Assembly: GCF_030384885.1 (NCBI RefSeq)
Contig: NZ_CP128613.1
Length of the DNA: 64,000 nucleotides
Direction: 5' to 3' (one strand)
From: Escherichia coli
GTDB taxonomy: Bacteria; Pseudomonadota; Gammaproteobacteria; Enterobacterales; Enterobacteriaceae
In this document: positions 1-64,000 of the stretch, piece after piece
Numbering within the stretch: position 1 is the first letter of the stretch
How the letters are laid out: every line of letters starts with the position of its first letter
The notes under the pieces: generated by a model
What the model was told of the DNA's origin: nothing
Databases searched by the model: none
Seen by the model: only the letters and a program-made list of their open reading frames with translations
Translations under genes and position numbers: made by a program

Positions 1-528
1 TGCTGCTTCAACGGCGGGATATCCTTGCAGCAAGCCGCTGCCGGAGAATGCCCCTATTACCGTACCAAATACCCACGATGACCATGAACTGAAGGCAATG
101 CCGATCATCCAGTTCTCGCTCCAGCGGCGATTATTGCGTACCAGTTTTGCGGTTGCGGCGGCAAAAACCTCATCCGTCAGGCCAAACGCCCACAGGGCAG
201 TTTTCGATTTTTGCAGACGCTGAATAATACGGCTACGCAGTGACGGGCCATACAAAACATGGCGAACATCCATTGCCATGACGGTCAGTGCAGCAACCCA
301 CAAACTACTCCCGGCTGCCAGCATCGCGGTAATGACGAACTGGCTCGCGCCTGCATAAATGATGCAGGAGAAAAAAACGCTTTCGAGAGGAGAGAATCCC
401 AGACGGGTCGCATTCAGACCAAACGCAAAGGCCACCGGAATATAACTAATAACAATCGGTAAACTGTCTTTGCATCCTTCCATGAAGGTCGCCGAACCAG
501 GAGCAGGCTGTGGAGTAGGGCTTTCCAT
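1..528 (-). CDS. ygaZ: AzlC-family exporter subunit YgaZ, N-terminal part (gene runs off the window start)
   Basis: Minus-strand translation from ATG (complement of 526-528) reads MESPTPQPAPGSATFMEGCKDSLPIVISYIPVAFAFG... with no stop before the window edge; sits downstream of ygaY as in E. coli. Confidence 0.7.
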   Translation of the reverse strand, partial: MESPTPQPAPGSATFMEGCKDSLPIVISYIPVAFAFGLNATRLGFSPLESVFFSCIIYAGASQFVITAMLAAGSSLWVAALTVMAMDVRHVLYGPSLRSRIIQRLQKSKTALWAFGLTDEVFAAATAKLVRNNRRWSENWMIGIAFSSWSSWVFGTVIGAFSGSGLLQGYPAVEAA

Positions 529-651
529 AGAGTGTACGCTTAACGATTGTTAATATTATAAATAGACTGAATGAATATCTTAACCTTATCAGACTGATGG
601 GCTTCTTAACACCCTTATAAGTGTAAAGCCACGAAAACGGTTGCTGATTGC

Positions 652-1836
652 TTAAATTGCGGCTTCCTGACGATGAAAACCTCGCCACCAGACCAGTAAG
701 TTAACCAGGGCAATCGTCGCGCCAGCCAGACAAACGCCAGCCCAACCGCCATGTTGCCAGGCTGAGGCTGAAATTAGCGAACCGGCGGCACCGCCAATGA
801 AGTAGCTGGTCATGTAACCTGCGGTCAGGCGATTACGCGCATCAGGGTGTATTCGATAAATTACCGTCTGGTTAGTGATATGCACGCCCTGCACGGTGAG
901 ATCCAGCACCAGGATGCCGATAATCAAGGCCAGTACGGAAGTGTGTCCAAACCAGATAGCCAGCCATGAAAGTAACAGCAGCAGCAGGCCGAAAGTTGTG
1001 GTGAGGTGTGATTTGCCCTTATCGGCAAAACCGCCCGCCGGACGAGCGCCCAACGCTCCGGCAGCTCCCGCGAGTCCAAACAGACCAATTACGCCATCGC
1101 TGTAATTAAAAGGCGGAGCGGCGAGCAAAAAGGCCATTGAGGTCCAGAGAATGCTGAAGTTGGCAAAGGTCAGGCAGCCCAGCAACGCGCGGGTGCGCAG
1201 AATTTTATCGCTGATAAACATGCTGAAAACGGAACCAAGCAACTGTGGGTAGTTGAGGTGGGTTTCTGATTTCATTTGTGGCAGACCACGCCATAATGCC
1301 AGCGCCATCAGTGCCATTAACACCGAGGCAACCCAAAAGACGGTGCGCCAGCCGCCGAGGTTTGCCAGCAACCCGGCAACGGTTCGTGCCAGCAAGATCC
1401 CCAACAGCAGCCCGCTCATAATGGTGCCGACCACTTTGCCGCGTTTGTCCGGTGAAGCCAGCGTCGCTGCCAGCGGAACCAGAATTTGTGCCACGACCGA
1501 GAATAAACCGGTTAATGCCGTACCGAGGATCATCATCGCCAGCGACTGACTGCTGGCGGTAATCAACATACCGCCCGCTGCCAGTAAGGTCATCGAGACA
1601 ATCAGGCGGCGGCGTTCAAACATATCACCGAGGGGAACAAGAAACAGCAGACCTGCGGCATAGCCCAACTGCGCGGCGGTAACAATAAAGCCCGCCGAAC
1701 TGGCGGAAAGGGAAAAGTTACGCGCGATGGTGTCGAGTAATGGCTGGGCGTAATAGTTACTGGCTACCGCCAGACCGGTGGCGATAGACATCAGCACGAT
1801 CAGTGCCGGGCTAAGCTCATGATTAGGTTTAGTCAT
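652..1836 (-). CDS. ygaY: MFS family transporter (394 aa, intact)
   Basis: Long ORF with multiple hydrophobic helices, adjacent to proX; position matches ygaY. Confidence 0.8.
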   Translation of the reverse strand: MTKPNHELSPALIVLMSIATGLAVASNYYAQPLLDTIARNFSLSASSAGFIVTAAQLGYAAGLLFLVPLGDMFERRRLIVSMTLLAAGGMLITASSQSLAMMILGTALTGLFSVVAQILVPLAATLASPDKRGKVVGTIMSGLLLGILLARTVAGLLANLGGWRTVFWVASVLMALMALALWRGLPQMKSETHLNYPQLLGSVFSMFISDKILRTRALLGCLTFANFSILWTSMAFLLAAPPFNYSDGVIGLFGLAGAAGALGARPAGGFADKGKSHLTTTFGLLLLLLSWLAIWFGHTSVLALIIGILVLDLTVQGVHITNQTVIYRIHPDARNRLTAGYMTSYFIGGAAGSLISASAWQHGGWAGVCLAGATIALVNLLVWWRGFHRQEAAI

Positions 1837-2027
1837 TATTTTTGTTCATCAGGTGATGATTAAGCTGGAAATCAATAATAGCGGATGTTGATGAATATGG
1901 GATGAAAGATAGATTGTTGAAATGTGCGGTGTGGTTTGCAGGCATGATAAGACGCGGCCGCGTCGCATCAGGCATTGTGTACAGAGCGGCGGATGAGGCA
2001 AAAGCGCCTTATCCGCCCGAATAAAAA

Positions 2028-3020
2028 TTACTTCTGCGCTGCCAGCGCCTCATTCACCCAGCCATCGAACTGCTGCTGGTGGGCTTTGATCCAGCCATCA
2101 ACGTGGCCCTGGATATCGCCTTCTGAGGCTTTGCCGTCATGCATGATGGCGTTCTGGGCGTTAATGTCTGCCACCGGCAACTGCATAATGGCAAATAGTT
2201 TGGCTGCCGCCGGGTTTTTCTCGGCCCAGGCTTTGTTGGCAACGATATGCATGGTGCTGACCGGGAAGCCATAATTCGCACCATTCGGCAGTTTAGTGTC
2301 GGCGTTTTTATCGCCCGGCAGTGCGGAGAACGGCACCTGCAACCAGACGACATCTTTGCCCGGCTTCAGTTCGTTACTCACCCAGTACGGCGTCCAGGTG
2401 TAGTAAAACACCGGCTTACCCTCTTTGTAACGACTGATGGTGTCAGCCATCATCGCTGCGTAGTTCCCCTGATTATGCGTCACGGTATTGGTCAGTTCAT
2501 ACGCTGCAAGCTGGTGGTTGATCGCACCTTCGCAGCCCCAGCCTGGGTTACAGCCAGTCAAATCTGCTTTACCGTCGCCGTTGGTATCGAACAGTTTGGC
2601 GATCTTCGGATCTTTCAGTTGCGCGATGTTGGTGATTTTGTACTGGTCGGCGGTTTTCTTATCGATCAGGTAACCCTGTGCCGCGCCGTTAACGAATACC
2701 CCTTCACGATAAAATTTCTTATCGCCACCGGCAGCTTCGTACATGTTGTCATGCAGCGGCGTCCAGTTCACGGCGGTGAAGGTTGCATCGCCGGAAGCAA
2801 GTGAGGTGTAGCCAACGTTGTAATCCACTTCGCTGGGTTTATTGACGGTATAACCTAATTTCTCCAGCGCGCGGCTGACCAGCAGCGTCTGGAAAGTTTC
2901 TTCGGTGATGGTGCTCTGAACCGGATTAACAGTAATGCCTTTGCCCGGCAGGTCGGCAGCAAAAGTTTGTGTAGAGATAAGCGTGGCAAACGCTGTCGCA
3001 AAAAGTACGCTATGTCGCAT
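2028..3020 (-). CDS. proX: Glycine betaine/proline ABC transporter periplasmic binding protein ProX
   Basis: Protein from [31 protein letters not shown]... recognisable as ProX with signal peptide; start placed at ATG 3020 rather than the longer ORF-track extension. Confidence 0.9.
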
Positions 3021-3077
3021 TGTTATTCCTTTTTTTGGCAGGGTGATAATGCCCGGCGTCACCGGGCAAGTGCAGAG

Positions 3078-4142
3078 TTACTTAATGAATGGGCGGGTCA
3101 GCAGACCGACAGGGCCAGTGGTGTACCAGCGACGGTTGCCGCGACTGCGTGAGTCGCGCCCAACGGCCTGCGTCAGGCGGTCGAGGATAATGGCGAGGAT
3201 CACAATCCCGACGCCGCCAACGGTGGCAAGGCCCATATCCAGACGACCGATACCGCGTAGTACCATCTGACCCAGCCCGCCGACGGCAATCATCGAGGCG
3301 ATGACCACCATAGAAAGGGCCAGCATCAGCGTCTGGTTAACGCCCGCCATTATGGTCGGCATCGCCAGCGGTAACTGAACTTTGAACAGCATTTGACGCG
3401 GGCTGGCACCGAATGAGCGCGAGGCTTCAATTAAATCCGCCGGAACCTGATTAATACCAAGAATCGTCAGACGGATAATCGGCGGCAGAGCAAAGATTAT
3501 AGTCACCACTACGCCCGGCACGTTGCCGATACCAAACAGCATGACGATTGGCACCAGATAAACAAACGCTGGCGTGGTCTGCATGGCATCAAGCAGTGGA
3601 CGAATAATTTTCGCCGCTCGCGGACTTCTCGCGAGCCAGATCCCCAACGGCAAACCTATGACGATACAGAACAGCAGGGCGGTTAACACCAGCGCCAGGG
3701 TAACCATGGCCTGCGACCAGGCACCGATTGCGCCGATGGCAATCAGCGAAACCAGCGTCGCCACGCCCATTCCGACCCCGGAAATCTGCCAGGCGATGAG
3801 AGCGAAAACGATAATCGCCACCGGCGCGGGCATACCCAGCAGCAATTGCTGGAAACCGTTGAGGATGTAATCGACCGGAACGCGCACGCCCTGAAAGACG
3901 GGACGAAAATGGGTAACGACCCAGTCGATCCCTTCAGTGACCCAACTGTCGAGCGGGATCAGCGTTTTATGGAACGGATCGAGAATATTAAAATGTTCGA
4001 CATTTGGCGCAGGCGTACTGGTCAGCCAGTCAGCGCCACCGCCGTCAGTCGGTGCAGTCGCCGGTGTACCCCAGGCGTCTGCGGATTGTGCAGCACTGTC
4101 CGCCGCTGGCGTGGTATCCCACGGATTATTTTGATCAGCCAT
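3078..4142 (-). CDS. proW: Glycine betaine/proline ABC transporter permease ProW
   Basis: 354-aa membrane protein with ABC permease signature, between proV and proX. Confidence 0.9.
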
Positions 4143-5337
4143 TATTTACCCCCTCACGATCTAAAGCGCGCAGCAGCATTCCTTTCGAAATGATGCCGAC
4201 ATACTGTTGGTCCTCGTCGACCACGGGCACCGCACAGGGCGCTTGTCCGACATGAGAGAGCAACTCGCTAAGAGGCGTTTGCGCATCGACTGCTAATGGT
4301 GCATCAATCAGCGCCGCATCAAGACCTTGCTGCTGCGTTAACGCGGTTTTAAGCGAATCGATAGACACAGCGCCGACAAACTTATTACCGCGTTCGATAA
4401 CGTAGCCATATTCGCGGTCTTCATCCTGCAATAATTTCAATGCCGAACGTGGGCCGAAGCCAGGGGTTTTACGAATTAAGCCATTCGGTGTCCGACGGGC
4501 AATATCTTTCGCACTGAATACCTGACTAATATCAACGCCACGGAAGAAGGTACGGACATAATCATTCGCCGGATTATTGAGAATTTCATCCGGTGTGCCA
4601 ACCTGCACCACTTCACCATTTTGCATAATGGCAATTCGGTCGCCAATACGCATAGCTTCGTCGAGATCGTGAGAAATAAAGACAATGGTACGTTGATGTT
4701 TCGCCTGTAATTTTACCAGCTCATCCTGCATCTCAGTGCGAATTAATGGATCAAGCGCCGAGAAGGCTTCGTCCATTAATAATATATCCGGATTAATTGC
4801 TAATGCGCGTGCTAATCCGACGCGTTGACGCATCCCACCAGAGAGCTCGTCCGGGTAGCTATGGGCATAATTTTCCAGCCCGACCTGACGCAGTGCATCA
4901 AGGGCTTTTTCCCGACGTTCTTCGGCATTAATTCCGGCCAATTCCATACCGAATGCAGTATTGTCCAGCACGGTCATATGCGGCATTAAGGCAAAGGACT
5001 GGAAGACCATCGCAATCTTTTTTCTGCGCACCTCACGGAGTTCGGCGTCGGATATTTTGGCAATATCCACACCATCAATCAGCACTTGCCCGCGGGTGGG
5101 TTCAATCAGGCGATTGAGAAGGCGTACCATTGTGGATTTACCCGAACCGGATAATCCCATGATGACAAATATCTCGCCTTCTTCAATGGCCAGACTGGCG
5201 TCTTTTACGCCAAGCGATAGCCCGGTTTTTTCCAGAATTTGTTCTTTTGAAAGTCCTTGTTCGATATATTTGAACGCTCGCTGAGGATGCTCGCCAAATA
5301 TTTTATAGAGATTTTTAATTTCTAATTTAATTGCCAT
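4135..5337 (-). CDS. proV: Glycine betaine/proline ABC transporter ATPase ProV
   Basis: Walker [13 protein letters not shown] signature [16 protein letters not shown]-terminal CBS region; 400 aa. Confidence 0.92.
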
Positions 5338-5692
5338 GCAATAGAAAGATTCCTGTTATTTGTTTATGTCGATACATTACCCAATGGAAATAGTCACTTT
5401 TTTCTACCCTAACATACTGAGAATCTGAGGCAACCCCTGATGGTAAATGTGGCATGAATATTGATGCGAGCAAATCGCCGGAATTTCCCGTGATATAAGG
5501 GCTGAGAGCGAATCGAGAAAAGTTGATATTTTTTGTCATAGATAGCGAAAAAACGCCTGAATATTGTGGTTTCAGGCGAATAATGCAACAGAGTATCAGT
5601 GTAGATCACCACAAAATATTTGCGTGATAAAAAGCTATTTGGCAGGAATTATTTCCCTACTGTGGTTGGTGATATTTTTGAAAATAACACAC
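5338..5692 (-). promoter_or_regulatory. proU (proVWX) upstream promoter region
   Basis: AT-rich intergenic region upstream of proV; osmoregulated proU promoters are known to lie here; individual -10/-35 elements not resolved by eye. Confidence 0.35.
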
Positions 5693-6661
<969 letters not shown>

Positions 6662-8806
6662 TTAAAGCGCGCAGGAGACGCAGCCTTCAATTTCAGTACC
6701 TTCCAGCGCCATCTGACGCAGGCGGATGTAGTAGAGCGTTTTGATACCTTTGCGCCAGGCGTAAATCTGCGCTTTGTTGATATCGCGAGTGGTGGCGGTA
6801 TCGGGGAAAAACAGTGTCAGCGACAGCCCCTGATCGACATGGCGAGTCGCTTCGGCGTAGGTGTCGATGATCTTTGCTGCGCCGATTTCGTAAGCGTCCT
6901 GATACAGCGCCAGATTCTCGTTAGTCATAAACGGGGCAGGGTAGTAAACGCGTCCTGTTTTGCCCTCTTTGCGTATCTCTACTTTCGCCACAATCGGATG
7001 AATACTCGACGTGGCATGGTTGATATAAGAGATGGAACCGGTTGGCGGCACCGCCTGGAGATTTTGGTTGTATATGCCATAGCGCATCACGTCGTCGCGC
7101 AGCTGCGCCCACATCTCACGGGTAGGTAACGTAATACCGCTGCGGGCAAACAGTTCGCCAACTTTCGCCGTTTTCGGCTGCCAGTTCCCTTGCAGATATT
7201 GGCTGAAATATTCACCATTGGCATAGCGTGACTGTTTGAACCCGGCGAAGGTTTCACTGCGTTCGCGCGCCAGCAACATCGAGGTACGCAGTGCGTGCCA
7301 GGTGATGGTATAGAAATAGAGATTGGTGAAATCCAGTGCTTCCGGCGAACCATAGGCGATGCCTTCTCGCGCCAGATAACCGTGTAAATTCATCTGCCCC
7401 AGACCGATAGCGTGTGAGGCGGCATTTCCGGCTTCGATGGACGGCACGCTGCGAATATGACTCATATCTGACACCGCAGTTAAACCGCGCACGGCGATCT
7501 CTACCGTGCGGGCAAAGTCGGGGGAATCCATGGTGTGGGCAATATTCAACGAACCTAAATTGCAGGAAATATCATGGCCTGTGCGGGCATAGTCGAGATT
7601 CTCGTCATACTCTGAGGCGCTGTTAACCTGTAAAATTTCTGAGCAGAGATTGCTCATATTTATGCGCCCGGCGATAGGGTTAGCACGGTTAACCGTGTCT
7701 TCATACATGATGTAGGGATAGCCGGACTCAAACTGGATTTCTGCCAGTCGCTGGAAGAAATCACGGGCGTTGATGTATTTTTTGCGGATTCGCTCATCGG
7801 CAACCAGTTCGTCATAGTGTTCACTGATGGCGATATCGGCAAACGGCTTGCCATAAACACGCTCAACGTCATAGGGCGAAAACAGTGCCATCTGCGCATT
7901 CTCTTTTGCCAGATGGAAGGTGATATCCGGGATAACCACGCCCAGCGACAGCGCTTTAATGCGGATTTTCTCGTCGGCATTTTCCCGCTTTGTATCGAGA
8001 AAACGCAGAATATCGGGATGATGGGCATGTAAATAGACTGCGCCAGCACCCTGACGAGCGCCGAGCTGGTTGGCATAGGAAAATGCGTCCTCCAGCATTT
8101 TCATCACCGGAATCACGCCAGAAGATTGATTTTCAATACGTTTAATTGGCGCGCCCGCTTCCCGCAGATTCGACAGCAAAAATGCCACGCCGCCGCCGCG
8201 TTTCGACAGTTGTAGTGCGGAATTTACCGCCCGGCCAATCGACTCCATATTGTCTTCAATACGCAGCAAAAAACAGGAAACCAGTTCGCCGCGCTGCCGC
8301 TTACCGCAGTTGAGGAATGTCGGTGTTGCAGGCTGAAAGCGTCCTGACAGCATCTCATCGGTCAGTTGCGTAGCCAGTGTTTTATCGCCTTGTGCCAGCG
8401 TCAGCGCCACCATCGTGACTCGATCGGCAAAATCTTCCAGATAATGCTTACCGTCGAATGTCTTCAACGTATAGCTGGTGTAAAACTTCCATGCTCCGAG
8501 GAATGTCTGAAAACGAAAACCGCTGGCGTGTGCGTGGGCAAACAGCGTAATGACAAAATCGCGAGAGTAGCGGTTGAGGACGTTTTCATCATAGTAACCT
8601 TCGTTGACCAGCCAGTTCAGGCGCTGCTGCTGGCTACTGAAGGTCACACTGTTCGGACGCACATGTGTCGCCATAAAGGCGTCAACGGCCTGGCGATCTT
8701 TATCGAACTGAATGCGACCTGCGCTATCGTAAAGGTTAAGCATCGCATTCAGAGCGTGGTAATCCATCGTTTCCTGCGTCAGGCGTTCTGCGGTTGTCGT
8801 TGCCAA
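6662..8806 (-). CDS. nrdE: Class Ib ribonucleotide reductase alpha subunit NrdE
   Basis: 714-aa protein with RNR catalytic motifs (NLCSEI region, C-terminal CVSCAL). Confidence 0.92.
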
Positions 8807-9189
8807 AATTCGGTTACTCCTTTACGAACGTTTTCGATATCGCTTTGCGTACCCATGAGTTCAAAGCGGTACAGCCACGGCACGCCGCATTTCCGGGCAA
8901 TCACATCTCCGGCGCGGCCATACGCCTCACCAAAGTTGCGATTACCCGAAGCAATAACGCCGCGAAGCAACGCCCGGTTATGCTCGTCGTTTAAAAAGCG
9001 AATGACCTGTCGTGGCACCGCGCCAGCTGTACCGCCGCCGCCGTAAGAGGGCACGATCAGGATGTAAGGCTCGTCTACCTGAATCCGTTCCCGCTCATTG
9101 AGCGGGATGCGCACCGCGGGCAGCCCTAAACGTTCGATAAAACGCTGCGTATTTTCGGAGCTGCTGGAAAAGTAGACGAGCTGGCTCAT
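8779..9189 (-). CDS. nrdI: Flavodoxin-like NrdI
   Basis: 136-aa ORF overlapping nrdE start, begins [17 protein letters not shown]. Confidence 0.9.
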
Positions 9190-9431
9190 GCACTGGCCGC
9201 GTGTGGCGCTGAATGCAGACGATTGATCATGTCCGGGCGGAAACCAGACCAGCTAAGATCGCCTGCAATCACTACCGGCAACTGACGAAAGCCCTGAGCA
9301 CGTAACGCTTCCGCCGCTTCAGGAACGCGATCGACATTAATCATTTCAAAATCAAAGCCCCGGTTTTCCATCGCCCGTTTGGTGGCGTGGCACTGAACGC
9401 AATCGTTACGAGTGTAAATAGTAATGCGCAT
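9186..9431 (-). CDS. nrdH: Glutaredoxin-like protein NrdH
   Basis: 81-aa ORF with CVQC redox motif, translationally coupled to nrdI. Confidence 0.9.
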
Positions 9432-9639
9432 GATTCGTATTTCCGTTTAAAATGAAGATACGGCGCGATGATACGCGTCGGGTTGTCTCTCTGCTGATAC
9501 AGAGATACTAGATGTAGTTGAAAAAAGATTCAACCATACAAGATATGGGAATTTTAGATTGATTACACCACCGATGAATGGCTCAACGGGGTAGGGGATT
9601 TTGTGTTTTTTTGCCGGGCGATTGCCCGGCATCAGGAAG

Positions 9640-10071
9640 TTACATCCGCATGGAAACGGCCAGGCGGTTAAAGCAATTCATCAGCCCGATGGCAAATGTT
9701 AAGTCGCTGATTTCTGCTGCGCTGAAATGCTCAAGCAAAGGCTGATAAACGTCGTCCTCCGCATGGGTTCGGGCAATATCGGTCACCGATTCCGCCCATG
9801 CCAGCGCCGCCCGCTCGCGATCGTCAAAATGATGGCTTACGCGCCAGCCTGCCAGGGCATCCAGCTTATGCTGCGGCACACCGGATTTGCGTAATGCTTT
9901 GCTGTGCATCTCCAGACAAAATGCGCAACCATTGATTTGCGAGACGCGCAAATAAACTAACTCCATCAGCGTAGTTTCCAGCGTGCTATTTTCCAGCGCC
10001 GTTTTGGCCTGCACCAGCGCGTTATATACCGTTGGGCTAAGTTCGTAGTAAGGCTGACGTAATGTAGTCAT
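9640..10071 (-). CDS. Carboxymuconolactone decarboxylase / AhpD-like family protein
   Basis: 143-aa protein with CxxC-containing motif (NGCAFCLEMH) typical of the AhpD/CMD fold; divergent from the adjacent MocR-like regulator. Confidence 0.7.
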   Translation of the reverse strand: MTTLRQPYYELSPTVYNALVQAKTALENSTLETTLMELVYLRVSQINGCAFCLEMHSKALRKSGVPQHKLDALAGWRVSHHFDDRERAALAWAESVTDIARTHAEDDVYQPLLEHFSAAEISDLTFAIGLMNCFNRLAVSMRM

Positions 10072-10158
10072 ACAGTTTCTCCTCTTATTAACGCCCGCAA
10101 TGTAGCACTATAATGGACTGCTAAAGAGAGCCATAAATTACCTAAAAAAGCAGACCAT

Positions 10159-11493
10159 ATGCCGCGCTATCAGGATATCGCCCGTCAGTTAAAAACGGCT
10201 ATTGAGCAAGGGGAACTGAAACCCGGCGCAAGGCTACCTTCAAGTCGTACCTGGTCGCAGGAACTGGGGGTGTCTCGATCCACTGTCGAAAATGCGTATG
10301 CTGAGCTGGTGGCGCAAGGATGGCTGATCAGGCGGGGACAGGCTGGCACATTTGTCAGTGAGCAGATATATCCGCAACAATCTACTGTACAAGTTGTGGC
10401 TTTTGCCGGTGAAAGTCAGCAACCGTTGCCATTTCAAATGGGATTACCCGCACTCGATCTCTTTCCGCGAGAGCTGTGGGCGCGGGTGATGGGGCGTCGC
10501 CTTCGTACCCAGACGCGCTTTGATTTGGCGTTAGGCGATGTCTGCGGTGAGGCGGCGTTGCGTGAGGCAATAGTTGATTACTTACGCGTTTCACGTGGGA
10601 TTGATTGTCAGCCAGAGCAGGTCTTTATCACTCACGGTTATGCGGCCTCAATGGCTTTAATTCTGCACGCGCTGGCGAAACCGGGAAACGGGATGTGGAT
10701 GGAAGATCCCGGCTTTCCACTGATTCGCCCGATTGTCACTCGCCACGGTGTGGAAATTTTGCCTGTGCCGGTTGATGACAACGGACTGGATATCACAAGA
10801 GGAATACAAAATTATCCTGATGCGTGTTTTGCCCTGATAACACCAGCACACCAAAGCCCGCTGGGTGTGGCGCTCTCTTTAGCGCGCAGGCATCAGATAC
10901 TGGAATGGGCAGAGCGTAGTCAGGCATGGATTATTGAAGATGATTATGACAGTGAGTTTCGCTATCACGGTAAGCCGTTACCGGCGTTAAAAAGTCTCGA
11001 TGCACCGCAGCGGGTAATTTATGCCGGAACATTCAGCAAAGCACTATTTCCTGCATTGCGCTGTGCGTGGCTGGTGGTGCCGGTGAAGCAAATTGCACAA
11101 TTCCGCCACCAGGCGTCACTGGCTCCATGTGCGGTACCTGTTCTATGGCAGAACACACTGGCAGACTTTCTTCGCGAGGGGCATTTCTGGCGGCATCTGA
11201 AGAAAATGCGTCAGCATTATGCTCAACGTCGGCAATGGATTGAGCAAGCGTTGACGCAGCAGGGATTTCAGGTTGTGCCGCAGAAAGGTGGTATCCAGAT
11301 GGTGATCAGAATGATGGGCGATGATATTGCCCATGCGCGTAAAGCCAATGCTGCAGGCCTTGCGGTGCAGGCACTTAGCGACTGGCGTATCCGCTCAAGT
11401 GGGGAAGGTGGATTACTTCTCTCTTTTACCAATATCGTTAACGAAGGTATGGCGCGACAGGTAGCACAACAATTACGTAAAGCCTTAAGCTAA
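10159..11493 (+). CDS. MocR/GabR-type transcriptional regulator (GntR HTH fused to PLP-dependent aminotransferase-like domain)
   Basis: 444 aa; N-terminal GntR-like region (LPSSRTWSQELGVSRSTVENAYAEL) and C-terminal aminotransferase-like region (FSKALFPALRCAWLVVP). Confidence 0.75.
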   Translation: MPRYQDIARQLKTAIEQGELKPGARLPSSRTWSQELGVSRSTVENAYAELVAQGWLIRRGQAGTFVSEQIYPQQSTVQVVAFAGESQQPLPFQMGLPALDLFPRELWARVMGRRLRTQTRFDLALGDVCGEAALREAIVDYLRVSRGIDCQPEQVFITHGYAASMALILHALAKPGNGMWMEDPGFPLIRPIVTRHGVEILPVPVDDNGLDITRGIQNYPDACFALITPAHQSPLGVALSLARRHQILEWAERSQAWIIEDDYDSEFRYHGKPLPALKSLDAPQRVIYAGTFSKALFPALRCAWLVVPVKQIAQFRHQASLAPCAVPVLWQNTLADFLREGHFWRHLKKMRQHYAQRRQWIEQALTQQGFQVVPQKGGIQMVIRMMGDDIAHARKANAAGLAVQALSDWRIRSSGEGGLLLSFTNIVNEGMARQVAQQLRKALS

Positions 11494-11518
11494 AAAACCC
11501 CGAAATCAGGCTTCGGGG
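11492..11518. terminator. Bidirectional rho-independent terminator between MocR-like gene and ygaM
   Basis: Hairpin CCCCGAA-loop-TTCGGGG flanked by an A-tract on the plus strand (T-tract on minus). Confidence 0.55.
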
Positions 11519-11549
11519 TCAAAGACGCGTATTTATTATCATTGTTGCA

Positions 11550-11879
11550 CTACGATTTGCGCATGCTTAACAGTGCGCCGATAAAAATACCTACCGCAGC
11601 TGCTGTACCCACGCTACACCAGGGTCTTTCACGAACAAAAGAATCCGCGCAGCCAACGGCATCGCGCGCGGCTTGCTGGACGCGAGTACGACCATGCATT
11701 CGCGCTCTGGTTTCTTTCAGTAGAGCCTGCGCTTTACTACGAGCGGCTTCGGCTTCCCCTTTGGCGTCGCTGCCCCAGGACTTCAATACAGACTCGAGAC
11801 TGTCAGCCAATTGATTGACATCATTCTGGATATCCTGCACGCCATCATCAACGTCGTTGCGGTTCGGTCGGTTAAACAT
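11550..11879 (-). CDS. ygaM: DUF883 membrane-anchored ribosome-associated protein YgaM
   Basis: Protein MFNRPNRNDVDDGVQDIQNDV... with C-terminal TM segment; start chosen at the internal Met of the 113-aa ORF. Confidence 0.8.
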   Translation of the reverse strand: MFNRPNRNDVDDGVQDIQNDVNQLADSLESVLKSWGSDAKGEAEAARSKAQALLKETRARMHGRTRVQQAARDAVGCADSFVRERPWCSVGTAAAVGIFIGALLSMRKS

Positions 11880-12030
11880 ATGATCCCCCATTAGAATTCG
11901 ATGTAATTTTCAGTGTAGACCATAATTTTCTTAACTGAGGTTCATCGCGGCTTTATGGACTTTTCTGAAAGCGTTGTGAATGCGCAATCAGGTAAGGTAG
12001 GACCGCAGTTGATAATAACGAGGATCAAAT

Positions 12031-12375
12031 ATGTATTTACGACCAGACGAGGTGGCGCGCGTACTTGAAAAAGTCGGTTTTACTGTCGATGTGGTAACCC
12101 AGAAAGCTTATGGCTACCGCCGTGGGGAAAATTATGTCTATGTTAATCGCGAAGCGCGAATGGGACGTACCGCCCTGGTGATTCATCCAACATTAAAAGA
12201 ACGTAGTTCAACACTGGCTGAACCCGCTTCCGATATTAAAACGTGCGACCATTACCAGCAATTTCCGCTCTATTTAGCGGGTGAACGTCATGAGCATTAC
12301 GGTATCCCACATGGCTTTAGTTCGCGTGTTGCGCTTGAACGTTATTTGAATGGTTTATTTGGCGAAGCCAGTTAA
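12031..12375 (+). CDS. ygaC: Uncharacterized protein YgaC
   Basis: 114-aa ORF at the conserved position between ygaM and alaE. Confidence 0.8.
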
Positions 12376-12411
12376 AGACGCGACTGGCGATGCCAGTCGC
12401 GAAAAGAAGGG

Positions 12412-12861
12412 TCAGGCTTTTACCTGCTGGTAACGGCTGACTTTAAACAGTCGGCGGCAATAATCGAGGAAGTAGCCATAAACCGCCCCCATCAACATCG
12501 AAACAACGATGTTTGAACTGACCGCCGCCATAATCTGATGCCAGTCTGCGCCCACCACTAACAAGATCGCCACATACACCGGTGACTGGAACGTCACATA
12601 CGCCAGGATATCCGCCAGATTTTTTACCCAGCCCGACGGACTAACTTTGCGTGCCGCGCGCATAAACAGATCGCGGTACATACCGTATGGCCATGCAATT
12701 AAGATGTTTACCGGAATCGCTACCAATCTGGAATAAATAGACTGTTCGAAGCTCATTCCGGAGAGGAAAACTTCAATACACATGTTCACGACAGAACAGT
12801 AAACAACCATCGCGAACGTATCTGCAACTGCATGACGCAAGCGTGACTGCGGTGAGAACAT
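12412..12861 (-). CDS. alaE: L-alanine exporter AlaE
   Basis: 149-aa small membrane protein at the position of alaE (ygaW). Confidence 0.85.
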
Positions 12862-13528
12862 GCTAATGCTCCTTAATAAAAGCGTAATGGGACGTTAATA
12901 GAGATGAAAGCAGTGGATCTCATTGCCATCTGCATTTTCGCATAGCGTATATCGCTGGCTATGACTAATCAATTAGTGAAAAATTTTTATTTAATCTGTT
13001 TTTGTAGATAAAATATTCCGTAGCGGCGCGTTTTTTGTACATTGTGGATTTTTACATGCTGATATGATTTATTTTCAATTAAATCAATTAGATATGCACG
13101 TATCTTTATTTTCACTAATGAAAGTTTGGGGGTGAGGTAACGCTATAAGCGTAGAGAGTTCGGTGTATGCAGTGACTGGGTCATTTTCAGCATTTTTTAT
13201 GCCAGACAATGTACATTAACAGCAGAAAGCACCAGTGAGTGATGTTTATTTTTATTCGTATATATTGCATTTTTATTCGATTTGGTTTTATCAGGCTTGC
13301 GGGATTAGCGAGCGGCGAGCGCCGCTCTGTTCACCAATAACCGAAATTACTCATCAAATTGGCTAATATATAATCTTGAAATTATTCTGAGAGTTTCAGA
13401 AAATAACAGCTGAAATAATCTCGTGCAGGACTGTAAATAGATTAAATTTTGTGGAAATATAATAAGTGATCGCTTACACTACGCGACGAAATACTTTTTT
13501 GTTTTGGCGTTAAAAGGTTTTCTTTATT

Positions 13529-13933
13529 ATGTCCGTAATGTTACAAAGTTTAAATAACATTCGCACTCTCCGTGCGATGGCTCGCGAATTCTCCATTGAC
13601 GTTCTTGAAGAAATGCTCGAAAAATTCAGGGTTGTCACTAAAGAAAGACGTGAAGAAGAAGAACAGCAGCAGCGTGAACTGGCAGAGCGCCAGGAAAAAA
13701 TTAGCACCTGGCTGGAGCTGATGAAAGCTGACGGAATTAATCCGGAAGAGTTACTGGGTAATAGCTCTGCTGCTGCACCACGCGCTGGTAAAAAACGCCA
13801 GCCGCGTCCGGCAAAATATAAATTCACCGATGTTAACGGTGAAACTAAAACCTGGACCGGTCAGGGCCGTACACCGAAGCCAATCGCTCAGGCGCTGGCA
13901 GAAGGTAAATCTCTCGACGATTTCCTGATCTAA
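13529..13933 (+). CDS. stpA: H-NS paralog StpA
   Basis: 134-aa protein [32 protein letters not shown]... with C-terminal [19 protein letters not shown]-binding motif; long AT-rich upstream region. Confidence 0.92.
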
Positions 13934-13979
13934 TTACTGAGGCCGGATGTCGCTGCTATGGCGCGTCCGGCGTCGCTTC

Positions 13980-14504
13980 TCAAGCTTGTTGGTTCCACGG
14001 CATCTTATCTAACAACCTTGCCATCCCACAAAAACCGCTAATTCCTGCAAACAGTAACCCGGCACCAACAAAGCCACTTAATAAGAAGAAACCACTATTT
14101 ACGGTATAACCCAGTACAACGCCGATTAATATTAAACCACCCGCGGCGATCTGCACCTGGCGCATTAACGGCAAGGGTTGAGACTTATTTACCGCAACTG
14201 GCAATCCTGCTTTTTTCCAGCCATCAATCCCATCTTCGAGTAAAAAGATTTCTGCGGGTGCGGCAATCGCTGCTAATTTATCGGCGTTATTACTGGTGCG
14301 TTTACCTGCCTGGCAGTGGAATATAATTTGCTCGCGACGTAATTTAGCCGGAAGACCTGACTGTTCGAGCACGGATAATGGAGCCAGATCTGCTTCAGGA
14401 ATATGTTCACGAAGATATTCATCAGCATCACGAATATCGATTAACTTTGCGCCGCGTGCGATTAATTCTTGTGCATCATGCGGCGAAATGGTTGTCAAAG
14501 CCAT
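13980..14504 (-). CDS. ygaP: Membrane-anchored rhodanese (thiosulfate sulfurtransferase) YgaP
   Basis: 174 aa; rhodanese active-site region FHCQAGKR plus C-terminal hydrophobic segments. Confidence 0.88.
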
Positions 14505-14513
14505 AGTGACTCC

Positions 14514-14813
14514 TTACGGACAATAGACATTTTTCAGGGTGGCGATAATGGCATTTACCGCCTCATTTTTAATGGAATATAGAATGCGTTGGGCATCCCG
14601 TTGGCTGTCGAGAAGCCCTTCGTCTCGCATACGAGCGAGATGCTGTGATGTCGCAGAGGCACTCAATCCGGTAATGCGCGTCAGCTCTCCCGCGCTGGTG
14701 CCGGGTGAACCGCTAAGCATGCACAGAATCAGCAACCGTTTGGGGTGGCTCATTGCTTTCAGTAAGGCTGCTGCCTGTTCGGCACTGGCCTGTAATTGCG
14801 CGAGTTCAGTCAT
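14514..14813 (-). CDS. ygaV: ArsR/SmtB-family transcriptional regulator YgaV
   Basis: 99-aa HTH protein upstream of and co-oriented with ygaP. Confidence 0.88.
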   Translation of the reverse strand: MTELAQLQASAEQAAALLKAMSHPKRLLILCMLSGSPGTSAGELTRITGLSASATSQHLARMRDEGLLDSQRDAQRILYSIKNEAVNAIIATLKNVYCP

Positions 14814-14995
14814 AGTTATTTAAGTGTTTTCTAAATTAAGAAAACTCTAAACTAAAAATACAACATATGCCAGCATCAGCCGCGTAAATGAGAGTAAAAG
14901 CGTAAGCTGAAACTGGCAGGCTCCGCTAAAATTACTACGCTTAAGAGATAAAATCTCTTTTTAAACAATGAGTAATTTTCTTATAGGGAGTACAT

Positions 14996-15154
14996 ATGGG
15001 TTTTTGGAGAATCGTCATCACCATCATTCTGCCGCCGCTCGGCGTGCTGCTCGGTAAAGGGTTCGGTTGGGCGTTCATTATTAATATTCTGCTGACACTG
15101 CTTGGGTATATCCCCGGTTTGATTCACGCATTCTGGGTGCAAACCCGCGATTAA
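14996..15154 (+). CDS. yqaE: Small membrane protein YqaE (UPF0057/Pmp3 family)
   Basis: 52-codon ORF MGFWRIVITIILPPLGVLLGKGFGWAFIINILLTLLGYIPGLIHAFWVQTRD with AGGGAG Shine-Dalgarno; not in the ORF track (below length cutoff). Confidence 0.8.
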   Translation: MGFWRIVITIILPPLGVLLGKGFGWAFIINILLTLLGYIPGLIHAFWVQTRD

Positions 15155-15237
15155 ACCTGTCCTCACCCCCGCGGCGTTAACGCGCCGCGTTCCTCTGCTA
15201 CACTTTCTGAGTGTTTCCGTTAACGAATGAGGTAGCT

Positions 15238-15687
15238 ATGGGTCTGTTCAATTTTGTGAAAGATGCCGGAGAAAAACTCTGGGACGCGGTTACAGGTCAG
15301 CACGATAAAGACGATCAGGCGAAAAAGGTGCAGGAGCATCTGAATAAAACCGGTATACCTGATGCCGATAAAGTGAACATTCAAATTGCCGACGGCAAAG
15401 CGACGGTCACTGGTGACGGCTTAAGTCAGGAGGCGAAGGAGAAAATCCTTGTTGCGGTGGGGAATATTTCCGGTATTGCCAGTGTCGATGATCAGGTGAA
15501 AACGGCGACACCAGCCACTGCCAGCCAGTTTTATACCGTTAAGTCTGGCGATACTCTGAGTGCCATTTCCAAACAGGTCTACGGTAACGCCAATCTGTAC
15601 AATAAAATCTTCGAAGCGAATAAACCGATGCTGAAAAGCCCGGATAAAATTTACCCGGGGCAGGTGTTGCGTATTCCTGAAGAGTAG
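15238..15687 (+). CDS. kbp: Potassium-binding protein Kbp (BON + LysM domains)
   Basis: Protein [18 protein letters not shown]...; C-terminal LysM ([32 protein letters not shown]); start at ATG 15238 with RBS. Confidence 0.88.
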
Positions 15688-16350
15688 TTAATTGCCAGCC
15701 ATCGCCTGCTGGATAATGGGAATTGGCGTCAGTAAATGTTGGCGCATTAACTCACTGGCGCGCGCGGTATCTCGCGCCAGTACCGCCGCTGTCAGGGTCT
15801 GGTGCTGATCGTGTTTATCCTCCAGCATTTCTACCGAAAGCACTGTTCGCCGCAGCCAGATAAATCGATAACGCGCCGCCAGATCAAACAACCGTTCACG
15901 CATTTGCAGCAAATAGTGAGAACCACAGCCCGCCACAATTGCAGTATGAAACGCCTGATGACGCAGATCCCACTCATCAAGCATTTTCTCACTGGCGTCA
16001 CAGGCCTCAAGCTTACTGAGCAGATGCGCCTTCGCAAGAACGTCAGCCTCCCACTCATCGCCACCGCGGGCAATCGCCAGACTCACCAGCATCGCTTCCA
16101 TATTGGCGCGGGCGTCGAAAATATCGAGCAGCTCCTGCTCTGACATAGAAGCCACCCGATACCCTTTTTGATTCACCACCGTGACCAGTCGTTCTGCTAC
16201 CAGTTGCGAAAGCGCTTCCCGCAACGGCCCAACGCCAAGTGCATAACGCGATGTCAGCAAACTCATCCGTAATTTTTCATCCGGTTGAAAATTACCGCGA
16301 ATAATATCGTTCTTCAGCCAGCGATAGCCATCCAGAGACGTAATGGTCAT
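15688..16350 (-). CDS. csiR: GntR-family repressor CsiR
   Basis: FadR-like GntR regulator downstream of gabP; start at MTITSLDGYRWLKNDIIRGNF. Confidence 0.85.
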   Translation of the reverse strand: MTITSLDGYRWLKNDIIRGNFQPDEKLRMSLLTSRYALGVGPLREALSQLVAERLVTVVNQKGYRVASMSEQELLDIFDARANMEAMLVSLAIARGGDEWEADVLAKAHLLSKLEACDASEKMLDEWDLRHQAFHTAIVAGCGSHYLLQMRERLFDLAARYRFIWLRRTVLSVEMLEDKHDQHQTLTAAVLARDTARASELMRQHLLTPIPIIQQAMAGN

Positions 16351-16370
16351 GGTGTGACTCCTGATCATTA

Positions 16371-17771
16371 TTAGCGCGTATTATGAACGGGTGTTTTTTG
16401 CCACAATACCAGTTTTTTCCAGCGCGCCATAATCGGCACGGTACAGATTATCCCTATCGCTAATAAACCGGTGGAGATCACTTCTAACTGTTGCGCCGGG
16501 CGGAATAGCATCACTACCAACACAAAGGTAATAAAGCCGATTACCAGCCAGGTGAGCCACGGATAAAGCCACATCCGCAGGCGAATTTCGCTTCCTTCTG
16601 CTCGCAGAATTTTGCGCATCCGCAATTGTGAAACGGCGATGACTAAATAAACCAGCAGGGCGATAGCGCCGGAGCTGTCGATCAGAAATTTAAACACTTT
16701 CGCAGGCGCGTAATAGTTAACCACCACCGTTAAAAATGCCGCGCCGGTGGAGAGTAATACCGCCACATACGGGGTTTTACTGCGGTTGATTTTACCCATT
16801 ACCGCGGGAGCATCACCGCGACGGCTTAAGGAGTAGAGCATTCTGGAAGCGGTATACAGCGCCGAGTTCAGGCAACTGGTTACGGAAAGTAATATCACGC
16901 AGTCCATGATTAATTTCGCATGGGGAATATTGAGCAATTCCAGAACCGAGCGATAAGATCCAACGGCTTTCAGCCCCGGCATATTCCACGGTATTAATGC
17001 CACGACGACAAAAATAGAGCACAAATAGAAGATAGAAATACGCCAGATAACCGAGTTGGTGGCGCGGACAATATGTTTTTCCGGCGTGTCGGATTCCGCG
17101 GCGGCAATGGTGACAATTTCTGCGCCCATAAACGAGAACATGGTGATCAACATCGCGCTTAATACCGCACCGAAGCCATTGGGCATAAAGCCGCCGCTAT
17201 CCCACAATCTTGAGATCCCGCTCACTTCGGCATAAGGGTAAAAACCGCTAATTGCGACTGCACCAAGGAAAATAAAAGCCAGGATAGCGATGACTTTGCA
17301 CAGCGCCAGCCAGAACTCAAATTCGCCGTAGTTTTTAACGCTTAATAAATTACTGCCAGTTAAGGCGAGGGTAATGACGAGGGAAAATAACCAGATGGGA
17401 ATGCCTGGAACCCACGAGTGCAGGATCATGGCGGCGATGTTGGCTTCCAGCGGGATAACCAGTACCCAAAACCACCAGTACAGCCAGCCGATGGTATAAC
17501 CCGCCCAACGGCCAATAGCTTTATCGGCATAGGTGGAAAACGAACCCGTGTCGGGCGTGGCAACCGCCATTTCCGCCAGCATCCGCATAATCATAACTAC
17601 CAGTAATCCGGCGAACAAATAGGCCAGCAATACCGCCGGGCCCGCTTCGGCGATGGCGACGCTGGAACCAACAAACAGACTTGCGCCGATAACACCTGCA
17701 ATAGACAACATGGTGACGTGGCGTGACTTCAGCCCGCCGCCTAACTCATGTGGTTGTGATGATTGCCCCAT
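16371..17771 (-). CDS. gabP: GABA permease GabP (APC family)
   Basis: 12-TM amino-acid permease; start at MGQSSQPHELGGGLKSRHVTM rather than the ORF-track extension. Confidence 0.9.
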   Translation of the reverse strand: MGQSSQPHELGGGLKSRHVTMLSIAGVIGASLFVGSSVAIAEAGPAVLLAYLFAGLLVVMIMRMLAEMAVATPDTGSFSTYADKAIGRWAGYTIGWLYWWFWVLVIPLEANIAAMILHSWVPGIPIWLFSLVITLALTGSNLLSVKNYGEFEFWLALCKVIAILAFIFLGAVAISGFYPYAEVSGISRLWDSGGFMPNGFGAVLSAMLITMFSFMGAEIVTIAAAESDTPEKHIVRATNSVIWRISIFYLCSIFVVVALIPWNMPGLKAVGSYRSVLELLNIPHAKLIMDCVILLSVTSCLNSALYTASRMLYSLSRRGDAPAVMGKINRSKTPYVAVLLSTGAAFLTVVVNYYAPAKVFKFLIDSSGAIALLVYLVIAVSQLRMRKILRAEGSEIRLRMWLYPWLTWLVIGFITFVLVVMLFRPAQQLEVISTGLLAIGIICTVPIMARWKKLVLWQKTPVHNTR

Positions 17772-18008
17772 CCTGAATCCTCTCGAAAGTGTGACACTTG
17801 GGAGAGCGGCCCGACATTTCCCGCGTCGGGTCACGCGTTTAATTGTTATTGGTTCTTTTTGCCGGAGAGCGGCTCCGCCTTATCCGGCCGACATAGATTT
17901 ATTCCTGTTCACGTACAGATTGTTGGATGCGGCGTAAACGCCTTATCCGACCTGGATTCTCGTAGGCCGGACAAGACGCGAAGCGTCGCCTCCGGCATGG
18001 GTGCGGTG

Positions 18009-19289
18009 CTACTGCTTAGCCTCATCAAAACACTGGCTGATGATCTCCAGACCCTGACGGATCTGAGCGTCTTCAATGGTGAGCGGTACAAGGATGCGCA
18101 GCACGTTGTAATACGGGCCGCAGGAGAGAAGAATCAGGCCTTTATCGCGGGCGCGAGCCACGATCTCGGCGGTGAGTTTTGCGTCCGGTTTACTGTGATC
18201 GCCACCTTCAAACAGCTCTATAGCGATCATCGCCCCCAGCCCGCGAACGTCGCCGATCTCGGTGTGTTTTTCGGCGATCGCCAGCAATCCGTCTTTCAGC
18301 TTTTGCCCCAAATCGTTGGCTTTTTGCAGCAGATTTTCCTGCTCGAATACCTTCAACACTTCCAGCGCTGCCACGCAGGCAATCGGGTTACCCGCATAGG
18401 TACCGCCCAGACCGCCTGGAGCGACGGTATCCATCACTTCGGTGCGCCCGGTGACGCCCGCCAGCGGGAAACCGCCTGCGATCGATTTCGCAAAGGTGGT
18501 GAGATCCGGCGCGACGCCCATTTGCTCCATCGCAAACAGTGTGCCGGTACGCCCCGCGCCGCTTTGCACTTCATCGGCAATCAACATGATCCCGTGCTCG
18601 TCACACAGCGCGCGTAAACGCTGCATAAATGCAGGTGTCGCGGCGTAGAAACCGCCTTCACCCTGAACCGGCTCAATCACGATGGCGGCGATATCTTCCG
18701 GCGCAGCGTCATTTTTGAAGATCCGATGAATACTGGCGATAGCGTCATCTTCACTGATGCCGTGCAGCGGGCAAGGATAAAGCGCGCGATAAACATGGCC
18801 CGGCATCAGGCCCATGCCAGCAGAGTACGGGTTCACCTTACCAGTCAGCGCCAGCGTGTAGTGCGTGCGCCCGTGATACGCGCCGCTAAAGGCGATGGTA
18901 CCGCTACGTTTGGTGGCGGCGCGGGCGATTTTCACCGCGTTTTCCACCGCTTCGGAGCCCGTGGTGACCAGCAGCGTTTTTTTGGCGAAATCGCCTGGCA
19001 CCTTCTGATTCATAATCTCGCACAGCGCCAGATACGGCTCGTAGGCCAGCACCTGGAAGCAAGTGTGCGACAGCTTTTTCAACTGCGCTTCCACAGCCGC
19101 CACCACTTTCGGATGCAGGTGCCCGGTATTGAGCACCGCAATCCCGCCCGCGAAATCAAGATACTCACGGCCTTCAACGTCCCACACCCGGCAGTTTTCT
19201 GCGCGATCAGCGAAAATCGGGTGAATTTGCCCAACGCCACGGGGAATCGCCTGACTGCGGCGTTGCATTAACTCTTTATTGCTGCTCAT
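18009..19289 (-). CDS. gabT: 4-aminobutyrate aminotransferase GabT
   Basis: 426-aa class III PLP aminotransferase. Confidence 0.92.
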   Translation of the reverse strand: MSSNKELMQRRSQAIPRGVGQIHPIFADRAENCRVWDVEGREYLDFAGGIAVLNTGHLHPKVVAAVEAQLKKLSHTCFQVLAYEPYLALCEIMNQKVPGDFAKKTLLVTTGSEAVENAVKIARAATKRSGTIAFSGAYHGRTHYTLALTGKVNPYSAGMGLMPGHVYRALYPCPLHGISEDDAIASIHRIFKNDAAPEDIAAIVIEPVQGEGGFYAATPAFMQRLRALCDEHGIMLIADEVQSGAGRTGTLFAMEQMGVAPDLTTFAKSIAGGFPLAGVTGRTEVMDTVAPGGLGGTYAGNPIACVAALEVLKVFEQENLLQKANDLGQKLKDGLLAIAEKHTEIGDVRGLGAMIAIELFEGGDHSKPDAKLTAEIVARARDKGLILLSCGPYYNVLRILVPLTIEDAQIRQGLEIISQCFDEAKQ

Positions 19290-19302
19290 TCGCGTTCTCC
19301 AG

Positions 19303-20751
19303 TTAAAGACCGATGCACATGTATTTGATTTCTAAATAATCTTCGATGCCATACTTCGAACCTTCACGACCCAGCCCCGAGGCTTTTATGCCGCCGAACG
19401 GGGCCACTTCATTGGAAATAATGCCGGTATTGATGCCGACGATGCCGTACTCCAGCGCCTCGCCCACGCGGAAGACGCGGCTTAAATCACGGGCGTAGAA
19501 ATAGGCGGCAAGACCAAACTCGGTGTCATTGGCCTGCGCAATCACATCGGCTTCATCTTTAAAGCGGAACAGCGGGGCGAGGGGGCCGAACGTCTCTTCT
19601 TTCGACACTTTGGCGTTGGCAGGAACATCCACCAGAATGGTTGGCTGGAAGAAGTTGCCGCCGCGTTCATGCGCTTTACCGCCGCAAACCACGCGCGCGC
19701 CTTTCTCCAGCGCATCGGCGATATGCTCTTCCACTTTTGCTACCGCTTTTTCATCGATCAGTGGCCCAATGGTGACGCCTTTTTCCAGCCCATCACCGAT
19801 GTACAGTTTGCTCACCGCCTGCTGCAATTTTTCAGCAAAGCGGTCATACACGCCGTCCTGTACATACAGGCGGTTGGCGCAGACGCAGGTTTGCCCGGCG
19901 TTACGGAATTTCGAGGCCAGCGCACCTTCCACGGCTTTATCGAGATCGGCATCGTCAAAGACGATAAACGGCGCGTTGCCGCCCAGCTCCAGCGACACTT
20001 TTTTGATGTCTTTCGCGCACTGTTCCATTAACTGGCGACCAATTTCGGTCGAGCCGGTAAACGACAGCTTGCGCACCAGCGGGTTGCTGGTCAGTTCGTT
20101 ACCGACCGCGCCCGCCGAACCGGTCACCACGTTAAATACGCCAGCCGGAATGCCCGCGCGAATCGCCAGCTCTGCCAGCGCCAGCGCAGAGAACGGCGTC
20201 TGACTGGCGGGCTTCAGCACCATCGTGCAGCCTGCCGCCAGCGCCGGACCGGCTTTACGGGTAATCATCGCCGCCGGGAAGTTCCACGGCGTGATAGCGG
20301 CGGTAACACCAATCGGCTGCTTGATGACAATCAGGCGCTTATCGGCCTGATGACCGGGAATGGTGTCGCCATAAATGCGTTTGCCTTCTTCGGCAAACCA
20401 CTCAATAAATGAGGCGGCGTAGCTGATTTCGCCTTTCGCTTCCGCCAGCGGTTTGCCCTGTTCGAGGGTCATCAGGCGCGCTAAATCGTCCTGATGCTCC
20501 ATCATCAAATTGAACCAGTTACGCAGAATGTTGGCGCGTTCTTTGGCGGTAAGGGCACGCCAGGCGGGCAGGGCGCGGTTGGCGGCGTCGATAGCGGCGC
20601 GGGTTTCATCTGCGCCCATTTTGGGTACGCTACCCAGCTTGTCGCCATTCGCCGGATTGGTGACCTCGATGACTTCGCCATTGTTGGCGTCCAGCCATTC
20701 CCCGTTAATTAACGCCTGCTGGCGGAATAAGTTACTGTCGTTCAGTTTCAT
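19303..20751 (-). CDS. gabD: Succinate-semialdehyde dehydrogenase (NADP+) GabD
   Basis: 482-aa aldehyde dehydrogenase with catalytic Cys region (GQTCVCANR) and ELGGNAP motif. Confidence 0.92.
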   Translation of the reverse strand: MKLNDSNLFRQQALINGEWLDANNGEVIEVTNPANGDKLGSVPKMGADETRAAIDAANRALPAWRALTAKERANILRNWFNLMMEHQDDLARLMTLEQGKPLAEAKGEISYAASFIEWFAEEGKRIYGDTIPGHQADKRLIVIKQPIGVTAAITPWNFPAAMITRKAGPALAAGCTMVLKPASQTPFSALALAELAIRAGIPAGVFNVVTGSAGAVGNELTSNPLVRKLSFTGSTEIGRQLMEQCAKDIKKVSLELGGNAPFIVFDDADLDKAVEGALASKFRNAGQTCVCANRLYVQDGVYDRFAEKLQQAVSKLYIGDGLEKGVTIGPLIDEKAVAKVEEHIADALEKGARVVCGGKAHERGGNFFQPTILVDVPANAKVSKEETFGPLAPLFRFKDEADVIAQANDTEFGLAAYFYARDLSRVFRVGEALEYGIVGINTGIISNEVAPFGGIKASGLGREGSKYGIEDYLEIKYMCIGL

Positions 20752-20773
20752 CGCTACATCCTGTTTTCAAAGG

Positions 20774-22042
20774 TTATTGATTAAAGGCGGCGTGTAAGGC
20801 ATCCACACTACGTGCCGCTCGCAGCGTGCGTCCGGGGTTACTCTGGCTTGCCAACAGCGTTTGTACCTTGCTGACAATATGCGCACCAATAGGAATTGCT
20901 GATGTCGCTGCCGGGGAGGGCGCATTGCAGGTGTGGATCGTGCGCGGGGTGGTGACAAACAGAAAATCGTCAATCAGCTTGCCGTCCGGCGATACTGCCT
21001 GCGCCCGCACACCGGCGGGCCAGGGCTGGAGATCGCTTAACGAAAGCCCGGGACAATACTTTTGCACCAGCCGCAGATAGCCGCTTTTGCACAGCGAGTT
21101 TTTCATCTCGCCCAGTCCTGAGCGTAGATGGTTTTGCAGCACCCGGCGAATCCCCGACGAGCCCAAAATTTCCAGCGTGTCGCTAAATGAGAAGTCGCGC
21201 TTGCGATAGCCTTCGCGTTTGAACGCCAACACCGCGTTTGGCCCAACGGTCACGCTGCCGTCGATCATCCGGGTGAGATGAACGCCTAAAAATGGCATTG
21301 CCGGGTCGGGAATGGGGTAAATCAGGTGGTTAACAATCTGGTTATGCGCCGGGGCAAGGCGGAAATATTCACCGCGGAACGGGCAGATGATAAAGCCCGG
21401 TTCGAGGCCGAGCATTTTCACCAGCCGGTCAGCCATCAGCCCGGAACAGCTAATCAGCGTCGATGCTTCATATTCACCGCCCTGACGGGTCCGTATCACC
21501 ACGCCGTTTTTATGCTCACTGAGGGCGCTGACTTCGGCGTTATAAATAATCTCACCGCCTCTGGCCTGGAAGATTTTTGCCATCGCCGCTGTCACTTCGC
21601 GGTAGCTGACAATACCGCTGGACGGCACAAAAATGCCGCCAAGCCCGGTGATATTCGGTTCGCGCTCGCGCAGTTCCTCGGCGTTTAACCACTCGCGCTC
21701 GATCCCGTTCGCCGCCGTGCGTTCCCATAAAGCGCGCATCCGTTCCATTTCGAGTTCAGACGTGGCGACCAGCATCTTGCCGCAGTTGTCGTAGCGAATG
21801 CCGTTTTGATCGCAAAAGGCTTTAGTGGCGCGGTTTCCCGCCAGGCAAAACTGCGCCTTCAGGCTGCCGGGCGTGTAATAGACCCCGGCATGGATCACGC
21901 CGCTGTTGTGGCCCGTCTGGTGACAGGCCGGGCCGGACTCTTTTTCCAGCAACGCAATACGGGCGTCCGGATAGACATCAATCAGTTGCATGGCGGTCGA
22001 CATGCCGATGATGCCGCCGCCAATAATCACAAAATCATACAT
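20774..22042 (-). CDS. lhgO: L-2-hydroxyglutarate oxidase/dehydrogenase LhgO
   Basis: 422 aa, N-terminal FAD-binding GxGxxG (MYDFVIIGGGIIGMSTA). Confidence 0.9.
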   Translation of the reverse strand: MYDFVIIGGGIIGMSTAMQLIDVYPDARIALLEKESGPACHQTGHNSGVIHAGVYYTPGSLKAQFCLAGNRATKAFCDQNGIRYDNCGKMLVATSELEMERMRALWERTAANGIEREWLNAEELREREPNITGLGGIFVPSSGIVSYREVTAAMAKIFQARGGEIIYNAEVSALSEHKNGVVIRTRQGGEYEASTLISCSGLMADRLVKMLGLEPGFIICPFRGEYFRLAPAHNQIVNHLIYPIPDPAMPFLGVHLTRMIDGSVTVGPNAVLAFKREGYRKRDFSFSDTLEILGSSGIRRVLQNHLRSGLGEMKNSLCKSGYLRLVQKYCPGLSLSDLQPWPAGVRAQAVSPDGKLIDDFLFVTTPRTIHTCNAPSPAATSAIPIGAHIVSKVQTLLASQSNPGRTLRAARSVDALHAAFNQ

Positions 22043-22061
22043 CCGCTCAATTCCTTTGCGC

Positions 22062-23153
<1,092 letters not shown>

Positions 23154-23373
23154 TTATTGTGATCAAAAGCAACAAATTAGTAACATTTAATGTAGGGTAT
23201 TAAGGCAAAGGAGACAGGAAATGAATAACTAAAGCAACAGGTTAGGGAGAGCTACCATCAGAGAACAGATTATCTGGTCGATAAAAAACAGTAAATGGCT
23301 TCACTGCAAAATGACCGTTAGTAAACTAAACATATCATCTGCCCCGTTTTAGCGGGGCAGATATAACATTAAA

Positions 23374-34016: not shown

Positions 34017-34139
34017 TCACCAGGAGCCGCGGCTCCTTTGCGTATCCTTTTATGTCTCCTCACCGTCTGGTCGGTGTCTTGCTGAGACTTCTAACTTCCT
34101 GTTTTTGTTGGTGTTGTCCTTACACCGTCCAATCATGAT

Positions 34140-34183
34140 TGGTGGGCTGGCGGGAGTTGAACCCGCGTCCGAAATTCCTACAT
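34140..34183. repeat. attL: direct repeat of ssrA 3' end (1-nt deletion relative to attR copy)
   Basis: TGGTGG-GCTGGCGGGAGTTGAACCCGCGTCCGAAATTCCTACAT matches 48498-48542 except for one missing A. Confidence 0.85.
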
Positions 34184-34310
34184 ACTAATAATATATCTTT
34201 AAAATCAAAATATTCTATTATTTATCAATGTATTATGTTTATGTGGTGTTAAGGGGTTTATATGGGTTTTAGTTCTCTGCCGCCAAAATGCCGCCAAAAA
34301 AATTGAATGG

Positions 34311-34336
34311 TAAAACGCCAGTTCGTTGAACTGGCG
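34311..34336 (-). terminator. Rho-independent terminator of the dcd-like/thyX-like operon
   Basis: Perfect hairpin CGCCAGTTC-G-TTGAACTGGCG followed (on minus strand) by TTTT, 10 nt after the thyX-like stop. Confidence 0.55.
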
Positions 34337-34346
34337 AGATCTTGTC

Positions 34347-35114
34347 TTATTGTTTTATTATCTTAACGTGCGCCGTTCCTCCATTGACTTTTTCGAAATC
34401 TTGGAACAAGGCAGGGGCATCTTGAGTTACAATATCGTAAAGTTTTTCTGAAACTGTTCTCATTTCATAGTCACCCTGTATTGCTCCTCTCATTTCGAAG
34501 AAGTGTCGAATTGCGCGAGCATTTGCTGTGACGATTATTTTTGTCTCGGTTGCATTAGGCAATATAGAGCGAGAAGCGCTTCTTAAGGCCCGCATTTTTT
34601 CTTTTTTGTTCTCATACGATTGGTTTTCACGGATTTTTTTCAAGGATTGCTTATAAAAATCCAGACTACTTTCAATATGTTGGCACCATGACTTAAACAA
34701 TTCTGGGTCATTTTTTACTTCTATAGGGGCTACGAATTCAGCATCGGATTCATCATGATACTGTTGGGATAACTGGCTATATGAAAAACCAGCTCTATGC
34801 CGAACTAGCTGGTGTGTAAATGCACGAGATACCCCAGTAATTAAAAAGGTCCAGTTCAAATGTTCTAAGACACTTTCATGCCCTTGAATAATTAAATTGT
34901 TGATATATTGACTTGTAGTCCGTGGAGACTGCTTATCCTCTCCAAAAGACATATAACATAGCCTGCCAGCGGCCTCTACCAGAAGCTCAGCTTCGGTCGC
35001 CTGCCCTTTGCGAACCCATTGCAATGATGATGTGTTTAAAAAATCATCAAAAACATTACTTTCAAATGAAGGGTGTGATATGCATTTTACTGATAAATCA
35101 GAGATTTTTATCAT
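34347..35114 (-). CDS. ThyX-family (flavin-dependent thymidylate synthase, Thy1 domain) homolog
   Basis: 255 aa; signature RHR-x8-S (LVRHRAGFSYSQLSQQY), upstream GHESVLEH and downstream TANARAIRHFF blocks align with canonical ThyX (GHETPFEH ... WFRHRIASYNELSGRY ... TVNARSLMNF). Low GC. Confidence 0.75.
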   Translation of the reverse strand: MIKISDLSVKCISHPSFESNVFDDFLNTSSLQWVRKGQATEAELLVEAAGRLCYMSFGEDKQSPRTTSQYINNLIIQGHESVLEHLNWTFLITGVSRAFTHQLVRHRAGFSYSQLSQQYHDESDAEFVAPIEVKNDPELFKSWCQHIESSLDFYKQSLKKIRENQSYENKKEKMRALRSASRSILPNATETKIIVTANARAIRHFFEMRGAIQGDYEMRTVSEKLYDIVTQDAPALFQDFEKVNGGTAHVKIIKQ

Positions 35115-35116
35115 TT

Positions 35117-35902
35117 TTACTCCCGTATAGCTTTTGGGGTGCTTACTTTAGCATCAACCTTTGGTTCGTTTGATTTAGCATTTTTTAGTAATTCAACGGT
35201 GCTTTTTAGGCTATTTATTTCATTTTGTTGAACTTTTATTGTTAATTCAAGATCTTTTGTACTACTGACATTACTGGATACTATTTGAAATAAGAAAGGA
35301 ATTGCTAGGGTTATCAACGTTAGCATTAAGGCTGCTATCGCAATTATAAAGCCAGTTTTTTTCGCAATGATTTTATTGATTTCTTTCGGAAGTCGTTTAT
35401 CAAGTCCTGCAAAATCCTTTCCCATTCTAGAAAGTTGATCATCATCCAATTTATTTACGATTTTTCCTTGGTAACCTTTAGTCGGTATTATTGTTTTAAA
35501 TAATAACATTCGGGCTACTGCTGAATTTTGTGTCAATGAGAATGGTTCTTTTGACATATTTACAAGATATATTGAAATTATGCCATTATATCCAGGGTCA
35601 ATATGCCCTGGATTCGTCATGATAATTCCATTTTTTGATAGTGTGTTTCTTGGAAATATTACACCAGCTAAATTTTTTGCAAGTTGGAATTTTTCATTTA
35701 ACTCTAATATTACAGTTTCCCCTGGCATCAGGATATGGTTGTTACGTGTTTTTTTATTGTCTTGACAGTCTGGTATATGTATTGTTTTTACAGAGAGATC
35801 AATGCTTGCAGATTGAACTTTAAATGTTCCATTTAATACCGTTAATGGATCAAAAATGTTGCCTCGCTGAATTTCATCATTGATTTCTATTTCAGACAGC
35901 AT
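35117..35902 (-). CDS. dCTP deaminase/dUTPase-superfamily protein with C-terminal transmembrane helix and coiled-coil tail
   Basis: 261 aa; residues 1-150 align with E. coli Dcd (ASIDLSVKT / LMPGETVILEL / GHIDPGYNGIISIYLVNMSKEPFSLTQNSAVARMLL vs ATVDVRLGN / LHPGELALAV / [34 protein letters not shown]); C-terminal hydrophobic segment GFIIAIAALMLTLITLAIPFLF then K/E-rich tail. 2-bp gap to the thyX-like gene. Confidence 0.75.
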   Translation of the reverse strand: MLSEIEINDEIQRGNIFDPLTVLNGTFKVQSASIDLSVKTIHIPDCQDNKKTRNNHILMPGETVILELNEKFQLAKNLAGVIFPRNTLSKNGIIMTNPGHIDPGYNGIISIYLVNMSKEPFSLTQNSAVARMLLFKTIIPTKGYQGKIVNKLDDDQLSRMGKDFAGLDKRLPKEINKIIAKKTGFIIAIAALMLTLITLAIPFLFQIVSSNVSSTKDLELTIKVQQNEINSLKSTVELLKNAKSNEPKVDAKVSTPKAIRE

Positions 35903-35928
35903 ATCAAAATCCTATATTTGTAAAGTTA

Positions 35929-36942
35929 TTATAAATTAGCCAGAGGGTTTTTTATTACTGCATCTTCAAGATGCTCTGGGGAAAAATGTGCATAAATCAT
36001 AGTCATTTTTATATCAGAGTGGCCTAAAATATCTCGTAAAACCAAAATATTACCACCATTCATCATAAAATGGCTGGCGAATGTATGGCGCAGAACGTGA
36101 GTGCATTGGCCCTCTGGTAACTCAATGTCAGCTCGCTTTACTGCTCGTTCAAAGGCTTTTCTGCAAGGAGTGAATAACTTCCCTCTGTTCTTAGGGAGTT
36201 CGTCATACAGATCCTGAGATATCGGCACGGTACGGTTTTTCTTGCCCTTAGTCTTGGTATAGGTGATCCGGTATTTCGATAACTGATGGCCCTGCAGATT
36301 TTCGGCTTCACTCCAGCGCGCGCCGGTGGCCAGGCATATTTTTGTAATTAAAAGTAGACTGGGGCTTTGAGAATCAGCACAGGCATCCAGCAGACGTTTA
36401 ATTTCTTCCGGGGTCAGGAACGACAGTTCACCCTCAGCAATTTTAAATGTTGGCAGCCCGGCAAGCGGATTGGGGGCTGACCAGTGGCCCAACTTTTTCA
36501 GTGTGCCAAAAACAGATGATAGGTTGCGCTGTTCAAGGTTTACAGTGCGGGGCTTAACGGGCGACATAAGCGTGCCCTCTTCATTTCGCACTTCACCTTT
36601 TAGCCGCGCTTCTCGGTATTTAGTAAAATCACCGGCTGTCAGCTCTGAGGCGATGGGATCGCCTAGACCATTACAGATAATTCTAAGTTTCGCCATGAGG
36701 CGCTTGGGGTCTGCGAGTGTTTGACCATACAGGGAATACCACTGCTCAATTAATTCTGATAGGTGTCGCCGATCTTCCTTTTCCCCCAGCCATGGCTTTT
36801 TGTTCACTTCTTCCATTGTGAAGCTTTCAAAAGCAATGGCTTCGCCTTTCGTAGCAAATTGCTTACGCACGCGCTTGCCATTGCGTCCATGGGGATAGCA
36901 CTCGCACAACCATTTACCGTTTGGCTGTTTTCTGACAGTCAT
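35929..36942 (-). CDS. int: Tyrosine recombinase, P2/186-type prophage integrase
   Basis: 337 aa; N-terminal GRNGKRVRKQFATKGEAIAFE, catalytic-region motifs (LATGARWSEA, HVLRHTFASHF, MIYAHF) typical of P2-like integrases. Confidence 0.85.
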   Translation of the reverse strand: MTVRKQPNGKWLCECYPHGRNGKRVRKQFATKGEAIAFESFTMEEVNKKPWLGEKEDRRHLSELIEQWYSLYGQTLADPKRLMAKLRIICNGLGDPIASELTAGDFTKYREARLKGEVRNEEGTLMSPVKPRTVNLEQRNLSSVFGTLKKLGHWSAPNPLAGLPTFKIAEGELSFLTPEEIKRLLDACADSQSPSLLLITKICLATGARWSEAENLQGHQLSKYRITYTKTKGKKNRTVPISQDLYDELPKNRGKLFTPCRKAFERAVKRADIELPEGQCTHVLRHTFASHFMMNGGNILVLRDILGHSDIKMTMIYAHFSPEHLEDAVIKNPLANL

Positions 36943-36944
36943 GT

Positions 36945-37577
36945 TTAGATACTCTTTATTACTTTGACTGCACGCCCAATAACTTCCACATCATCAGTAG
37001 AGCACTCGAAAGACGCTTCATCTTGATTTACTACAATCTTATTGCCGGGAATCCGCATGATTTTTGCAACAATAATCATTCCATCAATATTGATAAGCCA
37101 GAATCCATTGCTGACCTGTTTAATTGATTTATCGATGAGATAACAATTAGTAGGGGTTTCTAAGAACATCAATTCTTCATAATCTGCAGGTAATATGCTG
37201 TGGTCTAGGAAAATCTCTTCATCAATACTGAGTTGTCCATTCTCCAGGGTTCCTTTAGGAATAGCTGGAGTTATGAGTTTGGATAACGGTTTAATTGCTT
37301 GTTTGTTCTCATTATGAGAACTTTTCTCAGGCTCAGCTCCTCCTTTCATGCTTCCCTGTCCTGTAGCTAACCAAAGCAACGAAACACCGGTTTCTAGTGC
37401 GCACTGAATTATCCAGTCAGCAGGAAAGCTGTCACGTAACACTCTGTTTGCCATAGTGCTTTTTGAGACATTCAGGTGCTCGCTTAATGCCTGCTTAGTT
37501 GTGAATCCATAAGCCTCAAGCAGCCTTTCAATAGCTGCCTTACCTCCCGTATCGGAACCCATTCTGATGTTTAACAT
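36945..37577 (-). CDS. Phage CI-like repressor (186 CI-type HTH)
   Basis: 210 aa; HTH region LSEHLNVSKSTMANRVL; immediately upstream of and overlapping int start (cI-int operon), divergent from apl/cox-like gene. Confidence 0.7.
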   Translation of the reverse strand: MLNIRMGSDTGGKAAIERLLEAYGFTTKQALSEHLNVSKSTMANRVLRDSFPADWIIQCALETGVSLLWLATGQGSMKGGAEPEKSSHNENKQAIKPLSKLITPAIPKGTLENGQLSIDEEIFLDHSILPADYEELMFLETPTNCYLIDKSIKQVSNGFWLINIDGMIIVAKIMRIPGNKIVVNQDEASFECSTDDVEVIGRAVKVIKSI

Positions 37578-37698
37578 TGGTGATCTCCATTTGACAATCT
37601 TGAATCAAGATCGTAATGTCTTCATGTCTCTTGATGTGAGAGTTTAAGAGACGGGCTAAAACGAACTAACACGCACACAAAGTAAGAGATACTGCACT

Positions 37699-37941
37699 AT
37701 GAGTACTGATATTTCAATTCGTGTACCAAAAGAGATGGCTACGCCTGCAGAGTTCGCAGAGTGGGAGGGTATTTCCCGCGGCTCTGTTTACCAAAAAATT
37801 CACCATGGTCAACTTGCTAAGTACATGGTCAAGAAAGAAAAAAACAAAGGCCGCGTAAGCCTGCGTTATCTGATGTACAAAACCGATCAGGTCCGTGAAT
37901 CCCTCGGTCATTCCAACTTCCGCGTCATTGTTGGTAAGTAA
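37699..37941 (+). CDS. Apl/Cox-like excisionase/lytic switch regulator
   Basis: 80-aa basic protein divergently transcribed from cI-like gene, HTH-like EWEGISRGSVYQKI. Confidence 0.6.
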   Translation: MSTDISIRVPKEMATPAEFAEWEGISRGSVYQKIHHGQLAKYMVKKEKNKGRVSLRYLMYKTDQVRESLGHSNFRVIVGK

Positions 37942-37973
37942 GTTCAATTATGGGAACTTTCTAAGGGGGCACC

Positions 37974-38483
37974 ATGTTTGATTACAAGATTTCCAAACAT
38001 CCGCATTTCGATGAAGCCTGTAGGGCTTTTGCACTGCGCCACAACCTGGTGCAACTGGCAGAACGTGCAGGCATGAATGTGCAGATTCTGCGGAACAAGC
38101 TGAACCCAGCTCAACCTCATTTATTAACTGCACCAGAAATCTGGTTGCTTACCGATCTGACTGAAGATTCAACGCTGGTAGATGGTTTTCTGGCTCAGAT
38201 TCACTGCCTGCCATGTGTACCGATTAATGAGGTGGCAAAAGAGAAACTGCCACATTACGTCATGAGTGCAACCGCAGAGATCGGGCGTGTCGCGGCAGGT
38301 GCGGTTTCTGGCGATGTAAAAACCAGTGCAGGCCGTCGTGATGCGATCAGCAGCATTAACTCTGTTACACGACTGATGGCGCTGGCTGCTGTTTCATTGC
38401 AGGCCCGTTTACAGGCTAATCCTGCGATGGCGAGTGCGGTTGATACCGTGACTGGCCTCGGTGCTTCATTCGGTTTGCTGTGA
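37974..38483 (+). CDS. CII-like phage regulatory protein (186 CII-like)
   Basis: 169 aa; position and size match phage 186 CII; HTH-like N-terminus. Confidence 0.6.
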
Positions 38484-38489
38484 GGTGCT

Positions 38490-38787
38490 TATGCTGATGA
38501 AAGAACCATCATTTGCATCGCTCCTGGTAAAACAAAGTCCGGCAATGCACTACGGTCACGGCTGGATCATGGGTGAGGATGGTAAACGCTGGCATCCGTA
38601 CCGTTCACAAGATGAATTGCTGTCTGAATTGACCACGAGGAAACGGAGAAAGTCCAAATGTATGCGGCAGAAAATAAAGTGGTTTATCACTTTCGTTACA
38701 GAGGGGAGAATTATTCAGTACCTGAAGATGATTTGCTCTGTTGCTATCCGTCGTTGTCGGGCGATGGTAGCTACTTTTTCACGCTAA
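38490..38787 (+). CDS. Hypothetical small phage protein (possibly shorter; overlaps next ORF out of frame)
   Basis: ORF begins MLMKEPSFASLLVKQSPAMHYGHGWIMGEDGKRWHPYRSQDELLSEL; distal part overlaps 38658-38882 and may be a read-through artefact. Confidence 0.35.
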
Positions 38788-38882
38788 AGGATGGAACCTT
38801 TATACGTGGTGAAAAAGTACAAGAAGTGATGCGTATAAAGACATCACCTCTTGAACGTTATCGGCGAAATATTTATCGGTAA
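38658..38882 (+). CDS. Hypothetical small phage protein
   Basis: 74 aa, preceded by GGAGAAAG Shine-Dalgarno. Confidence 0.5.
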   Translation: MYAAENKVVYHFRYRGENYSVPEDDLLCCYPSLSGDGSYFFTLKDGTFIRGEKVQEVMRIKTSPLERYRRNIYR

Positions 38883-39121
38883 CGATCTATCAGTGTCTGT
38901 ATCAGATGAGTGAATTCTTGTTGTTTAACCGAACCTAAAGGAAGTTTGTTTAATTCTTCGCGGAGGAGCTCAAAAAATGCTGATTGATTTGCTGAGTCAG
39001 TTCGAAATAAGGAGTGGATCAGACCTGAAACAAGAATTCGTTGAACAGCAACCTCATCGCGAAGACTGGAGATCTCGTTTTCAAGTTGCTCTATACGCTC
39101 TCTTTCAACCGGGTTCAACAT
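38873..39121 (-). CDS. Hypothetical coiled-coil protein (82 aa), opposite strand to early operon
   Basis: ORF MLNPVERERIEQLENEISSLRDEVAVQRILVSGLIHSLF...; heptad-like pattern; opposite orientation to flanking genes. Confidence 0.4.
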   Translation of the reverse strand: MLNPVERERIEQLENEISSLRDEVAVQRILVSGLIHSLFRTDSANQSAFFELLREELNKLPLGSVKQQEFTHLIQTLIDRYR

Positions 39122-39202
39122 TGATGATTCCTTCTAGCTATCAATATGTTGGTAATGGATCATATCAAAAATTTTTTAGTAGATGTGTTGTGGGATGCAT
39201 AA

Positions 39203-39544
39203 ATGGCTATTGAAGGCACTGCGGCGACTGTTCCATTAAGCCCCGGTGAACGCCTGAATGGACTTAATCACATTGCGGAGTTAAGGGCGAAAGTTTTTGG
39301 CCTGAATATTGAGTCAGAGCTTGAGCGGTTTATTAAAGATATGCGTGATTCACGGGATATTAATAGCGAACAAAATAAACGGGCACTGGCTGCCATATTC
39401 TTTATGGCAAAAATTCCAGCTGAACGTCATAGCATCAGCATTAATGAGCTGACCACTGACGAAAAGCGGGAGTTGATTAAAGCAATGAATCATTTTCGTG
39501 CAGTGGTGAGCTTATTTCCCAGACGGCTAACCATGCCGAATTAA
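39203..39544 (+). CDS. Hypothetical phage protein (113 aa)
   Basis: ORF in early-operon orientation. Confidence 0.5.
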   Translation: MAIEGTAATVPLSPGERLNGLNHIAELRAKVFGLNIESELERFIKDMRDSRDINSEQNKRALAAIFFMAKIPAERHSISINELTTDEKRELIKAMNHFRAVVSLFPRRLTMPN

Positions 39545-39605
39545 CCAACTAATGAAATTAATGGCGTAAACCCGCCGGGCATCCCTTTATCTAAATTCAG
39601 GAGAA

Positions 39606-39845
39606 TTGATTATGCGTAATATTGAAACCCTCTCGACCAAAACCGGACCGGATGACGCAGGGCTTAATATTTTACTGACAGAGGCTCGTCTGGAAGAACG
39701 CCGGGCAAGGGCTGAAGCAATGGCAGCTCGCCTTGATAGCCTGGCGTGTCATATCACATCCCGCCAGCTAACCCACGTCGAAGCGGCAGAACTGCTTCGT
39801 GTGACTGCTGAAGCAATCCAGAACGAAGCGCAGGAGATCCACTGA
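39606..39845 (+). CDS. Hypothetical phage protein (79 aa)
   Basis: ORF with GGAGAA RBS; stop overlaps next start (ATGA). Confidence 0.5.
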   Translation: MIMRNIETLSTKTGPDDAGLNILLTEARLEERRARAEAMAARLDSLACHITSRQLTHVEAAELLRVTAEAIQNEAQEIH

Positions 39846-40072
39846 TGGCTGATGCAATGGATCTCGTACAGCAGCGCGTTGAAGAAGAACGCCAACGCCA
39901 TATCCGTGCTGCCCGTGCCAAAACGCCGGGCGTGTCCCGCGTGCTTTGCATTGAGTGTGAAGCGCCAATTCCGCCAGCACGCCGCCGTGCCATTCCGGGT
40001 GTGCAGCTTTGCATTACCTGTCAGGAAATCGCAGAGCTGAAAGGCAAACATTACAACGGAGGTGCTGTATGA
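39845..40072 (+). CDS. TraR/DksA-family C4 zinc-finger protein
   Basis: 75 aa with CIECEAPI...CITCQ four-Cys motif. Confidence 0.7.
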   Translation: MADAMDLVQQRVEEERQRHIRAARAKTPGVSRVLCIECEAPIPPARRRAIPGVQLCITCQEIAELKGKHYNGGAV

Positions 40073-40926
40073 GCACCATCCTGAAATGGGCGGGAAATAA
40101 AACTGCCATAATGTCCGAACTGAAAAAACATCTTCCTGCTGGCCCGCGACTGGTTGAACCTTTCGCGGGTTCCTGTGCTGTGATGATGGAGACGGATTAT
40201 CCCAGCTATCTGGTTGCGGATATTAATCCTGATTTAATCAACCTCTATAAAAAGGTTGCCGCTGATTGTGAATCGTTTATATCTCGCGCCAGAGTTTTAT
40301 TTGAGATCGCAAACAGGGAGGTGGCTTATTACAACATAAGGCAGGAGTTTAATTACTCAACTGAAATTACTGATTTCATGAAAGCGGTATATTTCCTGTA
40401 TCTCAATCGTCACGGTTACCGTGGTTTATGTCGCTATAACAAGAGCGGGCATTTCAACATTCCCTACGGTAATTATAAAAATCCGTATTTCCCTGAAAAA
40501 GAAATTCGCGCATTTGCAGAAAAGGCCCAGCGAGCAACGTTTATCTGCGCCAGCTTTGATGAAACGCTGGCGATGTTGAAGGCGGGGGATGTGGTGTATT
40601 GCGATCCGCCGTATGACGGTACGTTTTCCGGCTATCACACTGACGGCTTCACTGAAGATGACCAGTATCACCTGGCATCTGTTCTTGAACATCGGTCATC
40701 AGAAGGACATCCGGTCATTGTTTCTAACAGTGACACATCCCTGATCCGTTCGCTGTATCGCAATTTTACTCACCACTACATCAAGGCAAAACGCAGCATC
40801 GGTGTGGCAGCTGGCGAGGGTAAATCAGCAACAGAAATCATTGCTGTTTCCGGGCCGCGCTGCTGGGTGGGATTTGATTATTCGCGTGGCGTGGATAGTT
40901 CTGCCGTGTACGGAGTACGTGCATGA
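40069..40926 (+). CDS. DNA adenine methyltransferase (Dam-like, D12 class N6-adenine MTase)
   Basis: Protein [25 protein letters not shown]...EPFAGSCAV... and DPPY catalytic motif (VYCDPPYDG). Confidence 0.85.
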
Positions 40927-43337
40927 GTCATGCCGATATGAACAACTGCTGCGGCTTTAACGAAGCTGCCGCATCGTTCTCATGGAACAGCCCGAAAAAG
41001 GCCATTAACCCTTATCTGGACCCGGCGGAAGTTGCGCCGGTTTCTGCGCTTTCAAACCTGATCACTCTGTACGCTACTGATAACGAGCAGGAACAACTGC
41101 GCCGCGAGGCACTGAGTGATCAGGTCTGGGAGCGTTATTTCTTTAATGAATCCCGTGATCCTGTCCAACGCGAAATGGAGCAGGATAAGCTCATTAGCCG
41201 GGCAAAGATGGCGCATGAGCAGCAGCGTTTTAATCCAGACATGGTCATTCTGACTGACGTCAACGCCCAGCCTTCCCATATCAGCAAGCCGCTGATGCAA
41301 CGTATTGAATATTTCAGCAGCCTGGGCAGGCCAAAGGCTTATTCCCGCTATTTGCGTGAGACGATTAAGCCATGTCTGGAACGACTGGAGCATGTACGCG
41401 ACAGCCAGCTATCTGCATCTTTTCGTTTTATGGCAAGCCATGAAGGGCTGGACGGTCTGCTGATCCTGCCTGAAATGAGTCAGGATCAGGTGAAACGCCT
41501 GTCTACCCTTGTCGCTGCGCATATGAGCATGTGTCTTGATGCCGCTTGTGGTGATTTGTACGCCTCCGATGATGTTAAGCCAGAAGAAATCCGCAAGACA
41601 TGGGAAAAGGTGGCTGCAGAAACCCTGCGACTGGATGTCATACCGCCTGCGTTTGAGCAACTCCGCCGGAAAAGAAACCGCCGCAAACCTGTGCCTTATG
41701 AACTCATTCCGGGTTCGCTGGCGCGTATGCTGTGCGCCGACTGGTGGTATCGGAAATTATGGAAGATACGTTGCGAATGGCGGGAAGAGCAGTTGCGTGC
41801 TGTCTGCCTGGTCAGCAAAAAAGCATCTCCCTATGTCAGCTATGAAGCCGTGATGCATAAACGTGAGCAGCGCCGTAAGTCGCTGGAGTTTTTCCGTTCT
41901 CATGAACTGGTGAACGAAGACGGCGACACGCTGAACATGGAGGATGTGGTAAACACCAGCAGCAGCAACCCGGCGCATCGCCGCAACGAGATGATGGCCT
42001 GTGTTAAAGGCCTAGAGCTTATCGCGGAAATGCGTGGTGACTGCGCCGTTTTCTACACCATCACCTGTCCGTCACGTTTCCATTCCACGCTAAATAACGG
42101 CAGGCCAAACCCGACCTGGACCAACGCGACAGTAAGACAAAGCAGCGATTATCTGGTCGGCATGTTTGCTGCATTTCGTAAGGCTATGCACAAAGCCGGG
42201 TTGCGCTGGTATGGCGTGCGGGTGGCTGAGCCGCATCATGACGGCACAGTTCACTGGCACCTGTTGTGTTTCATGCGCAAAAAAGACCGCCGCGCCATTA
42301 CTGCATTGTTGCGTAAGTTTGCCATCCGTGAAGACCGCGAGGAGCTGGGCAATAACACGGGGCCACGCTTTAAGTCTGAGCTGATAAACCCGCGCAAAGG
42401 AACGCCGACAAGCTACATTGCGAAATATATCAGTAAGAATATTGACGGGCGTGGTCTGGCTGGCGAGATCAGTAAGGAAACGGGTAAATCCCTGCGTGAT
42501 AACGCTGAATACGTTAATGCCTGGGCGTCTCTGCATCGTGTTCAGCAATTCCGCTTCTTTGGCATTCCGGGGCGTCAGGCTTACCGTGAACTGCGATTGC
42601 TGGCTGGTCAGGCGGCAAGGCAACAGGGTGACAAAAAAGCAGGTGCGCCGGTACTGGATAACCCGCGCCTTGATGCCATCCTGGCTGCTGCTGATGCTGG
42701 TTGTTTTGCCTCCTACATCATGAAGCAGGGCGGCGTACTGGTTCCCCGCAAATATCACCTCATCAGAACCGCTTATGAAATCAACGAAGAGCCGACCGCC
42801 TATGGCGATCACGGTATTCGTATTTATGGCATCTGGTCACCCATTGCAGAGGGCAAGATCTGCACTCATGCAGTGAAGTGGAAAATGGTTCGTAAGGCCG
42901 TTGACGTTCAGGAGGCGGCAGCCGACCAGGGCGCTTGCGCCCCTTGGACTCGTGGCAATAACTGTCCCCTTGCTGAAAATTTGAACCAACAGGAGAAAGA
43001 TAAATCAGCTGATGGGGACACCAGAACGGACATTACCCGCATGGATGACAAGGAGTTGCACGATTACCTGCACAGTATGAGCAAAAAAGAGCGCCGGGAA
43101 CTGGCTGCAAGGTTACGCCAGGTGAAACCGAAACGGCGTAAAGACTACAAACAGCGAATTACAGACCATCAGCGACAGCAGCTCGTCTATGAACTGAAGT
43201 CCAGGGGATTTGATGGCAGTGAGAAAGAAGTCGATTTGCTCCTTCGCGGTGGCAGTATTCCGTCAGGAGCAGGCCTGCGTATTTTCTATCGGAACCAGCG
43301 TCTGAAGGAAGATGATAAGTGGCGGAACCTGTATTAA
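40923..43337 (+). CDS. Phage replication initiation protein (186/P2 gene A-type endonuclease)
   Basis: 804-aa protein following Dam in early operon; size and position match P2/186 protein A. Confidence 0.7.
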
Positions 43338-43489
43338 TTACGCGGGTTAACAATTCGTGCCCTTAATAATACCAGGCATATCAGGCTGATGAATGTAAAA
43401 AAACGTTTTACATCAGTAAGATTATTATATACTGTAAATATAAACAGTGGTTATCTATACAGTATTGCTTTGGTGTCATAGGAGGAAAG

Positions 43490-43678
43490 ATGCAGGACTA
43501 TTTTTTGGAGTCTTTGAAGCTCCAGCGCATTGATTTTTTTCTTAAGCTTGTAGCGGCTAGTGAGTGTAGTGATGAAGAGAAGGGGCTGGCTCTGCAGTGG
43601 GTTTCTGAACTGACAGATGAACTCATGGCAAAAATCAGAACCCACGAATACAACCGCTCAATGGATGTCATCAGCTGA
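43490..43678 (+). CDS. Hypothetical protein (62 aa)
   Basis: Small ORF with GGAGGAAAG RBS upstream of ATG. Confidence 0.45.
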   Translation: MQDYFLESLKLQRIDFFLKLVAASECSDEEKGLALQWVSELTDELMAKIRTHEYNRSMDVIS

Positions 43679-43688
43679 GGTGACTTTT

Positions 43689-43922
43689 ATGCGCATTGAA
43701 ATAATGATCGATAAAGAGCAGAAGATTAGCCAGTCTACCCTGGACGCCCTTGAATCCGAGCTTTACCGCAATCTGCGCCCCCTGTATCCCAAAACGGTAA
43801 TCCGTATCCGTAAAGGTAGCTCTAACGGTGTGGAACTGACCGGACTGCAACTGGACGAAGAAAGAAAACAAGTGATGAAAATTATGCAGAAGGTGTGGGA
43901 AGACGACAGCTGGCTGCATTGA
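43689..43922 (+). CDS. DinI-family protein
   Basis: 77 aa MRIEIMIDKEQKISQSTLDALESELYRNLRPLYP...VWEDDSWLH, resembling DinI (MRIEVTIAK...DALAGELSRR...W...). Confidence 0.7.
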   Translation: MRIEIMIDKEQKISQSTLDALESELYRNLRPLYPKTVIRIRKGSSNGVELTGLQLDEERKQVMKIMQKVWEDDSWLH

Positions 43923-44035
43923 TTTTGTCAATAGACGCTTGTTTTTACTAATCAAAAAGGGTTACATATGAGTGAGAGGCGATGTCAATCAGATATCGCC
44001 TTGTTTTTTGTCAAGAAAAGAATAATAGGCTAAAA

Positions 44036-44713
44036 ATGAAAATTAATAATGTAGCGTTACCAATATCTCTTGCTGTAATCCTAACTGGTTGCGTGCCACA
44101 TGCTTCTAACCGAAATATCACTGCTATTGAAGTGGTGAAGCCTGCTATTGGGCAAAGTGCTACCGCCTACATGGGCGATCCCATTATCACATCTGCTACT
44201 GGATTTAAAACGGACGTACTAGAACTTGGTGCGGCTAATGGTGCATTGTCTTCTATCGCTGCTGGTACATATTGCAGTGAGGGGAATGGAATTTACCGCA
44301 ATTATCATAACCCTCAAGCTGTTGCGTTAAAAAATCTCTATGGGCAAATCGGTAACTATGTTGATTATGTTAGTTACGATGCTGCAAAAAATGAGATATC
44401 ACCGCCAAATGGTACTTCTTATACTGCATCAGAAATTTCTATCAAACGTGTTCCTGATGGGCTGTGTCGAGTTAGTAACTCATTGGTTAAGACTATCGAA
44501 TACAATGGAAATGCAGGCGGTGTAATGAAGTTCACCTATCGTGAATTTGCAAACGATATGGCTCGTGCAGCATTTACAACAGATTTTTCTGTAGATTCTA
44601 AGGGAAGTGACGTTATCGCTTACAAAGGTGCCAAGTTCAAAGTGAACAAGGCTGATAACTCGTCTATTTCTTATACAATTATTTCTGGCTTTGACAAGGC
44701 TGTCACGTTCTAG
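44036..44713 (+). CDS. Predicted lipoprotein (225 aa), function unknown
   Basis: Signal peptide with lipobox (MKINNVALPISLAVILTGC); low-GC; located in cargo region after replication gene. Confidence 0.6.
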   Translation: MKINNVALPISLAVILTGCVPHASNRNITAIEVVKPAIGQSATAYMGDPIITSATGFKTDVLELGAANGALSSIAAGTYCSEGNGIYRNYHNPQAVALKNLYGQIGNYVDYVSYDAAKNEISPPNGTSYTASEISIKRVPDGLCRVSNSLVKTIEYNGNAGGVMKFTYREFANDMARAAFTTDFSVDSKGSDVIAYKGAKFKVNKADNSSISYTIISGFDKAVTF

Positions 44714-45038
44714 GTTTCACGCTTACTGAGTATGTTACGATTTTGCACATTCTGCATAAACGCGCATGTCTATGCTGCATGAGATCGCATGATCGTTTGA
44801 GGATCTTTTGTGTTAAGGCCCGCCAGTTCTGGCGGGCTTTTGCGTAGATCATGCAGGTGCATGAAAACCACTACATAAAGCGGGCAGGCGTGGCGGGGAT
44901 ACGAGCGCGCGTTATGACAAATAGATGATTAGCCTGATTTATTCACAGCTGTATAAATGATCACCTTGTAATTAGGTAAGTAATGTCTTCTATTATCATT
45001 GATTTGATAGGATTAATCTGTTTTTTGAGGATTAGAGG

Positions 45039-47375
45039 ATGATTGAAGAGGTAGTTATTGACAAAGTAGGCTCATATAATGGCCCTACTCAGCTTTTACA
45101 TGGGCTTTCTAAATTTAACTATTTATATGGAGCTAATGGTGCAGGTAAAACAACTATAAGTAAAATTATTAATGACCCTGAACAATATCCAACATGTCCG
45201 ATTAAATGGAAAAATAATATATCTTTAATAAGCTACGTATATAATAAAGATTTTGTTGAAAGAAATTTTAGTCAAGATAAAATTAAAGGTGTATTTACCC
45301 TTGGTAGCGATCTTAAGGAGGATGAAGAGAAATTAATATCTCTTGAAGAAGAAAAAAATAAGCTAATAGAATCTATTATAGCAAAGGAAAAGCTAATAGA
45401 TGGTGGTGATAATATATTAGGCGTTGTTAAACAAATCGAAGACCATGAAAAATCTTTTAAAGATTCATGTTGGAAGCAAAAAGTAAAACATGATAATGTG
45501 TTCTCAAAGGCTTTTGAGGGATTAAGGAATAGTAGTGAAAAATTTAAAGCTAGAGTGTTGGCTGAGTATGAAAATAACACATCAGAAGTTTGCTCAATAG
45601 CAGAGCTAATTGAGAAAGCAAAAATTGTTTTTTCTACTGAATTGACATCACATGTATCAATTACAATTCCATCCTTCAATGGGATAGATGATATTTTGAG
45701 TAGGGAGATTTGGAGTGAGCGTATTCTAGGGAAAAAAGACGTTAGTGTTTCAGACTTAATTACAATGCTCAATAACAGTGATTGGGTTAAGGAAGGTTTA
45801 ACATATTTCAGTAAATCTAATCCCAAGTGCCCATTCTGCCAGCAGGATGTAAATGATAATATATTTGATAATCTATCATCATATTTTGATAAAACATATG
45901 AGTTAAAAAAAAGAGAAATCGATGCATTGGTTTTACAATATGAACATCAACTTAATAATATCTTGCAGGCGATAGATGATATAAGGGCGATTAAATCTCC
46001 ATTCATAAATTATGAAGTGTTTGAGGATAAGGCTAAGATAGTATTATCTGAATTAAACAAGAATTTTGAATTGGCAAAAAATAAACGCAATTTTTTAAGT
46101 GAATCAGTTCATTTTAGTGACTTAAGTGAAGTTGTTGATGATTTTATTTCTTTTTTGAATGATTCAAATCTATTGATAGATAATAATAACAAAATACACA
46201 GTAATAGAAAGGTAGAGGCTAGTAATCTTTCTAATCAGATATGGGCATATATCGTAAAGGTGGAGTTAAAGTCTGAAATAACTTCTTACCGTAGCGAATC
46301 TGATAAATTTAATAGGAAGTTACAAGGGCTTAAATCTGGGTTAGAGGAAGACAAAAAGAAGTTAATGTTAAATGCTTCGGCTATTGAGGCAATTGAGTCT
46401 AATAAAACCAGTACTCTTCCAACTATTACAAAAATTAACAAGATTCTGGATTCTTATGGCTTCAAAAATTTTTACTTAAAACCCTCCGAAGATAAAAAGC
46501 ATTATATGATAGTGAGAGATAGTGGAGATAATGCTCGTACAACCCTTAGCGAGGGAGAAAAGACATTTATCACTTTTTTGTATTTTTATAGCCTTGTTAG
46601 AGGGAGTGATAATGCATCAGGTGTTTTAGATGATCGTGTTGTAGTATTTGATGATCCAATTTCAAGTTTAGATAGTGATATTCTGTTTATTGTAAGTTCG
46701 TTGATTAAAGATTTAATGGAGGATGTTCGTAAGGATGAAGGAAATATTAAGCAAATTATATTCCTTACACATAATATTTATTTTCATAAAGAGTTGACTT
46801 TTAATACTAAAAGATCCGGTAATCAAGCAATGAAAGAGGAGACTTTTTGGATTGTAAGGAAAAAAGGGAAGGTCTCATATCTTGAAAAGTGCGAATCAAA
46901 CCCAATAAAAACGTCTTATGATTTGCTCTGGTGCGAATTGAGAAGAACAGATATTAATAATAATACTATACAAAATACAATGCGAAGGATTTTGGAGAAT
47001 TACTTTAAGATATTAGGTGGGATGGATATTAGGAAGCTTGAATGTCATTTTTATGGTGATGAAAAAATCATATTTAAATCTTTAGTGTCATGGATTAATG
47101 ATGGTTCTCATTTTGCAGGTGATGATCTTTATATGAATTTAGATACGGAGTCTGTGCAAAAATATTTAATTGTTTTTCAGAAGATATTTGAGTGTAGTGA
47201 GCATACTGCCCATTACAAAATGATGATGGGTGAGTTTTATAGACCGTTAAATGAGTCACTTCATCTACAAGATGAGTTTGATATTGATGATAGTGCGAAT
47301 GATGAGTATGCTTCGTCAAAAATTGAGATAGAAGATGGAATAAACACATCTCTACATAGTAATACATATTTGTAA
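45039..47375 (+). CDS. PrrC/RloC-like ABC-type ATPase (AAA_13-like) with CxxC motif and C-terminal putative HEPN-like domain
   Basis: 778 aa; Walker A GANGAGKTT, Walker B VVVFDDPISSLD, H-loop-like FLTHN, long K/E-rich coiled-coil insert containing CPFC; C-terminal domain with RKLECH (R-x4-H) and RRILE (R-x3-E) motifs; very low GC. Confidence 0.65.
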   Translation: MIEEVVIDKVGSYNGPTQLLHGLSKFNYLYGANGAGKTTISKIINDPEQYPTCPIKWKNNISLISYVYNKDFVERNFSQDKIKGVFTLGSDLKEDEEKLISLEEEKNKLIESIIAKEKLIDGGDNILGVVKQIEDHEKSFKDSCWKQKVKHDNVFSKAFEGLRNSSEKFKARVLAEYENNTSEVCSIAELIEKAKIVFSTELTSHVSITIPSFNGIDDILSREIWSERILGKKDVSVSDLITMLNNSDWVKEGLTYFSKSNPKCPFCQQDVNDNIFDNLSSYFDKTYELKKREIDALVLQYEHQLNNILQAIDDIRAIKSPFINYEVFEDKAKIVLSELNKNFELAKNKRNFLSESVHFSDLSEVVDDFISFLNDSNLLIDNNNKIHSNRKVEASNLSNQIWAYIVKVELKSEITSYRSESDKFNRKLQGLKSGLEEDKKKLMLNASAIEAIESNKTSTLPTITKINKILDSYGFKNFYLKPSEDKKHYMIVRDSGDNARTTLSEGEKTFITFLYFYSLVRGSDNASGVLDDRVVVFDDPISSLDSDILFIVSSLIKDLMEDVRKDEGNIKQIIFLTHNIYFHKELTFNTKRSGNQAMKEETFWIVRKKGKVSYLEKCESNPIKTSYDLLWCELRRTDINNNTIQNTMRRILENYFKILGGMDIRKLECHFYGDEKIIFKSLVSWINDGSHFAGDDLYMNLDTESVQKYLIVFQKIFECSEHTAHYKMMMGEFYRPLNESLHLQDEFDIDDSANDEYASSKIEIEDGINTSLHSNTYL

Positions 47376-47424
47376 TTTTATTGCAATTGCCAGTAGCAAC
47401 AATACGGTACTGGCAACTAATATT

Positions 47425-47965
47425 TTAGTTAAGCTCATATGGAGAAAATTCTATAAGTTTCTCCCCGAGCCATGCGTTTATTTCCATAAATCGTTTTTGC
47501 AAAGGAATTAATTCATTTATCACAAAAACCTTACTAGCCTTCTCCACATCCCCAAACCCCCCAACATTATTAGGCATTATCCCCATCATTTGCGGCGGCA
47601 CACGGTGTGCCGCCATCATGTCGTCCCGGCTCACGTTCTTGATATTCAGAAACTCATCCTTCGCCGCGACTTCTGACAACGGGATAATCTGAAGCCCGTC
47701 CTTTTTGCCGTTAGGAGAGTACATAAACAGGTTGCGGAAGTTGCCTGGCCCTTTGGCACTTTTCATTGCGTTGCGGAGGTTGTTCACATCTTCTTGGTTC
47801 TGTGCGGCATCGGTCATGTACATGATGAAACCTGCATGGCTGCCGTTGATGTAATACTTACGGCGGAACAGTGTGGCGGACTCGTTGAGCAGGGCTGACG
47901 GGATGGCAGAGAGATAACCTGGCAGGCCGTAGATCTCCTGGTTGATGTCCGGTTCCGCCCTTAAT
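47425..47965 (-). pseudogene. Phage portal protein (P2 gpQ-like), 3' fragment only
   Basis: C-terminal portal-like sequence (...FRNLFMYSPNGKKDGLQIIPLSEVAAKDEFL...); reading frame extends upstream without start until sequence character changes near 47965. Confidence 0.6.
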
Positions 47966-48153
47966 CATCTCAACCATGCGTTACAGCTCGATCCCCGCTG
48001 TGGCGTGAAAAAAGACAAACAGCAGCTGGAGCGCAGACTGCGCAATGACAGCCGCTGACAGAACGTGCCCCCGCGCACGGGCGGCACGGGGTGGCGAAAG
48101 GCACAGCCACATCAAAACCCCGTCCACCGCCCTTTATTTCAGGAGAAAGCAGC

Positions 48154-48354
48154 ATGAAGTTTGTTGCGCCAGAACAGGCACCGGAACAGGCGGAAATCAT
48201 CAGAAACACGCCGTTCTGGCCTGATGTGGACCTGTCGGAGTTTCGCAGTGTCATGCGCACTGACGGCACGGTGACGCAGCCGCGTTTAAAGCAGGTTGCG
48301 CTGTCGGCAATTTCGGAGGTCAACGCACCGATACGACCATTTGCATTGATGTAA
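48154..48354 (+). CDS. Hypothetical small protein in prophage remnant (66 aa)
   Basis: ORF MKFVAPEQAPEQAEIIRNTPFWPDVDLSEFRSV... preceded by AGGAG RBS; identity not recognised. Confidence 0.4.
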   Translation: MKFVAPEQAPEQAEIIRNTPFWPDVDLSEFRSVMRTDGTVTQPRLKQVALSAISEVNAPIRPFALM

Positions 48355-48497
48355 ACAAAGTGAAGTTCTTCCATGTGAAACCTCTTTGCATGATTTCAAG
48401 ATGGCGACAGGCAAGATGGACGCAAAAGTCTGTCGCCATTTTGCCGCCACTACCAAAGAAAAAGGGGCTACGCTTTCACGTAACCCCTTGATTTATT

Positions 48498-48542
48498 TGG
48501 TGGAGCTGGCGGGAGTTGAACCCGCGTCCGAAATTCCTACAT
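48498..48542. repeat. attR: ssrA 3'-terminal att core
   Basis: TGGTGGAGCTGGCGGGAGTTGAACCCGCGTCCGAAATTCCTACAT, repeated at 34140-34183. Confidence 0.85.
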
Positions 48543-48860
48543 CCTCGGTACTACATGCTTAGTCAGTCTTTACATTCGCTTGCCAGCTGCGGACGGACAC
48601 GCCACTAACAAACTAGCCTGATTAAGTTTTAACGCTTCAACCCCAGGCAGGGCTTCCACGCGATCTCTTTTGGGTTTGACCTCTCTTGATCCCCGTCCTA
48701 AGAGCGGAGGCTAGGGAGAGAGGGCTCTAAGCAGGTTATTAAGCTGCTAAAGCGTAGTTTTCGTCGTTTGCGACTATTTTTTGCGGCTTTTTACGAGGCC
48801 AACCGCCCCTCGGCATGCACCTTGGGTTTCGCAAATCCCGTCGAATCCAGAATCAGCCCC
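48498..48860 (-). ncRNA. ssrA: tmRNA (SsrA)
   Basis: Reverse complement matches E. coli tmRNA from 5' GGGGCTGATTCTGGATTCGACGGG to 3' ...GGGTTCAACTCCCGCCAGCTCCACCA, including the tag-coding region. Confidence 0.95.
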
Positions 48861-49074
48861 AATGTGTAACGGTAAGTATACCAGATTCATGAGTGCCATG
48901 ACCAGCCTCAATGGCGTTATCGTTAAAGATTTAGCACCCGTGTAGCCTGATATTTATTCGATTAAGCAATGGGATGGCAACATTTGGGTCGGATGTGATA
49001 GCCAATAAGATGTTCATTCGCGCCGCCGGAGAGGGTGGCGCGGTGAGGAACTGGTCAATAATTGGAGTGCAGAT

Positions 49075-49557
49075 TTAACGGTGGGCGTTTTTCATGATAC
49101 GCGCTTTATCCACCTGCCATTCGCGTTCTTTGATGTCTGAACGTTTATCGTGCTGTTTCTTACCTTTAGCGACGCCGATTTTCACTTTGCACCAGGCATT
49201 TTTCCAGTACAGGGAGAGCGCCACTACGGTATAGCCTTCTCGATTGACGCGACCGTACAATGAGTCCAGTTCGCGCTGGTTGAGAAGTAACTTGCGGGTA
49301 CGGGTAGGATCGCACACCACATGCGTGGATGCCACAGCCATTGGCGTGATGTTAGCGCCAAACAGAAATGCTTCTCCATCACGTAGAAGGACGTAGCTGT
49401 CGCTGATATTGGCTTTTCCTGCGCGCAGGGATTTAACCTCCCAGCCTTGCAGGGCAAGTCCCGCTTCGAACTCTTCTTCGATAAAGTATTCGTGACGGGC
49501 GCGCTTGTTAAGCGCGATGGTCGCTGAACCAGGTTTATGTGCTTTTTTCTTCGTCAT
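49075..49557 (-). CDS. smpB: SsrA-binding protein SmpB
   Basis: 160 aa [33 protein letters not shown]...; upstream of ssrA on the same strand. Confidence 0.95.
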
Positions 49558-49688
49558 AAGCGTCGTGAATCATCGGTAATCTGAAATCGAAAACACCCCA
49601 TATCAATCCTGCGGGGGACAAGGCTCTATCTTAGCATGAACCCGATGTTACCCAGCGCCGGGATAGCGTTTTTTTTACAGCAGGATAA

Positions 49689-50165
49689 ATGATATTATTT
49701 GTTGGATTTTTGTTGATGGAAATTGTTATGCCTCAGATTAGCCGGACCGCACTGGTACCCTACAGCGCGGAGCAAATGTATCAGTTAGTGAATGACGTTC
49801 AGTCTTATCCTCAGTTTTTGCCGGGTTGTACCGGAAGTCGGATTCTGGAGTCCACTCCTGGGCAGATGACCGCGGCGGTAGATGTCTCTAAGGCTGGGAT
49901 CAGCAAAACGTTTACTACCCGCAACCAGTTGACCAGTAACCAAAGTATTCTTATGAATCTGGTGGATGGGCCGTTCAAGAAATTGATCGGTGGATGGAAG
50001 TTTACGCCGCTGAGCCAGGAGGCGTGTCGTATCGAGTTTCATCTCGACTTTGAGTTTACCAATAAGTTGATTGAACTCGCCTTTGGCCGCGTGTTTAAAG
50101 AGCTGGCGGCTAATATGGTCCAGGCTTTTACGGTTCGTGCGAAAGAGGTTTACAGTGCCAGGTAA
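49689..50165 (+). CDS. ratA: Ribosome association toxin RatA (SRPBCC fold)
   Basis: 158-aa ORF at conserved position divergent from smpB. Confidence 0.85.
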
Positions 50166-50445
50166 AATTGCCGTTGAGGTGGCTTATGCTCTACCTGAGA
50201 AGCAGTACCTGCAGCGCGTGACGCTGCAGGAGGGCGCGACGGTTGAAGAAGCTATTCGCACCAGTGGCTTGCTGGAATTGCGTACCGATATCGATTTAAC
50301 TAAAAACAAAGTCGGCATTTACAGCCGTCCGGCAAAACTGAGCGATACCGTGCATGATGGCGATCGGGTGGAGATTTATCGTCCTCTCATTGCCGATCCG
50401 AAAGAGCTTCGCAGGCAACGAGCAGAAAAATCAGCGAATAAATAA
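50155..50445 (+). CDS. ratB: RatB (UPF0125 protein)
   Basis: GTG-initiated [30 protein letters not shown]... overlapping ratA stop. Confidence 0.75.
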
Positions 50446-50452
50446 CAGACAG

Positions 50453-50482
50453 AAAAAAGGTGCTCATTGAGCACCTTTTTTA
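50453..50482. terminator. Bidirectional rho-independent terminator (ratB / bamE)
   Basis: Hairpin GGTGCTC-ATT-GAGCACC flanked by A6 and T6 tracts. Confidence 0.7.
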
Positions 50483-50506
50483 ACGTCTTTGAGAGCAACT
50501 TTATTA

Positions 50507-50848
50507 TTAGTTACCACTCAGCGCAGGTTTGTTATCAATGTTGGTCAACACCCCGCTACTGTTAAAGGTCAGCGTCAGCGTTTGCTGCGTTACACCTTCA
50601 TGACCTGGTTGCTGGCGGAAGACATAGAACCAGGTATTCGTACCAAATGGATCGGACATCAGCGGTGTACCCAATGCGTACGCAACTTGTTGTTGCGTCA
50701 TGCCAACACGTATTTTGGATACGTCGTTAGCGGTCAGATAGTTCCCCTGGTTGATGTCAGGACGGTAAACCACTCGCTCCAGAGTGGAACAGCCTGCGGT
50801 CAACATCAATAGTACTGCTGCTGCAGCAGTCAGCGTTTTACAGCGCAT
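50507..50848 (-). CDS. bamE: Outer membrane assembly lipoprotein BamE
   Basis: 113 aa with lipobox LTAGC. Confidence 0.92.
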
Positions 50849-50996
50849 AGTGATTTGATTCCTTTTCGGGCCCGAGCAGTACGTGGCTCATCTGTAATAT
50901 GCCGATGATAATAGACCTTTCATCACTTTAAAACCTTTTGCTTTCCGGTCTTACGGCGTTTTGCTGTTTACTCTGACCGTGAAGCAGGAAAAAAGT

Positions 50997-52658
50997 TTAC
51001 GCCGCAAGCAGTTCTTTCGCATTCGCCAGTGTGTTACGTGTGACTTCACTGCCACCAAGCAGGCGCGCCAGCTCTTGTAACCGCGCTTTTTTGTCCAGCG
51101 ACTCCATATGCGTTTCTGTCATCGCACCATCGGTTTCTTTGCTGACAAAATAGTGTTGATGACCACATCCCGCGACTTGTGGCAGGTGGGTAACACACAT
51201 CACCTGAGTTGATTCGCCGAGTTGACGCAGCAGTTTGCCGACAACTGCCGCTGTTGGACCGCTAATCCCTACATCCACTTCATCAAAAATCAGTGCCGGG
51301 GTTTCCATTTTACGCGCTGTGATGACCTGAATTGCCAATGCGATGCGGGACAATTCACCACCAGATGCGACTTTGGCAATAGGCTGCATTGGCTGACCTG
51401 GGTTGGTGGTTACCCGAAACTCAATACGATCAGCGCCGTCAGCGCCCAGGTGATGCTCGTCAAATTTAACATCAATCGTAAACTGCCCATGCGGCATAGA
51501 GAGTGCATGCATACTGTCGGTGATCAGCTGTGCCAACTCATTTGCATAATGCTGGCGTTGCTGGTGTAACGCGCGCGCCGTTTCCAGTGCCTGCTGATGA
51601 TGTTTCGTTACCGCCAGCGCGAGCGTTTCTTGTGAGTCGGCCTGATCGTCCAGTTGCTGCTGTTCTTCCAGTAGCGACTGGTAATACTGTGGCAATACCT
51701 CAGGGCTGACGTGATGTTTACGTGCCAGCGAAATCTGTTTTGAGATGCGCTGTTCAAGTTCAAACAGTCGGTTGGGATCAAGATCCAGACGATCGCAGTA
51801 GTGGCGCAGTTCGTCGCTGGCTTCAGCAATCTGGATGGTAGCCTCTTCCAGCATATCAAGTACGCCGGACAGTTTGCTGTCCATGCCAATCAATTCGCTC
51901 ACCAGTTGTTTAGCCGTGTAAAGCTGGCTTTGCAGGTTTGCGTCTTCGCCGTCGGCCATTAATGCCAATGCATTCTGGCTGGTGGTCAGCAATTGACCGC
52001 TGTTCGCCAGACGTTTGTACTCTTCGTCGATTTGCTCAAACTCTCCGGGCTGCGGATTAAATTCGTTCAGTTCTTTTAATTGGTATTGCAGCAGCTCCGC
52101 ACGAGCGGCGCGTTCCTGACTTAACTGTTGATGATGCGCGAGGTCGCGGCAGCTTTGATGCCACAACTGATAACGTGCGGTCATTTCCTGAAGCAGAGAG
52201 GTTTCATTGGCATAGCCATCAAGCAGGAATTTTTGGTGCTCGGGTTTGGTGAGTAATTGATGGGCGTGCTGACCATGGATCTGAATGAGCAACTGGCCCA
52301 GTTCGCGCAGTTGTGACAGTGGAACAGCTGTACCGTTGATAAAACCACGAGAGCGACCATCGCTACTGATTACGCGACGAAGCAGGCATTCACGGCCATC
52401 TTCCAGTTGGTTTTCTTCCAGCCAGCGCAGTGCTGCGGGTGTATCTTTCAGAGAAAAACGGGCGCACAGATCTGCGCGAGCAGCGCCGGTACGCACCATG
52501 TCGGCTTCAGCGCGACCGCCGAGACAAAGGCCCAGGGCATCTATTGCAATAGATTTACCCGCGCCGGTCTCGCCGGTGATTACGGTCATGCCGCTGTGAA
52601 AATCAATCTCAAGCTCACGAACGATAGCAAAGTTGCTGATGGTCAGTTGTGCCAACAT
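50997..52658 (-). CDS. recN: DNA repair protein RecN
   Basis: 553-aa SMC-like ATPase (Walker A GETGAGKS), coiled-coil middle. Confidence 0.95.
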
Positions 52659-52743
52659 AGTTGTTTTCCTGTATGAAAAACCATTACTGTTATTGTGTAC
52701 AGTATAAACTGGTTTTATATACAGTAAAGAGGCTGGCGTAAAA

Positions 52744-54336
<1,593 letters not shown>

Positions 54337-54342
54337 ATGTCT

Positions 54343-54372
54343 GATGGCCGACGTGAAGTCGGCCATTTTTTT
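54343..54372. terminator. Rho-independent terminator after grpE (bidirectional)
   Basis: Hairpin GGCCGAC-GTGAA-GTCGGCC followed by ATTTTTTT. Confidence 0.75.
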
Positions 54373-54976
54373 AGCTTAAAAAATCCTGTACTTCCAGCCA
54401 CGGCGTGTTGAAATCATCTATTTTTTTATAGTCGTTCATTGGCAGAACGACCACGTTATAGGTGTCAGAACCTTCATTCAGATCAAAAATCTGAAAGCCT
54501 CTCTTATTGAGTTCGGTCTGGATGCGTTCAAAGATCTCGTCAAGGTAGCGGTCTCCGGCTTCACAGACATCGGAGATTTCATCCTCTTGGGTTATTTCGA
54601 CAAGAAGATTCCTTAATTCCTCAGAAGCTGTCAGGTTTTTTGTGAGTTCATAAAAGCGATCTGCAGCAAAATTAGCCAGCTCACCTTCTTCATCTTCACC
54701 TTTCCAGTCAACGAGTTGAATTAATCCTTCACTGCGTAGAACCTGTAAAAATGCCTGCGCCAGGTCATGATTTCCGAGATCGCCTCCACTGCAATCGAGA
54801 ACGTCTTGCAATCCATATTCGTCTTCATCTTCGTCTTCAAAGATTTCAGGTTGCGTCGAAAGTTGAGAGAAAATAGTGGGCCATAAGGTTGGGGTGTGCT
54901 GTAAAAAAACGCTGGCGACGACGTTGAGGTCGTCGGAAAAATCCTTATCCCATTCAATTACATAATCTTCTGACAT
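54371..54976 (-). CDS. Hypothetical highly acidic protein (about 201 aa; alternative start at 55012)
   Basis: ORF with acidic runs ([17 protein letters not shown]); preferred start [12 protein letters not shown] has AAGGA 11 nt upstream; separated from corB by its own terminator; GC visibly below neighbours. Confidence 0.55.
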
Positions 54977-55061
54977 AACATCAATATCCTTTCCGAATGC
55001 TTGAAAAGACATTATTACATTGCTAAGTAAATGACAGGAATTGATGGAATCCTAAAAGATG

Positions 55062-55090
55062 GCGATAAAAAAGGCGAACCGGAGTTCGCC
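55062..55090 (-). terminator. Rho-independent terminator after corB (yfjD)
   Basis: Minus-strand hairpin GGCGAACTCCGGTTCGCC followed by TTTTTTT. Confidence 0.65.
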
Positions 55091-55096
55091 ATTGTG

Positions 55097-64000: not shown

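Follow-up and report, generated by a model that had tools for sequence, protein, structure and literature searches.

The DNA analysed here, a window of 64,000 nucleotides from Escherichia coli (assembly GCF_030384885.1, contig NZ_CP128613.1), contains one long open reading frame at positions 652..1836 on the minus strand, which begins with ATG and encodes 394 amino acids followed by a stop codon, with no internal stop. According to the ORF listing, the remaining frames overlapping this interval were only 50-98 aa long and were either antisense or out of frame. Pfam analysis of the product detected MFS_1 (PF07690) in two stretches (138.5 bits against a cut-off of 33.4, E-value 3.3e-40) and MFS_4 (PF06779; 31.4 against 26.3). 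The first-pass annotation had described a continuous 394-aa MFS frame at exactly these positions without giving its strand, and this description was confirmed. The gene, ygaY, lies between proX and ygaZ. Upstream of it is proX (2028..3020, minus strand), the last gene of proVWX, which encodes the binding protein of the glycine betaine/proline ABC transporter and whose product (WP_001216525.1) is identical to the K-12 protein; downstream is the 5' part of ygaZ (1..528, minus strand), encoding a subunit of the L-valine exporter and cut by the window edge. These assignments agree with the annotation of E. coli 2013C-4282 (NZ_CP027579.1), isolated from human stool in the USA, which was 100% identical to the window over 1,701 bp. 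There, an 'MFS transporter' (WP_000165707.1) is annotated at the matching coordinates, with proV-proW-proX before it and ygaZ-ygaH-emrR after it on the same strand. Besides the ORF, Pfam and strain-annotation evidence, hydropathy and an alignment with YnfM (see below) also support 652..1836 as an intact ygaY coding sequence.

Both spacers flanking ygaY were also examined. The 123-bp ygaY-ygaZ spacer contains the promoter of the ygaZH operon (TTAAGA-17-TATAAT, 555..583, minus strand; 10 of 12 consensus matches in our scan), and the same hexamers have been reported as a constitutive RpoD promoter for ygaZH (PMC3946193; Shimada et al., 2014). Thus, with a promoter of its own, ygaZH is independent of ygaY transcription. 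The 191-bp proX-ygaY spacer (1837..2027, minus strand) contains two REP-like palindromes (1942-1973 and 1988-2017), and the promoter/terminator scan of its minus strand found neither a sigma-70 consensus nor a T-run terminator. The same scan yielded no candidate ygaY promoter, and apart from the ygaZH promoter it returned only intragenic chance matches; no Rfam family was matched within window positions 1-6000. In K-12, the proX-ygaY spacer has yielded an Hfq-binding RNA aptamer named 'ig-proX/ygaX' (PMC2887942). Its length varies in E. coli, with approximately 100 extra bp in BL21-like strains and approximately 261 extra bp in others, and database matches split at this point. Farther along the window, positions 26188-50000 form a mosaic island downstream of a tRNA-Ile gene (26188-26263), which includes a ypjC-like gene with a frameshift, recombinase and ATPase fragments, a ypjA/EhaD autotransporter, two adjoining toxin genes of the CbtA family together with a YeeU antitoxin, remnants of IS66, and, beside a DEAD/DEAH helicase, a SAM-dependent DNA methyltransferase.

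The window was collinear with K-12 across 3,600 bp at 96.75% identity. Within the gene, identity to K-12 b2681 was approximately 96.5% outside a single 7-bp gap (41 substitutions in 1,178 aligned bases), and GC content (0.5-0.6) was typical of the E. coli core. On the basis of shared position and near-identical DNA, the gene at 652..1836 can be identified as the ygaY orthologue (b2681).

In contrast to the window, K-12 carries a broken frame. In MG1655 (NC_000913.3) the interval between proX and ygaZ is annotated as 'pseudogene ygaY b2681' (2808316..2809493, 1,178 bp), and in a second K-12 record PGAP labels the gene 'MFS transporter, frameshifted', in agreement with the statement of the first-pass annotation that ygaY is annotated as a pseudogene in K-12. 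The MAFFT alignment of the window gene with K-12 ygaY located the lesion: besides the 41 substitutions, K-12 lacks 7 bp aligned to gene nucleotides 255-261 (window 1576-1582), within a short tract that covers codons 85-90 in the third transmembrane helix (1568..1582, minus strand; gene nucleotides approximately 256-269). The K-12 frame then terminates at ...MTLLAAC* after 88 residues. Since the remainder could be read free of stops in the +2 frame, the loss of 7 bp is the sole lesion. Codon 88 falls inside the third hydrophobic segment of YgaY, and the K-12 product should therefore contain at most two and a half of twelve helices, with 10 of them lost. When the 7 bp were put back, the repaired K-12 gene differed from the window gene by 39 synonymous and only 2 non-synonymous changes (L278H and I394N), corresponding to a dS of 0.14, a dN of 0.002 and a dN/dS of 0.017.

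The origin of this lesion could be traced by comparison with EJN001, a urine isolate with an intact 1,185-bp gene (WP_000165680.1), whose 80 bp around the site are the same as those of K-12 except for the indel, and whose ygaY differs from that of K-12 beyond the 7-bp loss by one SNP (nt 516). This intact allele, the nearest to that of K-12, reads CTG GCGGCAT GCGGCAT GTTG at the site, a perfect 7-mer tandem, whereas K-12 reads CTG GCGGCAT GTTG. Judging from this alignment, K-12 has lost one unit from a tandem repeat of 2 x 7 bp, for which we infer replication slippage as the cause. The window tract at 1568..1582 reads GCAGCGG GCGGTAT and contains no repeat. Residue 88 is Gly in the window, O157, E2348/69, BL21(DE3), QDFD216 and Citrobacter, and Cys in EJN001 and in K-12. 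From this pattern, the tandem repeat is itself a derived state, having arisen only within K-12's own sublineage through Gly88Cys together with synonymous changes.

To place these alleles in the species, complete E. coli genomes were searched for the K-12 junction and for the repeat. An 80-mer spanning the K-12 junction was found exactly in 354 of 5,405 genomes, with none at 95-99% identity, while the other 5,051 aligned with 7 extra bases at the junction. The best 60 of the 354 junction carriers were all laboratory derivatives of K-12, including MG1655, DH5alpha, DH1, C600, J53, HMS174, NCM3722 and RR1. The exact repeat-bearing 87-mer (GCGGCAT x2) occurred in 679 genomes. In an even sample of 60 whole-gene matches, 55 copies were 1,185 bp long, 4 were 1,178 bp long and one was truncated; the four shorter copies came from O16:H48 or laboratory strains of K-12 type. 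In addition, ygaY is annotated as intact in O157, E2348/69, BL21(DE3), QDFD216 and EJN001, where its translations are free of stops, and these five intact alleles shared 98-99% protein identity with YgaY of the window. Intact ygaY is the species norm, and the K-12 laboratory lineage is the exception. The suggestion in the first-pass annotation of a strain-level functional difference thus holds in that the window gene is intact and the K-12 gene broken, but the intact form is not a peculiarity of the window strain.

Natural losses of ygaY outside the K-12 lineage were also observed. First, S115 (NZ_CP158441.1, locus 2288-3453) carries a separate 19-bp deletion of ygaY nucleotides 252-270 (equivalent to window positions approximately 1567-1585), which lies in the same GC-rich tract as the K-12 deletion and truncates the protein at residue 84; this tract may be a small local hot-spot of deletion. 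Second, in PCP06021, a seawater strain from the Galapagos (locus 3001-3463), a natural deletion running from about ygaY nt 159 into ygaH leaves some 158 bp from the start of ygaY fused to ygaH; most of ygaY, the whole of ygaZ and the start of ygaH are removed, so that the strain has neither YgaY nor the YgaZH valine exporter. The window allele itself is uncommon: only 6 genomes were at least 99% identical, and most were 96-97.6% identical. Elsewhere in the window, gabT-gabD (18009-20751) was unusually divergent for core genes, its best match besides the source strain reaching 97.3% among 5,397 complete E. coli genomes and 3,684 of these being only 90-95% identical, which points to a rare lineage or else to a gab haplotype that diverged long ago.

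With regard to the protein, a hydropathy scan of YgaY revealed 11 strong hydrophobic segments plus an amphipathic, less hydrophobic one (helix 11, residues ~337-358), a central loop of 42 residues, and a concentration of K/R in alternate loops. Residues 13-383 aligned with residues 42-406 of SotB (6kki), a 12-helix MFS exporter of solved structure. YgaY is accordingly predicted to be a 12-helix MFS protein composed of two six-helix halves, whose connecting loop and two termini would lie on the cytoplasmic side. Strict regular expressions for MFS motifs A and C had no match in YgaY. When the loop sequences were inspected by eye for motif A (G-x-x-x-D-R/K-x-G-R-R/K), which is typical of the loop joining helices 2 and 3 and often recurs between helices 8 and 9, the loop between helices 2 and 3 (residues 68-77) was found to read PLGDMFERRR, with D71, R75 and R76 and with Glu replacing the second Gly, and the loop between helices 8 and 9 (residues 265-277) to read RPAGGFADKGKSH, which includes GGFADKGKSH. 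YgaY therefore appears to carry a degenerate form of MFS motif A. The antiporter motif C (G-x8-G-x3-G-P-x2-G-G), a feature of helix 5 in drug:H+ antiporters, was absent, and no 'GP' dipeptide occurs in the whole protein.

The family of YgaY was then considered. NCBIfam returned 24 weak matches, all far below their curated cut-offs, among them PRK03545 (YgaY 11-390 against 13-387 of 396), Bcr/CflA (50.0 vs 303 and 48.1 vs 200.9), EmrD (38.1 vs 479) and Cmx/CmrA (51.7 vs 400), so that no subfamily name could be assigned on this basis. A DHA1/DHA2 drug:H+ antiporter of the Bcr/CflA, EmrD or MdfA kind was considered as a candidate and rejected, since motif C is absent and the models score below cut-off. 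On the other hand, a published transporter table lists YgaY (P76628) as TC 2.A.1.36.3, an entry of unknown function in the YnfM family (PMC5417439), and BLASTP aligned YgaY with K-12 YnfM end to end (26% identity over approximately 409 columns, E-value 7e-21). As TCDB families are defined by homology, YgaY can be placed, at the level of sequence, in the YnfM family (TC 2.A.1.36).

Close homologues of 394 aa were present across E. coli, Shigella, E. fergusonii, E. albertii and E. marmotae, and those of Citrobacter were 93-94% identical; every one of them is named just 'MFS transporter'. The gene order nrdEF-proVWX-ygaY-ygaZH-mprA-emrAB is identical in Citrobacter. Between the window gene and that of Citrobacter, dS was about 1.0 and dN/dS was 0.04-0.05, and such a low ratio at this divergence indicates long-standing strong selection on the YgaY protein. 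The top-scoring database match, P0001, is a 596-aa protein from an ENA metagenome contig of 5.4 kb that covers 99% of the query at 73% identity to YgaY. It exceeds every other homologue in length by one half, probably owing to a fusion or to an error in gene calling. Chance falls far short of explaining an open frame of 1,185 bp whose dN/dS relative to other alleles is 0.02-0.05.

We therefore consider it very probable that ygaY encodes a functional MFS transporter. The explanation as a whole, in which we have high confidence, is that 652..1836 is the intact, ancestral and functional ygaY, a core MFS secondary transporter of the Enterobacteriaceae belonging to the YnfM family. Its open frame, purifying selection and the gene order in common with Citrobacter are observed directly, and the K-12 laboratory lineage alone has lost one GCGGCAT copy, with truncation after residue 88 in helix 3. 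Its transcription is probably at a low level and derives in part from proVWX read-through under osmotic stress, and expression of intact ygaY by read-through in wild strains is plausible.

A quite unlikely alternative is that ygaY, although open in wild strains, is cryptic or silent there, being bound by H-NS, promoterless and decaying, so that the K-12 frameshift was phenotypically neutral. The 191-bp upstream spacer without a sigma-70-like site agrees with this idea, and so do the occasional separate losses in S115 (19 bp) and PCP06021 (larger). In the K-12 literature, the silencer H-NS was bound at ygaY in some data sets, and an H-NS-mediated contact joins ygaY with the downstream regulatory element of the proVWX promoter region. 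Furthermore, K-12 grows normally without ygaY, and the locus has served as a neutral integration site. However, dN/dS values of 0.02-0.05, both within E. coli and relative to Citrobacter, could not be sustained without selection at the protein level. The 98-99% protein identity of five diverse intact alleles and an intact frame in about 92% of the even genome sample also argue against decay. Moreover, ygaY transcripts are detectable in K-12; salt shock was reported to raise them to a moderate degree, with a stronger effect in an stpA mutant, and the authors attributed this to proVWX read-through.

A variant of our preferred explanation, to which we give very little weight, is that intact YgaY works in the response to osmotic stress. 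Read-through from proVWX across the proX-ygaY spacer, which has REP palindromes and no canonical terminator, would then bring about its co-expression, and YgaY would move a compatible solute or a related metabolite. If this were true, one component would be missing from K-12, although osmoregulation was worked out in that strain. In another and weaker variant, the 2 x 7-bp repeat allele found in 679 genomes could act as a slippage-prone on/off site.

Two other explanations are extremely improbable. A sequencing or assembly artefact in either sequence could be imagined in that sequencing often errs by gaining or losing a few bases within GC-rich repeats, a point that has no further support here, but the population counts refute it: 354 genomes, each sequenced independently, share an identical one-copy form, the 7 bases are present in about 5,051, and the window agrees base for base with an independent complete genome. 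Replacement of ygaY by another MFS paralogue or by a horizontally acquired gene, for which only the unusual window allele (6 genomes at 99% identity or more, most at 96-97.6%) could speak, was ruled out by synteny and near-identity, as K-12 and the window align collinearly for 3,600 bp (96.75%), the flanking genes and spacers are unchanged, 39 differences are synonymous and 2 non-synonymous, GC content is that of ordinary core genes, and the gabDT region lies still further from most E. coli, which ties the divergence to the lineage and not to ygaY.

Returning to ygaY as a functional transporter, we can only tentatively suggest, by analogy, what it does. YgaY would cycle by the alternating access of MFS proteins with the proton gradient as driver and, by analogy with YnfM and with the weak matches to sugar and drug efflux proteins, would export a small organic metabolite. 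At best, we regard such a proton-coupled carrier, for which export of a small organic metabolite is likelier than import, as possible but doubtful. YnfM of E. coli was reported to be a proton-dependent glutarate exporter (PMC12622518), whereas its Salmonella orthologue CuiT was reported as a copper importer (PMC13101709), and thus the family leaves the direction of transport unfixed. Our literature search found no functional study of intact YgaY.

The pseudogene status of K-12 ygaY is already contained in the reference annotation and in published papers, and our results add nothing new in kind. In published work its deletion has served as a control ('two pseudogenes, agaA or ygaY') and its locus as a neutral integration site, and one description calls the gene 'cryptic' and counts nine stops in frame. 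Thousands of genomes carry an annotation of the intact form. The sole additions made here are the tandem-repeat account of the lesion and its confinement to K-12 derivatives among the genomes listed. The case illustrates the incompleteness of K-12 as a reference for E. coli and has little wider weight. Nevertheless, a strongly conserved, uncharacterised transporter located beside the well-studied proVWX is missing from K-12, and because ygaY is broken there, the Keio collection, K-12 phenotype screens and K-12 transport inventories are silent on YgaY. Assignment of its function needs a non-K-12 background, such as BL21, in which the gene is intact, or a repaired K-12 allele.

Finally, YgaY can be compared with known systems. 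The SotB/YdeA sugar efflux proteins (6kki, PRK03545) and the Bcr/CflA and Cmx pumps show weak full-length similarity to YgaY and the same 12-helix architecture, but their scores (e.g. 63 bits vs 401 and 50 vs 303) do not make YgaY a member of these groups. YnfM (TC 2.A.1.36.1) has the conserved motif in its loop between helices 2 and 3 (PLSDAIGRK, compared with PLGDMFERRR in YgaY) and has additionally been implicated in arabinose and anthocyanin efflux in E. coli; it is a distant paralogue at a different locus, and 26% identity does not permit transfer of its substrates to YgaY. K-12 ygaY (b2681, formerly ygaX/ygaY; UniProt P76628) has the same locus, and the same strand relative to its neighbours, as the window copy, from which it differs by the absence of 7 bp in codons 86-88, the window frame being uninterrupted. 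Compared with the H278 and N394 of most E. coli, YgaY of the window carries L278 and I394, with no functional difference implied. The intact alleles found elsewhere (e.g. WP_000165680.1, WP_000165714.1 and WP_000165699.1) are likewise 394 aa long and have the same neighbours as ygaY in the window.

Follow-up and report, generated by a model that had tools for sequence, protein, structure and literature searches.

A divergent MocR-type regulator and AhpD-like thiol protein gene pair at the nrdH/ygaM site of Escherichia coli and other Enterobacteriaceae

The locus and its two genes

The window analysed is a stretch of 64,000 nucleotides from an Escherichia coli chromosome (contig NZ_CP128613.1, assembly GCF_030384885.1). 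Two divergent genes, at 9640-10071 on the minus strand and 10159-11493 on the plus strand, are found in this window between nrdH and ygaM, separated by a spacer of 87 bp (10072-10158). The wider neighbourhood consists of nrdHIEF, ygaM, ygaC, alaE and stpA. To a distance of about 4 kb left and right of the pair there are no pdx genes; it has no pca genes or ahpC adjacent to it, and no mobile-element genes or repeats around it. Both genes can be considered real, because their dN/dS ratios are 0.05-0.12 between Escherichia alleles. Rfam gave no match in 9000-12100, in the corresponding O157 locus or in that of Raoultella terrigena; the R. terrigena locus carries a leader insertion. The features of the locus are as follows.

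9186-9431, minus strand: nrdH, flanking the pair
9613-9630, no strand: GC-rich hairpin GCCGGGC-GATT-GCCCGGC, directly past the CMD stop codon
9640-10071, minus strand: CMD/AhpD-like thiol protein gene, 143 aa (Pfam CMD, NCBIfam AhpD core domain)
9916-9927, minus strand: CAFC motif (CxxC), C49-A-F-C52 of the CMD protein
10079-10084, minus strand: Shine-Dalgarno sequence GAGGAG of the CMD gene, read directly and present here in most aligned sequences
10107-10112, minus strand: invariant -10-like hexamer TATAGT, putatively for CMD
10109-10114, plus strand: invariant -10-like hexamer TATAAT, putatively for mocR
10113-10158, no strand: three-box operator-like site of 46 bp; on the CMD strand ATGGTCTGC, T6 tract, N9, ATGGCTCTC, N4, GCAGTCCAT
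10113-10121, plus strand: box 3, ATGGACTGC, the inverted partner of box 1, abutting the -10-like hexamers
10126-10134, minus (CMD) strand: box 2, ATGGCTCTC, a direct repeat of box 1
10144-10149, no strand: A/T tract beside box 1, conserved in the alignment columns
10150-10158, minus (CMD) strand: box 1, ATGGTCTGC, adjoining the mocR ATG
10159-11493, plus strand: gene for a MocR-type PLP-dependent transcription factor, 444 aa (Pfam GntR, Aminotran_1_2)
11038-11040, plus strand: codon of the predicted PLP lysine K294, from alignment with GabR K312
11496-11520, minus strand: ygaM terminator hairpin, near the right deletion edge
11550-11891, minus strand: ygaM, flanking the pair

The regulator has a GntR-type wHTH at its N-terminus (PF00392, E 1.4e-17, residues 4-66) and an aminotransferase-like domain spanning residues 100-440 or thereabouts (Aminotran_1_2, PF00155, E 5.8e-26, residues 126-388), and can be aligned over its full length with the PdxR and GabR structures. 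Its best solved relatives are Bacillus clausii PdxR (7PQ9, E 1.4e-62) and Bacillus subtilis GabR (E 6e-57). In the alignment with GabR, K294, D261, Y263 and R301 correspond to K312, D279, Y281 and R319, and D261, Y263, S293, K294 and R301 are invariant across 17 orthologs and distant relatives. The protein thus combines the wHTH, the aminotransferase-like fold-type I domain and the cofactor residues of MocR regulators with an operator-like site of TGG-core repeats beside its own gene. The arginines that bind the GabR ligand are not kept in the pocket (R207 is replaced by L188 and R430 by D408), and nothing diagnostic stands in their place.

The CMD protein matches both Pfam CMD (PF02627, E 2.4e-20, 72.8 bits) and the NCBIfam AhpD core domain (TIGR00778, 52.5 bits, cutoff 27.8). 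These domain matches bear out the gene types given in the preliminary description, a MocR/GabR-type regulator and an AhpD-like CxxC protein. The full-length model of the mycobacterial-type AhpD (TIGR00777) gave only 30.2 bits, below its cutoff of 191.95. The closest solved relative is PA0269 of Pseudomonas aeruginosa (2IJC/2O4D/7XW1), with 42% identity over 141 aa in a gapless alignment (E 1e-31) and the same relay of Glu, Cys-x-x-Cys and His. All 81 distinct CMD orthologs share the motif SQINGCAFCLEMH unchanged, together with the proposed proton-relay residues E37, C49, C52 and H56, and each of them has Phe51 at the position of the relay residue Tyr50 of PA0269. PA0269 reduces H2O2 weakly (Clarke et al., 2011, PMC3141380). 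The E. coli enzyme most likely reduces a peroxide, a disulfide or an electrophile via C49 and C52. Outside the Enterobacteriaceae, the CMD gene has two kinds of operon partner, an FMN-dependent azoreductase-like reductase and a GNAT acetyltransferase. Such partners speak for a role in redox or electrophile detoxification and not in B6 metabolism. The Salmonella gene STM2804, located about 5 kb from stpA (a Salmonella locus of the present set has matching synteny), has been described as a gene without known function, and work with mice has used it as a neutral site for insertions, so no strong phenotype would be expected under those conditions.

The intergenic three-box site

The spacer, which the preliminary description had proposed to search for operators, contains the three-box site of direct and inverted repeats at 10113-10158. 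Aligning the spacer between genera and matching a degenerate pattern brought out its inverted repeat; a repeat search with a 6-nt seed missed it, because the arms differ at the fifth base in this strain. Each box contains ATGG, and the layout is '-> -> <-', the commonest motif structure of MocR regulators, with a conserved TGG (PMC5320631). The site is unique in the window, with no match in 100 shuffles, and occurs once per locus in 61 loci, each time in the spacer between regulator and CMD gene; 62 distinct sequences can be aligned over it without gaps. A 56-bp core (10103-10158) shows 83% identity, versus 49% at the fourfold sites of the adjoining gene, and the spacer is identical at 87 of 87 positions between alleles whose mocR genes share just 89.7% identity. 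A 61-bp query (10100-10160) was found at an identity of at least 99% in 1245 of the 1387 E. coli carriers, and no carrier genome among the 1387 has a second near-identical copy of the site. In Kluyvera, ATGGTCTTA at box 1 is paired with TAAGACCAT at box 3, a compensatory change affecting both arms. In distant relatives, whose MocR proteins share 45-47% identity with this one, the inverted repeat is another, ATGTCCCA-N30-TGGGRCAT, but its span of 46 bp is equal.

The two -10-like hexamers overlap, together spanning 10107-10114, and the three-box site overlaps both. A consensus promoter scan called no promoter in the spacer (10072-10158), and the -10 assignments therefore rest on the invariant hexamers only. 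The block CCATTATAGTGCTA, which is nearly invariant between genera, runs through the CMD hexamer. Relative to these putative promoters, box 2 lies at about -26 to -34 for CMD, and box 3 at -13 to -21 for CMD and at -8 to +1 for mocR. Box 2 could instead be a mere -35-like promoter element, and the A/T tract at 10144-10149 is possibly a bending element, by analogy with B. clausii PdxR.

Distribution, ancestry and loss

The pair is intact in 1276 of 5426 complete E. coli genomes (23.5%) and partial in a further 111; the remainder lack it. In those partial loci that were inspected, mocR is deleted at its N-terminus; natural mocR-deletion strains have a deletion of 589 bp. Carriers include Nissle 1917, ST95/APEC and O157:H7. 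In K-12 MG1655, the spacer between nrdH and ygaM is just 247 bp long and contains neither gene, an absence already suspected in the preliminary description. Divergence between alleles within the species is unusually high (dS 0.28-0.40).

Such a patchy distribution, with a dS resembling that of recombination imports from other Escherichia, could suggest an accessory islet acquired horizontally between nrdH and ygaM by some E. coli lineages. Its origin as an islet is, however, very unlikely, as the pair occupies exactly this ygaM/nrdH site, in the same orientation, in about 15 genera of Enterobacteriaceae. Besides Escherichia albertii and E. whittamii, it is found there in Citrobacter, Salmonella, Klebsiella, Raoultella, Enterobacter, Kluyvera, Yokenella, Pluralibacter, Pseudocitrobacter and Shimwellia. 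Sequence identity falls along taxonomy, from 90-97% in E. coli to 86-88% in E. albertii and about 75-79% in Citrobacter and Salmonella, and the GC content of the pair is host-like, equal to that of its flanks. No plasmid copies were found, in keeping with the lack of mobile-element genes and repeats around the locus, and the K-12 spacer retains diverged remnants as far as the hairpin at 9613-9630. The shared site in about 15 genera, the host-like GC content, the absence from plasmids and the low dN/dS together indicate that the pair is ancestral and, consequently, that K-12 carries a deletion. The pair is thus an ancient enteric unit, which a deletion has removed from K-12, as from about three quarters of E. 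coli. The preliminary description had considered it likely to be a small accessory module, a term that fits only in part because it suggests an addition. The value of this result lies mostly in annotation hygiene: an ancestral enterobacterial unit lost by K-12 should not be recorded as an acquired island.

Firm anchors between K-12 and the window cover 9432-9546 and 11492-11549, with a short match at 9586-9605. Homology resumes at 11492, the right edge of the deletion, and the hairpin at 9613-9630 lies at the left edge of the segment missing from K-12. A base-exact scar was sought by global alignment with low gap extension, but this yielded scattered spurious matches and was rejected. The K-12 sequence ATTCACCAGGCA resembles the hairpin arm ATTGCCCGGCA at 9 of 12 positions, which is suggestive only. 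The same hairpin was considered as a terminator of the CMD gene and rejected as a canonical one, because its T-run (9606-9612) lies on the side that does not suit a CMD transcript.

Proposed regulation and function

The link between regulator and target is already known as an in silico prediction for the orthologs STM2803 and CKO_04020. The regulog 'Spro_3719 - Enterobacteriales' comprises STM2803, CKO_04020, KPN_03002, Spro_3719 and others, with COG2128 as the target (Suvorova and Rodionov, 2016, Microb Genom, PMC5320631, Table S1b). These entries are orthologs of the E. coli pair and have the same composition, an orthologous regulator with a single AhpD-family target. The E. coli copy is not listed there, because the species is represented by K-12, which lacks the pair. 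The MocR orthologous group also includes Pseudomonas fluorescens PFL_2191, with COG2128, AcpD and GNAT; the study is purely computational and gives no effector, function or sign of regulation (PMC5320631). Together with the strongly conserved operator-like site in the shared spacer, this prediction lends support to the regulator-target relation proposed in the preliminary description. P. aeruginosa PA0269 is likewise predicted to be under the control of a neighbouring MocR regulator, PA0268, but the latter belongs to a different orthologous group from the E. coli regulator and has a cupin (COG1917) as a co-target (PMC5320631). A literature search covering MocR with CMD/AhpD, PA0268, STM2803/2804, KPN_03002 and ECA2654 found no functional experimental work, and no experimental study of the MocR/AhpD-like pairing; 53 predicted regulons hold a COG2128 gene of the AhpD family.

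Among the characterised systems, B. subtilis GabR (4N0B) has the same MocR architecture and cofactor residues. It is modelled as a divergent autorepressor-activator in which the effector forms an external aldimine, but its GABA carboxylate ligands, R207 and R430, are those replaced in the E. coli regulator, and its target is gabTD rather than the predicted AhpD-like gene. The GabR operator consists of two direct ATACCA repeats. B. clausii PdxR (7PQ9, 7ZLA and others) is likewise divergent and autoregulated, and its PLP lysine is conserved in the E. coli regulator. Its site of 48 bp consists of a pair of direct motifs, an inverted one and a DNA-bending A/T tract, and in the holo form the protein binds to the inverted pair (PMC10450172). 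The 46-bp site of the E. coli pair has the same composition, but the half-site (ATGGTCT) differs, the E. coli regulator is shorter (444 aa with a short linker, versus 478 aa), the target is an AhpD-like gene rather than the PLP synthase genes pdxST, and, unlike in B. clausii, there is no sign that PLP itself is the signal.

The reading favoured here, with good though not overwhelming probability taken as a whole, is that of a vertically inherited chromosomal divergon of Enterobacteriaceae, in which a MocR regulator predicted to carry PLP on K294 binds the 46-bp site and controls its own gene and the CMD gene, the latter probably encoding a small thiol redox enzyme. A dimer would sit on the three-box site within the 87-bp spacer. 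The geometry, and the parallels with PdxR of B. clausii and GabR of B. subtilis, suggest that its wHTH domains would contact boxes 1 and 3, the inverted pair, and that the DNA would be bent over the protein. With box 3 positioned over both putative promoters, both would be shut in this model, giving autorepression and CMD repression. A small molecule would then react with PLP, forming an external aldimine or another adduct, and binding would move to the direct boxes 1 and 2, with box 2 covering the -35 region, or the protein would be released; CMD would be switched on. Judged by sequence, the regulator could act on CMD as a repressor, as an activator or as both.

It is improbable that the regulator is instead a PdxR controlling vitamin B6 biosynthesis or salvage with PLP as its sole effector, even though several RefSeq records (PGAP) name the E. 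coli gene pdxR, the best solved relative is B. clausii PdxR, L188 replaces the GABA-binding Arg207 that PdxR also lacks, and the protein reaches 408.6 bits with the NCBIfam PdxR model (NF052282), whose cutoff is 320. A Pollutimonas protein with 47% identity, the regulator of a GNAT-CMD-reductase operon, also passes this model, at 414.6 bits, and its score on the rhizopine MocR model is higher still. The cutoff is therefore loose and the model unspecific. The divergent partner is AhpD-like, not pdxST, pdxK or pdxH, and no pdx gene is nearby. Moreover, K-12 and most E. coli lack the regulator gene and still make B6 via PdxA/PdxJ. The orthologs are also placed in the Spro_3719 group, apart from the PdxR groups (Suvorova and Rodionov, 2016, PMC5320631). 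The PGAP label is probably an over-call, and the name PdxR should probably be avoided. Still less credible, to the point of being hardly tenable, is a true 4-carboxymuconolactone decarboxylase of aromatic catabolism, as the Pfam family name and the RefSeq product name of the CMD protein would have it: all significant NCBIfam matches are AhpD or peroxidase-related, with no PcaC model among them, the invariant CxxC-x3-H with its upstream Glu forms an AhpD-type relay, and pca genes are missing from the surroundings. The genes might also be mere neighbours, with the regulator autoregulating via the site, its true targets elsewhere and CMD expressed independently. Since the whole site lies within -8 to +38 of the putative mocR promoter, its conservation could be due to autoregulation only, and the scan of this genome for further sites covered 64 kb. 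This arrangement nevertheless appears about as doubtful as the PdxR assignment, given that divergent pairing is retained in every Enterobacteriaceae locus examined, that a 45-47% identical MocR faces a CMD-containing operon in betaproteobacteria and Pectobacterium, that the invariant block runs through the CMD hexamer, that the E. coli carriers have no second near-identical site, and that AhpD-family COG2128 genes occur in so many predicted MocR regulons (PMC5320631).

Starting from the favoured divergon, the pair is a compact and tractable case for asking what MocR regulators paired with AhpD-like proteins sense: the operator-like site is sharply defined, carriers are known, and natural nulls exist for the whole unit and for mocR only. 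It does not overturn current understanding. A speculative answer, to which a rather low probability is assigned, is that the regulator is a sentinel using PLP as a reactive probe for a toxic small molecule and switching on a thiol detoxifier. The trigger could be a nucleophile that attacks PLP, for example a hydroxylamine, a hydrazine, cyanide or an aminooxy compound; alternatively, an oxidant or electrophile could play this part. The detoxifier could be joined by the FMN reductase and the acetyltransferase outside the Enterobacteriaceae. The MocR-type regulator MpaR of P. aeruginosa responds to cyanide, as proposed via a PLP adduct (PMC10790758), and offers a MocR precedent in which a reactive small molecule, not a nutrient, is sensed; its mechanism is itself a hypothesis, its targets differ (ccoN4 and others), and no close relation to the E. 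coli regulator has been shown. In Escherichia, where the CMD gene is followed by no canonical terminator and read-through is therefore conceivable, transcription from an induced CMD gene might also continue into nrdHIEF, the operon of the stress-type ribonucleotide reductase.

Gene order and occurrence in Escherichia coli

The divergent gene pair lies between nrdH and ygaM, in the following gene order.

5693-9431, minus strand: nrdF, nrdE, nrdI and nrdH
9640-10071, minus strand: CMD gene (143-aa ORF, AhpD-like small protein), after nrdH
9916-9927, minus strand: CxxC motif of the CMD gene (C49-A-F-C52)
Between the CMD gene and mocR: spacer of 87 bp
10159-11493, plus strand: mocR (444-aa ORF, MocR-type regulator)
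After mocR: ygaM (minus strand), then ygaC, alaE, stpA, ygaP and ygaV

The coordinates, gene types, CxxC motif and spacer reported in the preliminary description were all correct, as judged from ORFs and domain matches in the window, and the pair is indeed missing from this position in K-12, the nrdH-ygaM spacer of MG1655 being 247 bp long and devoid of both genes. The K-12 alignment covers 9432-9546 (112/115), is weak at 9586-9605 and resumes from 11492; K-12 lacks about 1.86-1.89 kb of the segment and retains the ygaM terminator hairpin (11496-11520).

The nrdH-ygaM flanks are present in 5421 of 5426 complete E. coli genomes and the full pair in 1276 of the 5426 (23.5%), always chromosomal and single-copy; carriers include O157:H7, Nissle 1917, ST95/APEC O1:K1:H7 and strain 042. 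Module DNA, in any amount, was found in 1387 of these genomes, 111 of which therefore carry a partial copy. In the partial copies inspected, a common 589-bp deletion from the mocR start codon to about codon 196 (junction GCAGACCA/GATGTGG at 2010-2019 of L089, a locus from another genome, equivalent to window 10158 to about 10746) takes out the start along with the wHTH (winged helix-turn-helix), and leaves the operator nearly intact and the CMD gene intact. Strains with this deletion are natural regulator-null strains.

A putative operator in the spacer

A search of the spacer for repeat operator sites, as envisaged in the preliminary description, revealed inverted and direct boxes, gapless in the 62 distinct sequences (about 15 genera) aligned. 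The 56-bp gap-free block reads, on the CMD strand, ATGGTCTgcTTTTTt-N7-AATATGGCT.TCT-N4-cAG.CCATTATAGTGCTA.

10150-10158: box 1, ATGGTCTGC (CMD strand), abutting the mocR ATG
10144-10149: A/T tract
10126-10134: box 2, ATGGCTCTC (CMD strand)
10113-10121: box 3, ATGGACTGC (plus strand)

Box 1 is repeated directly by box 2 and in inverted form by box 3; in the MocR family, this '-> -> <-' arrangement around a TGG core is the one found most often (PMC5320631). Both arms of the inverted repeat are altered together in Kluyvera (ATGGTCTTA and TAAGACCAT), as would be expected if a single protein read both. Compared with non-Escherichia genera, identity is 83% in the 56-bp core and 49% at 4-fold degenerate sites of the adjacent CMD gene, a comparison between pairs of common ancestry for which the Fisher P is only indicative. 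The spacer is identical (87/87) between the window and the O157:H7 allele, despite identities of 89.7% for mocR and 93.5% for the CMD gene. A 61-bp query (10100-10160) matched 1245 of the 1387 carrier genomes at ≥99% identity, with no second near-identical copy in any of them. The degenerate operator pattern occurs once in the 64-kb window and in none of 100 shuffles, and once per locus in 61 loci, always within the CMD-mocR spacer. Regulators 45-47% identical to this one (Bordetella, Pandoraea, Pollutimonas, Pectobacterium, Zoogloea and Superficieibacter) have a different wHTH sequence and another inverted repeat, ATGTCCCA-N30-TGGGRCAT, of equal outer span (46 bp).

The invariant CCATTATAGTGCTA includes TATAGT on the CMD strand (10107-10112) and TATAAT on the mocR strand (10109-10114). 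A consensus scan called neither candidate spacer promoter, so the promoter geometry is one that we infer: the hexamers would be the -10 elements of the CMD and mocR promoters. That would place box 3 at -13 to -21 relative to the CMD promoter and at -8 to +1 relative to the mocR promoter, with box 2 over the CMD -35 region and the whole site inside a mocR leader of roughly 38 nt. With boxes 1 and 3 occupied, both promoters should be shut; with boxes 1 and 2 occupied, the CMD gene could be activated. This putative switch mirrors the published behaviour of B. clausii PdxR, the site of which combines, within 48 bp, an A/T tract with three motifs, two of them direct and one inverted; the inverted pair is clamped by the holo form, which bends the DNA, and the apo form, with comparable affinity for all three motifs, is the activating one (PMC10450172).

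An insertion of 70-80 bp with internal inverted repeats is found in the CMD leader of Raoultella terrigena and Enterobacter sp. 10-1 (loci L038 and L058, the latter from R. terrigena; operator to CMD start, about 3880-4000); an Rfam scan of L058 gave no match.

The two proteins and their possible function

The CMD product matches Pfam CMD (PF02627, E 2.4e-20) and exceeds the cutoff of the NCBIfam AhpD core domain; for the full AhpD subfamily model it falls short (30 bits vs cutoff 192), and PcaC is not among its NCBIfam matches. It aligns without gaps, at 42% identity, with P. aeruginosa PA0269, which has a Glu36, Cys48, Tyr50, Cys51, His55 relay and weak thiol-dependent H2O2 reduction activity (PMC3141380). 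E37, C49, C52 and H56 are invariant in 81 orthologs, whereas the relay Tyr is always replaced by Phe51. Outside Enterobacteriaceae, the CMD gene shares operons with genes for a GNAT acetyltransferase and for an FMN reductase that is flavodoxin-like and of azoreductase type, and often faces a MocR gene; this context points to redox or electrophile handling.

The regulator combines a GntR wHTH (residues 4-66) with a class I/II aminotransferase-like domain, and thus has MocR architecture. Among proteins of solved structure, B. clausii PdxR (E 1.4e-62) and B. subtilis GabR (E 6e-57) match it best. K294, D261, Y263 and R301 align with the PLP ligands of GabR and are invariant in 17 relatives, but the GABA ligands are not retained (R207 to L188, R430 to D408). 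Some RefSeq records name the gene pdxR because it passes NCBIfam model NF052282 (408.6 bits vs cutoff 320). Clearly different MocR regulators pass this model as well (compare window 10159-11493 with 1999-3420 of L077, a locus from another genome), so the PGAP 'pdxR' labels on this gene look unreliable; the Pollutimonas regulator of a GNAT-CMD-reductase operon scores 414.6 bits, and higher still on a rhizopine MocR model. The partner gene in the window is not a pdx gene, and we regard the PdxR name as a probable over-call, though PLP might conceivably be the sole effector. A further reading, which has a precedent in MpaR and cyanide (PMC10790758) but seems improbable, makes the regulator a PLP-based sentinel of reactive small molecules.

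The regulator-target idea is not new, this being a unit of known kind with orthologs already catalogued. The comparative reconstruction of MocR regulons by Suvorova and Rodionov (2016; PMC5320631) includes a regulog 'Spro_3719 - Enterobacteriales' (CKO_04020, KPN_03002, STM2803, Spro_3719 and others), each member having a single target, COG2128 of the AhpD family (Table S1b). COG2128 appears in 53 of their regulons; P. fluorescens PFL_2191, from the MocR orthologous group of the Spro_3719 regulog, has COG2128, AcpD and GNAT targets, and PA0268, predicted to control PA0269, belongs to a separate group. Only its absence from K-12 kept the E. coli pair out of their catalogue. STM2804, about 5 kb from stpA, has been called a gene of no known function and has served as a neutral site for a marker (PMC3723669). 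No experimental work on the two genes was found in the literature searched. The observation in the preliminary description is confirmed and its interpretation supported in part; the modest novelty here lies in the precise operator and how extremely it is conserved, in the three E. coli allelic states and in loss as the direction of the polymorphism.

Ancestry and allelic variation

The order ygaM, mocR, divergent CMD gene, nrdHIEF also occurs in Citrobacter koseri, Klebsiella aerogenes and Enterobacter ludwigii, on contigs picked as encoding close homologs of the small protein. A wider survey of one genome per species yielded 80 loci, and tblastn on these revealed matching arrangements in Escherichia albertii, E. 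whittamii, many Citrobacter, Salmonella diarizonae, the Klebsiella oxytoca group, Raoultella, Enterobacter, Yokenella, Pluralibacter, Pseudocitrobacter and Shimwellia; Kluyvera keeps ygaM beside the pair, but without adjoining nrdH. Sequence identity of the pair drops in parallel with taxonomic distance, its GC content (0.51-0.52) equals that of the flanks, and dN/dS between Escherichia alleles is 0.05-0.12 for both genes. The polymorphism is most simply read as the outcome of vertical descent, with the pair deleted in most E. coli lineages. The term "accessory", as used previously, holds for presence or absence within E. coli and not for origin, given the shared site across genera and the flank-like GC content.

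Comparison of window 6662-12375 with L002, the O157:H7 locus, showed the nrdE-ygaC stretch to be unusually diverged for two E. coli strains, with nucleotide identities of 95.3% (nrdE), 93.5% (CMD), 89.7% (mocR) and 93.6% (ygaM) and dS of 0.28-0.40 in the pair; alaE and stpA are about 99% identical. This divergence around the polymorphism points to allelic lineages of long standing, or to imports from other Escherichia.

About 94 extra bases with REP-like sequence lie between the mocR stop and the ygaM terminator in O157:H7 (L002 5085-5180) and Escherichia sp. E1V33, and are absent from the window strain. Past the CMD stop, at 9606-9630, a GC-rich hairpin has its T-run upstream, not downstream, for the CMD transcript, so there is no canonical terminator between CMD and the nrdHIEF promoter region in Escherichia; in Pseudocitrobacter and Kluyvera, a hairpin and then a T-run follow CMD. 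Beside this hairpin, upstream from nrdH, K-12 and the window strain differ strongly at 9547-9585; over the 115 bases nearest nrdH they are 97% identical, and this conserved part contains CCATATCTTGTATGG, which we take to be an NrdR-box-like sequence.

Follow-up and report, generated by a model that had tools for sequence, protein, structure and literature searches.

In the 64,000-nucleotide stretch of Escherichia coli DNA analyzed here (the window), copies of the 3' end of the tmRNA gene at 34140-34183 and 48498-48542 enclose 14.36 kb (~14.4 kb) that hold a complete 186/Fels-2-type early region, two cargo modules, and no working late genes. Families were assigned from PHROGs, NCBIfam, and Pfam (Table 1), and every gene called in a first-pass annotation of the locus (int, cI, apl/cox, cII, TraR-like, Dam, A, DinI-like, and a 3' fragment of the portal gene) was confirmed in PHROGs, NCBIfam, or Pfam.

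Table 1. Features of the element integrated at ssrA, in window coordinates
Feature	Position	Strand	Assignment and remarks
attR, distal att copy	34140-34183		44 nt; duplicate of the tmRNA 3' end
ThyX-like flavin-dependent thymidylate synthase	34347-35114	−	TIGR02170, 154.8 bits (cut-off 87.9)
dUTPase/dCTP-deaminase-fold protein, C-terminal hydrophobic segment	35117-35902	−	Pfam DCD PF22769, dUTPase PF00692; phrog_1663
Tyrosine integrase	35929-36942	−	phrog_1; full length, 337/337 aa; 94% to RE-2010 and MINF_1D integrases, 54% to 186 Int
CI immunity repressor	36945-37577	−	phrog_4; full length; 99% to RE-2010 cI region, only 57% to MINF_1D CI
Apl/Cox-like excisionase and repressor, 80 aa	37699-37941	+	phrog_575, phrog_6912; 100% to MINF_1D protein
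CII-like lysogeny activator	37974-38483	+	phrog_101; 100% to RE-2010, 68% to 186 CII
Fil-like cell-division inhibitor	38491-38787	+	phrog_32377 over 98/98 profile positions; 61% to 186 Fil
82-aa ORF	38873-39121	−	phrog_26925; inside small variable insert (~38660-39200)
DUF5347, DUF2732, and TraR/DksA-like zinc-finger genes	39203-40072	+	phrog_602, phrog_128, phrog_54; full length versus intact relatives
Dam-type DNA adenine methyltransferase	40069-40926	+	phrog_56, E 1e-123; 98% to RE-2010
Replication initiator A, rolling-circle nickase	40923-43337	+	phrog_91, E 7e-290; 804/804 aa, 97.8% to RE-2010
Perfect LexA box	43432-43447	+	CTGTAAATATAAACAG; upstream of orf62-DinI operon, at position of 186 p95/tum promoter
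62-aa ORF and 77-aa DinI/Tum-like protein	43490-43922	+	phrog_698, phrog_189
243-aa ORF, lipoprotein-like N-terminus (…LTGC)	43982-44713	+	phrog_1353; position of 186 orf97
cos site, 19-nt cohesive-end sequence	44887-44905	+	GGCGTGGCGGGGATACGAG; aligns across joined right and left termini of phage 186
AAA_13 ABC-type ATPase, 778 aa, PrrC/RloC-like	45039-47375	+	PADLOC PDC-S06, E 1.5e-266; Pfam AAA_13, E 7e-164
Portal (gpQ) 3' fragment, pseudogene, 532 bp	47425-47956	−	C-terminal ~177/343 codons; phrog_68 positions 209-339/344
Deletion junction 1	47948-47956		~5.6 kb gone: rest of portal, terminase P, scaffold O, capsid N, most of M
gpM/gpL relic, ~380 bp	~47957-48326	+	Last ~112 bp of terminase small subunit gpM and first ~58 codons of head-completion gpL; phrog_71
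Deletion junction 2	48326-48327		~17.8 kb gone: rest of L, lysis genes, all tail genes, D, ogr, most of terminal ORF
Phage arm next to ssrA	48327-48497		~171-172 bp; first 49 bp of terminal ORF, candidate Int arm sites, hairpin downstream of ssrA
Candidate Int arm-type sites	48431 and 48442; inverted copy at 48402		TGTCGCCA / TGCCGCCA
Proximal att copy	48498-48542		45 nt; last 45 nt of ssrA
ssrA (tmRNA)	48498-48860	−	Intact, full length; ARAGORN and Rfam (295.8 bits, model positions 1-374/374)

Attachment site and flanks

Both repeats are att duplications, as proposed at first pass, and the sequence flanking them is core chromosome, not further phage genes. They share a 38-nt exact core (34146-34183 and 48505-48542), for which the chance expectation is 0 matches, and the duplication of 44/45 nt of the tmRNA 3' end matches the terminal repeat of RE-2010. 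The one-nucleotide difference between them had also been read correctly; an A is missing from TGGTGG-GCTGG in the 34140-34183 copy. The outer part of attR (34140-34152, TGGTGG-GCTGGCG, with the 1-nt deletion) is an old CP4-57-type scar, and the inner part is the long Felsduovirus-type core. Because K-12 and strain 2013C-4282 carry the same flank and the same 1-nt deletion, the difference is a scar already present in the chromosome and not decay after integration. All nine of the other loci compared that carry the same phage (the ThyX-exact set L027-L036 without L031) have TGGTGGAGC at att. The candidate Int arm sites beside ssrA, for which the reference was the consensus YAYCGCCAYTY from the 186 annotation, have matching pairs in the opposite arm at 34278 and 34289.

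That K-12 holds CP4-57 at ssrA, as the first-pass annotation stated, is correct: CP4-57 (22 kb) fills exactly this interval in MG1655. It shares with the window prophage the integration site at the ssrA 3' end and the outer neighbor, ypjA, but has unrelated gene content (intA, alpA, rnlAB, and others) and a shorter att core. K-12 homology ends at window position 34161 and restarts at 48496, with no CP4-57 sequence between; as the interval has neither an intA/alpA module nor the other CP4-57 genes, the element is not CP4-57.

Early region, SOS operon, and cos

When aligned with intact relatives, all 12 early genes are full length, and their order (int-cI divergent from apl/cox-cII-fil...traR-dam-A, with PHROG assignments for every gene) is collinear with that of RE-2010, MINF_1D, and 186. 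The CI immunity type is, from its similarity, that of RE-2010. The TraR/DksA-like gene is located at 39845-40072, and the variable insert upstream of these genes is absent from RE-2010, where it appears as a gap in the blastn alignment. We assume that the replication origin lies inside the A gene, as in P2 and 186, where the 186 annotation places it.

The only other perfect LexA-box match in the window lies upstream of recN (located by K-12 alignment), a known SOS gene. The operon at 43490-43922 is a putative SOS-inducible antirepressor module, in which the product of the DinI-like gene (43689-43922) is 41% identical to the C-terminal portion of 186 Tum, itself DinI-like. The 243-aa ORF that follows is 98% identical to an unannotated stretch of RE-2010, and its sequence comparison with 186 orf97 detected no similarity. 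A terminator hairpin (44818-44842) precedes the retained cos site, which is an addition to the earlier gene list; the same cos sequence is found in RE-2010 and MINF_1D, and in the element it separates the accessory locus from the portal gene.

Accessory modules

Both cargo modules occupy known P2 hotspots, and the accessory genes of the remnant are probably anti-phage. The AAA_13 ATPase near cos is a candidate defense gene of ~30% GC; its PDC-S06 match spans residues 1-733, with a weaker match to PrrC (E 2.5e-11). The supplementary data of PMC9122126 list AAA_13 in gene arrangements found at P2 hotspots.

The second module, at the att-int locus, pairs the dCTP deaminase (DCD)-like gene with the ThyX-like gene. 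The ThyX-like protein (E 7e-42 to Mycobacterium tuberculosis ThyX; GC 32-37%) contains RHR and a SYSQLSQ motif. Because the cassette family has a 1-aa insertion after RHR and, invariantly, Q in place of R in the SQRY motif, its substrate or activity may differ. The partner does not conform to an anti-phage dCTP deaminase (nucleotide-depletion defense): it has no match in PADLOC, scores 56 bits against NCBIfam dCTP_deam (cut-off 92.8), and has Y at the position of the Dcd catalytic Glu (Y, C, or T across the family).

The two-gene cassette is rarer than the AAA_13 cargo and recurs in mobile elements and defense islands; a search of the PMC9122126 supplementary catalogues and of the main text of a 2026 preprint (bioRxiv 10.64898/2026.02.27.708500) did not turn it up as att-int cargo. 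It is potentially the sole new item of the element. We raise tentatively, as a possibility that we doubt, that the cassette (34347-35902), with a probably membrane-anchored dUTPase-fold protein and an atypical ThyX, could be a so far undescribed system, acting against phages or on the nucleotide pool, that moves between prophage att-int loci, ICEs, and defense islands. It is a concrete and cheap candidate for defense-system screening.

Late-gene remains

Relative to MINF_1D and to an intact twin in E. coli GCA_028611705.1 (locus L037), ~23.4 kb is missing, namely, everything from mid-portal to the last ORF. Neither complete late operons (portal/terminase, O-N-M-L, lysis, tail, and D) nor an ogr/B activator was found in the element. 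The portal fragment has an ORF at 47425-47823, and its alignment to the intact portal stops at 47956. Comparison with L037 mapped both deletion junctions to the base: the first is an imperfect microhomology of 9-10 bp, TCCGG(C)TTCC, and the second is a 2-bp microhomology, CA. The gpM/gpL relic is 99.7% identical to L037 positions 18482-18862, and annotated genes underlie its E. coli matches. The first-pass statement that only a 3' portal fragment remains, with no capsid, tail, or lysis genes, thus stands as to working late genes and had overlooked this relic.

At least five independent sequencing runs, all of which may represent one clone, contain the two-junction remnant, with 99.98-100% identity; contigs derived from the runs stop within the att repeat, at about window position 48534. 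As one contiguous match, the junction-bearing stretch 47700-48497 occurs in 0 of 5,426 complete E. coli genomes.

Relatives and recency

At the nucleotide level, Salmonella phage RE-2010 (Felsduovirus, Peduoviridae) matches the backbone with 94-97% identity, and the ssrA prophage of E. coli MINF_1D, apparently complete by annotation, with up to 99.7%. The twin in L037 differs by 1 mismatch in 12,918 bp and has the same thyX/DCD and AAA_13 cargo together with full portal, terminase, capsid, lysis, and tail genes. Because so close a relative is intact, the loss of late genes is recent. Acquisition of the prophage is also recent, because the closest complete genome, that of 2013C-4282, has flanks that are 99.9-100% identical and a CP4-57-like island at the site instead. 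A sibling remnant of the same phage type in strain TUM12355 has different deletions, with part of A and early genes lost and tail genes kept; its deletion pattern is one of independent decay.

These comparisons establish what the element is, which genes it holds, where the two deletions lie, that a near-identical intact progenitor exists, and that the loss is recent. Judged by similarity, the prophage belongs with the 186/Fels-2/RE-2010 group (Peduoviridae) and is Felsduovirus-like; the window holds a remnant and not a functional member of this group, the late operons and the ogr/B activator being missing. We consider it very likely that the interval is a defective P2/186-family prophage in ssrA, ordinary and recently truncated, that kept its early region and cargo and lost its late genes; the comparisons with RE-2010, MINF_1D, and L037 support the core of the first-pass reading, which was the same.

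Proposed history and rival explanations

In the history that we propose, a tyrosine integrase would have inserted the prophage into the 3' end of ssrA, which would have stayed intact through the copy of the tmRNA 3' end carried by attP. Two illegitimate, microhomology-mediated deletions would have removed the ~23.4 kb, one starting in the middle of the portal gene and stopping just short of the gpM end, the other reaching from gpL codon ~58 to 49 bp inside the last ORF; timing before or after integration of this copy is compatible. All genes for capsid, terminase, lysis, and tail would have gone with them, as would ogr, the late activator, leaving the complete lysogeny switch (cI, apl, cII, and int), the early/replication operon up to A, the LexA-controlled DinI/Tum-like operon, cos, the att arms, and the accessory loci. 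We infer that retention of the early genes reflects the positions and recency of the deletions and not long-term selection. The remnant would be expected to confer CI-mediated immunity to RE-2010-type phages and to express its accessory genes, which include candidates for anti-phage functions; after SOS induction it can probably still excise and replicate, without lysis or particle building. Because int, cI, apl, cII, A with ori, the LexA-boxed operon, and cos are kept, the remnant could conceivably excise, replicate, and be packaged by a helper phage.

It might be argued that the remnant is already a working helper-dependent element, excised by Int and Apl, replicated by A, and packaged at cos by a co-resident or superinfecting P2/186/Felsduovirus helper, so that the late-gene deletion produced a satellite-like spreader of defense cargo. 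Retention of cos, int, apl, A with ori, the Tum-like operon with its LexA box, and the two att arms, each with candidate Int arm sites, fits this proposal, as do the presence of the remnant in several independent runs and a deletion either before or after integration, and foreign cos-bearing genomes such as P4 are packaged by P2 terminase (PMC9122126). However, the satellite functions of capsid-size redirection, helper transactivation (ogr/delta deleted), and primase-helicase are lacking; at 14.4 kb, less than half a head-full, the element would require packaging as a multimer; and the portal, gpM, and gpL stubs are of the kind that random decay leaves, unlike a streamlined element. Moreover, the near-identity of the copies fits clonal inheritance, and the junction-bearing stretch is not contiguous in any complete E. 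coli genome. We regard the proposal as unlikely, and a newly formed helper-dependent element as less likely than a new system in the cassette.

Improbable to a similar degree is a long-domesticated module kept by selection for immunity or defense, its regulatory and replication genes preserved by host need. All retained ORFs are intact, the cargo has candidate defense functions in known hotspots, and defective P2-like prophages with near-identical defense genes have been discussed as possible domestication (bioRxiv 10.64898/2026.02.27.708500). Yet 1 mismatch in 12.9 kb versus an intact prophage leaves almost no time for selection or neutral decay, the island in 2013C-4282 marks the acquisition as recent, and, with the TUM12355 sibling having kept tail genes and lost part of A, retention follows no consistent pattern. 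As an evolutionary statement, the first-pass description of the element as domesticated or satellite-like is thus unsupported: the deletions are very recent, satellite-specific genes are absent, the sibling decayed differently, and the complete genomes lack the contiguous junctions. The satellite-like idea survives only as a conceivable mechanism, given that none of cos, int, apl, and A was lost. Finally, an assembly artifact, a collapse or misjoin in a complete prophage that coexistence of related prophages in one genome would favor, is extremely improbable because the same two junctions recur in contigs assembled independently from the runs. One contig, of 14,381 bp, matches the element length, as expected where the 45-nt att repeat interrupts an assembly graph.

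As a recently truncated prophage, the element represents textbook decay at a well-known integration hotspot and by itself has little impact. What makes it useful is that the case is well dated, with an intact progenitor one SNP away (12.9 kb), a differently deleted sibling, and a sister strain with a CP4-57-like island, a set that shows fast turnover of ssrA occupants. Large microhomology deletions can turn a phage capable of lysis into a carrier of immunity and defense genes that no longer lyses the cell, and the remnant offers a natural test case for whether a helper can mobilize a cos-keeping deletion derivative of the P2 family.

Comparison with known systems

The RE-2010/Fels-2-type Felsduoviruses and the MINF_1D and GCA_028611705.1 prophages share with the element the ssrA 3' end on attP, the early gene order, 94-99.99% nucleotide identity, the cos sequence, and the positions of the accessory loci, and RE-2010 also shares its cI type. 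The window copy differs from them in lacking the ~23.4 kb of late genes and ogr, and its cargo is ThyX/DCD-like and AAA_13, whereas that of RE-2010 is gp01 and an AIPR protein. Coliphage 186 (Eganvirus) has the same architecture (int-cI/apl-cII-fil...A, LexA-controlled tum/DinI operon, ORF, cos, portal), homologous cos termini, and a similar Int arm-site consensus, but protein identity is only 30-68%, 186 integrates at ileY and not ssrA, and its Tum is a single protein of 146 aa where the window has a 62-aa ORF and a 77-aa DinI-like ORF.

P4-like satellites share an integrated state, a P2-type cos beside a defense hotspot, and a need for P2-family structural genes for transfer. None of alpha primase-helicase, sid, psu, delta, and epsilon was among the PHROG, Pfam, and NCBIfam matches of the element ORFs, and the early genes are up to 99.99% identical to those of a complete phage. 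By these marks the element is not a P4-like satellite, nor do we take it for an otherwise evolved one.

Defective P2-like prophages that keep conserved defense genes, and the P2 hotspots themselves, have been described (Rousset et al. 2022, PMC9122126; bioRxiv 10.64898/2026.02.27.708500). They share with the window prophage defense-type cargo by cos between gpA and gpQ, a second locus at att-int, and intact cargo next to pseudogenized genes (there, mobility and structural genes). In contrast to the published cases, the one in the window can be dated as very recent through its near-identical intact progenitor.

A defective prophage with intact early genes

Our analysis supports the reading of this 14.36-kb element at ssrA as a defective 186/P2-like prophage that keeps its immunity genes and hotspot cargo and has lost its late genes, as the first-pass annotation had proposed. 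A single tmRNA gene was found by ARAGORN, and it is full length (295.8 bits, model positions 1 to 374 of 374); Rfam over 33.5 to 49.5 kb returned nothing besides it. The two att copies share an exact 38-nt repeat that has no further copy in the window and for which 0 occurrences are expected by chance. Extended to the tmRNA 3' end, the copies differ by the absence of one A, so that repeat search and comparison bore out both the coordinates and the one-nucleotide difference claimed for them. Outside the repeats lies core chromosome, with ypjA flanking one end and ssrA-smpB-ratA the other end, and no structural genes contiguous with the element are hidden there.

Searches of PHROGs, NCBIfam, and Pfam confirmed every gene named earlier from sequence alone (int, cI, apl/cox, cII, TraR/DksA-like, Dam, A, DinI-like, and the portal C-terminal fragment) and extended the list with Fil, DUF5347, and DUF2732. 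All 12 of 12 early genes are full length compared with intact relatives. A 243-aa ORF equal in length and position to 186 orf97 was considered as its homologue, but tblastn gave no similarity and the assignment was dropped. Between fil and the DUF5347 gene lies a short variable insert that is absent from the Salmonella Felsduovirus phage RE-2010; its location corresponds to the "integrase-to-primase" hotspot, a minor one reported in P2-like phages.

Coordinates of the main features of the element, in window positions
Feature	Position	Details
Distal att repeat	34140-34183	44 nt; exact repeat at 34146-34183; TGGTGG-GCTGG
Two-gene cassette	34347-35902	att-int locus; DCD-like and ThyX-like; also in compared loci L007-L013 and L016-L021
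Apl/Cox	37699-37941	80 aa
Variable insert	38660-39200	holds an 82-aa ORF on the minus strand (phrog_26925, unknown function)
LexA box	43432-43447	perfect; CTGTAAATATAAACAG; upstream of a 62-aa ORF and the DinI-like gene
cos site	44887-44905	GGCGTGGCGGGGATACGAG; flanks align with the phage 186 termini (right and left)
AAA_13 ATPase	45039-47375	cos-proximal; 778 aa; PADLOC candidate PDC-S06, E 1.5e-266
Junction 1	47948-47956	portal gene joined to gpM terminase small-subunit gene; from alignment to intact prophages
gpM/gpL relic	47957-48326	380 bp
Chimeric ORF	47970-48374	134 aa, minus strand
Junction 2	48326/48327	gpL codon ~58 joined to the final ORF ahead of att, 49 bp into it
ssrA-side att repeat	48498-48542	45 nt; exact repeat at 48505-48542; TGGTGGAGCTGG
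tmRNA gene	48498-48860	minus strand

Alignment to intact prophages resolved the late-region loss into two deletions, not one. The first removed ~5.6 kb at an imperfect microhomology of 9 to 10 bp, TCCGG(C)TTCC, keeping the C-terminal ~177 of 343 portal codons and the last ~112 bp of gpM, and the second removed ~17.8 kb at a microhomology of 2 bp. The loss of late genes and the portal fragment had been recognized correctly, and the gpM/gpL relic had been overlooked. No capsid, terminase, lysis, or tail genes and no ogr are left in the remnant. The chimeric ORF uses the start codon of the lost terminal phage ORF and, beyond junction 2, reads the gpL/gpM antisense strand; as a gene, it probably has no meaning.

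Retained functions and possible mobility

The cos site matched the P2/186 consensus only with 3 mismatches; we accepted it because it aligns to the 186 termini and is conserved, with identical sequence, in RE-2010 and in MINF_1D, an E. coli strain with an ssrA prophage. The LexA box has the same position as the LexA-controlled p95/tum promoter of coliphage 186. The window has just one other perfect LexA box. It precedes recN, which is known to belong to the SOS regulon, and served as the positive control for the scan; there, a perfect box and a one-mismatch box 22 bp apart (52687-52724) form the expected SOS operator pair. Both att arms are kept: the 171-bp ssrA-side arm carries TGTCGCCA and TGCCGCCA spaced 11 bp, plus one inverted copy, and the int-side arm carries two TGCCGCCA spaced 11 bp. 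These repeats are candidate arm sites similar to the 186 Int consensus YAYCGCCAYTY.

From what is retained and lost, the remnant is predicted to confer RE-2010-type immunity and to be SOS derepressible and able to excise and replicate; it would be unable to lyse the cell or produce particles. Mobilization by a helper phage is possible in principle, since the terminases of P2-family phages accept foreign genomes that carry cos, for example that of P4 (PMC9122126), but the sequence gives no sign of adaptation to that lifestyle.

Recent loss of the late genes

An exact-protein look-up with the AAA_13 cargo protein recovered the locus in GCA_028611705.1 (L037), which has the same gene content as the window from thyX to AAA_13, followed by full portal, terminase, scaffold, capsid, gpM, gpL, lysis, and tail genes. 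Over window positions 35039-47956, the two differ at 1 base in 12,918 (99.992% identity). On this comparison, an intact progenitor is on record and the late-gene loss is recent. Phages of this type with an identical ThyX protein occupy ssrA in at least four different distal-flank contexts among draft genomes, and the type is an active phage now or was so recently. The copy in E. coli TUM12355 has the same cargo as the window and different deletions, having lost Fil through the A N-terminus and fused the portal to the tape-measure gene while keeping U, D, and ogr; thus, the two remnants decayed independently.

The identity to an intact prophage also leads us to reject long-term domestication. 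The earlier terms "domesticated" and "satellite-like" are not supported as descriptions of how the element evolved, given that its deletions are very recent and confined to what looks like one clone. The junction-bearing stretch 47700-48497 was found as a single contiguous match in 0 of 5,426 complete E. coli genomes, a search of complete genomes found no E. coli genome with ≥80% of the element, and an exact-sequence look-up of the 87-aa gpL' fusion ORF gave no match. Using the chimeric 134-aa ORF as an exact tag for the same remnant in other contigs, we recovered it adjoining the 132-aa portal stub, at 99.98 to 100% identity, in contigs of five or more independently sequenced runs; examples of runs with the two-junction remnant are ERR13369355, ERR12948940, SRR35948513, SRR28813876, and SRR14995614. 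These matches fit a clone carrying the remnant, and the recurrence of the same structure in independent runs rules out misassembly as the cause of the missing late genes.

History of the ssrA site

In K-12, the interval is taken up exactly by the 22-kb CP4-57, and ypjA lies immediately beyond it. Among complete genomes, the closest is 2013C-4282; its flanks are 99.9 to 100% identical to those of the window, and it has a 25.8-kb CP4-57-like island at the site, which indicates a recent change of occupant. In the distal repeat, the 1-nt deletion (34140-34152) and the adjoining flank exactly match the CP4-57 attR scar ("psaA") found in K-12 and 2013C-4282, and the undeleted form is present in 9 of 9 other examined loci carrying this phage, which together argue that the distal att is a hybrid of the old scar and a long core supplied by the phage. 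The phage may have arrived in a lineage in which a CP4-57-like island was present or had just been lost, in which case such a hybrid would be expected.

An older att scar lies at 28592-28672, where 67 nt of Felsduovirus-type arm (the arm now abutting ssrA) at 91% identity is followed by a degenerate tmRNA 3' end (TTGATGAGTTGGCGG) and then by a CP4-57-like island end. This scar, common to 2013C-4282, adjoins a pinH invertase pseudogene fragment (~28835-28993), and it suggests repeated older integrations at ssrA over a longer period. A recognizable body of an ancient prophage left of 28.6 kb is not supported, as tblastx of 23 to 29.4 kb against the phage loci returned only the att scar, the pinH invertase fragment, and ileY. 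The ileY match (~26180-26278) is to the 186 attP region, which holds the 3' end of ileY; the site is presumably the ileY tRNA gene, the 186 attB, and appears unoccupied in the window. In five compared loci (TUM12355, positions 1-2838 of L001, and L027, L028, L030, and L036), a further integrase-bearing island lies distal to the ssrA Felsduovirus prophage, with an Arm-DNA-bind_3 integrase accompanied by resolvase/ParB and type I R-M genes or by HEF_HK/Response_reg_2 genes, forming tandem element arrays at ssrA.

Cargo genes

The two cargo modules are low in GC (30 to 37%, versus ~50% for the backbone). An accessory/defence hotspot of P2 lies between gpA and gpQ, adjoining cos (PMC9122126), and a second, from att to int, holds 3% of P2 systems according to a preprint (bioRxiv 10.64898/2026.02.27.708500); the two modules occupy these already described hotspots, one each. 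The AAA_13 ATPase has a weaker PADLOC match to PrrC, and AAA_13 arrangements appear in the P2-hotspot catalogue of Rousset et al. (PMC9122126). PADLOC returned no match for the ThyX-like, DCD-like, lipoprotein-like, or small ORFs.

The most promising lead of the analysis is the att-int cassette; of 5,426 complete E. coli genomes, only 1 has it. Its DCD-like protein combines a dUTPase/dCTP-deaminase fold with a conserved C-terminal hydrophobic segment and falls under the NCBIfam cut-off; across the family, Y, C, or T stands in place of the dCTP-deaminase catalytic glutamate, and the IDPG aspartate is invariant. As the PADLOC models did not match it, the protein cannot be filed under known dCTP-deaminase defence. 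The ThyX-like partner scores above the ThyX equivalog cut-off; its SQRY motif shows an invariant R-to-Q change, and one residue is inserted after RHR.

The pair is kept as a unit across Enterobacterales, Shewanella, and Pseudomonas, in att-int prophage loci, an ICE, defence-island-like neighbourhoods, and solitary insertions. In Citrobacter it is found at an ICE end and also adjoining GmrSD and an AAA_15 protein; in Pseudomonas aeruginosa it lies between a helicase/NYN gene and an nSTAND protein; in Morganella and Shewanella it forms solitary insertions; and in Pantoea it adjoins a P2-like prophage at the ogr end. A further P2-like prophage carries the pair and, in its main hotspot, a TIR/SEFIR gene. 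No relevant publication turned up in searches on thyX in anti-phage defence or on thymidylate synthase together with dCTP deaminase in defence. The cassette is a reasonable, though conjectural, candidate for a defence or nucleotide-pool system that has yet to be described.

Comparison with known phages

Over the early region, the remnant has 94 to 97% nucleotide identity to RE-2010 (Felsduovirus, Peduoviridae), and its backbone reaches 99.7% nucleotide identity to the MINF_1D prophage, which is ~36.4 kb and apparently complete by annotation; the cI of the remnant shares 99% identity with the RE-2010 type but only 57% with MINF_1D cI. Apl/Cox has the same length in MINF_1D as in the window, is annotated as 52 aa in RE-2010, and is marked as frameshifted in TUM12355, which indicates that the reading frame of the excisionase varies among phages of this group. 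TUM12355, a degraded sibling, matches the remnant backbone at the nucleotide level, and phage 186 shares its architecture at protein identities of 30 to 68%.

Follow-up and report, generated by a model that had tools for sequence, protein, structure and literature searches.

The window analysed here, a 64,000-nucleotide stretch of Escherichia coli DNA, contains a prophage remnant with two adjacent genes at its integrase end, one encoding a Dcd/dUTPase-like protein and the other a homolog of the thymidylate synthase ThyX. This raises the question of what such a pair does at this position. We refer to the two proteins as DcdL and ThyX-SQQY, and ask what their sequences, predicted structures, relatives and genomic neighbours say about their role.

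The locus and its host prophage

The features that define the locus are the following.

34146..34186, no strand: attL, a 41-nt copy of the ssrA 3' end, in direct repeat with 48505-48545 (98% identical)
34312..34336, minus strand: terminator-like hairpin 3' of thyX, with an 8-bp stem, a 5-nt loop and TTTT, read from the sequence
34347..35114, minus strand: ThyX-SQQY (gene 2), open reading frame of 255 aa
35117..35902, minus strand: DcdL (gene 1), open reading frame of 261 aa
35929..36942, minus strand: 186/P2-type tyrosine integrase, from the open reading frame, tyrosine recombinase models and the RefSeq annotation of a near-identical locus
36945..37577, minus strand: CI-type repressor, from the open reading frame, the annotation 'phage repressor protein CI' in a near-identical RefSeq locus and the Phage_CI_repr Pfam family in sister loci
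48498..48860, minus strand: ssrA (tmRNA), found by ARAGORN; its 3' end (48505-48545) is attR, the right prophage boundary

DcdL and ThyX-SQQY are encoded by co-oriented and tightly linked genes, as a sequence-only reading of this DNA had proposed. The TAA stop codon of gene 1 is separated from the ATG of gene 2 by the dinucleotide AA, leaving a 2-bp gap, and the ribosome-binding site of gene 2 (GGGAG) is located within the end of gene 1. The GC content across 34250-35999 is 0.32-0.40, against 0.47-0.52 in the flanks, which confirms the low-GC character claimed for the pair.

The position between integrase and attL of a defective prophage is likewise confirmed. The integrase lies 26 bp from DcdL and is the conserved anchor gene directly upstream of the cassette, so that a co-oriented string cI-int-DcdL-ThyX is formed with the CI-type repressor gene first. 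The repeat of 41 nt at attL (34146-34186) and attR (48505-48545) delimits the host element, a 186/P2-like prophage integrated at ssrA, which is therefore 14.4 kb long. It is nearly devoid of structural genes, a portal fragment being the sole remainder, and PDC-S06 is also kept in this remnant. The operon had been said to end with its own terminator, and this holds in part: a CGCCAGTT/AACTGGCG stem at 34336-34316 is followed by TTTT, but the hairpin scored under the threshold of a consensus terminator scan and no terminator was called.

Fold and active-site residues of DcdL and ThyX-SQQY

Profile searches place residues 52-137 of DcdL in the Dcd/dUTPase superfamily (Pfam DCD PF22769, 1.7e-13; dUTPase PF00692, 2.1e-12), as had been suggested. 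In agreement with this, the AF2 model (pLDDT 82) has the Dcd-Dut enzyme of Bacillus halodurans (PDB 4xjc) among its best Foldseek matches (7.6e-12, target-normalised TM-score of ~0.70). The protein is composed of a beta-barrel (residues 1-150), a linker helix (154-163), a transmembrane (TM) helix at ~185-208 and a helical coiled-coil tail extending to ~243. The mean Kyte-Doolittle hydropathy of the TM segment, 2.65, and the 57-aa helical tail that follows it in the AF2 model bear out the C-terminal TM helix and coiled coil described in the sequence-only reading. Residues 2-241 match PHROG 1663. A TM-like segment is present in 142 of 150 members of the DcdL family; typical members have a single C-terminal TM helix, a helical tail of ~55 aa and a surplus of Lys and Arg N-terminal to the TM helix. 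The predicted topology places the Dcd domain in the cytoplasm and the tail in the periplasm, and the predicted oligomeric state is a trimer.

The beta-barrel is common to DcdL and the Dcd and Dcd-Dut enzymes from B. halodurans (4xjc), M. tuberculosis (2qxx) and E. coli (1xs1), as are D34, H125, D128, N141 and an aromatic residue at W131 and Y171. In DcdL the sugar/base-pocket residues D35, T96, H100, D102, Y105, N115 and Y144 are kept. DcdL differs from these enzymes in the added TM helix and coiled coil, in a Thr in place of H121 and in residues of deamination and triphosphate binding. The deaminase catalytic Glu (E138 in E. coli, E145 in M. jannaschii) is Tyr112 in DcdL. In the same column, 151 DcdL relatives have Thr (123), Cys (14), Tyr (6), Ala (4), Ser (2) or Val (2), and in none is it Glu or Asp. 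PDB entry titles name E. coli Dcd variants E138A and E138D and, for M. jannaschii, E145A/Q, which marks this Glu as the residue targeted in mutational studies. Of the triphosphate-binding arginines, Arg126 (E. coli numbering) is deleted in all 151 relatives and Arg110 is Pro in 139 of them; the E. coli DcdL studied here has Arg85 as the equivalent of R110.

DcdL scores 56.2 bits against the NCBI dCTP_deam model (TIGR02274, EC 3.5.4.13), whose cut-off is 92.8, and 40.7 bits against that for trimeric dUTPase (PF00692/TIGR00576), whose cut-off is 102.55. The five dUTPase motifs are incomplete: motif 3, expected as IDxDY, reads IDPGY, and a GFGS-type motif 5 is missing from the C-terminus, which is formed instead by the TM helix and coiled coil. 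Deamination of dCTP by DcdL appears unlikely, given Tyr112 and the lack of any Glu or Asp in the catalytic column among the 151 relatives; the proposal that its Dcd catalytic domain depletes dCTP does not hold up against this, the R126 deletion and the sub-threshold score. With Glu138 gone, canonical deamination is excluded, but a pyrophosphatase activity may persist. The C-terminal arm of DcdL (D163, F164, R170) could be the source of the missing phosphate contacts. The archaeal Dcd-like dUTPases 9ln0 and 8y1w are comparison structures for the pyrophosphatase question.

ThyX-SQQY contains a full-length Thy1 domain (Pfam PF02511, 3.2e-48), exceeds the cut-off of the NCBIfam thyX model (TIGR02170, 154.8 versus 87.9 bits) and matches M. 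tuberculosis (Mtb) ThyX 3gwc at 7e-42. It shares the RHR motif, the Ser, the Tyr lid and Arg and Ser residues of the FAD/dUMP sites with 3gwc and with ThyX from T. maritima (Tm, 1o26). The FAD-binding set and the RHR...S signature (Mtb R95-H96-R97, S71, R190) are present as R105-H106-R107, S81 and R200, together with S116; R97, Y119, R182 and R209 complete the list of FAD/dUMP residues that are kept. ThyX-SQQY departs from 3gwc and 1o26 in a one-residue insertion after RHR, giving the motif RHRxGF..SQLSQQY, in two substitutions and in its DcdL partner. Gln118 replaces Mtb Arg107 (Tm Arg90) and Gly214 replaces Mtb His203; both changes are found in 138/138 subfamily sequences, comprising 18 aligned partners and 120 best homologs, and the SQQY and xGD signature is found in 120/120 best homologs.

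The conserved dUMP-site arginines of ThyX are R87, R95, R107 and R199 in the Mtb enzyme (PMC6514825). This set lacks R107 in ThyX-SQQY, its 18 aligned partners and the 120 best homologs, all with Gln at that position. The description of gene 2 as a clear ThyX therefore stands for the family but has to be amended for the active site, where an Arg is Gln across the subfamily. By its sequence, ThyX-SQQY does belong to the ThyX family, within which it falls in a distinct subfamily. A dCMP-methylase reading was set aside, since R209, the counterpart of the O4-contacting Mtb R199, is kept, which would argue for a uracil-type substrate.

Distribution, neighbours and the int-attL slot

DcdL and ThyX are adjacent in nearly all loci examined, which come from at least seven phyla, and often overlap by 4 bp. 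A ThyX partner lies beside DcdL in 24 loci, that is, in all with enough downstream sequence except one (L026). These 24 loci span Gammaproteobacteria, Acidobacteria, Mycobacterium, Verrucomicrobia and Bradyrhizobium. In the reverse check, starting from ThyX, DcdL was found directly upstream in 3/3 sampled subfamily members. The DcdL family comprises ~505 clusters at 50% identity (E<=1e-30, full-length match). Within E. coli the cassette occurs in 1/5426 complete genomes, while pairs at least 90% identical are present in Escherichia, Enterobacter, Serratia and Kosakonia.

The cassette is found at the ends of prophages, in an ICE, in small islets and in defence islands. Integrase, DcdL and ThyX occur in this order in eight P2-like proviruses from IMG/VR. 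Five loci (L007, L015, L016, L022, L037) are islets of just the two genes amid housekeeping genes, with no defence neighbour. An Acidobacterial variant has four genes, the additional two encoding a Nudix-WGR protein and an all-alpha NTP-pyrophosphatase-like protein, so that the theme stays (d)NTP/(d)NMP chemistry. For a 325-aa gene located 3' of thyX in a marine element, homology to ThyX was ruled out. The cassette was not found in 72,556 plasmid records (tblastn) or in 50,697 phage records (blastn, tblastn), and the latter contain neither a full-length DcdL nor a ThyX of more than 38% identity. This absence of the cassette from the phage records goes against a confinement of such pairs to intact phages, where they would serve replication. 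The cassette is a mobile, self-contained two-gene unit, carried here as lysogeny-side cargo at the int-attL end.

Several loci have defence genes next to the cassette: Lamassu LmuABC with a type IV methyl-directed restriction enzyme (L033), Menshen NsnA/B (L003), a PDC-M54A/nSTAND protein (L004), a methyl-directed type II restriction enzyme (4e-150, L018), a further type II restriction enzyme (L017), PDC-S41 (L020), MzaA (L024) and PDC-M16A (L023). In ten sister 186-like E. coli prophages the cargo after the integrase differs. Two of them (NCTC9038 and ETEC1731) have the anti-phage dCTP deaminase in the int-attL slot, scoring 425 bits against NF041025 (cut-off 400) and 1.9e-145 against the PADLOC dCTPase model. 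Another sister has GapS1 (NF047931, 428 bits, cut-off 320), and the other slots hold assorted cargo of at least six types with no assigned function. In 186-like E. coli prophages the int-attL slot emerges from the comparison as a hotspot for cargo, two validated anti-phage genes included: a small variable locus beside a conserved anchor gene, with known defence genes in sisters. The related int-cI pair is present in 191 E. coli genomes. A conserved module, defence islands and a slot that holds validated genes in sisters together support the proposed cargo operon with a role of the defence type.

The arrangement resembles the prophage and satellite hotspots of Rousset et al. 2022 (PMC9122126), where small high-turnover cargo beside an anchor gene in P2-like prophages includes known and unknown anti-phage genes; that study mentions neither the 186-like int-attL slot nor the DcdL/ThyX cassette. 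PADLOC v2 returned no match for DcdL, ThyX-SQQY, the integrase or the repressor, and the pair is therefore no PD-, PDC-, Gao, Millman or Rousset system of that release. No 'antiphage' NCBIfam model matches DcdL or ThyX-SQQY. The searchable literature on ThyX, thymidylate synthase, dCTP deaminase or dUTPase in defence, conflict or prophages does not describe the pair.

A candidate anti-phage module and its alternatives

Related prophages have proven anti-phage genes in the slot of this cassette, which therefore probably represents a phage defence of a new type, other than the dCTP-deaminating one that had been proposed. On the basis of location and neighbours, we assign a probability of about 0.6 to DcdL/ThyX-SQQY being an anti-phage defence module. 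A specific mechanism, in which DcdL is a sensor and effector working with ThyX, is put forward tentatively. The pair would be co-transcribed with cI and int in the lysogen. The substrate of ThyX-SQQY would be dUMP or a similar pyrimidine deoxynucleoside monophosphate. DcdL would be a membrane-tethered, trimeric binder of pyrimidine deoxynucleotides that is not a deaminase and may retain pyrophosphatase activity. In infection it would couple nucleotide status to a membrane output, and phage replication would be blocked or the infection aborted.

In a still more speculative version, and a rather improbable one, ThyX-SQQY is neo-functionalised and makes a non-canonical C5-modified pyrimidine deoxynucleotide at the time of infection, with the dead DcdL pocket as receptor gating a trimeric membrane effector. 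Candidate products would be 5-hydroxymethyl-dUMP, formed when the exocyclic-methylene intermediate is released to water, or a methylated nucleotide other than dTMP. If this were true, it would be thymidylate-synthase-based immune signalling or poisoning unrelated to cyclase-based systems. CBASS Cap15 and Pycsar PycTM also combine a cytoplasmic ligand-binding domain with TM helices and are encoded beside a nucleotide-converting enzyme. The likeness appears to be one of architecture only, the cassette having no cyclase or known signal, and to our knowledge the Dcd fold and ThyX are without precedent in nucleotide-activated TM effector systems.

Two known defence systems come closer in chemistry. 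The anti-phage dCTP deaminase (Tal et al. 2022; DcdV/AvcD; NF041025) is likewise borne by prophages and islands, concerns the pyrimidine deoxynucleotide pool and occupies the same int-attL slot in sisters. In contrast to the cassette, it is a soluble, single-gene system that joins a P-loop kinase to a Zn-dependent CDA deaminase (HAE...PCxxC) and has a fold unrelated to DcdL (10.1101/2021.03.31.437871). The NF041025 and PADLOC dCTPase models match neither DcdL nor ThyX-SQQY, while the sister-prophage positive controls are strong; the analogy drawn in the sequence-only reading is thus one of name. DS-4 of DefensePredictor, validated as a defence in E. coli, has an enzyme of the thymidylate synthase type along with other nucleotide-modifying enzymes, and shows that C5-pyrimidine chemistry can be recruited to immunity (PMC13092281). 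DS-4 consists of a ThyA-type thymidylate synthase (PF00303), an adenylate/dNMP kinase, a 5-hmdU DNA kinase-like protein, a TIR protein and a fifth gene, with no ThyX, Dcd fold or TM protein among them, whereas the cassette has two genes. DS-4 was rejected as the identity of the cassette, its listed synthase being ThyA-type and the one here Thy1. In Table S11 of the same source, 'FAD-dependent thymidylate synthase' and 'dCTP deaminase' appear as names only.

A first alternative, in line with the sequence-only reading, is that DcdL works as a dCTP-deaminating or bifunctional Dcd-Dut enzyme and, with a normal ThyX, drains dCTP into dTMP, starving the phage of dCTP and raising dTTP. The fold and top structural matches of DcdL are bifunctional Dcd-Dut enzymes (4xjc, 2qxx), ThyX-SQQY lies above the equivalog cut-off, the Acidobacterial Nudix and NTP-pyrophosphatase-like genes would fit dNTP hydrolysis, and corruption of the nucleotide pool is a validated defence principle (PMC13276650; 10.1101/2021.03.31.437871). 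We nevertheless consider it unlikely: the loss of the catalytic Glu and of R126 in all 151 relatives, the Pro at R110 in 139 of them and the score below the dCTP_deam cut-off speak against such an activity, and the TM helix with its tail and the invariant Arg-to-Gln change in ThyX would go unexplained. Quite unlikely, too, is a non-immune role in lysogenic conversion or addiction, either as a ThyA-independent thymidylate back-up that confers tolerance to antifolates or thymine stress or as a stabilising pair of the toxin-antitoxin type. Such a role would suit a bona fide ThyX with largely intact FAD/dUMP residues, the islets without defence neighbours, and prophage and ICE carriers that gain from stabilisation. 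A metabolic route, however, has no need of a membrane-anchored Dcd domain lacking its Glu or of an altered ThyX site, and the enterobacterial hosts of the cassette use ThyA. The recurrence of defence neighbours, a slot that in sisters holds the anti-phage dCTP deaminase or GapS1, and the sporadic, rare distribution also count against it.

Two further explanations have very little probability in our assessment. That the genes serve the prophage's own lytic DNA replication would agree with the assignment of both proteins to PHROGs families of 'DNA, RNA and nucleotide metabolism' and with the many lytic phages that encode ThyX and dUTPase/Dcd. The pair lies instead in the cI-int string beside att, outside the early replication operon; it also occurs outside any phage, is retained in a remnant no longer capable of lytic replication, and is without counterpart in the phage records at the levels given above. 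Equally remote is superinfection exclusion by DcdL alone: its trimeric TM/coiled-coil tail would keep incoming DNA out at the envelope, and ThyX would be a bystander. The single pass, the predicted periplasmic coiled coil and the encoding of DcdL in a prophage lysogeny operon would suit such a function, but it leaves the conserved cytoplasmic nucleotide-pocket residues unexplained, as it does a near-obligate ThyX partner across phyla and in non-phage settings.

The best reading of location and neighbours is that the DcdL/ThyX-SQQY cassette is a widespread, uncharacterised and new candidate anti-phage module that would act on pyrimidine deoxynucleotides at the membrane. If confirmed as defence, it would bring into bacterial immunity two folds never validated there, that of a ThyX flavoenzyme and that of a Dcd/dUTPase trimer anchored in the membrane, in a large multi-phylum family of the ~505 clusters noted above. 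It would also represent a second, mechanistically different anti-phage use of pyrimidine-deoxynucleotide chemistry, and the invariant Arg-to-Gln change would then pose a directly testable question about the products possible in a ThyX active site. Whatever the mechanism, 186-like prophages offer in their int-attL slot a practical place to look for further candidates.

The cassette and its prophage remnant

The two genes, DcdL (a protein of the Dcd/dUTPase fold with a predicted membrane anchor) and ThyX-SQQY (its ThyX-family partner), lie at one end of a 14.4-kb 186/P2-like prophage remnant.

34146-34186, attL, 41-nt direct repeat
34347..35114, minus strand, ThyX-SQQY ORF, 255 aa (ORF call)
35117..35902, minus strand, DcdL ORF, 261 aa (ORF call)
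35929..36942, minus strand, tyrosine integrase, ending 26 bp upstream of the DcdL gene
36945..37577, minus strand, CI-type repressor, preceding the integrase
45039-47375, plus strand, AAA-type ATPase, 778 aa (PADLOC PDC-S06, 1.5e-266)
48505-48545, attR, second repeat copy, the 3' end of the tmRNA gene

The ORF calls reproduce exactly the coordinates, co-orientation and 2-bp gap of the sequence-only reading, and the placement of a low-GC pair between integrase and attL holds as well (GC 0.32-0.40 vs about 0.5 in the flanks). The ribosome-binding site of ThyX-SQQY (GGGAG) lies within the 3' end of the DcdL gene. Of the terminator attributed to the pair, a GC-rich hairpin with an 8-bp stem, trailed by TTTT, is present 3' of thyX but falls below the threshold of a consensus terminator scan; a terminator is plausible here.

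The remnant retains cI, int, cII, a Dam-like methylase, the replication nickase gpA and a portal fragment, and no other virion genes. The ATPase gene occupies the classical P2 'old/tin' hotspot position, with gpA on one side and the portal remnant on the other; given its PDC-S06 match, the decayed prophage holds a second candidate defence gene. Decay has spared immunity and integration functions along with candidate defence cargo.

The stretch 40009-43337 (plus strand) encodes first the Dam-like orphan DNA adenine methyltransferase (PADLOC oMTase, 3e-111) and then gpA, apparently full-length (PHROG 91, 7e-290). In TUM12355, a sister strain with a near-identical cassette, gpA is annotated as truncated, so near-identical cassettes occupy differently decayed prophages. 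An autotransporter ORF of 1551 aa (29324-33979, plus strand) adjoins attL and is the counterpart of the YpjA/EhaD adhesin-like autotransporter annotated here in sister strains; the left flank in TUM12355 differs, being an integrase island with a recombinase, two ParB-family genes and a type I R-M system.

Fold and active sites of the two proteins

DcdL matches Pfam DCD (1.7e-13) and dUTPase (2.1e-12) over residues 52-137. Its AlphaFold model (pLDDT 82) has a confident beta-barrel (residues 1-150), a short helix (154-163) and a single continuous helix (167-243). The top PDB matches in Foldseek are bifunctional dCTP deaminase-dUTPases (4xjc, 7.6e-12; 2qxx; 2qlp), with E. coli Dcd ranking after them. 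The Dcd catalytic domain proposed earlier is thus borne out as a fold, but not in its catalytic residues: DcdL scores 56.2 bits against NCBIfam dCTP_deam, well below the 92.8-bit cut-off, and Tyr112 occupies the position of the deaminase catalytic Glu, for which PDB entry titles name the mutants E138A/D (E. coli) and E145A/Q (M. jannaschii). The expected C-terminal transmembrane helix and tail are recovered, residues 186-204 being strongly hydrophobic (mean Kyte-Doolittle 2.65). Four Lys/Arg directly precede this segment and one directly follows, an excess suggesting that the Dcd domain is cytoplasmic and the 57-aa tail periplasmic.

Searching 1.84 billion representative proteins with a profile (E<=1e-30) returned 505 clusters, all aligned essentially full length and of ~250-310 aa, which form a large, coherent family. 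Residue columns were counted in 151 members, using E. coli Dcd numbering. The E138 column contains T, C, Y, A, S or V, with E or D in 0/151; R126 is deleted in every member, R110 is Pro in 139 and H121 is Thr in 150. D34, H125, D128 and N141 are retained, together with an aromatic residue at W131 and Y171. As judged from these columns, the family has kept the nucleotide pocket but not canonical deaminase chemistry. A TM-like segment is found in 142 of 150 members, followed by a tail (median 56 aa), and typical members are all predicted to be membrane-anchored.

ThyX-SQQY matches Pfam Thy1 (3.2e-48) and TIGR02170 (154.8 bits, cut-off 87.9); its nearest solved structure is M. tuberculosis (Mtb) ThyX (7e-42). 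The RHR motif, S81, R97, S116, Y119, R182, R200 and R209 are kept (mapped onto Mtb and T. maritima (Tm) numbering), matching the FAD and dUMP contacts given in PMC6514825. One residue is inserted after RHR, Gly214 replaces Mtb His203, and Gln118 replaces Mtb Arg107/Tm Arg90, a conserved dUMP-site residue adjoining the catalytic Tyr (PMC6514825, PMC11940539). The signature RHRxG..SQLSQQY plus xGD occurs in 18/18 partner ThyX proteins from diverse phyla and in 120/120 best database homologs; the protein is therefore placed in a subfamily of its own, in which the active site is altered. The earlier assignment as a clear ThyX stands for the family and the RHR motif, but not for an ordinary active site: flavin and dUMP scaffolding are intact, with one invariant active-site change.

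Pairing, distribution and the int-attL slot

DcdL and ThyX-SQQY form a strictly paired module. ThyX-SQQY was found downstream of DcdL in 24 loci, all those with enough downstream sequence except L026; it follows directly, or at a distance of up to 2 kb in three acidobacterial cases. Paired loci include Citrobacter, P. aeruginosa, Shewanella, Enterobacter, Kosakonia, Pseudomonas, Alteromonas, Neiella, Terriglobia/Acidobacteria, Mycobacterium, Verrucomicrobia and Bradyrhizobium. The sole DcdL locus without a ThyX partner (L026, a Myxococcota MAG, 9995-13402) continues with a HAD-family phosphatase, a Vsr endonuclease and a Dcm-type cytosine methyltransferase. Searching in reverse from ThyX-SQQY, DcdL was directly upstream with a 4-bp overlap in 3/3 sampled loci (Klebsiella, a marine element, Pseudomonas).

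The cassette is mobile and resident in defence loci. E. coli, Enterobacter, Serratia and Kosakonia share pairs that are at least 90% identical, and Klebsiella has a 79%-identical ThyX with its own DcdL. In every enterobacterial case examined, the string cI-int-DcdL-ThyX ends a 186-like prophage; eight IMG/VR proviruses keep this order (contigs up to 36 kb, DcdL alleles 50 to 100% identical). The pair is also carried by an ICE (L002), follows a P4-type integrase directly in a marine integrative element (L033), and forms two-gene islets flanked by housekeeping genes (gcvP, asd and thiC among them). PADLOC model matches identified as neighbours Lamassu LmuA/B/C (1e-119 to 1e-154) and a type IV restriction enzyme (L033), Menshen NsnA/B (1e-115/1e-104; L003), and a PDC-M54A/nSTAND protein (L004). 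Other neighbours include a methyl-directed restriction enzyme (4e-150; L018), PDC-S41 (2e-134; L020), MzaA (6e-67; L024), PDC-M16A (L023) and, in L017, a type II restriction enzyme. Only 1/5426 complete E. coli genomes carries the cassette, which makes it rare in this species, and it was not found in 50,697 phage or 72,556 plasmid records; the phage records contain no full-length DcdL, and their top ThyX is only 38% identical.

In the marine element (L033, 4850-11024), the P4-type integrase, DcdL and ThyX are followed by an unknown protein of 325 aa, a pair of small ORFs and a gpA-like replication protein, with Lamassu and a PLD-helicase type IV restriction enzyme as flanks. In both contexts DcdL directly follows an integrase, although the marine one comes from a family unrelated to that of 186. 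The protein from this marine metagenome is listed in 117 collection blocks.

The int-attL slot of 186-like prophages (34187-35928 in the window) is a high-turnover cargo site. A related int-cI is present in 191/5426 E. coli genomes, and cargo differs in almost all of the ten sister prophages inspected (L050-L059). NCTC9038 carries an 'anti-phage dCTP deaminase' (NF041025, 425 bits > 400; PADLOC dCTPase, 1.9e-145), ETEC1731 a shorter relative (3.4e-107), and strain WEC GapS1 (NF047931, 428 bits > 320). The remaining cargo has no PADLOC or NCBIfam match and supplies further defence candidates, both as single proteins (222, 343, 352 and 408 aa) and as two-gene sets (375+397 and 403+300 aa).

Proposed role

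We consider the cassette to be probably an anti-phage module (roughly 60%). More tentatively, ThyX-SQQY might convert a pyrimidine dNMP, while DcdL would be a trimeric, membrane-tethered pyrimidine-deoxynucleotide binder, possibly a pyrophosphatase, that couples nucleotide status to a membrane output.

The sequence-only reading offered dCTP depletion or rerouting to dTMP as possibilities. Active dCTP deamination with such rerouting is now unlikely: the missing Glu and Arg residues weigh against it, and it accounts neither for the transmembrane helix and tail nor for the ThyX substitution. A non-immune conversion or addiction role is somewhat less probable still. Plain phage replication metabolism is very improbable because the cassette sits in the lysogeny string, is absent from phage isolates, occurs in non-phage contexts and is retained in a dead prophage; we would give equally little weight to superinfection exclusion acting at the membrane only.

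For the anti-phage module favoured here, the survey of co-occurrence proposed earlier showed a pair conserved across diverse phyla, with several loci in defence islands. The view that the pairing is not a described system also holds: neither protein matches PADLOC v2 or antiphage NCBIfam models, and the searched literature contains no description of the pair. The slot and the metabolic theme are common to this cassette and the known anti-phage dCTP deaminase, whose fold and architecture are different (10.1101/2021.03.31.437871). DS-4 of DefensePredictor indicates that thymidylate-synthase-type chemistry can serve defence, although it relies on ThyA, kinases and a TIR protein, unlike the present cassette (PMC13092281). 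We would class DcdL/ThyX-SQQY with nucleotide-centred defence borne by mobile genetic elements; a categorically new mechanism is possible, should the product of ThyX or the output of DcdL prove to be unprecedented.

Follow-up and report, generated by a model that had tools for sequence, protein, structure and literature searches.

Genomic Context of the Locus

The analyzed window, i.e., the whole stretch of 64,000 nucleotides of Escherichia coli DNA, contains between 35.9 and 48.5 kb a phage-186-like (Peduoviridae) element. On its minus strand, int (35929–36942) and cI (36945–37577) were recognized from the ORF listing, Pfam, and PHROG. The plus strand then carries an apl/cox-like gene (37699–37941), cII (PF06892; 37974–38483), the gene of the cell-division inhibitor Fil (PF10893; 38491–38787), and a gene of the early operon that encodes a 74-aa protein of phrog_4312 (38658–38882; PHROG E = 2.6e-48), which is conserved in all lineages. 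The replication-side block begins with a DUF5347 gene (39203–39544, plus strand), assigned by Pfam (PF17282, E = 1.8e-33) and synteny, and continues on the same strand with DUF2732, TraR/DksA-like, and dam genes up to gpA (40923–43337). Directed against the pR early operon, the minus-strand ORF at 38873–39121 (hereafter ORF82) encodes an acidic, all-helical protein of 82 aa at the boundary that separates the genes for the lysogeny decision and host takeover (cII, fil, phrog_4312) from those for replication (DUF5347 to gpA), with the DUF5347 gene as its divergent neighbor. A matching layout is found in the early region annotated for phage 186, in which cII, fil, and dhr are followed by the terminator tR1 and a DUF2732 gene. 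An identification of the phrog_4312 product as Dhr was rejected, as the two proteins have no detectable similarity and belong to different PHROGs.

Within the window, the prophage is a remnant without late genes after gpA; an intact version is found in E. coli 504237. The region 3′ of gpA (43337–48860) contains an ORF of 243 aa, the gene of an AAA_13 protein of 778 aa, and a fragment of 132 aa that matches a phage portal protein weakly, with a score below the cut-off. Directly after this portal-like fragment lies ssrA (tmRNA; 48498–48860), and a 160-aa ORF at 49075–49557 is, judged by position only, a putative smpB. The AAA_13 protein (45039–47375, plus strand) matches the PADLOC candidate defense family PDC-S06 (E = 1.5e-266) and has weaker similarity to LmuB and PrrC; its gene, located between gpA and the portal fragment, occupies the old/tin cargo position of P2. 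Just outside int, a minus-strand gene pair (34347–35902) encodes two proteins, one of 261 aa that is dCTP-deaminase/dUTPase-like and one of 255 aa that resembles the thymidylate synthase ThyX; PADLOC returned no match for them. In relatives, this position beside int is taken by other cargo (KAP NTPase, AAA_15/21 with DUF4435, unknown ORFs). To the left of the remnant, the gene of a 1551-aa AIDA/pertactin/autotransporter (Ag43-like) adhesin is located at 29324–33979 (plus strand), and a tRNA-Met gene at 26188–26263.

The sequence-only reading of this locus had pointed to an awkward overlap of plus-strand ORFs at 38490–38882. This overlap is real: the phrog_4312 gene starts within the fil frame, which remains open to 38787. 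Only the first ~56 of the 98 codons of this frame are Fil-like (Pfam E = 1.3e-21 over residues 5–51), and the remaining tail is unconserved between lineages. The overlapping, out-of-frame phrog_4312 ORF is conserved with a length of 72–76 aa and the motif CYPS..DGS.FFTL.DG..FRG..V.EVMR. The overlap can thus be explained, because the tail of fil is not conserved whereas phrog_4312 is. PGAP annotates fil as a pseudogene lacking the C-terminus and often skips phrog_4312, and phage annotators call a Fil of 98 aa. The 98-aa Fil calls, the pseudogene label of fil, and the skipped phrog_4312 appear to reflect a systematic error in the annotation of these phages.

ORF82 as a Protein-Coding Gene

ORF82 extends from an ATG at 39121 to a TAA at 38875–38873 and comprises 82 codons on the minus strand, exactly as the earlier reading had stated and as given in the ORF listing. 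This length alone means nothing, because ORFs that reach 82 aa or more number 129 in the window and still about 48 in shuffled sequence. The frequency of such ORFs is one argument for regarding ORF82 as no gene at all but a chance open antisense frame; another is offered by the plus strand, where an ORF of 78 aa (38977–39213) faces the 5′ portion of ORF82 and is open in several lineages. Conservation, however, speaks strongly against a chance frame. The sequence-only reading had named conservation of the ORF in related prophages as a check, and indeed frame, start, and length are kept at ~70% nucleotide identity: ORF82 has exactly 82 codons across lineages that share 67–74% of their nucleotides, and homologs with protein identities down to 28% retain the same length and position. 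The differences between lineages fall mainly on third codon positions (e.g., 16/14/50 and 21/13/40 by position), with a pS of 0.60–0.83, a pN of 0.17–0.21, and a dN/dS of 0.12–0.17 where dS was computable. The pN/pS ratio of ORF82 (0.21–0.30, and 0.22–0.35 for the first 48 codons) resembles the values for cII (0.13–0.21) and DUF5347 (0.19–0.32). Across ORF82 each of the other five frames contains 2–10 stops. The codon-position pattern and a pN/pS of 0.2–0.3 favor the ORF82 frame over the opposite ORF at 38977–39213, whose pN/pS is 1.1–1.8. This high ratio arises because the second position in the codons of the plus-strand ORF falls on the wobble position of the ORF82 codons, and with pN/pS above 1 the plus-strand ORF was rejected as a gene and regarded as a shadow frame of ORF82. 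By this pattern of selection the chance-frame explanation is effectively refuted, and we attach next to no probability to it; judging from its substitutions, ORF82 is a genuine conserved protein-coding gene.

The heptad-like pattern that had been noticed in the translation is also real. It spans residues ~10–38 (I10-L13-I17-L20-V24-(Q27)-V31-L34-L38) and is kept across an alignment of 16 family members, in which, over residues 4–41, one heptad position is 92% and a second 51% hydrophobic. AlphaFold2, run with the 16 sequences, modeled ORF82 with a pLDDT of 89.5 and a pTM of 0.59 as three helices (residues 4–41, 43–57, and 65–81), and in this model the coiled-coil pattern would be limited to the first, N-terminal helix of the three. 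Nearly invariant positions in the family are E6, L20, I31, L34, and L57, and the isoelectric point is below 7 in 15 of the 16 members (4.75–6.73; 7.88 in the remaining one). ORF82 has no transmembrane segment, and no DNA-binding, catalytic, nuclease, or NTPase signature was found. Sequence searches of Pfam, NCBIfam, PADLOC, and the PDB gave nothing meaningful, and in PADLOC no family reached E ≤ 1 for ORF82, phrog_4312, or DUF5347; no homology, fold match, or defense-system model points to a specific activity. The base composition of ORF82 differs from that of the surrounding phage genes, and its partner phrog_4312 is equally low in G+C (0.41 and 0.40, respectively, vs. 0.50 in the early region; GC3 of 0.34 and 0.35 vs. 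0.57 in gpA).

Family and Distribution

ORF82 is already present in RefSeq as the hypothetical protein WP_000934004.1 (PGAP; E. coli 504237, 120899, and W), and it matches phrog_26925 over its full length (residues 1–82 on profile positions 1–82, E = 1.6e-57), as do all 16 aligned family members match this PHROG. Homologs with 62–71% amino acid identity occur in Lelliottia, Klebsiella, Pseudescherichia, and metagenomes; all have 82 codons and the same place and orientation as in the window. An exhaustive search with a profile, covering 1.84 billion representative proteins, recovered 14 clusters, all with lengths of 79–86 aa, and a word-indexed search of 5.8 billion proteins recovered 23 clusters, all from Enterobacterales and including Pantoea and Pectobacterium. 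Among 5426 complete E. coli genomes, 65 (about 1%) contain the ORF82 cassette. IMG/VR, searched with a five-member alignment, provided 25 loci with members of the family, and a tblastn search of 50,697 deposited phage genomes with two family members as queries found no relative of ORF82. An identical protein is encoded in a prophage of the laboratory strain E. coli W (NC_017635, 963923–964171) that has a different cI and apl, and ORF82 is therefore not tied to immunity specificity. Literature searches found no paper mentioning WP_000934004 or 8GKV, and nothing relevant on fil and dhr of phage 186. As it stands, ORF82 represents a catalogued yet uncharacterized family of prophage proteins and is an ordinary accessory gene that only a minority of the 186-like prophages possess.

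Pairing with phrog_4312 and the Mosaic Junction

ORF82 had been described as convergent to the early genes, and its 3′ end indeed shares 10 nt with the stop-codon end of the phrog_4312 gene, the 74-aa ORF on the plus strand. A convergent and adjacent phrog_4312 gene accompanies the ORF82-family gene in 43 of 43 loci, which correspond to roughly ten distinct lineages with protein identities down to 28%; in the distant lineages, the partner was confirmed as phrog_4312 by hmmscan (E of 1e-20 to 1e-5). In the clade represented by the window the order is cII-fil-phrog_4312-[ORF82]-DUF5347, and in four other loci (L015, L016, L018, and L020) it is cII-phrog_4312-[ORF82]-fil, followed by DUF5347 or a RepB-like gene. 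The position of the pair relative to fil thus differs between clades, and the two genes travel as a unit. On the other hand, phrog_4312 DNA is present in 586 of the complete E. coli genomes and ~89% of these lack ORF82 (586 vs. 65), so that the pairing could also reflect linkage by descent and not function. Both functional coupling and simple linkage could thus account for the association.

Comparison with related phages further illustrates the mosaic nature of this junction. In Salmonella phage RE-2010 fil is joined directly to DUF5347, and in E. coli phage vB_EcoM-813R9 and Klebsiella phage 4LV2017 phrog_4312 is present at the junction and ORF82 absent. The window is set apart from the latter two phages by a mosaic cassette of ~390 bp (approximately 38815–39202) made up of ORF82, an A+T-rich spacer of 81 bp, and the 3′ end of phrog_4312 in a diverged form, and megablast matches to phages are split into two pieces around it. 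A local rearrangement, one of three explanations offered by the sequence-only reading, is therefore correct in the sense of a historical mosaic indel, with the gene pair found on differing sides of fil, and does not hold in the sense of a recent lesion.

Signals around ORF82

The 81-bp spacer between the starts of ORF82 and DUF5347 (39122–39202) has a G+C content of 0.31. Read from the sequence, a Shine–Dalgarno motif AAGGA is located on the minus strand at 39129–39133, 7 nt upstream of the ATG, and has equivalents in other lineages (GGGCA, GGGGA, or AAGGA). Further upstream on this strand a putative extended −10 element TGATATGAT (TGnTATGAT; 39159–39167) is conserved in four lineages, without a good −35 element; the motif TGnTAT(G/C)(A/C)T, located some 37 nt upstream of the ATG, is common to these lineages, which are otherwise ~70% identical. 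Their upstream spacers are poorly conserved apart from the −10-like motif, a G-rich Shine–Dalgarno sequence, and a second motif that resembles CTGATAGC. The distant members have TTnAAA-17-CATAAT upstream, as read by eye. A scan for consensus promoters called none upstream of ORF82, and for this reason we infer its promoter only from these motifs.

Some further elements of the spacer deserve mention. A direct repeat TTGATA (CTGATA elsewhere) occurs at 39169–39164 and 39144–39139, with its copies 24–25 bp apart; both are conserved across the four lineages and fall within the putative promoter and leader of ORF82. The segment 39146–39172 (ATGTTGGTAATGGATCATATCAAAAAT) deviates by two mismatches from the CII site of the 186 type (ATGTTTG-N13-CAAACAT) and lies over the putative promoter; the genuine pE site is located at 37974–38000. 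Control by CII was rejected as a conserved feature, since the site is missing from the sister lineages, where pE sites of their own are retained, and its geometry is unlike that of pE. From its sequence, the CII-like site may be due to chance or to a lineage-specific acquisition. No LexA box was seen by eye in the spacer.

On the 3′ side of ORF82, a terminator-like stem-loop with a 13-bp stem (38820–38853, minus strand) begins 20 nt past the stop codon, inside the 3′ end of phrog_4312. It has a minimum free energy of −20.3 kcal/mol (z = −4.9) and is followed in the window by the U-rich tract UACUUUUUCA, which is weak in other lineages. Across eight sequences 90% of the cells are paired, and three pairs show double changes. 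The hairpin is kept in five ORF82-bearing lineages and, with compensatory changes, also in 813R9 and 4LV2017, both of which lack ORF82. Its interpretation as an ORF82-specific terminator was rejected for this reason, i.e., the phages without ORF82 keep the hairpin. As far as can be judged from these comparisons, it may serve phrog_4312 or the early transcript, and it may also end or stabilize the ORF82 transcript. Its position is analogous to that of tR1 in phage 186, but it lies inside a coding sequence and is without a U-tract on the plus strand. Rfam contained no matching family, with only a chance snoRNA match elsewhere (E = 0.83).

Possible Functions of ORF82

Among the three options of the sequence-only reading, i.e., a moron, an antisense-encoded regulator, or a local rearrangement, the moron fits ORF82 best. 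The presence or absence of the gene at the same junction and its low G+C content agree with this classification, and the promoter- and terminator-like motifs that a moron should possess are putative. With moderate confidence, we regard ORF82 as a moron-type gene that would have its own extended −10 promoter, would be expressed in the lysogen, would encode a protein-binding product, and is possibly linked to phrog_4312. Leftward transcription would start in the 81-bp spacer, at a sigma-70 promoter of the extended −10 type, and would stop at or close to the hairpin located in the 3′ part of phrog_4312. Since ORF82 faces pR, its product would be made while pR is repressed, as in the lysogen, and its expression would be damped by head-on transcription once pR fires. 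The lack of any DNA-binding or enzymatic signature suggests that the protein is probably a protein-binding modulator, which might dimerize via its N-terminal heptad helix. Given the obligatory pairing, its most likely target or functional partner would be the phrog_4312 product or a host pathway that both proteins share; the neutralization of leaky or incoming early-gene activity is one conceivable role.

In a more specific form of this model, phrog_4312 and ORF82 might constitute an undescribed two-gene module of 186-like phages that combines an early lytic protein with a lysogen-expressed coiled-coil antidote, a suggestion that we make tentatively and consider rather unlikely to hold in full. 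The antidote might bind and neutralize the phrog_4312 product or counteract it on the same host target, a part of the scheme that is equally speculative. Similarly, one can only conjecture that the pair tunes host takeover or the lysis–lysogeny decision and that head-on transcription silences the antidote at induction.

If the locus were chiefly an RNA-level device, with the encoded protein being secondary, the leftward transcript from the spacer would interfere head-on with read-through from pR into the genes for replication and base-pair with the phrog_4312 message at its 3′ end. Such a transcript would indeed be fully complementary to the pR read-through and overlap the last ~60 nt of phrog_4312, and the opposite orientation is kept in every locus (43/43); in addition, the analogous site in phage 186 harbors tR1, which according to its record is anti-terminated in early lytic development. 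The protein encoded by ORF82, however, is under purifying selection comparable to that on cII and DUF5347, with synonymous sites near saturation, and the start codon, the Shine–Dalgarno sequence, and the exact length are conserved; furthermore, no Rfam family matches. We consider both the RNA as the main product and its proposed interference and pairing improbable. As an RNA role does not exclude a role of the protein, the antisense-encoded regulator of the earlier reading is disfavored only as a pure RNA regulator (protein-level selection, no Rfam family) and may contribute at the RNA level. Even less probable in our view is a function of the protein against incoming phages, in superinfection exclusion, anti-phage defense, or anti-defense. 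ORF82 is a patchily distributed accessory gene of a temperate phage and unusual in its composition, which would suit such a role, and the P2-like elements at these loci bear cargo of the defense type nearby (in the window, the PDC-S06 protein; in relatives, KAP NTPase and OLD-like genes). Yet no PADLOC model matches ORF82, which has neither a transmembrane segment nor a nuclease or NTPase motif, its site is not among the cargo positions seen (beside int; between gpA and portal), and the fixed pairing with phrog_4312 would be left unexplained.

A further possibility, which we rate as doubtful and on a par with exclusion, is that ORF82 is a prophage anti-adaptor related to IraP that binds RssB and stabilizes RpoS in lysogens, independent of phrog_4312. 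The N-terminal coiled coil of IraP is thought to contact RssB, and the L9S substitution weakens its inhibitory activity (PMC4428439). Other anti-adaptors have been reported in association with prophage or horizontally acquired DNA. ORF82 and IraP are alike in size (82 and 86 aa), in their N-terminal coiled coil, and in their restriction to Enterobacteriaceae, their profiles can be aligned collinearly, if weakly (core IVISGLL vs. IVVTALL), and they differ in that the iraP gene lies beside phoA whereas ORF82 is prophage-borne. At a permissive threshold IraP (PF10796) is the Pfam family matched by most members (3 of 16, best E = 0.02), but no member reaches the cut-off of PF10796. An hhalign comparison with the IraP alignment was collinear over 66 columns (13–81 vs. 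15–80) with P = 5.1e-4 and a probability of 31%, values that are uncorrected for the pick among ~25,000 families, and its score of 24.6 exceeded those of 200/200 column shuffles and 199/200 heptad-block shuffles. IraP was, however, picked from 24,736 families, of which several helical ones are expected by chance at P ~5e-4 to 5e-3, and with multiple testing accounted for the resemblance falls short of all significance thresholds. Moreover, exhaustive searches with the ORF82-family profile recovered no IraP, BLASTP of ORF82 against IraP gave E = 1.9, and the IraP structure 8gkv is absent among the structural matches listed for ORF82. If the lead were true, it would reveal a prophage route to RpoS stabilization.

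Compared with these alternatives, the moron-type gene paired with phrog_4312 is the reading that we prefer. What had been a raw ORF is now a defined family with a clear distribution and a strict genetic partner, and this strict convergent pairing is the one feature of ORF82 that merits an experiment. Small prophage genes that oppose the lytic operon and are unannotated or listed as hypothetical are where functions in lysogenic conversion, exclusion, and regulation tend to hide. Should the pairing prove functional, the switch region of 186, which has been studied well, would gain a control element of a new kind.

Comparison with Known Systems

Morons are known from lambdoid phages as extra units of promoter, gene, and terminator inserted between conserved genes. 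ORF82 resembles them in its presence or absence at a fixed junction among close relatives, in its low G+C content, and in having promoter- and terminator-like signals and an orientation that would allow expression while the lytic operon is off. Unlike morons, it is not free-standing but inherited over deep divergence as a convergent pair with a gene of the early operon, and its “terminator” lies inside phrog_4312 and exists without ORF82. With fil and dhr of phage 186 it shares the location between cII and the replication genes, the small size, and the dispensability, and phrog_4312 occupies the position of dhr after fil. ORF82 is, however, encoded on the opposite strand, and phage 186 has neither ORF82 nor phrog_4312. 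Leftward transcripts facing an early promoter have a well-known precedent in the OOP antisense RNA of lambda, and convergent transcriptional interference is established for pR and pL of 186. Like OOP, the inferred ORF82 transcript would start just before the replication genes and end in the 3′ end of an early gene; unlike OOP, it is much longer, belongs to no Rfam family, and encodes a conserved protein.

What the first reader, a model, noticed from the sequence alone, without database searches (positions are those of the whole stretch)
40069..40926. Orphan Dam-like adenine methyltransferase retained in the defective prophage
A D12-class MTase (DPPY motif) without an adjacent restriction gene is retained in the early operon. 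If expressed from the prophage it adds a second GATC-type (or other) methylase to the host, possibly affecting epigenetic state or protecting DNA from restriction.
Basis: partly seen in the sequence, partly recalled or inferred. Interest (0 to 1): 0.3.

Follow-up and report, generated by a model that had tools for sequence, protein, structure and literature searches.

The report
Phage Dam methylase in prophage remnant
This is an intact copy of a well-known phage gene for a GATC-type DNA adenine methylase, sitting in its usual place beside the replication gene of a P2/186-family prophage that has lost all its particle-building genes. It is probably silent in the resting cell, so the finding is ordinary.

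Summary
Window 40069-40926 (+) is an intact 285-aa ORF and a strong Dam-family D12-class N6-adenine methyltransferase: Pfam PF02086 E=1e-76, TIGR00571 322 bits against a cut-off of 115, and 47% identity to E. coli Dam structures. The DPPY motif and six of seven GATC-contact residues are kept. There is no restriction partner, and the prophage really is defective: 14.3 kb between ssrA att repeats, with about 21 kb of late genes gone.

The gene is not a novelty. It is the standard occupant of the slot between the TraR-like zinc-finger gene and replication gene A in dam-carrying Peduoviridae (Fels-2, RE-2010, Cartapus, Klebsiella phages). It is found in 1238 of 5426 complete E. coli genomes. It is 98% identical to a protein named "retron EC67 DNA adenine methylase", a name that traces to Hsu et al. 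1990.

It has no promoter of its own and overlaps both neighbouring genes by ATGA. It lies downstream of pR, and the CI repressor is intact, so it is most likely silent in lysogeny and serves phage DNA during lytic replication.

Supporting comparative evidence: relatives lacking dam are five-fold depleted in GATC (O/E 0.13-0.23), while dam-carrying ones match the host (0.76-0.79).

Retention here looks positional, not selected. Verdict: already known, low interest.

The parts
40069..40926 (+). dam-family orphan N6-adenine DNA methyltransferase gene (285 aa)
   Evidence: PF02086 E=1e-76. TIGR00571 321.9 bits. 47% identity to EcoDam PDB chains. The DNA is 100% identical over this interval in the E. 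coli genomes listed, where the gene is annotated as WP_000104157.1.
40603..40614 (+). codons for catalytic motif IV, D179-P-P-Y182
   Evidence: Sequence GAT CCG CCG TAT. It aligns to EcoDam D181-Y184.
40162..40176 (+). codons for AdoMet-binding motif I, F32-A-G-S-C36 (FxGxG with the last Gly replaced by Cys)
   Evidence: Aligns to EcoDam F35-V-G-A-G39. The same FAGSC is present in all five lineage members examined.
40058..40062 (+). Shine-Dalgarno GGAGG, 6 nt before the ATG
   Evidence: Read directly from the sequence.
39845..40072 (+). TraR/DksA-type C4 zinc-finger gene; its TGA overlaps the dam ATG (ATGA)
   Evidence: PF01258 E=3e-11. TIGR02419 65.8 bits against a cut-off of 59.7.
40923..43337 (+). 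gene A, rolling-circle replication endonuclease (804 aa, intact); its ATG overlaps the dam TGA (ATGA)
   Evidence: PF05840 E=7e-127. Same length as the A genes of RE-2010 and Cartapus.
37591..37619 (+). candidate early promoter pR (TTGACA, 17 nt, TAATGT). GATC sites lie at 37582 and 37609.
   Evidence: Sequence. The position relative to the cI start matches the annotated pR of phage 186. The -10 hexamer is weak, so the strict scan did not call this pairing; the scan found a neighbouring one at 37571-37598. Inferred, not shown.
36945..37577 (-). CI immunity repressor (210 aa, intact)
   Evidence: PF07022 and PF16452. 208/210 identical to the CI of phage Cartapus.
35929..36942 (-). integrase
   Evidence: PF24624 and PF00589.
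37699..39544 (+). upstream early-operon genes: apl/cox-like (37699-37941), cII (37974-38483), fil with its C-terminus replaced (from about 38461), DUF5347 (39203-39544)
   Evidence: homologous annotation.
38661..39200 (.). roughly 540-bp insertion in the early operon, absent from RE-2010. It carries an antisense 82-aa ORF (38873-39121, minus strand) with a minus-strand terminator-like hairpin (38853-38820).
   Evidence: A gap in the blastn collinearity with RE-2010. ORFs. Hairpin. No T-run follows the hairpin on the + strand.
39606..39845 (+). DUF2732 gene
   Evidence: PF10809 E=1e-28.
43432..43447 (+). LexA-box-like site CTGTAAATATAAACAG upstream of the Tum-like genes
   Evidence: Pattern search and sequence. 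Same arrangement as the 186 p95/LexA/tum module.
43490..43922 (+). TumA-like 62-aa ORF (43490-43678) and DinI-like/TumB ORF (43689-43922): the presumed SOS antirepressor module
   Evidence: PF06183 DinI E=7e-23. PsP3 tumA/tumB and 186 tum annotations.
44887..44905 (+). cos-like site GGCGTGGCGGGGATACGAG. Conserved GATC sites lie 96 and 85 nt upstream (44791, 44802), with further sites at 44783 and 44847.
   Evidence: The same sequence lies within the region annotated as the putative cos site in Cartapus.
34146..34186 (.). att repeat (a copy of the ssrA 3' end) at the int-proximal boundary of the remnant
   Evidence: 41-nt direct repeat, 98% identical to 48505-48545.
48505..48545 (.). att repeat inside the 3' end of ssrA (tmRNA gene 48498-48860, minus strand)
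47492..48326 (-). two abutting scraps of late genes: a portal fragment (47492-47956) and a small-terminase/head-completion fragment (47954-48326)
   Evidence: blastn against RE-2010 positions 11813-12277 and 17150-17520. Weak PF04860 portal hit.

Best explanation
The gene is the phage's own Dam-type (GATC) adenine methyltransferase. It is a conserved accessory gene of the early/replication operon of one lineage of P2/186-family phages (Felsduovirus, Elveevirus, Gegavirus, Kapieceevirus). It is an orthologue, at the 98% level, of proteins named 'retron EC67 DNA adenine methylase'.

How it is expressed. It is transcribed only from the early promoter pR, as part of the run apl, cII, fil, DUF5347, DUF2732, traR-like, dam, A. 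It is translationally coupled to both neighbours through ATGA overlaps. In the lysogen CI keeps pR off, so the enzyme is not made. After DNA damage the LexA-controlled Tum-like antirepressor would lift CI repression, and Dam would be made together with the replication nuclease gpA.

What it does. Its job is to methylate GATC sites on fast-replicating phage DNA, which the limiting host Dam cannot keep fully methylated. This spares the phage from MutH/mismatch-repair cleavage of unmethylated GATC sites. It also lets progeny DNA leave fully methylated, and so resistant to MboI/DpnII-type restriction.

Why it is here. In this window the prophage has lost all late genes. The gene is a still-intact passenger, kept because the deletions spared the early region, not because the host uses it.

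What is shown: gene identity, motifs, synteny and overlaps, intact CI, the LexA box, purifying selection in the lineage, and the GATC-frequency contrast. What is inferred: GATC specificity of this exact protein, silence in lysogeny, and the MutH/restriction rationale.
For: Family and fold-level match to EcoDam.

The residues that PMC4417163 assigns to GATC recognition are kept: K9, Y119, L122, R124, P134 and Y138.

The traR-like, dam, A order with 4-nt overlaps recurs in RE-2010, Fels-2, Cartapus, ST15-OXA48phi14.1 and ST340-VIM1phi10.2.

In phage 186 the same slot holds other non-essential ORFs. Its record notes that translation to the end of the upstream ORF appears necessary for translation of A.

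dN/dS is 0.10-0.18 among lineage members, even at dS of about 1.5.

CI is intact and 99% identical to that of the phage Cartapus. No + strand promoter-like site lies between pR and dam. A LexA box sits upstream of the Tum-like genes.

GATC O/E is 0.13-0.23 in six relatives lacking dam (186, PsP3, P2, Wphi, L-413C, fiAA91-ss). It is 0.76-0.79 in four that carry dam, and 0.72 in the host flanks. The contrast is specific to GATC among the 16 palindromic tetramers and also holds inside orthologous gene A.

Literature: GATC avoidance and under-methylation in enterophages, and the MutH counter-selection idea (PMC5014478). Host Dam is limiting for high-copy DNA (bioRxiv 10.1101/2020.06.22.160242). 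Phage orphan MTases are typically silent in lysogens. A cluster-mate 98% identical carries the Ec67 Dam name. The Fels-2 STM2730 annotation makes the same link.
Against: No experiment on this protein is available here. The 1990 paper that reported Dam function for the Ec67 homologue could not be read.

The protein differs from EcoDam at N120 (Arg), R137 (Asn) and motif I G39 (Cys), and lacks five residues just after DPPY. An altered or relaxed specificity is therefore not excluded.

The GATC contrast rests on 10 genomes in 5 genera and is phylogenetically confounded. One P2-like prophage without dam (in EC958) is intermediate at 0.53.

Silence in lysogeny is inferred from gene order and from other prophages, not measured. 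The pR assignment rests on geometry with 186.

The in vivo role of phage Dam enzymes is described as not well understood even in recent papers.
Confidence: 0.8

Rival explanations
1. One reading: the remnant's methylase is expressed in the resting host. It acts as a second host methylase that alters the epigenetic state or vaccinates host DNA against GATC-cutting restriction systems, and it is retained for that benefit.
For: The ORF is intact and identical to widespread copies. Orphan MTases have been proposed as 'molecular vaccines' (PMC4659465). Extra Dam activity can have phenotypes: Dam overproduction triggers a retron toxin system and methylates DNA that host Dam leaves unmodified, and it is mutagenic.
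Against: CI is intact. There is no promoter of its own. About 99.9% of GATC sites are already methylated by host Dam. Comparable prophage Dam homologues were transcriptionally silent. A sister remnant at the same site has deleted the gene. The exact remnant architecture is not found in any of 5426 complete genomes, so there is no sign of a conserved domesticated module.
Confidence: 0.08
2. The enzyme is active but has a specificity different from, or broader than, GATC. It would then write a new mark when expressed.
For: N120 is Arg, R137 is Asn, motif I G39 is Cys, and there is a 5-residue deletion after DPPY. All are conserved in the lineage. The score lies below the chromosomal Dam equivalog cut-off, 288 against 441. 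Some phage adenine MTases are relaxed or non-specific.
Against: R124 is retained; in EcoDam, mutating it to alanine abolished discrimination at the fourth base pair. L122, P134, K9, Y138 and the intercalating Y119 are also retained. Phages that carry dam tolerate GATC specifically at host-like frequency, which is what GATC methylation predicts. The Ec67 homologue was reported as a Dam function (title cited).
Confidence: 0.07
3. The gene is an inert relic. It is either catalytically dead or matters only as an ORF whose translation carries ribosomes into gene A.
For: The motif I variant FAGSC.
Against: dN/dS of 0.10-0.18 across the whole protein, with motifs conserved at dS of about 1.5, is far stronger constraint than a mere spacer ORF would need. 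DPPY, D54 and the DNA-contact residues are intact. In other phages the slot is filled by unrelated ORFs, so the coupling does not need a methylase.
Confidence: 0.05

Closest known systems
Retron-Ec67 prophage (phiR67) Dam methylase, M.Eco67Dam (Hsu, Inouye & Inouye 1990, PNAS 87:9454). The same gene occurs as STM2730 of Salmonella prophage Fels-2 and as gp10 of phage RE-2010.
   Same: 285 aa. The window protein is 98% identical to a protein carrying the Ec67 Dam name, and its DNA is 97% identical to the RE-2010 gene. Same position between the TraR-like zinc-finger gene and gene A of a 186-related phage. The accessory cargo hotspot next to cos, where the Ec67 retron sits, is also present here and is occupied by a different gene.
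   Different: Here the surrounding prophage has lost all late genes. I could not read the 1990 paper, so the extent of its experimental proof is from memory and from its title. Identity to the original Ec67 sequence itself was not measured.
E. coli chromosomal Dam (EcoDam; PDB 2G1P, 4GOL and others)
   Same: Same fold family and motif order. 47% identity over 258 aligned residues. DPPY, D54, K9, Y119, L122, R124, P134 and Y138 are conserved.
   Different: It is not the equivalog: NF008152 gives 288 bits against a cut-off of 441. N120 is Arg, R137 is Asn, G39 is Cys, five residues after DPPY are missing, and there is a different 22-residue C-terminal tail. It is encoded in a repressor-controlled phage operon rather than the host dam operon.
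Dam-type methyltransferases of other phages (P1/P7 Dmt, T4 Dam)
   Same: Orphan, phage-borne Dam-family enzymes. 473 phage records hold a homologue at E<=1e-20. The P1 enzyme is needed for pac cleavage in dam-minus hosts, and T4 Dam methylates GATC (PMC12707154).
   Different: Only about 36% identical to the P7 enzyme. T4 Dam structures match much more weakly (E about 5e-18). Different genomic context. No packaging role is known for P2-family phages, although two GATC sites are conserved about 90 nt from cos in the dam-carrying lineage.

Membership tests
D12-class (alpha-group) N6-adenine DNA methyltransferases, Pfam PF02086 | Full-length match to the family profile above the gathering score | tested here: met
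   258.5 bits against a cut-off of 22, profile positions 1-253 of 253.
D12-class (alpha-group) N6-adenine DNA methyltransferases, Pfam PF02086 | Catalytic motif IV (D/N)PP(Y/F) | tested here: met
   D179-P-P-Y182, aligned to EcoDam D181-Y184.
D12-class (alpha-group) N6-adenine DNA methyltransferases, Pfam PF02086 | AdoMet-binding motif I, FxGxG, and the motif II acidic residue | tested here: inconclusive
   Motif I reads F-A-G-S-C, with the last Gly replaced by Cys. D51 corresponds to EcoDam D54 and is kept. The variant is conserved under purifying selection in all five lineage members, which suggests it is tolerated, but cofactor binding was not tested.
D12-class (alpha-group) N6-adenine DNA methyltransferases, Pfam PF02086 | Alpha-group order: AdoMet region, then target-recognition region, then motif IV | tested here: met
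   Collinear alignment of residues 4-263 with EcoDam 7-270.
Dam family, GATC-specific (NCBIfam TIGR00571) | Score above the curated subfamily cut-off | tested here: met
   321.9 bits against a cut-off of 114.85.
Dam family, GATC-specific (NCBIfam TIGR00571) | Residues that read GATC in EcoDam (K9, Y119, N120, L122, R124, P134, Y138) | tested here: met
   Six of seven are identical and N120 is Arg. The residue roles come from PMC4417163.
Dam family, GATC-specific (NCBIfam TIGR00571) | Demonstrated m6A methylation of GATC | not testable with these tools
   Only indirect support. Relatives that carry dam have host-like GATC frequency and relatives that lack it are about five-fold depleted. The Ec67 homologue was reported as a Dam function (title cited; paper not held).
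Chromosomal Dam equivalog (NCBIfam NF008152 / PRK10904) | Score above the equivalog cut-off | tested here: not met
   288.1 bits against a cut-off of 441. It is a Dam-family paralogue, not the host dam.
Type II restriction-modification system (DpnII/MboI-like) | A cognate restriction endonuclease gene next to the methylase | tested here: not met
   The neighbours are a TraR-like zinc-finger gene and gpA. None of the remnant proteins scanned matched a restriction-endonuclease family. The best PADLOC model is the orphan MTase.
Early/replication operon of dam-carrying Peduoviridae (Felsduovirus and allied genera) | Position between the TraR-like zinc-finger gene and gene A, same strand, with overlapping start and stop codons | tested here: met
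   ATGA overlaps at 40069-40072 and 40923-40926. The same order and 4-nt overlaps occur in five phages from four genera.

The most novel reading that the evidence does not exclude
Two linked ideas that the data do not exclude.

(a) Gaining dam in the slot between the zinc-finger gene and A is what freed one branch of the P2/186 family from GATC avoidance. That branch may since have built Dam methylation into its own control. Two GATC sites are conserved about 90 nt from cos, even in a phage with dS of about 1.5, and two more lie in the pR region. This would make packaging or early transcription sensitive to methylation, as at P1 pac.

(b) This remnant keeps the repressor, the SOS antirepressor module, the whole early operon, int, the apl-like gene and cos, but no lysis genes. 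DNA damage could therefore produce a survivable burst of extra Dam. That could give transient hypermethylation, a mutator effect or altered phase variation.
Probability: 0.1. Interest if true: 0.5.

Novelty: already known. Interest (0 to 1): 0.12.

Why it matters
For this locus, little. It is a routine phage gene present in roughly a quarter of complete E. coli genomes, and annotation pipelines already name it. Its practical relevance is twofold. Methylome studies cannot separate it from host Dam, and it should be kept in mind when a dam-minus derivative of such a strain shows residual GATC methylation after prophage induction.

The more interesting by-product is comparative. Within one phage family, carrying dam goes with host-like GATC content and lacking it goes with five-fold depletion. 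If this holds in a controlled survey, it would be direct genomic evidence for why temperate phages carry a copy of a methylase their host already has. Recent papers still call that question unresolved.

Tried and rejected
(1) I tried to read Hsu et al. 1990 by DOI and by PMC id. It is not held, so the experimental status of the Ec67 Dam rests on its title and my memory. Searches for 'Eco67Dam' and 'STM2730' gave nothing useful.

(2) I tried to equate the gene with M.EcoMIV, the silent prophage 'Dam homolog' of ST131 strain EC958. The P2-like prophage I located in EC958 has no dam, and an earlier guess at the coordinates missed. The equivalence is unresolved, so I use that paper only as an analogy.

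(3) I looked for GATC depletion in the window's remnant as a sign of selection and found none. O/E is 0.74 against 0.72 for the host flanks. The informative contrast turned out to be with relatives that lack dam.

(4) I looked for an internal promoter or a + strand terminator between pR and dam. There was no promoter-like hit. Terminator-like hits were only slightly above the shuffle expectation (12 against 7.9 +/- 3.1) and were not pursued. The strong hairpin at 38820-38853 has its T-run only on the minus strand.

(5) I tested whether the 243-aa ORF at 43982-44713 is the phage 186 Orf97 homologue, which has the same length and blocks 186 infection. There is no similarity.

(6) I tried to find the source genome. 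The right-hand flank (window 50500-60500) is 100% identical to E. coli 2013C-4282, but that strain has a different island at ssrA. No complete genome holds this remnant as such.

(7) I did not run structure prediction or the large protein-database searches. The 2e-73 sequence match to solved Dam structures already fixes the fold.
Full report
**What is there**

Window 40069-40926 (+) is a 285-aa ORF. A GGAGG Shine-Dalgarno sits 6 nt before the ATG. The ATG overlaps the stop codon of the upstream gene (ATGA at 40069-40072). The ORF's own stop overlaps the start of the downstream gene (ATGA at 40923-40926).

The ORF matches these families:
- Pfam PF02086, D12-class N6-adenine MTase, over the whole profile: E=1e-76.
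- The NCBIfam Dam subfamily TIGR00571: 321.9 bits against a cut-off of 114.85.
- It does not reach the chromosomal-Dam equivalog NF008152: 288 bits against 441.

Against solved structures it aligns from residue 4 to 263 with E. coli Dam (2G1P, 4GOL and others) at E=2e-73. That is 47% identity over 258 aligned residues.

**Motifs and specificity residues**

I mapped the alignment onto EcoDam numbering. Residue roles come from PMC4417163.
- Conserved: catalytic DPPY (179-182), motif II Asp, the fourth-base-pair reader R124, the intercalating Y119, the contacts L122 and P134, and the first-base-pair residues K9 and Y138.
- Different: N120 is Arg, R137 is Asn, the last Gly of motif I (FxGxG) is Cys (FAGSC), five residues directly after DPPY are missing, and the C-terminal 22 residues are unrelated to EcoDam.

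These differences are features of the lineage, not decay. The same FAGSC, YRGLCRY and GNYK strings occur in RE-2010, Cartapus, ST340-VIM1phi10.2 and the 73%-identical ST15-OXA48phi14.1 protein. Pairwise dN/dS is 0.10-0.18, even where dS is about 1.5. GATC specificity is therefore the expected one, but it is inferred.

**Context**

The neighbours identify a 186-like member of the P2 family (Peduoviridae):
- integrase (35929-36942, minus strand)
- CI repressor (36945-37577, minus strand)
- an apl/cox-like gene, cII, fil, DUF5347 and DUF2732
- a TraR/DksA zinc-finger gene (39845-40072)
- dam
- the gpA replication endonuclease (40923-43337)
- a LexA-box-like site (CTGTAAATATAAACAG at 43432), followed by a 62-aa ORF and a DinI-like ORF. 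This is the arrangement of the 186 p95/tum and PsP3 tumA/tumB SOS antirepressor modules.

The element is bounded by a 41-nt repeat of the ssrA 3' end (34146-34186 and 48505-48545). It spans 14.3 kb.

Collinearity with the 34.1-kb phage RE-2010 shows what survives:
- The early region is present (35945-38660 at 94% identity; 39201-44911 at 97%).
- Only two scraps of late genes remain, a portal fragment and a small-terminase/head-completion fragment.
- All head, lysis, tail and ogr genes are gone.

PADLOC's best model for the protein is also the orphan-MTase class.

**How common and how known**

The DNA is found in 1238 of 5426 complete E. coli genomes, nearly always full length. It is 100% identical in the E. 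coli genomes listed, where it is annotated as WP_000104157.1 'DNA adenine methylase'.

It is also found in 64 phage records by blastn: Klebsiella, Salmonella, Escherichia, Yersinia, Cronobacter and Erwinia phages.

The order traR-like, dam, A, with 4-nt overlaps, recurs in phages of four genera.

Its 90% cluster has 4038 members. One of them, 98% identical, is named 'retron EC67 DNA adenine methylase'. The Fels-2 record makes the same link for STM2730. That name goes back to Hsu, Inouye & Inouye 1990, whose title states that the Ec67 element encodes 'Dam methylase functions' (cited). I could not read the paper.

Dam-family genes are widespread in phages generally: 473 records at E<=1e-20, including P7. 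The gene is therefore already known.

**Expression logic**

By geometry with the annotated phage 186 record, pR is TTGACA-17-TAATGT at 37591-37619. It faces a convergent lysogenic promoter.

The consensus scan finds no other + strand promoter-like site before dam.

A roughly 540-bp insertion (38661-39200) sits in the operon. It is absent from RE-2010 and replaces the fil C-terminus. It carries an antisense 82-aa ORF. Its hairpin has a T-run only on the minus strand, so it is not an obvious block to early transcription.

CI is full length and 208/210 identical to the CI of the phage Cartapus. The expected state is therefore dam off in the lysogen and on only after derepression.

This fits the published picture. 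A prophage Dam homologue and other prophage MTases were transcriptionally silent in an ST131 lysogen (PMC4659465). A 2025 review describes phage orphan MTases as protecting only the DNA to be exported, and often silent in lysogens (PMC12707154).

In phage 186 the slot before A holds unrelated, non-essential ORFs. Its record notes that translation to the end of the upstream ORF appears necessary for translation of A. The ATGA overlap here suggests the same coupling. That adds a reason for viable phages to keep the ORF open.

**Why a phage would carry a methylase the host already has**

Host Dam methylates about 99.9% of chromosomal GATC sites (PMC6602927). It is limiting for high-copy or fast-replicating DNA (PMC5014478). 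Enterophages are known to avoid GATC, and one proposed cause is MutH cleavage of unmethylated sites (Deschavanne & Radman 1991, as discussed in PMC5014478).

I tested whether this family fits that picture, using GATC observed/expected with a Markov expectation.

| Group | Phages | GATC O/E | GATC sites per genome |
|---|---|---|---|
| No dam | 186, PsP3, P2, Wphi, L-413C, fiAA91-ss | 0.13-0.23 | 14-31 |
| With dam | RE-2010, Fels-2, Cartapus, ST15-OXA48phi14.1 | 0.76-0.79 | 107-125 |
| Host flanks in the window | - | 0.72 | - |
| The remnant in the window | - | 0.74 | - |

The contrast is specific to GATC among the 16 palindromic tetramers. It also holds inside orthologous gene A.

This is indirect but pointed evidence that the enzyme methylates GATC on phage DNA in vivo and removes the cost of carrying the site.

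Caveats: ten genomes in five genera, with clade and trait confounded. One P2-like prophage without dam, in EC958, is intermediate at 0.53.

**Retention**

Nothing indicates that the host selects for the gene in this remnant.
- The deletions removed the late region only.
- A related remnant at the same ssrA site in strain TUM12355 has deleted DUF2732, the traR-like gene, dam and the 5' part of A.
- No complete genome in the collection carries this exact remnant.
- The strain with an identical right-hand flank has a different island at ssrA.
- The low dN/dS reflects selection in circulating phages, not in this host.

**Verdict**

It is a known, conserved phage Dam-family methylase. It is most likely GATC-specific, silent under CI, and of use to the phage during lytic replication. 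Here it is carried as a still-intact passenger of a decaying prophage.

Residual alternatives, all at low probability:
- constitutive host-level function
- altered specificity
- an inert spacer ORF

Interest is low. The GATC contrast and the conserved GATC pair beside cos are the only points worth a follow-up.

Noticed in passing
Comparison of loci L007, L011-L021 with window 34187-48504: Within the P2/186 family, GATC frequency splits cleanly by whether the phage carries this dam gene. O/E is 0.13-0.23 in six phages without it and 0.76-0.79 in four with it; the host flanks are 0.72. No other palindromic tetramer differs. A P2-like prophage in EC958 without dam is intermediate (0.53). I do not know whether this has been published for this family.
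   Followed up: partly
window 44783-44905: The cos-like site (GGCGTGGCGGGGATACGAG, 44887) is retained in the remnant. GATC sites lie 96 and 85 nt upstream of it in every dam-carrying genome examined, including a divergent Klebsiella phage. 186 and P2 have no GATC in the 260 bp before cos. P2 reads GAGATTGCAT where this element reads GAGATCGCAT. A terminator-like hairpin lies between the GATC pair and cos.
   Followed up: partly
window 37582 and 37609: Two GATC sites lie in the roughly 120-bp cI/apl switch region. One is just upstream of the candidate pR -35 hexamer. The other is in the spacer next to the -10 hexamer. About 0.5 would be expected by chance. Conservation was not examined.
   Followed up: no
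window 45039-47375 (+): A 778-aa AAA_13 ATPase lies between cos and the portal fragment, which is the cargo hotspot where retron Ec67 sits in its prophage. It matches the PADLOC defence candidate PDC-S06 at E=1.5e-266, with weak similarity to PrrC and LmuB.
   Followed up: partly
window 34347-35902 (-): Between the integrase and the att repeat lies a gene pair: a dCTP-deaminase/dUTPase-like protein (261 aa, below the NCBIfam equivalog cut-offs) followed by a ThyX thymidylate synthase (TIGR02170, 155 bits). Similar positions in other E. coli genomes are annotated 'anti-phage dCTP deaminase'. PADLOC v2 has no hit. The pairing with thyX may be worth a look.
   Followed up: partly
window 38661-39200: A roughly 540-bp insertion in the early operon, absent from RE-2010. 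It replaces the C-terminus of fil and carries an 82-aa ORF on the opposite strand (38873-39121) with its own strong terminator-like hairpin, plus a 74-aa + strand ORF (38658-38882). No family hit for either. The same insertion is present in strain TUM12355.
   Followed up: partly
window 34187-48504 as a whole: The remnant keeps int, the apl-like gene, cI, cII, gene A (where phage 186 and P2 carry their replication origin), the SOS antirepressor module and cos, but no structural genes. On paper it could excise, replicate, and be packaged by a related helper phage, rather like a satellite. At 14.3 kb, a dimer would roughly fill a P2-size head. Pure speculation.
   Followed up: no
window 26188-33979: To the left of the remnant lies a tRNA-Met gene (26188-26263) and an AT-rich island (GC 0.445). 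The island carries a 1551-aa AIDA/pertactin-type autotransporter (29324-33979). Its repeat region holds GATC sites at an exact 24-nt spacing (32963, 32987, 33011, 33035). No GATC cluster was seen in the 370 bp upstream of the gene.
   Followed up: partly

Follow-up and report, generated by a model that had tools for sequence, protein, structure and literature searches.

A predicted outer-membrane lipoprotein, probably SOS-coupled, in the cargo region of a 186/Fels-2-type prophage remnant of Escherichia coli

In a 64,000-nucleotide stretch of Escherichia coli DNA (NZ_CP128613.1; hereafter the window), a prophage carries the gene of a candidate lipoprotein just before that of a large ATPase. An earlier note on this DNA proposed that the lipoprotein might mediate superinfection exclusion, and that it was either an independent moron or a partner of the ATPase. 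The locus thus raises two questions: whether the lipoprotein gene is a real and separate cargo, and what its product might do.

The prophage remnant and its lipoprotein gene

The gene lies in a prophage remnant of about 14.3 kb at E. coli ssrA, bounded by two 38-bp repeats. The host assignment is borne out by ssrA and smpB, which share 98.6–99.5% identity with E. coli genomes. The features that define the remnant and its two cargo genes are as follows.

34146–34183, no strand: att repeat, 38 bp, a copy of the ssrA 3′ end at 48505–48542
44036–44713, plus strand: lipoprotein CDS, 225 aa plus stop; phrog_1353 match (3e-105); AlphaFold2 all-beta model (pLDDT 92)
45039–47375, plus strand: neighbouring AAA_13 ATPase, 778 aa, PADLOC candidate PDC-S06
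47425–47823, minus strand: portal gene Q, C-terminal fragment, where the prophage is truncated
48498–48860, minus strand: tmRNA gene (ssrA), the 3′ end of which is the repeat at 48505–48542

The remnant starts with thyX and a dCTP-deaminase/dUTPase-like gene, next to which come integrase and CI repressor genes. Next in order are early genes, the gene of a Dam methylase, and gpA (40923–43337); a 62-aa ORF, a DinI-like gene, the lipoprotein gene and the 778-aa AAA_13 ATPase gene follow. The remnant ends with the last 132 codons of the portal gene and a fragment of the head-completion gene L. On this gene content and the portal and L fragments, the element is a truncated 186/Fels-2-type P2-like prophage that has retained its cargo. 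The lipoprotein gene sits in it as part of an 843-bp cassette, in agreement with the earlier placement of the gene in a prophage cargo region. It is also directly before the ATPase, as had been noted, with 325 bp between it and the ATPase ORF.

The longest ORF around the gene (43982–44713, plus strand) has 243 codons, but the CDS almost certainly starts at the internal ATG at 44036 and not at the upstream ATG at 43982. All 21 of the 21 aligned homologues begin at or beside the methionine of ATG 44036, and the NCBI annotation pipeline PGAP calls a 678-nt CDS in E. coli (WP_000700647.1) that corresponds to the short form. The upstream ATG falls within an 11-bp hairpin that has a T-run behind it (43976–44002), and only the 225-aa form satisfies a PROSITE-type lipoprotein rule, with Cys at position 19. 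The size of about 225 aa given in the earlier note agrees with this start. It is very improbable that the true product is a 243-aa non-lipoprotein made from ATG 43982, or that the ORF is a passenger in decay. The longest ORF does open with the ATG at 43982, a GAGAGG motif closely precedes it, and the long form is the one annotated in Fels-2, but this ATG lies in the terminator hairpin only 2 nt from that putative Shine–Dalgarno sequence, homologues begin at the MK... methionine, and dN/dS is far below 1. Measured against copies that are 57–99% identical, dN/dS for the gene is 0.04–0.15, indicating purifying selection on a real coding gene rather than a chance ORF.

The N terminus of the 225-aa protein is MKINNVALPISLAVILTGC. 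Residues 1–18 form the signal peptide, with a basic n-region that has one lysine (K2) and an h-region, VALPISLAVILT, of mean Kyte–Doolittle hydropathy 2.4; the lipobox LTGC occupies residues 16–19, and the Cys19 codon TGC is at 44090–44092. A bacterial lipoprotein is recognized by a basic n-region, a hydrophobic h-region and a lipobox of the form [LVI][ASTVI][GAS]C with Cys at 15–35. By these features (n-region, h-region and lipobox) the protein carries the signature of a signal peptidase II substrate. The LTGC lipobox signal peptide seen in the earlier note is therefore well founded: the PROSITE-type rule places the lipidated residue at Cys19, and G18 and C19 are invariant in 22 homologues. 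The same rule is passed by 115 of 154 full-length family representatives, the rest having mostly relaxed lipoboxes or ordinary signal peptides.

The mature protein comprises 207 aa (~22 kDa), without any further hydrophobic segment. Cys80 and Cys144 are invariant among close relatives, and mature family members have mostly even cysteine counts. The residue at +2 is Val20, not Asp, and A, V, S and T dominate this position across the family. Asp at +2 acts as an inner-membrane retention signal in lipoprotein sorting (the Asp(+2) rule), and Val20 thus predicts sorting to the outer membrane.

The protein matches phrog_1353 over its full length (3.1e-105; residues 1–223 against profile positions 1–230). 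Searched as a single query, it has no match in Pfam, NCBIfam or PADLOC, and 0 families of the PADLOC-DB v2 defence models hit it at E ≤ 0.1. Likewise, 74 diverse relatives fall into no meaningful Pfam family, PDB and Pfam profile searches with 22- and 74-member alignments returned no relative, and a Foldseek search of the model against viral models gave no match. At E ≤ 1e-3, the family comprises 1,456 clusters formed at 50% identity, counted by their representatives. Most members are 215–240 aa long, and a few forms of 340–380 aa have an inserted middle region. Conservation is best in the C-terminal ~75 residues, where the pattern is IEYNG..G..KFTYREF..MAR.AFT.DF..D....YKGA...V..A.N..I.Y.V..F. 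Residues P36, G47, G158 and E170 are invariant, and Y156, Y168, R169, R177, D187 and Y213 nearly so. AlphaFold2, run with the 74-sequence alignment, yields a confident all-beta model (pLDDT 92.1, pTM 0.80). This is a large family under purifying selection that has no Pfam, PADLOC or solved-structure relative.

Two cargo slots separated by cos

The earlier note had called the gene low in GC, and it is: the CDS has 40.7% GC, compared with 52.8% in gpA and 54.7% in the spacer that follows; the ATPase gene has 30.6%. The elements between gpA and the ATPase that delimit the lipoprotein cassette on its downstream side are listed here together with the cassette.

43921–44763, plus strand: lipoprotein cassette, 843 bp, 39.6% GC, delimited by BLAST breakpoints against E. 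coli MINF_1D
44764–44911, plus strand: backbone spacer, 148 bp, GC 54.7%, common to carriers and non-carriers
44815–44845, plus strand: t95b-like intrinsic terminator, GGCCCGCCA-GTTC-TGGCGGGC followed by TTTTG
44887–44905, plus strand: cos cohesive-end sequence GGCGTGGCGGGGATACGAG, matching 186 cosL

E. coli MINF_1D has the same ATPase and no lipoprotein, and 83 bp replace the 843-bp cassette there. With 39.6% GC against 48–55% in its flanks, the cassette combines a presence/absence insertion with deviant base composition, the two marks by which we recognized a moron. The backbone spacer (44764–44911) is present in about 925 complete E. coli genomes. The lipoprotein is found in 49 of 5,426 complete E. 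coli genomes, and about 5% of E. coli genomes with the conserved spacer have it. Within the spacer, the terminator (44815–44845) has a folding energy of −23.6 kcal/mol (z = −5.3), which none of 200 shuffled sequences equals, and it is kept in all aligned loci. Over its first 13 nt, GGCGTGGCGGGGATACGAG equals the cosL annotated in phage 186, and 12 of these 13 nt agree with P2. When eight carrier loci are aligned, similarity stops sharply after ...GAGCGCGCG at 44911.

The lipoprotein gene is thus the final gene ahead of cos and closes the right end of the packaged genome; the left end opens with the AAA_13 ATPase gene, which has cos on one side and the portal gene on the other. Because cos lies between the two, the gpA–portal hotspot is made up of two cargo slots split by cos.

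The lipoprotein and ATPase genes are adjacent and on the same strand in the window, and the pairing recurs in one metagenomic contig, the only other carrier locus of the roughly 50 compared to show it. Both facts speak for a two-gene defence system formed by the lipoprotein and the AAA_13 (RloC/PrrC-like) ATPase, but this reading is very unlikely. A strong terminator and cos separate the genes, which lie at opposite genome ends in virion DNA. Each gene occurs without the other elsewhere, the ATPase being found without the lipoprotein in E. coli, and PADLOC models the ATPase alone, as a single-gene candidate (PDC-S06, 1.5e-266). The metagenomic contig itself (L064) has an ATPase 100% identical to that of the window and a lipoprotein only ~90% identical, indicating reassortment.

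Comparison of about 50 P2-like carrier loci (5 annotated records and 47 IMG/VR contigs) leads to the same result. Between the lipoprotein gene and the portal gene, these loci have intervals of at least 25 different lengths (461 to 3,575 bp). In the locus with only 461 bp before the portal gene, the lipoprotein stands alone. The cargoes downstream of it in carriers include a retron, a 565-aa protein (Fels-2), a TIR pair, a 463-aa protein and two hypotheticals, and AIPR is also among them (Rousset Table S5). Of the complete E. coli genomes, none covers more than 81% of 43400–47900, and the best matches are without the lipoprotein segment. Neither conserved co-occurrence nor co-transcription of the lipoprotein with the AAA_13 ATPase (PDC-S06) was found. 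Given the terminator and cos between the genes, their different GC (40.7 versus 30.6%) and at least 25 other cargoes, we reject the lipoprotein as an ATPase partner. Of the two options offered earlier, the independent module is the one that stands. We hold with high confidence that the lipoprotein cassette is genuine and independent.

Two further identities for the lipoprotein were considered. An E. coli carrier with the lipoprotein, a hypothetical gene and a TIR gene had suggested that the lipoprotein is the '1TM' gene of the validated Rousset AC1 system '2TM+1TM+TIR'. The cloned AC1 fragment begins with a different gene, however, and the N-terminal peptide of the lipoprotein is absent from Rousset Table S2, so this identity is rejected. 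No link was found to the 'lipoprotein' defence protein mentioned by Vassallo et al. 2022: there is no PADLOC model match, and the supplements searched gave neither an accession nor a peptide. Rousset et al. 2022 list it only as 'hypothetical' in their P2-hotspot tables. A literature search on WP_000700647 and STM2726 yielded a single paper, the MX microarray study discussed below.

Position in a tum-like operon

Upstream of the gene, the window contains the following elements.

43407–43449, plus strand: p95-like SOS promoter, −35 TTTACA (43407–12), 17-nt spacer, −10 TACTGT (43430–35)
43430–43449, plus strand: LexA box TACTGTAAATATAAACAGTG, overlapping the −10 of the p95-like promoter
43490–43678, plus strand: 62-aa ORF, first gene of the tum-like operon, equivalent to STM2728 / WP_001154431
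43689–43922, plus strand: DinI/Tum-like gene, 77 aa; Pfam DinI (1.3e-22); phrog_189
43976–44012, plus strand: t95a-like hairpin (11 bp) and U-run, between the DinI stop and the lipoprotein start

The CTGT-N8-ACAG LexA core has 2 matches in the 64-kb window, compared with 0.57 expected. Annotations of Fels-2 and E. coli call the DinI/Tum-like gene either DinI-like or TumB-like. The hairpin at 43976–44012 has a folding energy of −16.6 kcal/mol (z = −4.1); in five cassette variants it is 100% paired, with 2 compensatory pairs, a sample too small for significance (n = 5). No convincing sigma-70 promoter for the lipoprotein gene is present in 43923–44035, and the −10 of the sole sigma-70-like site near the gene overlaps the start codon. 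The terminator 3′ of the gene belongs to the conserved backbone, not to the cassette. The moron label is therefore correct in part: the gene is a presence/absence cassette of deviant GC, but it has no evident promoter of its own and sits as the distal gene of a LexA-controlled tum operon.

The SOS operon of phage 186 (Brumby et al. 1996) is annotated in NC_001317 as p95-tum-t95a-orf97-t95b-cos. In this record, p95 is 'SOS-dependent', with its −10 inside a LexA site, and is followed by the DinI-like tum; t95a, described as 'partial termination of p95 transcript', comes before orf97 (732 nt), for which 'expression from plasmid blocks 186 infection', and then come t95b and cos. The window has the same layout, with a LexA-boxed promoter, a tum/DinI gene, a hairpin, a distal gene and a terminator by cos, in the same order and at the same position before cos. 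The lipoprotein occupies the orf97 position, the hairpin at 43976–44012 corresponds to t95a and the terminator at 44815–44845 to t95b. The two operons differ in that tum is single in 186 and is split here into the 62-aa ORF and the 77-aa DinI-like ORF. They also differ in the protein encoded in the slot: 186 Orf97, which blocks 186 infection when made from a plasmid, is membrane-associated and has transmembrane-like hydrophobic segments at its N terminus and no lipobox. Homology between the two proteins, suggested by the shared slot and the shared 732-nt length, was rejected (BLASTP E = 4.5). In Fels-2, the gene is the same (STM2726 / phrog_1353 / WP_000700647.1, 'hypothetical protein'), and only the downstream cargo differs.

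Expression data are available for the Fels-2 operon. In Fels-2+ Salmonella TA100 treated with the mutagen MX for 30 min, the genes of the operon STM2726-STM2727-STM2728 were all upregulated (p < 0.05; PMC2225428), with 100% in the same direction and a fold change of 14.8 at the lowest p-value and 2.6 at the highest. Other MX-induced operons in that study include umuDC, ruvAB, polB and dinF, and its list contains no further Fels-2 operon (PMC2225428). The spread from 14.8 to 2.6 fits a partial internal terminator, PMC2225428 giving these values without gene-by-gene assignment. By analogy with 186, the layout suggests that the lipoprotein may be expressed by read-through from the SOS promoter. 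We consider it probable that lipoprotein expression is SOS-coupled.

Function of the lipoprotein

The distribution of the gene bears on its possible target. A 100% identical lipoprotein occurs in 24 Klebsiella P2-like phage records, and one 99% identical in Fels-2 (STM2726) and Salmonella RE2010-type phages. The ~55% relatives are found in prophages or islands bounded by serine recombinases, where they adjoin OLD-family nucleases, an AbiC-like gene or multi-pass membrane proteins. The ~37% relatives are singletons in SSU5/pHCM2-like phage-plasmids of E. coli, Shigella, Citrobacter and Klebsiella, and the ~25% relatives lie within tail modules of Acinetobacter and Moraxella siphophages. One relative is in a mobilisable element of Brenneria, and a few family members are chromosomal with no obvious mobile neighbours. 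No partner gene is conserved across the homologue contexts.

Lipoproteins that are 99–100% identical pair with different H tail fibres: the H proteins of the Klebsiella phages share 79% identity with those of the E. coli phages, and the C-terminal half of the Fels-2 H protein is unrelated. Since the fibres differ while the lipoprotein hardly changes, it does not follow the receptor specificity of the phage that carries it. Judged from these sequence comparisons, this suggests that its target may be a conserved host component rather than the phage's own receptor. A conserved host partner is also what purifying selection and identity across genera point to.

Cor (phi80/N15/HK022/T1) and Llp (T5) are exclusion lipoproteins directed at FhuA, and their genes lie close to those for tail or receptor-binding proteins. 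Llp synthesis takes place in the course of infection and is not constitutive, which is comparable to the SOS-coupled expression proposed for the lipoprotein here. The lipoprotein resembles them in being phage-encoded and, by prediction, located in the outer membrane. It differs from them in not co-varying with the tail fibre and in size, its mature form of 207 aa being well above their ~60–80 aa, as the earlier note had remarked, and there is no sequence or structural match. Other comparable proteins are TraT of F-like plasmids and lambda Bor/Iss, outer-membrane lipoproteins of mobile elements that are linked to conjugation or serum resistance; TraT is of similar size and acts in surface exclusion. 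The lipoprotein belongs to none of Cor, Llp, TraT and Bor by sequence or fold, and neither it nor any of 74 relatives has a TraT or Bor match in Pfam. It may nevertheless act in the way that Cor, Llp or TraT do.

We tentatively propose that the lipoprotein excludes other phages at the level of the envelope, a function assigned by analogy and one for which we claim less than an even chance. Exclusion is favoured by the occupants of the same slot, namely the infection-blocking orf97 in 186 and the exclusion genes tin and old in P2, by the predicted envelope location of the protein, by the dominance of anti-phage cargo in the wider hotspot (Rousset 2022; Vassallo 2022), and by the capture of the family by several unrelated temperate-phage lineages. 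P2 tin and old share the cos-proximal right end after gene A and act against other phages (Rousset 2022); they differ from the lipoprotein in being cytoplasmic and transcribed leftward from their own promoter, and have no sequence relation to it.

In the proposed mechanism, transcription would occur mainly by read-through of the partial terminator once LexA is inactivated. The precursor would be exported by Sec, and lipidation and cleavage at Cys19 would be carried out by Lgt, LspA and Lnt. With Val rather than Asp at +2, the lipoprotein would be carried to the outer membrane by Lol, and Cys80 and Cys144 may pair as a periplasmic disulfide. There its target would be a conserved envelope component, and the outcome would be that other phages can no longer adsorb or bring in their DNA, with a possible effect on colicins as well. 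Production would be turned on by DNA damage, as a sign that prophages are being induced in that cell and in those around it. A further effect, known from T5 Llp, could be that progeny do not become stuck to debris. Taken as a whole, an SOS-linked prophage outer-membrane lipoprotein with an exclusion function is our best explanation of the locus, and we advance it with some reserve.

Host-fitness roles are established for prophage lipoproteins. A lysogenic-conversion factor of this kind, resembling Bor/Iss or TraT and providing serum or complement resistance, adhesion or tolerance of envelope stress, would suit the TraT-like size, the same predicted compartment and the carriage by prophages of clinical Klebsiella, Salmonella and E. 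coli. We regard it as unlikely, as there is no TraT or Bor Pfam similarity, the family extends to environmental and plant-associated bacteria and to the phages of these (such as Pantoea, Brenneria and Buttiauxella), and expression that is SOS-coupled, not constitutive in the lysogen, fits serum resistance poorly.

The SOS operon slot, and the fact that a mutagen induces the Fels-2 operon with the orthologue, would also accommodate a protein that serves the induction phase, either as a helper in lysis or release or as an envelope immunity protein that guards against type VI effectors, colicins, tailocins or tail-associated muralytic enzymes. As modelled, the protein faces the periplasm and is all-beta and disulfide-bonded, as are many periplasmic inhibitors and immunity proteins, and the conserved charged C-terminal residues E170, R169, R177 and D187 hint at a putative binding site. 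P2-like phages already carry the LysA/B/C spanins, however, and the optional presence of the gene (about one in twenty spacer-bearing E. coli) argues against a core lysis role. No known inhibitor or immunity family is matched, and no conserved effector gene lies beside the lipoprotein. We therefore rate this reading as distinctly improbable.

Carried one step further, the exclusion reading would make the lipoprotein the founding member of a structurally new and widespread family (more than 1,400 clusters at 50% identity) of temperate-phage outer-membrane lipoproteins that form an SOS-triggered 'envelope shield'. Made when DNA damage heralds a wave of induced prophages and colicins, the shield would close a conserved entry route common to Enterobacteriaceae and beyond. 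This is a speculative extension that we put forward as possible but doubtful; if true, it would be a damage-gated defence at the level of adsorption or entry, distinct from Cor, Llp and TraT.

A prophage lipoprotein in itself is unsurprising. The points of note are its SOS wiring, the hotspot split by cos, and a family that is both large and unannotated. Few known reservoirs of anti-phage systems are as rich as the gpA-to-portal hotspot of P2-like phages, and surveys of it have so far focused on cytoplasmic systems and left the lipoprotein as an anonymous 'hypothetical'. Adjacent genes in the hotspot should not be taken for a 'system' until cos and the terminators have been checked. The right-hand slot is coupled to the LexA-controlled tum operon and has a conserved outer-membrane lipoprotein as a recurrent occupant, which suggests that part of the protection carried by prophages depends on DNA damage for its expression and is not constitutive.

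Prophage remnant and its second cargo region

The prophage at ssrA is a remnant. Its structural genes are represented solely by two fragments, both adjoining ssrA:

47425-47823, - strand, 3' end of the portal gene (C-terminal 132 codons)
48091-48354, + strand, first ~87 codons of the head-completion gene L

As only these fragments are left beside ssrA, the other structural genes have been deleted. The cargo genes are intact despite this loss. The prophage's second cargo region is flanked by the left att repeat on one side and the integrase on the other:

34347-35902, - strand, ThyX thymidylate synthase gene (Pfam Thy1 match, 2.6e-48) and dCTP-deaminase/dUTPase-like gene

This stretch has a GC content of ~32% and possibly serves nucleotide-pool defence or counter-defence.

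Flank of the prophage

Directly outside the left att repeat is an adhesin gene:

29324-33979, AIDA/pertactin-type autotransporter adhesin, 1,551 aa

Its position adjoining the outer side of the repeat suggests that ssrA holds a second, older island. Elsewhere in the window, a low-GC block (23374-28456, 32-40%) contains:

23374-25626, - strand, alpha-amylase-like protein, 750 aa
26188-26263, tRNA-Met
27020-28456, DUF5507/DUF5508 protein

Lipoprotein homologues on other elements

The Citrobacter-type islands (L059, L066-L068) carry a ~57%-identical lipoprotein, and in each of them the next gene encodes a 232-aa protein (L059 5899-6597), which in L059 is multi-pass hydrophobic. P2-like phages showed no such gene; its product is possibly a partner specific to this lineage. 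More distant homologues (~37% identity) are single genes in divergent orientation on two plasmids:

L076 5956-6633, plasmid NZ_OP242218
L077 5926-6603, plasmid NZ_CP081792

Both plasmids (~95-128 kb) are IncFIB-typed and 'non-mobilizable', and encode tail-fibre, primase, helicase and ligase; they are therefore SSU5-like phage-plasmids.

The cos site and its two cargo slots

In this phage lineage, cos splits the gpA-to-portal 'hotspot' into two cargo slots, which in the window hold the lipoprotein on one side and an AAA_13 ATPase on the other:

44764-44911, backbone spacer containing cos (44887-44905)
45039-47375, AAA_13 ATPase (PADLOC candidate PDC-S06, 1.5e-266)

The ATPase gene (30.6% GC) is the sole cargo of several E. 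coli P2-like prophages; residues 459-703 of its product have a weak PrrC-like match (2.5e-11).

Prophages lacking the lipoprotein carry an 83-bp filler (L003 3523-3605) that includes GTTGAACAACGAGCCC..GCGAGGCGTTAGC. The same sequence is found 3' of orf97, the last gene before cos in phage 186 (L074 ~2360-2420), and is missing from the window's lipoprotein cassette. It is a small conserved element.

Among related phages, similarity ends exactly 6 nt past the 19-nt cohesive end, which fits cargo exchange driven by recombination at cos ends.
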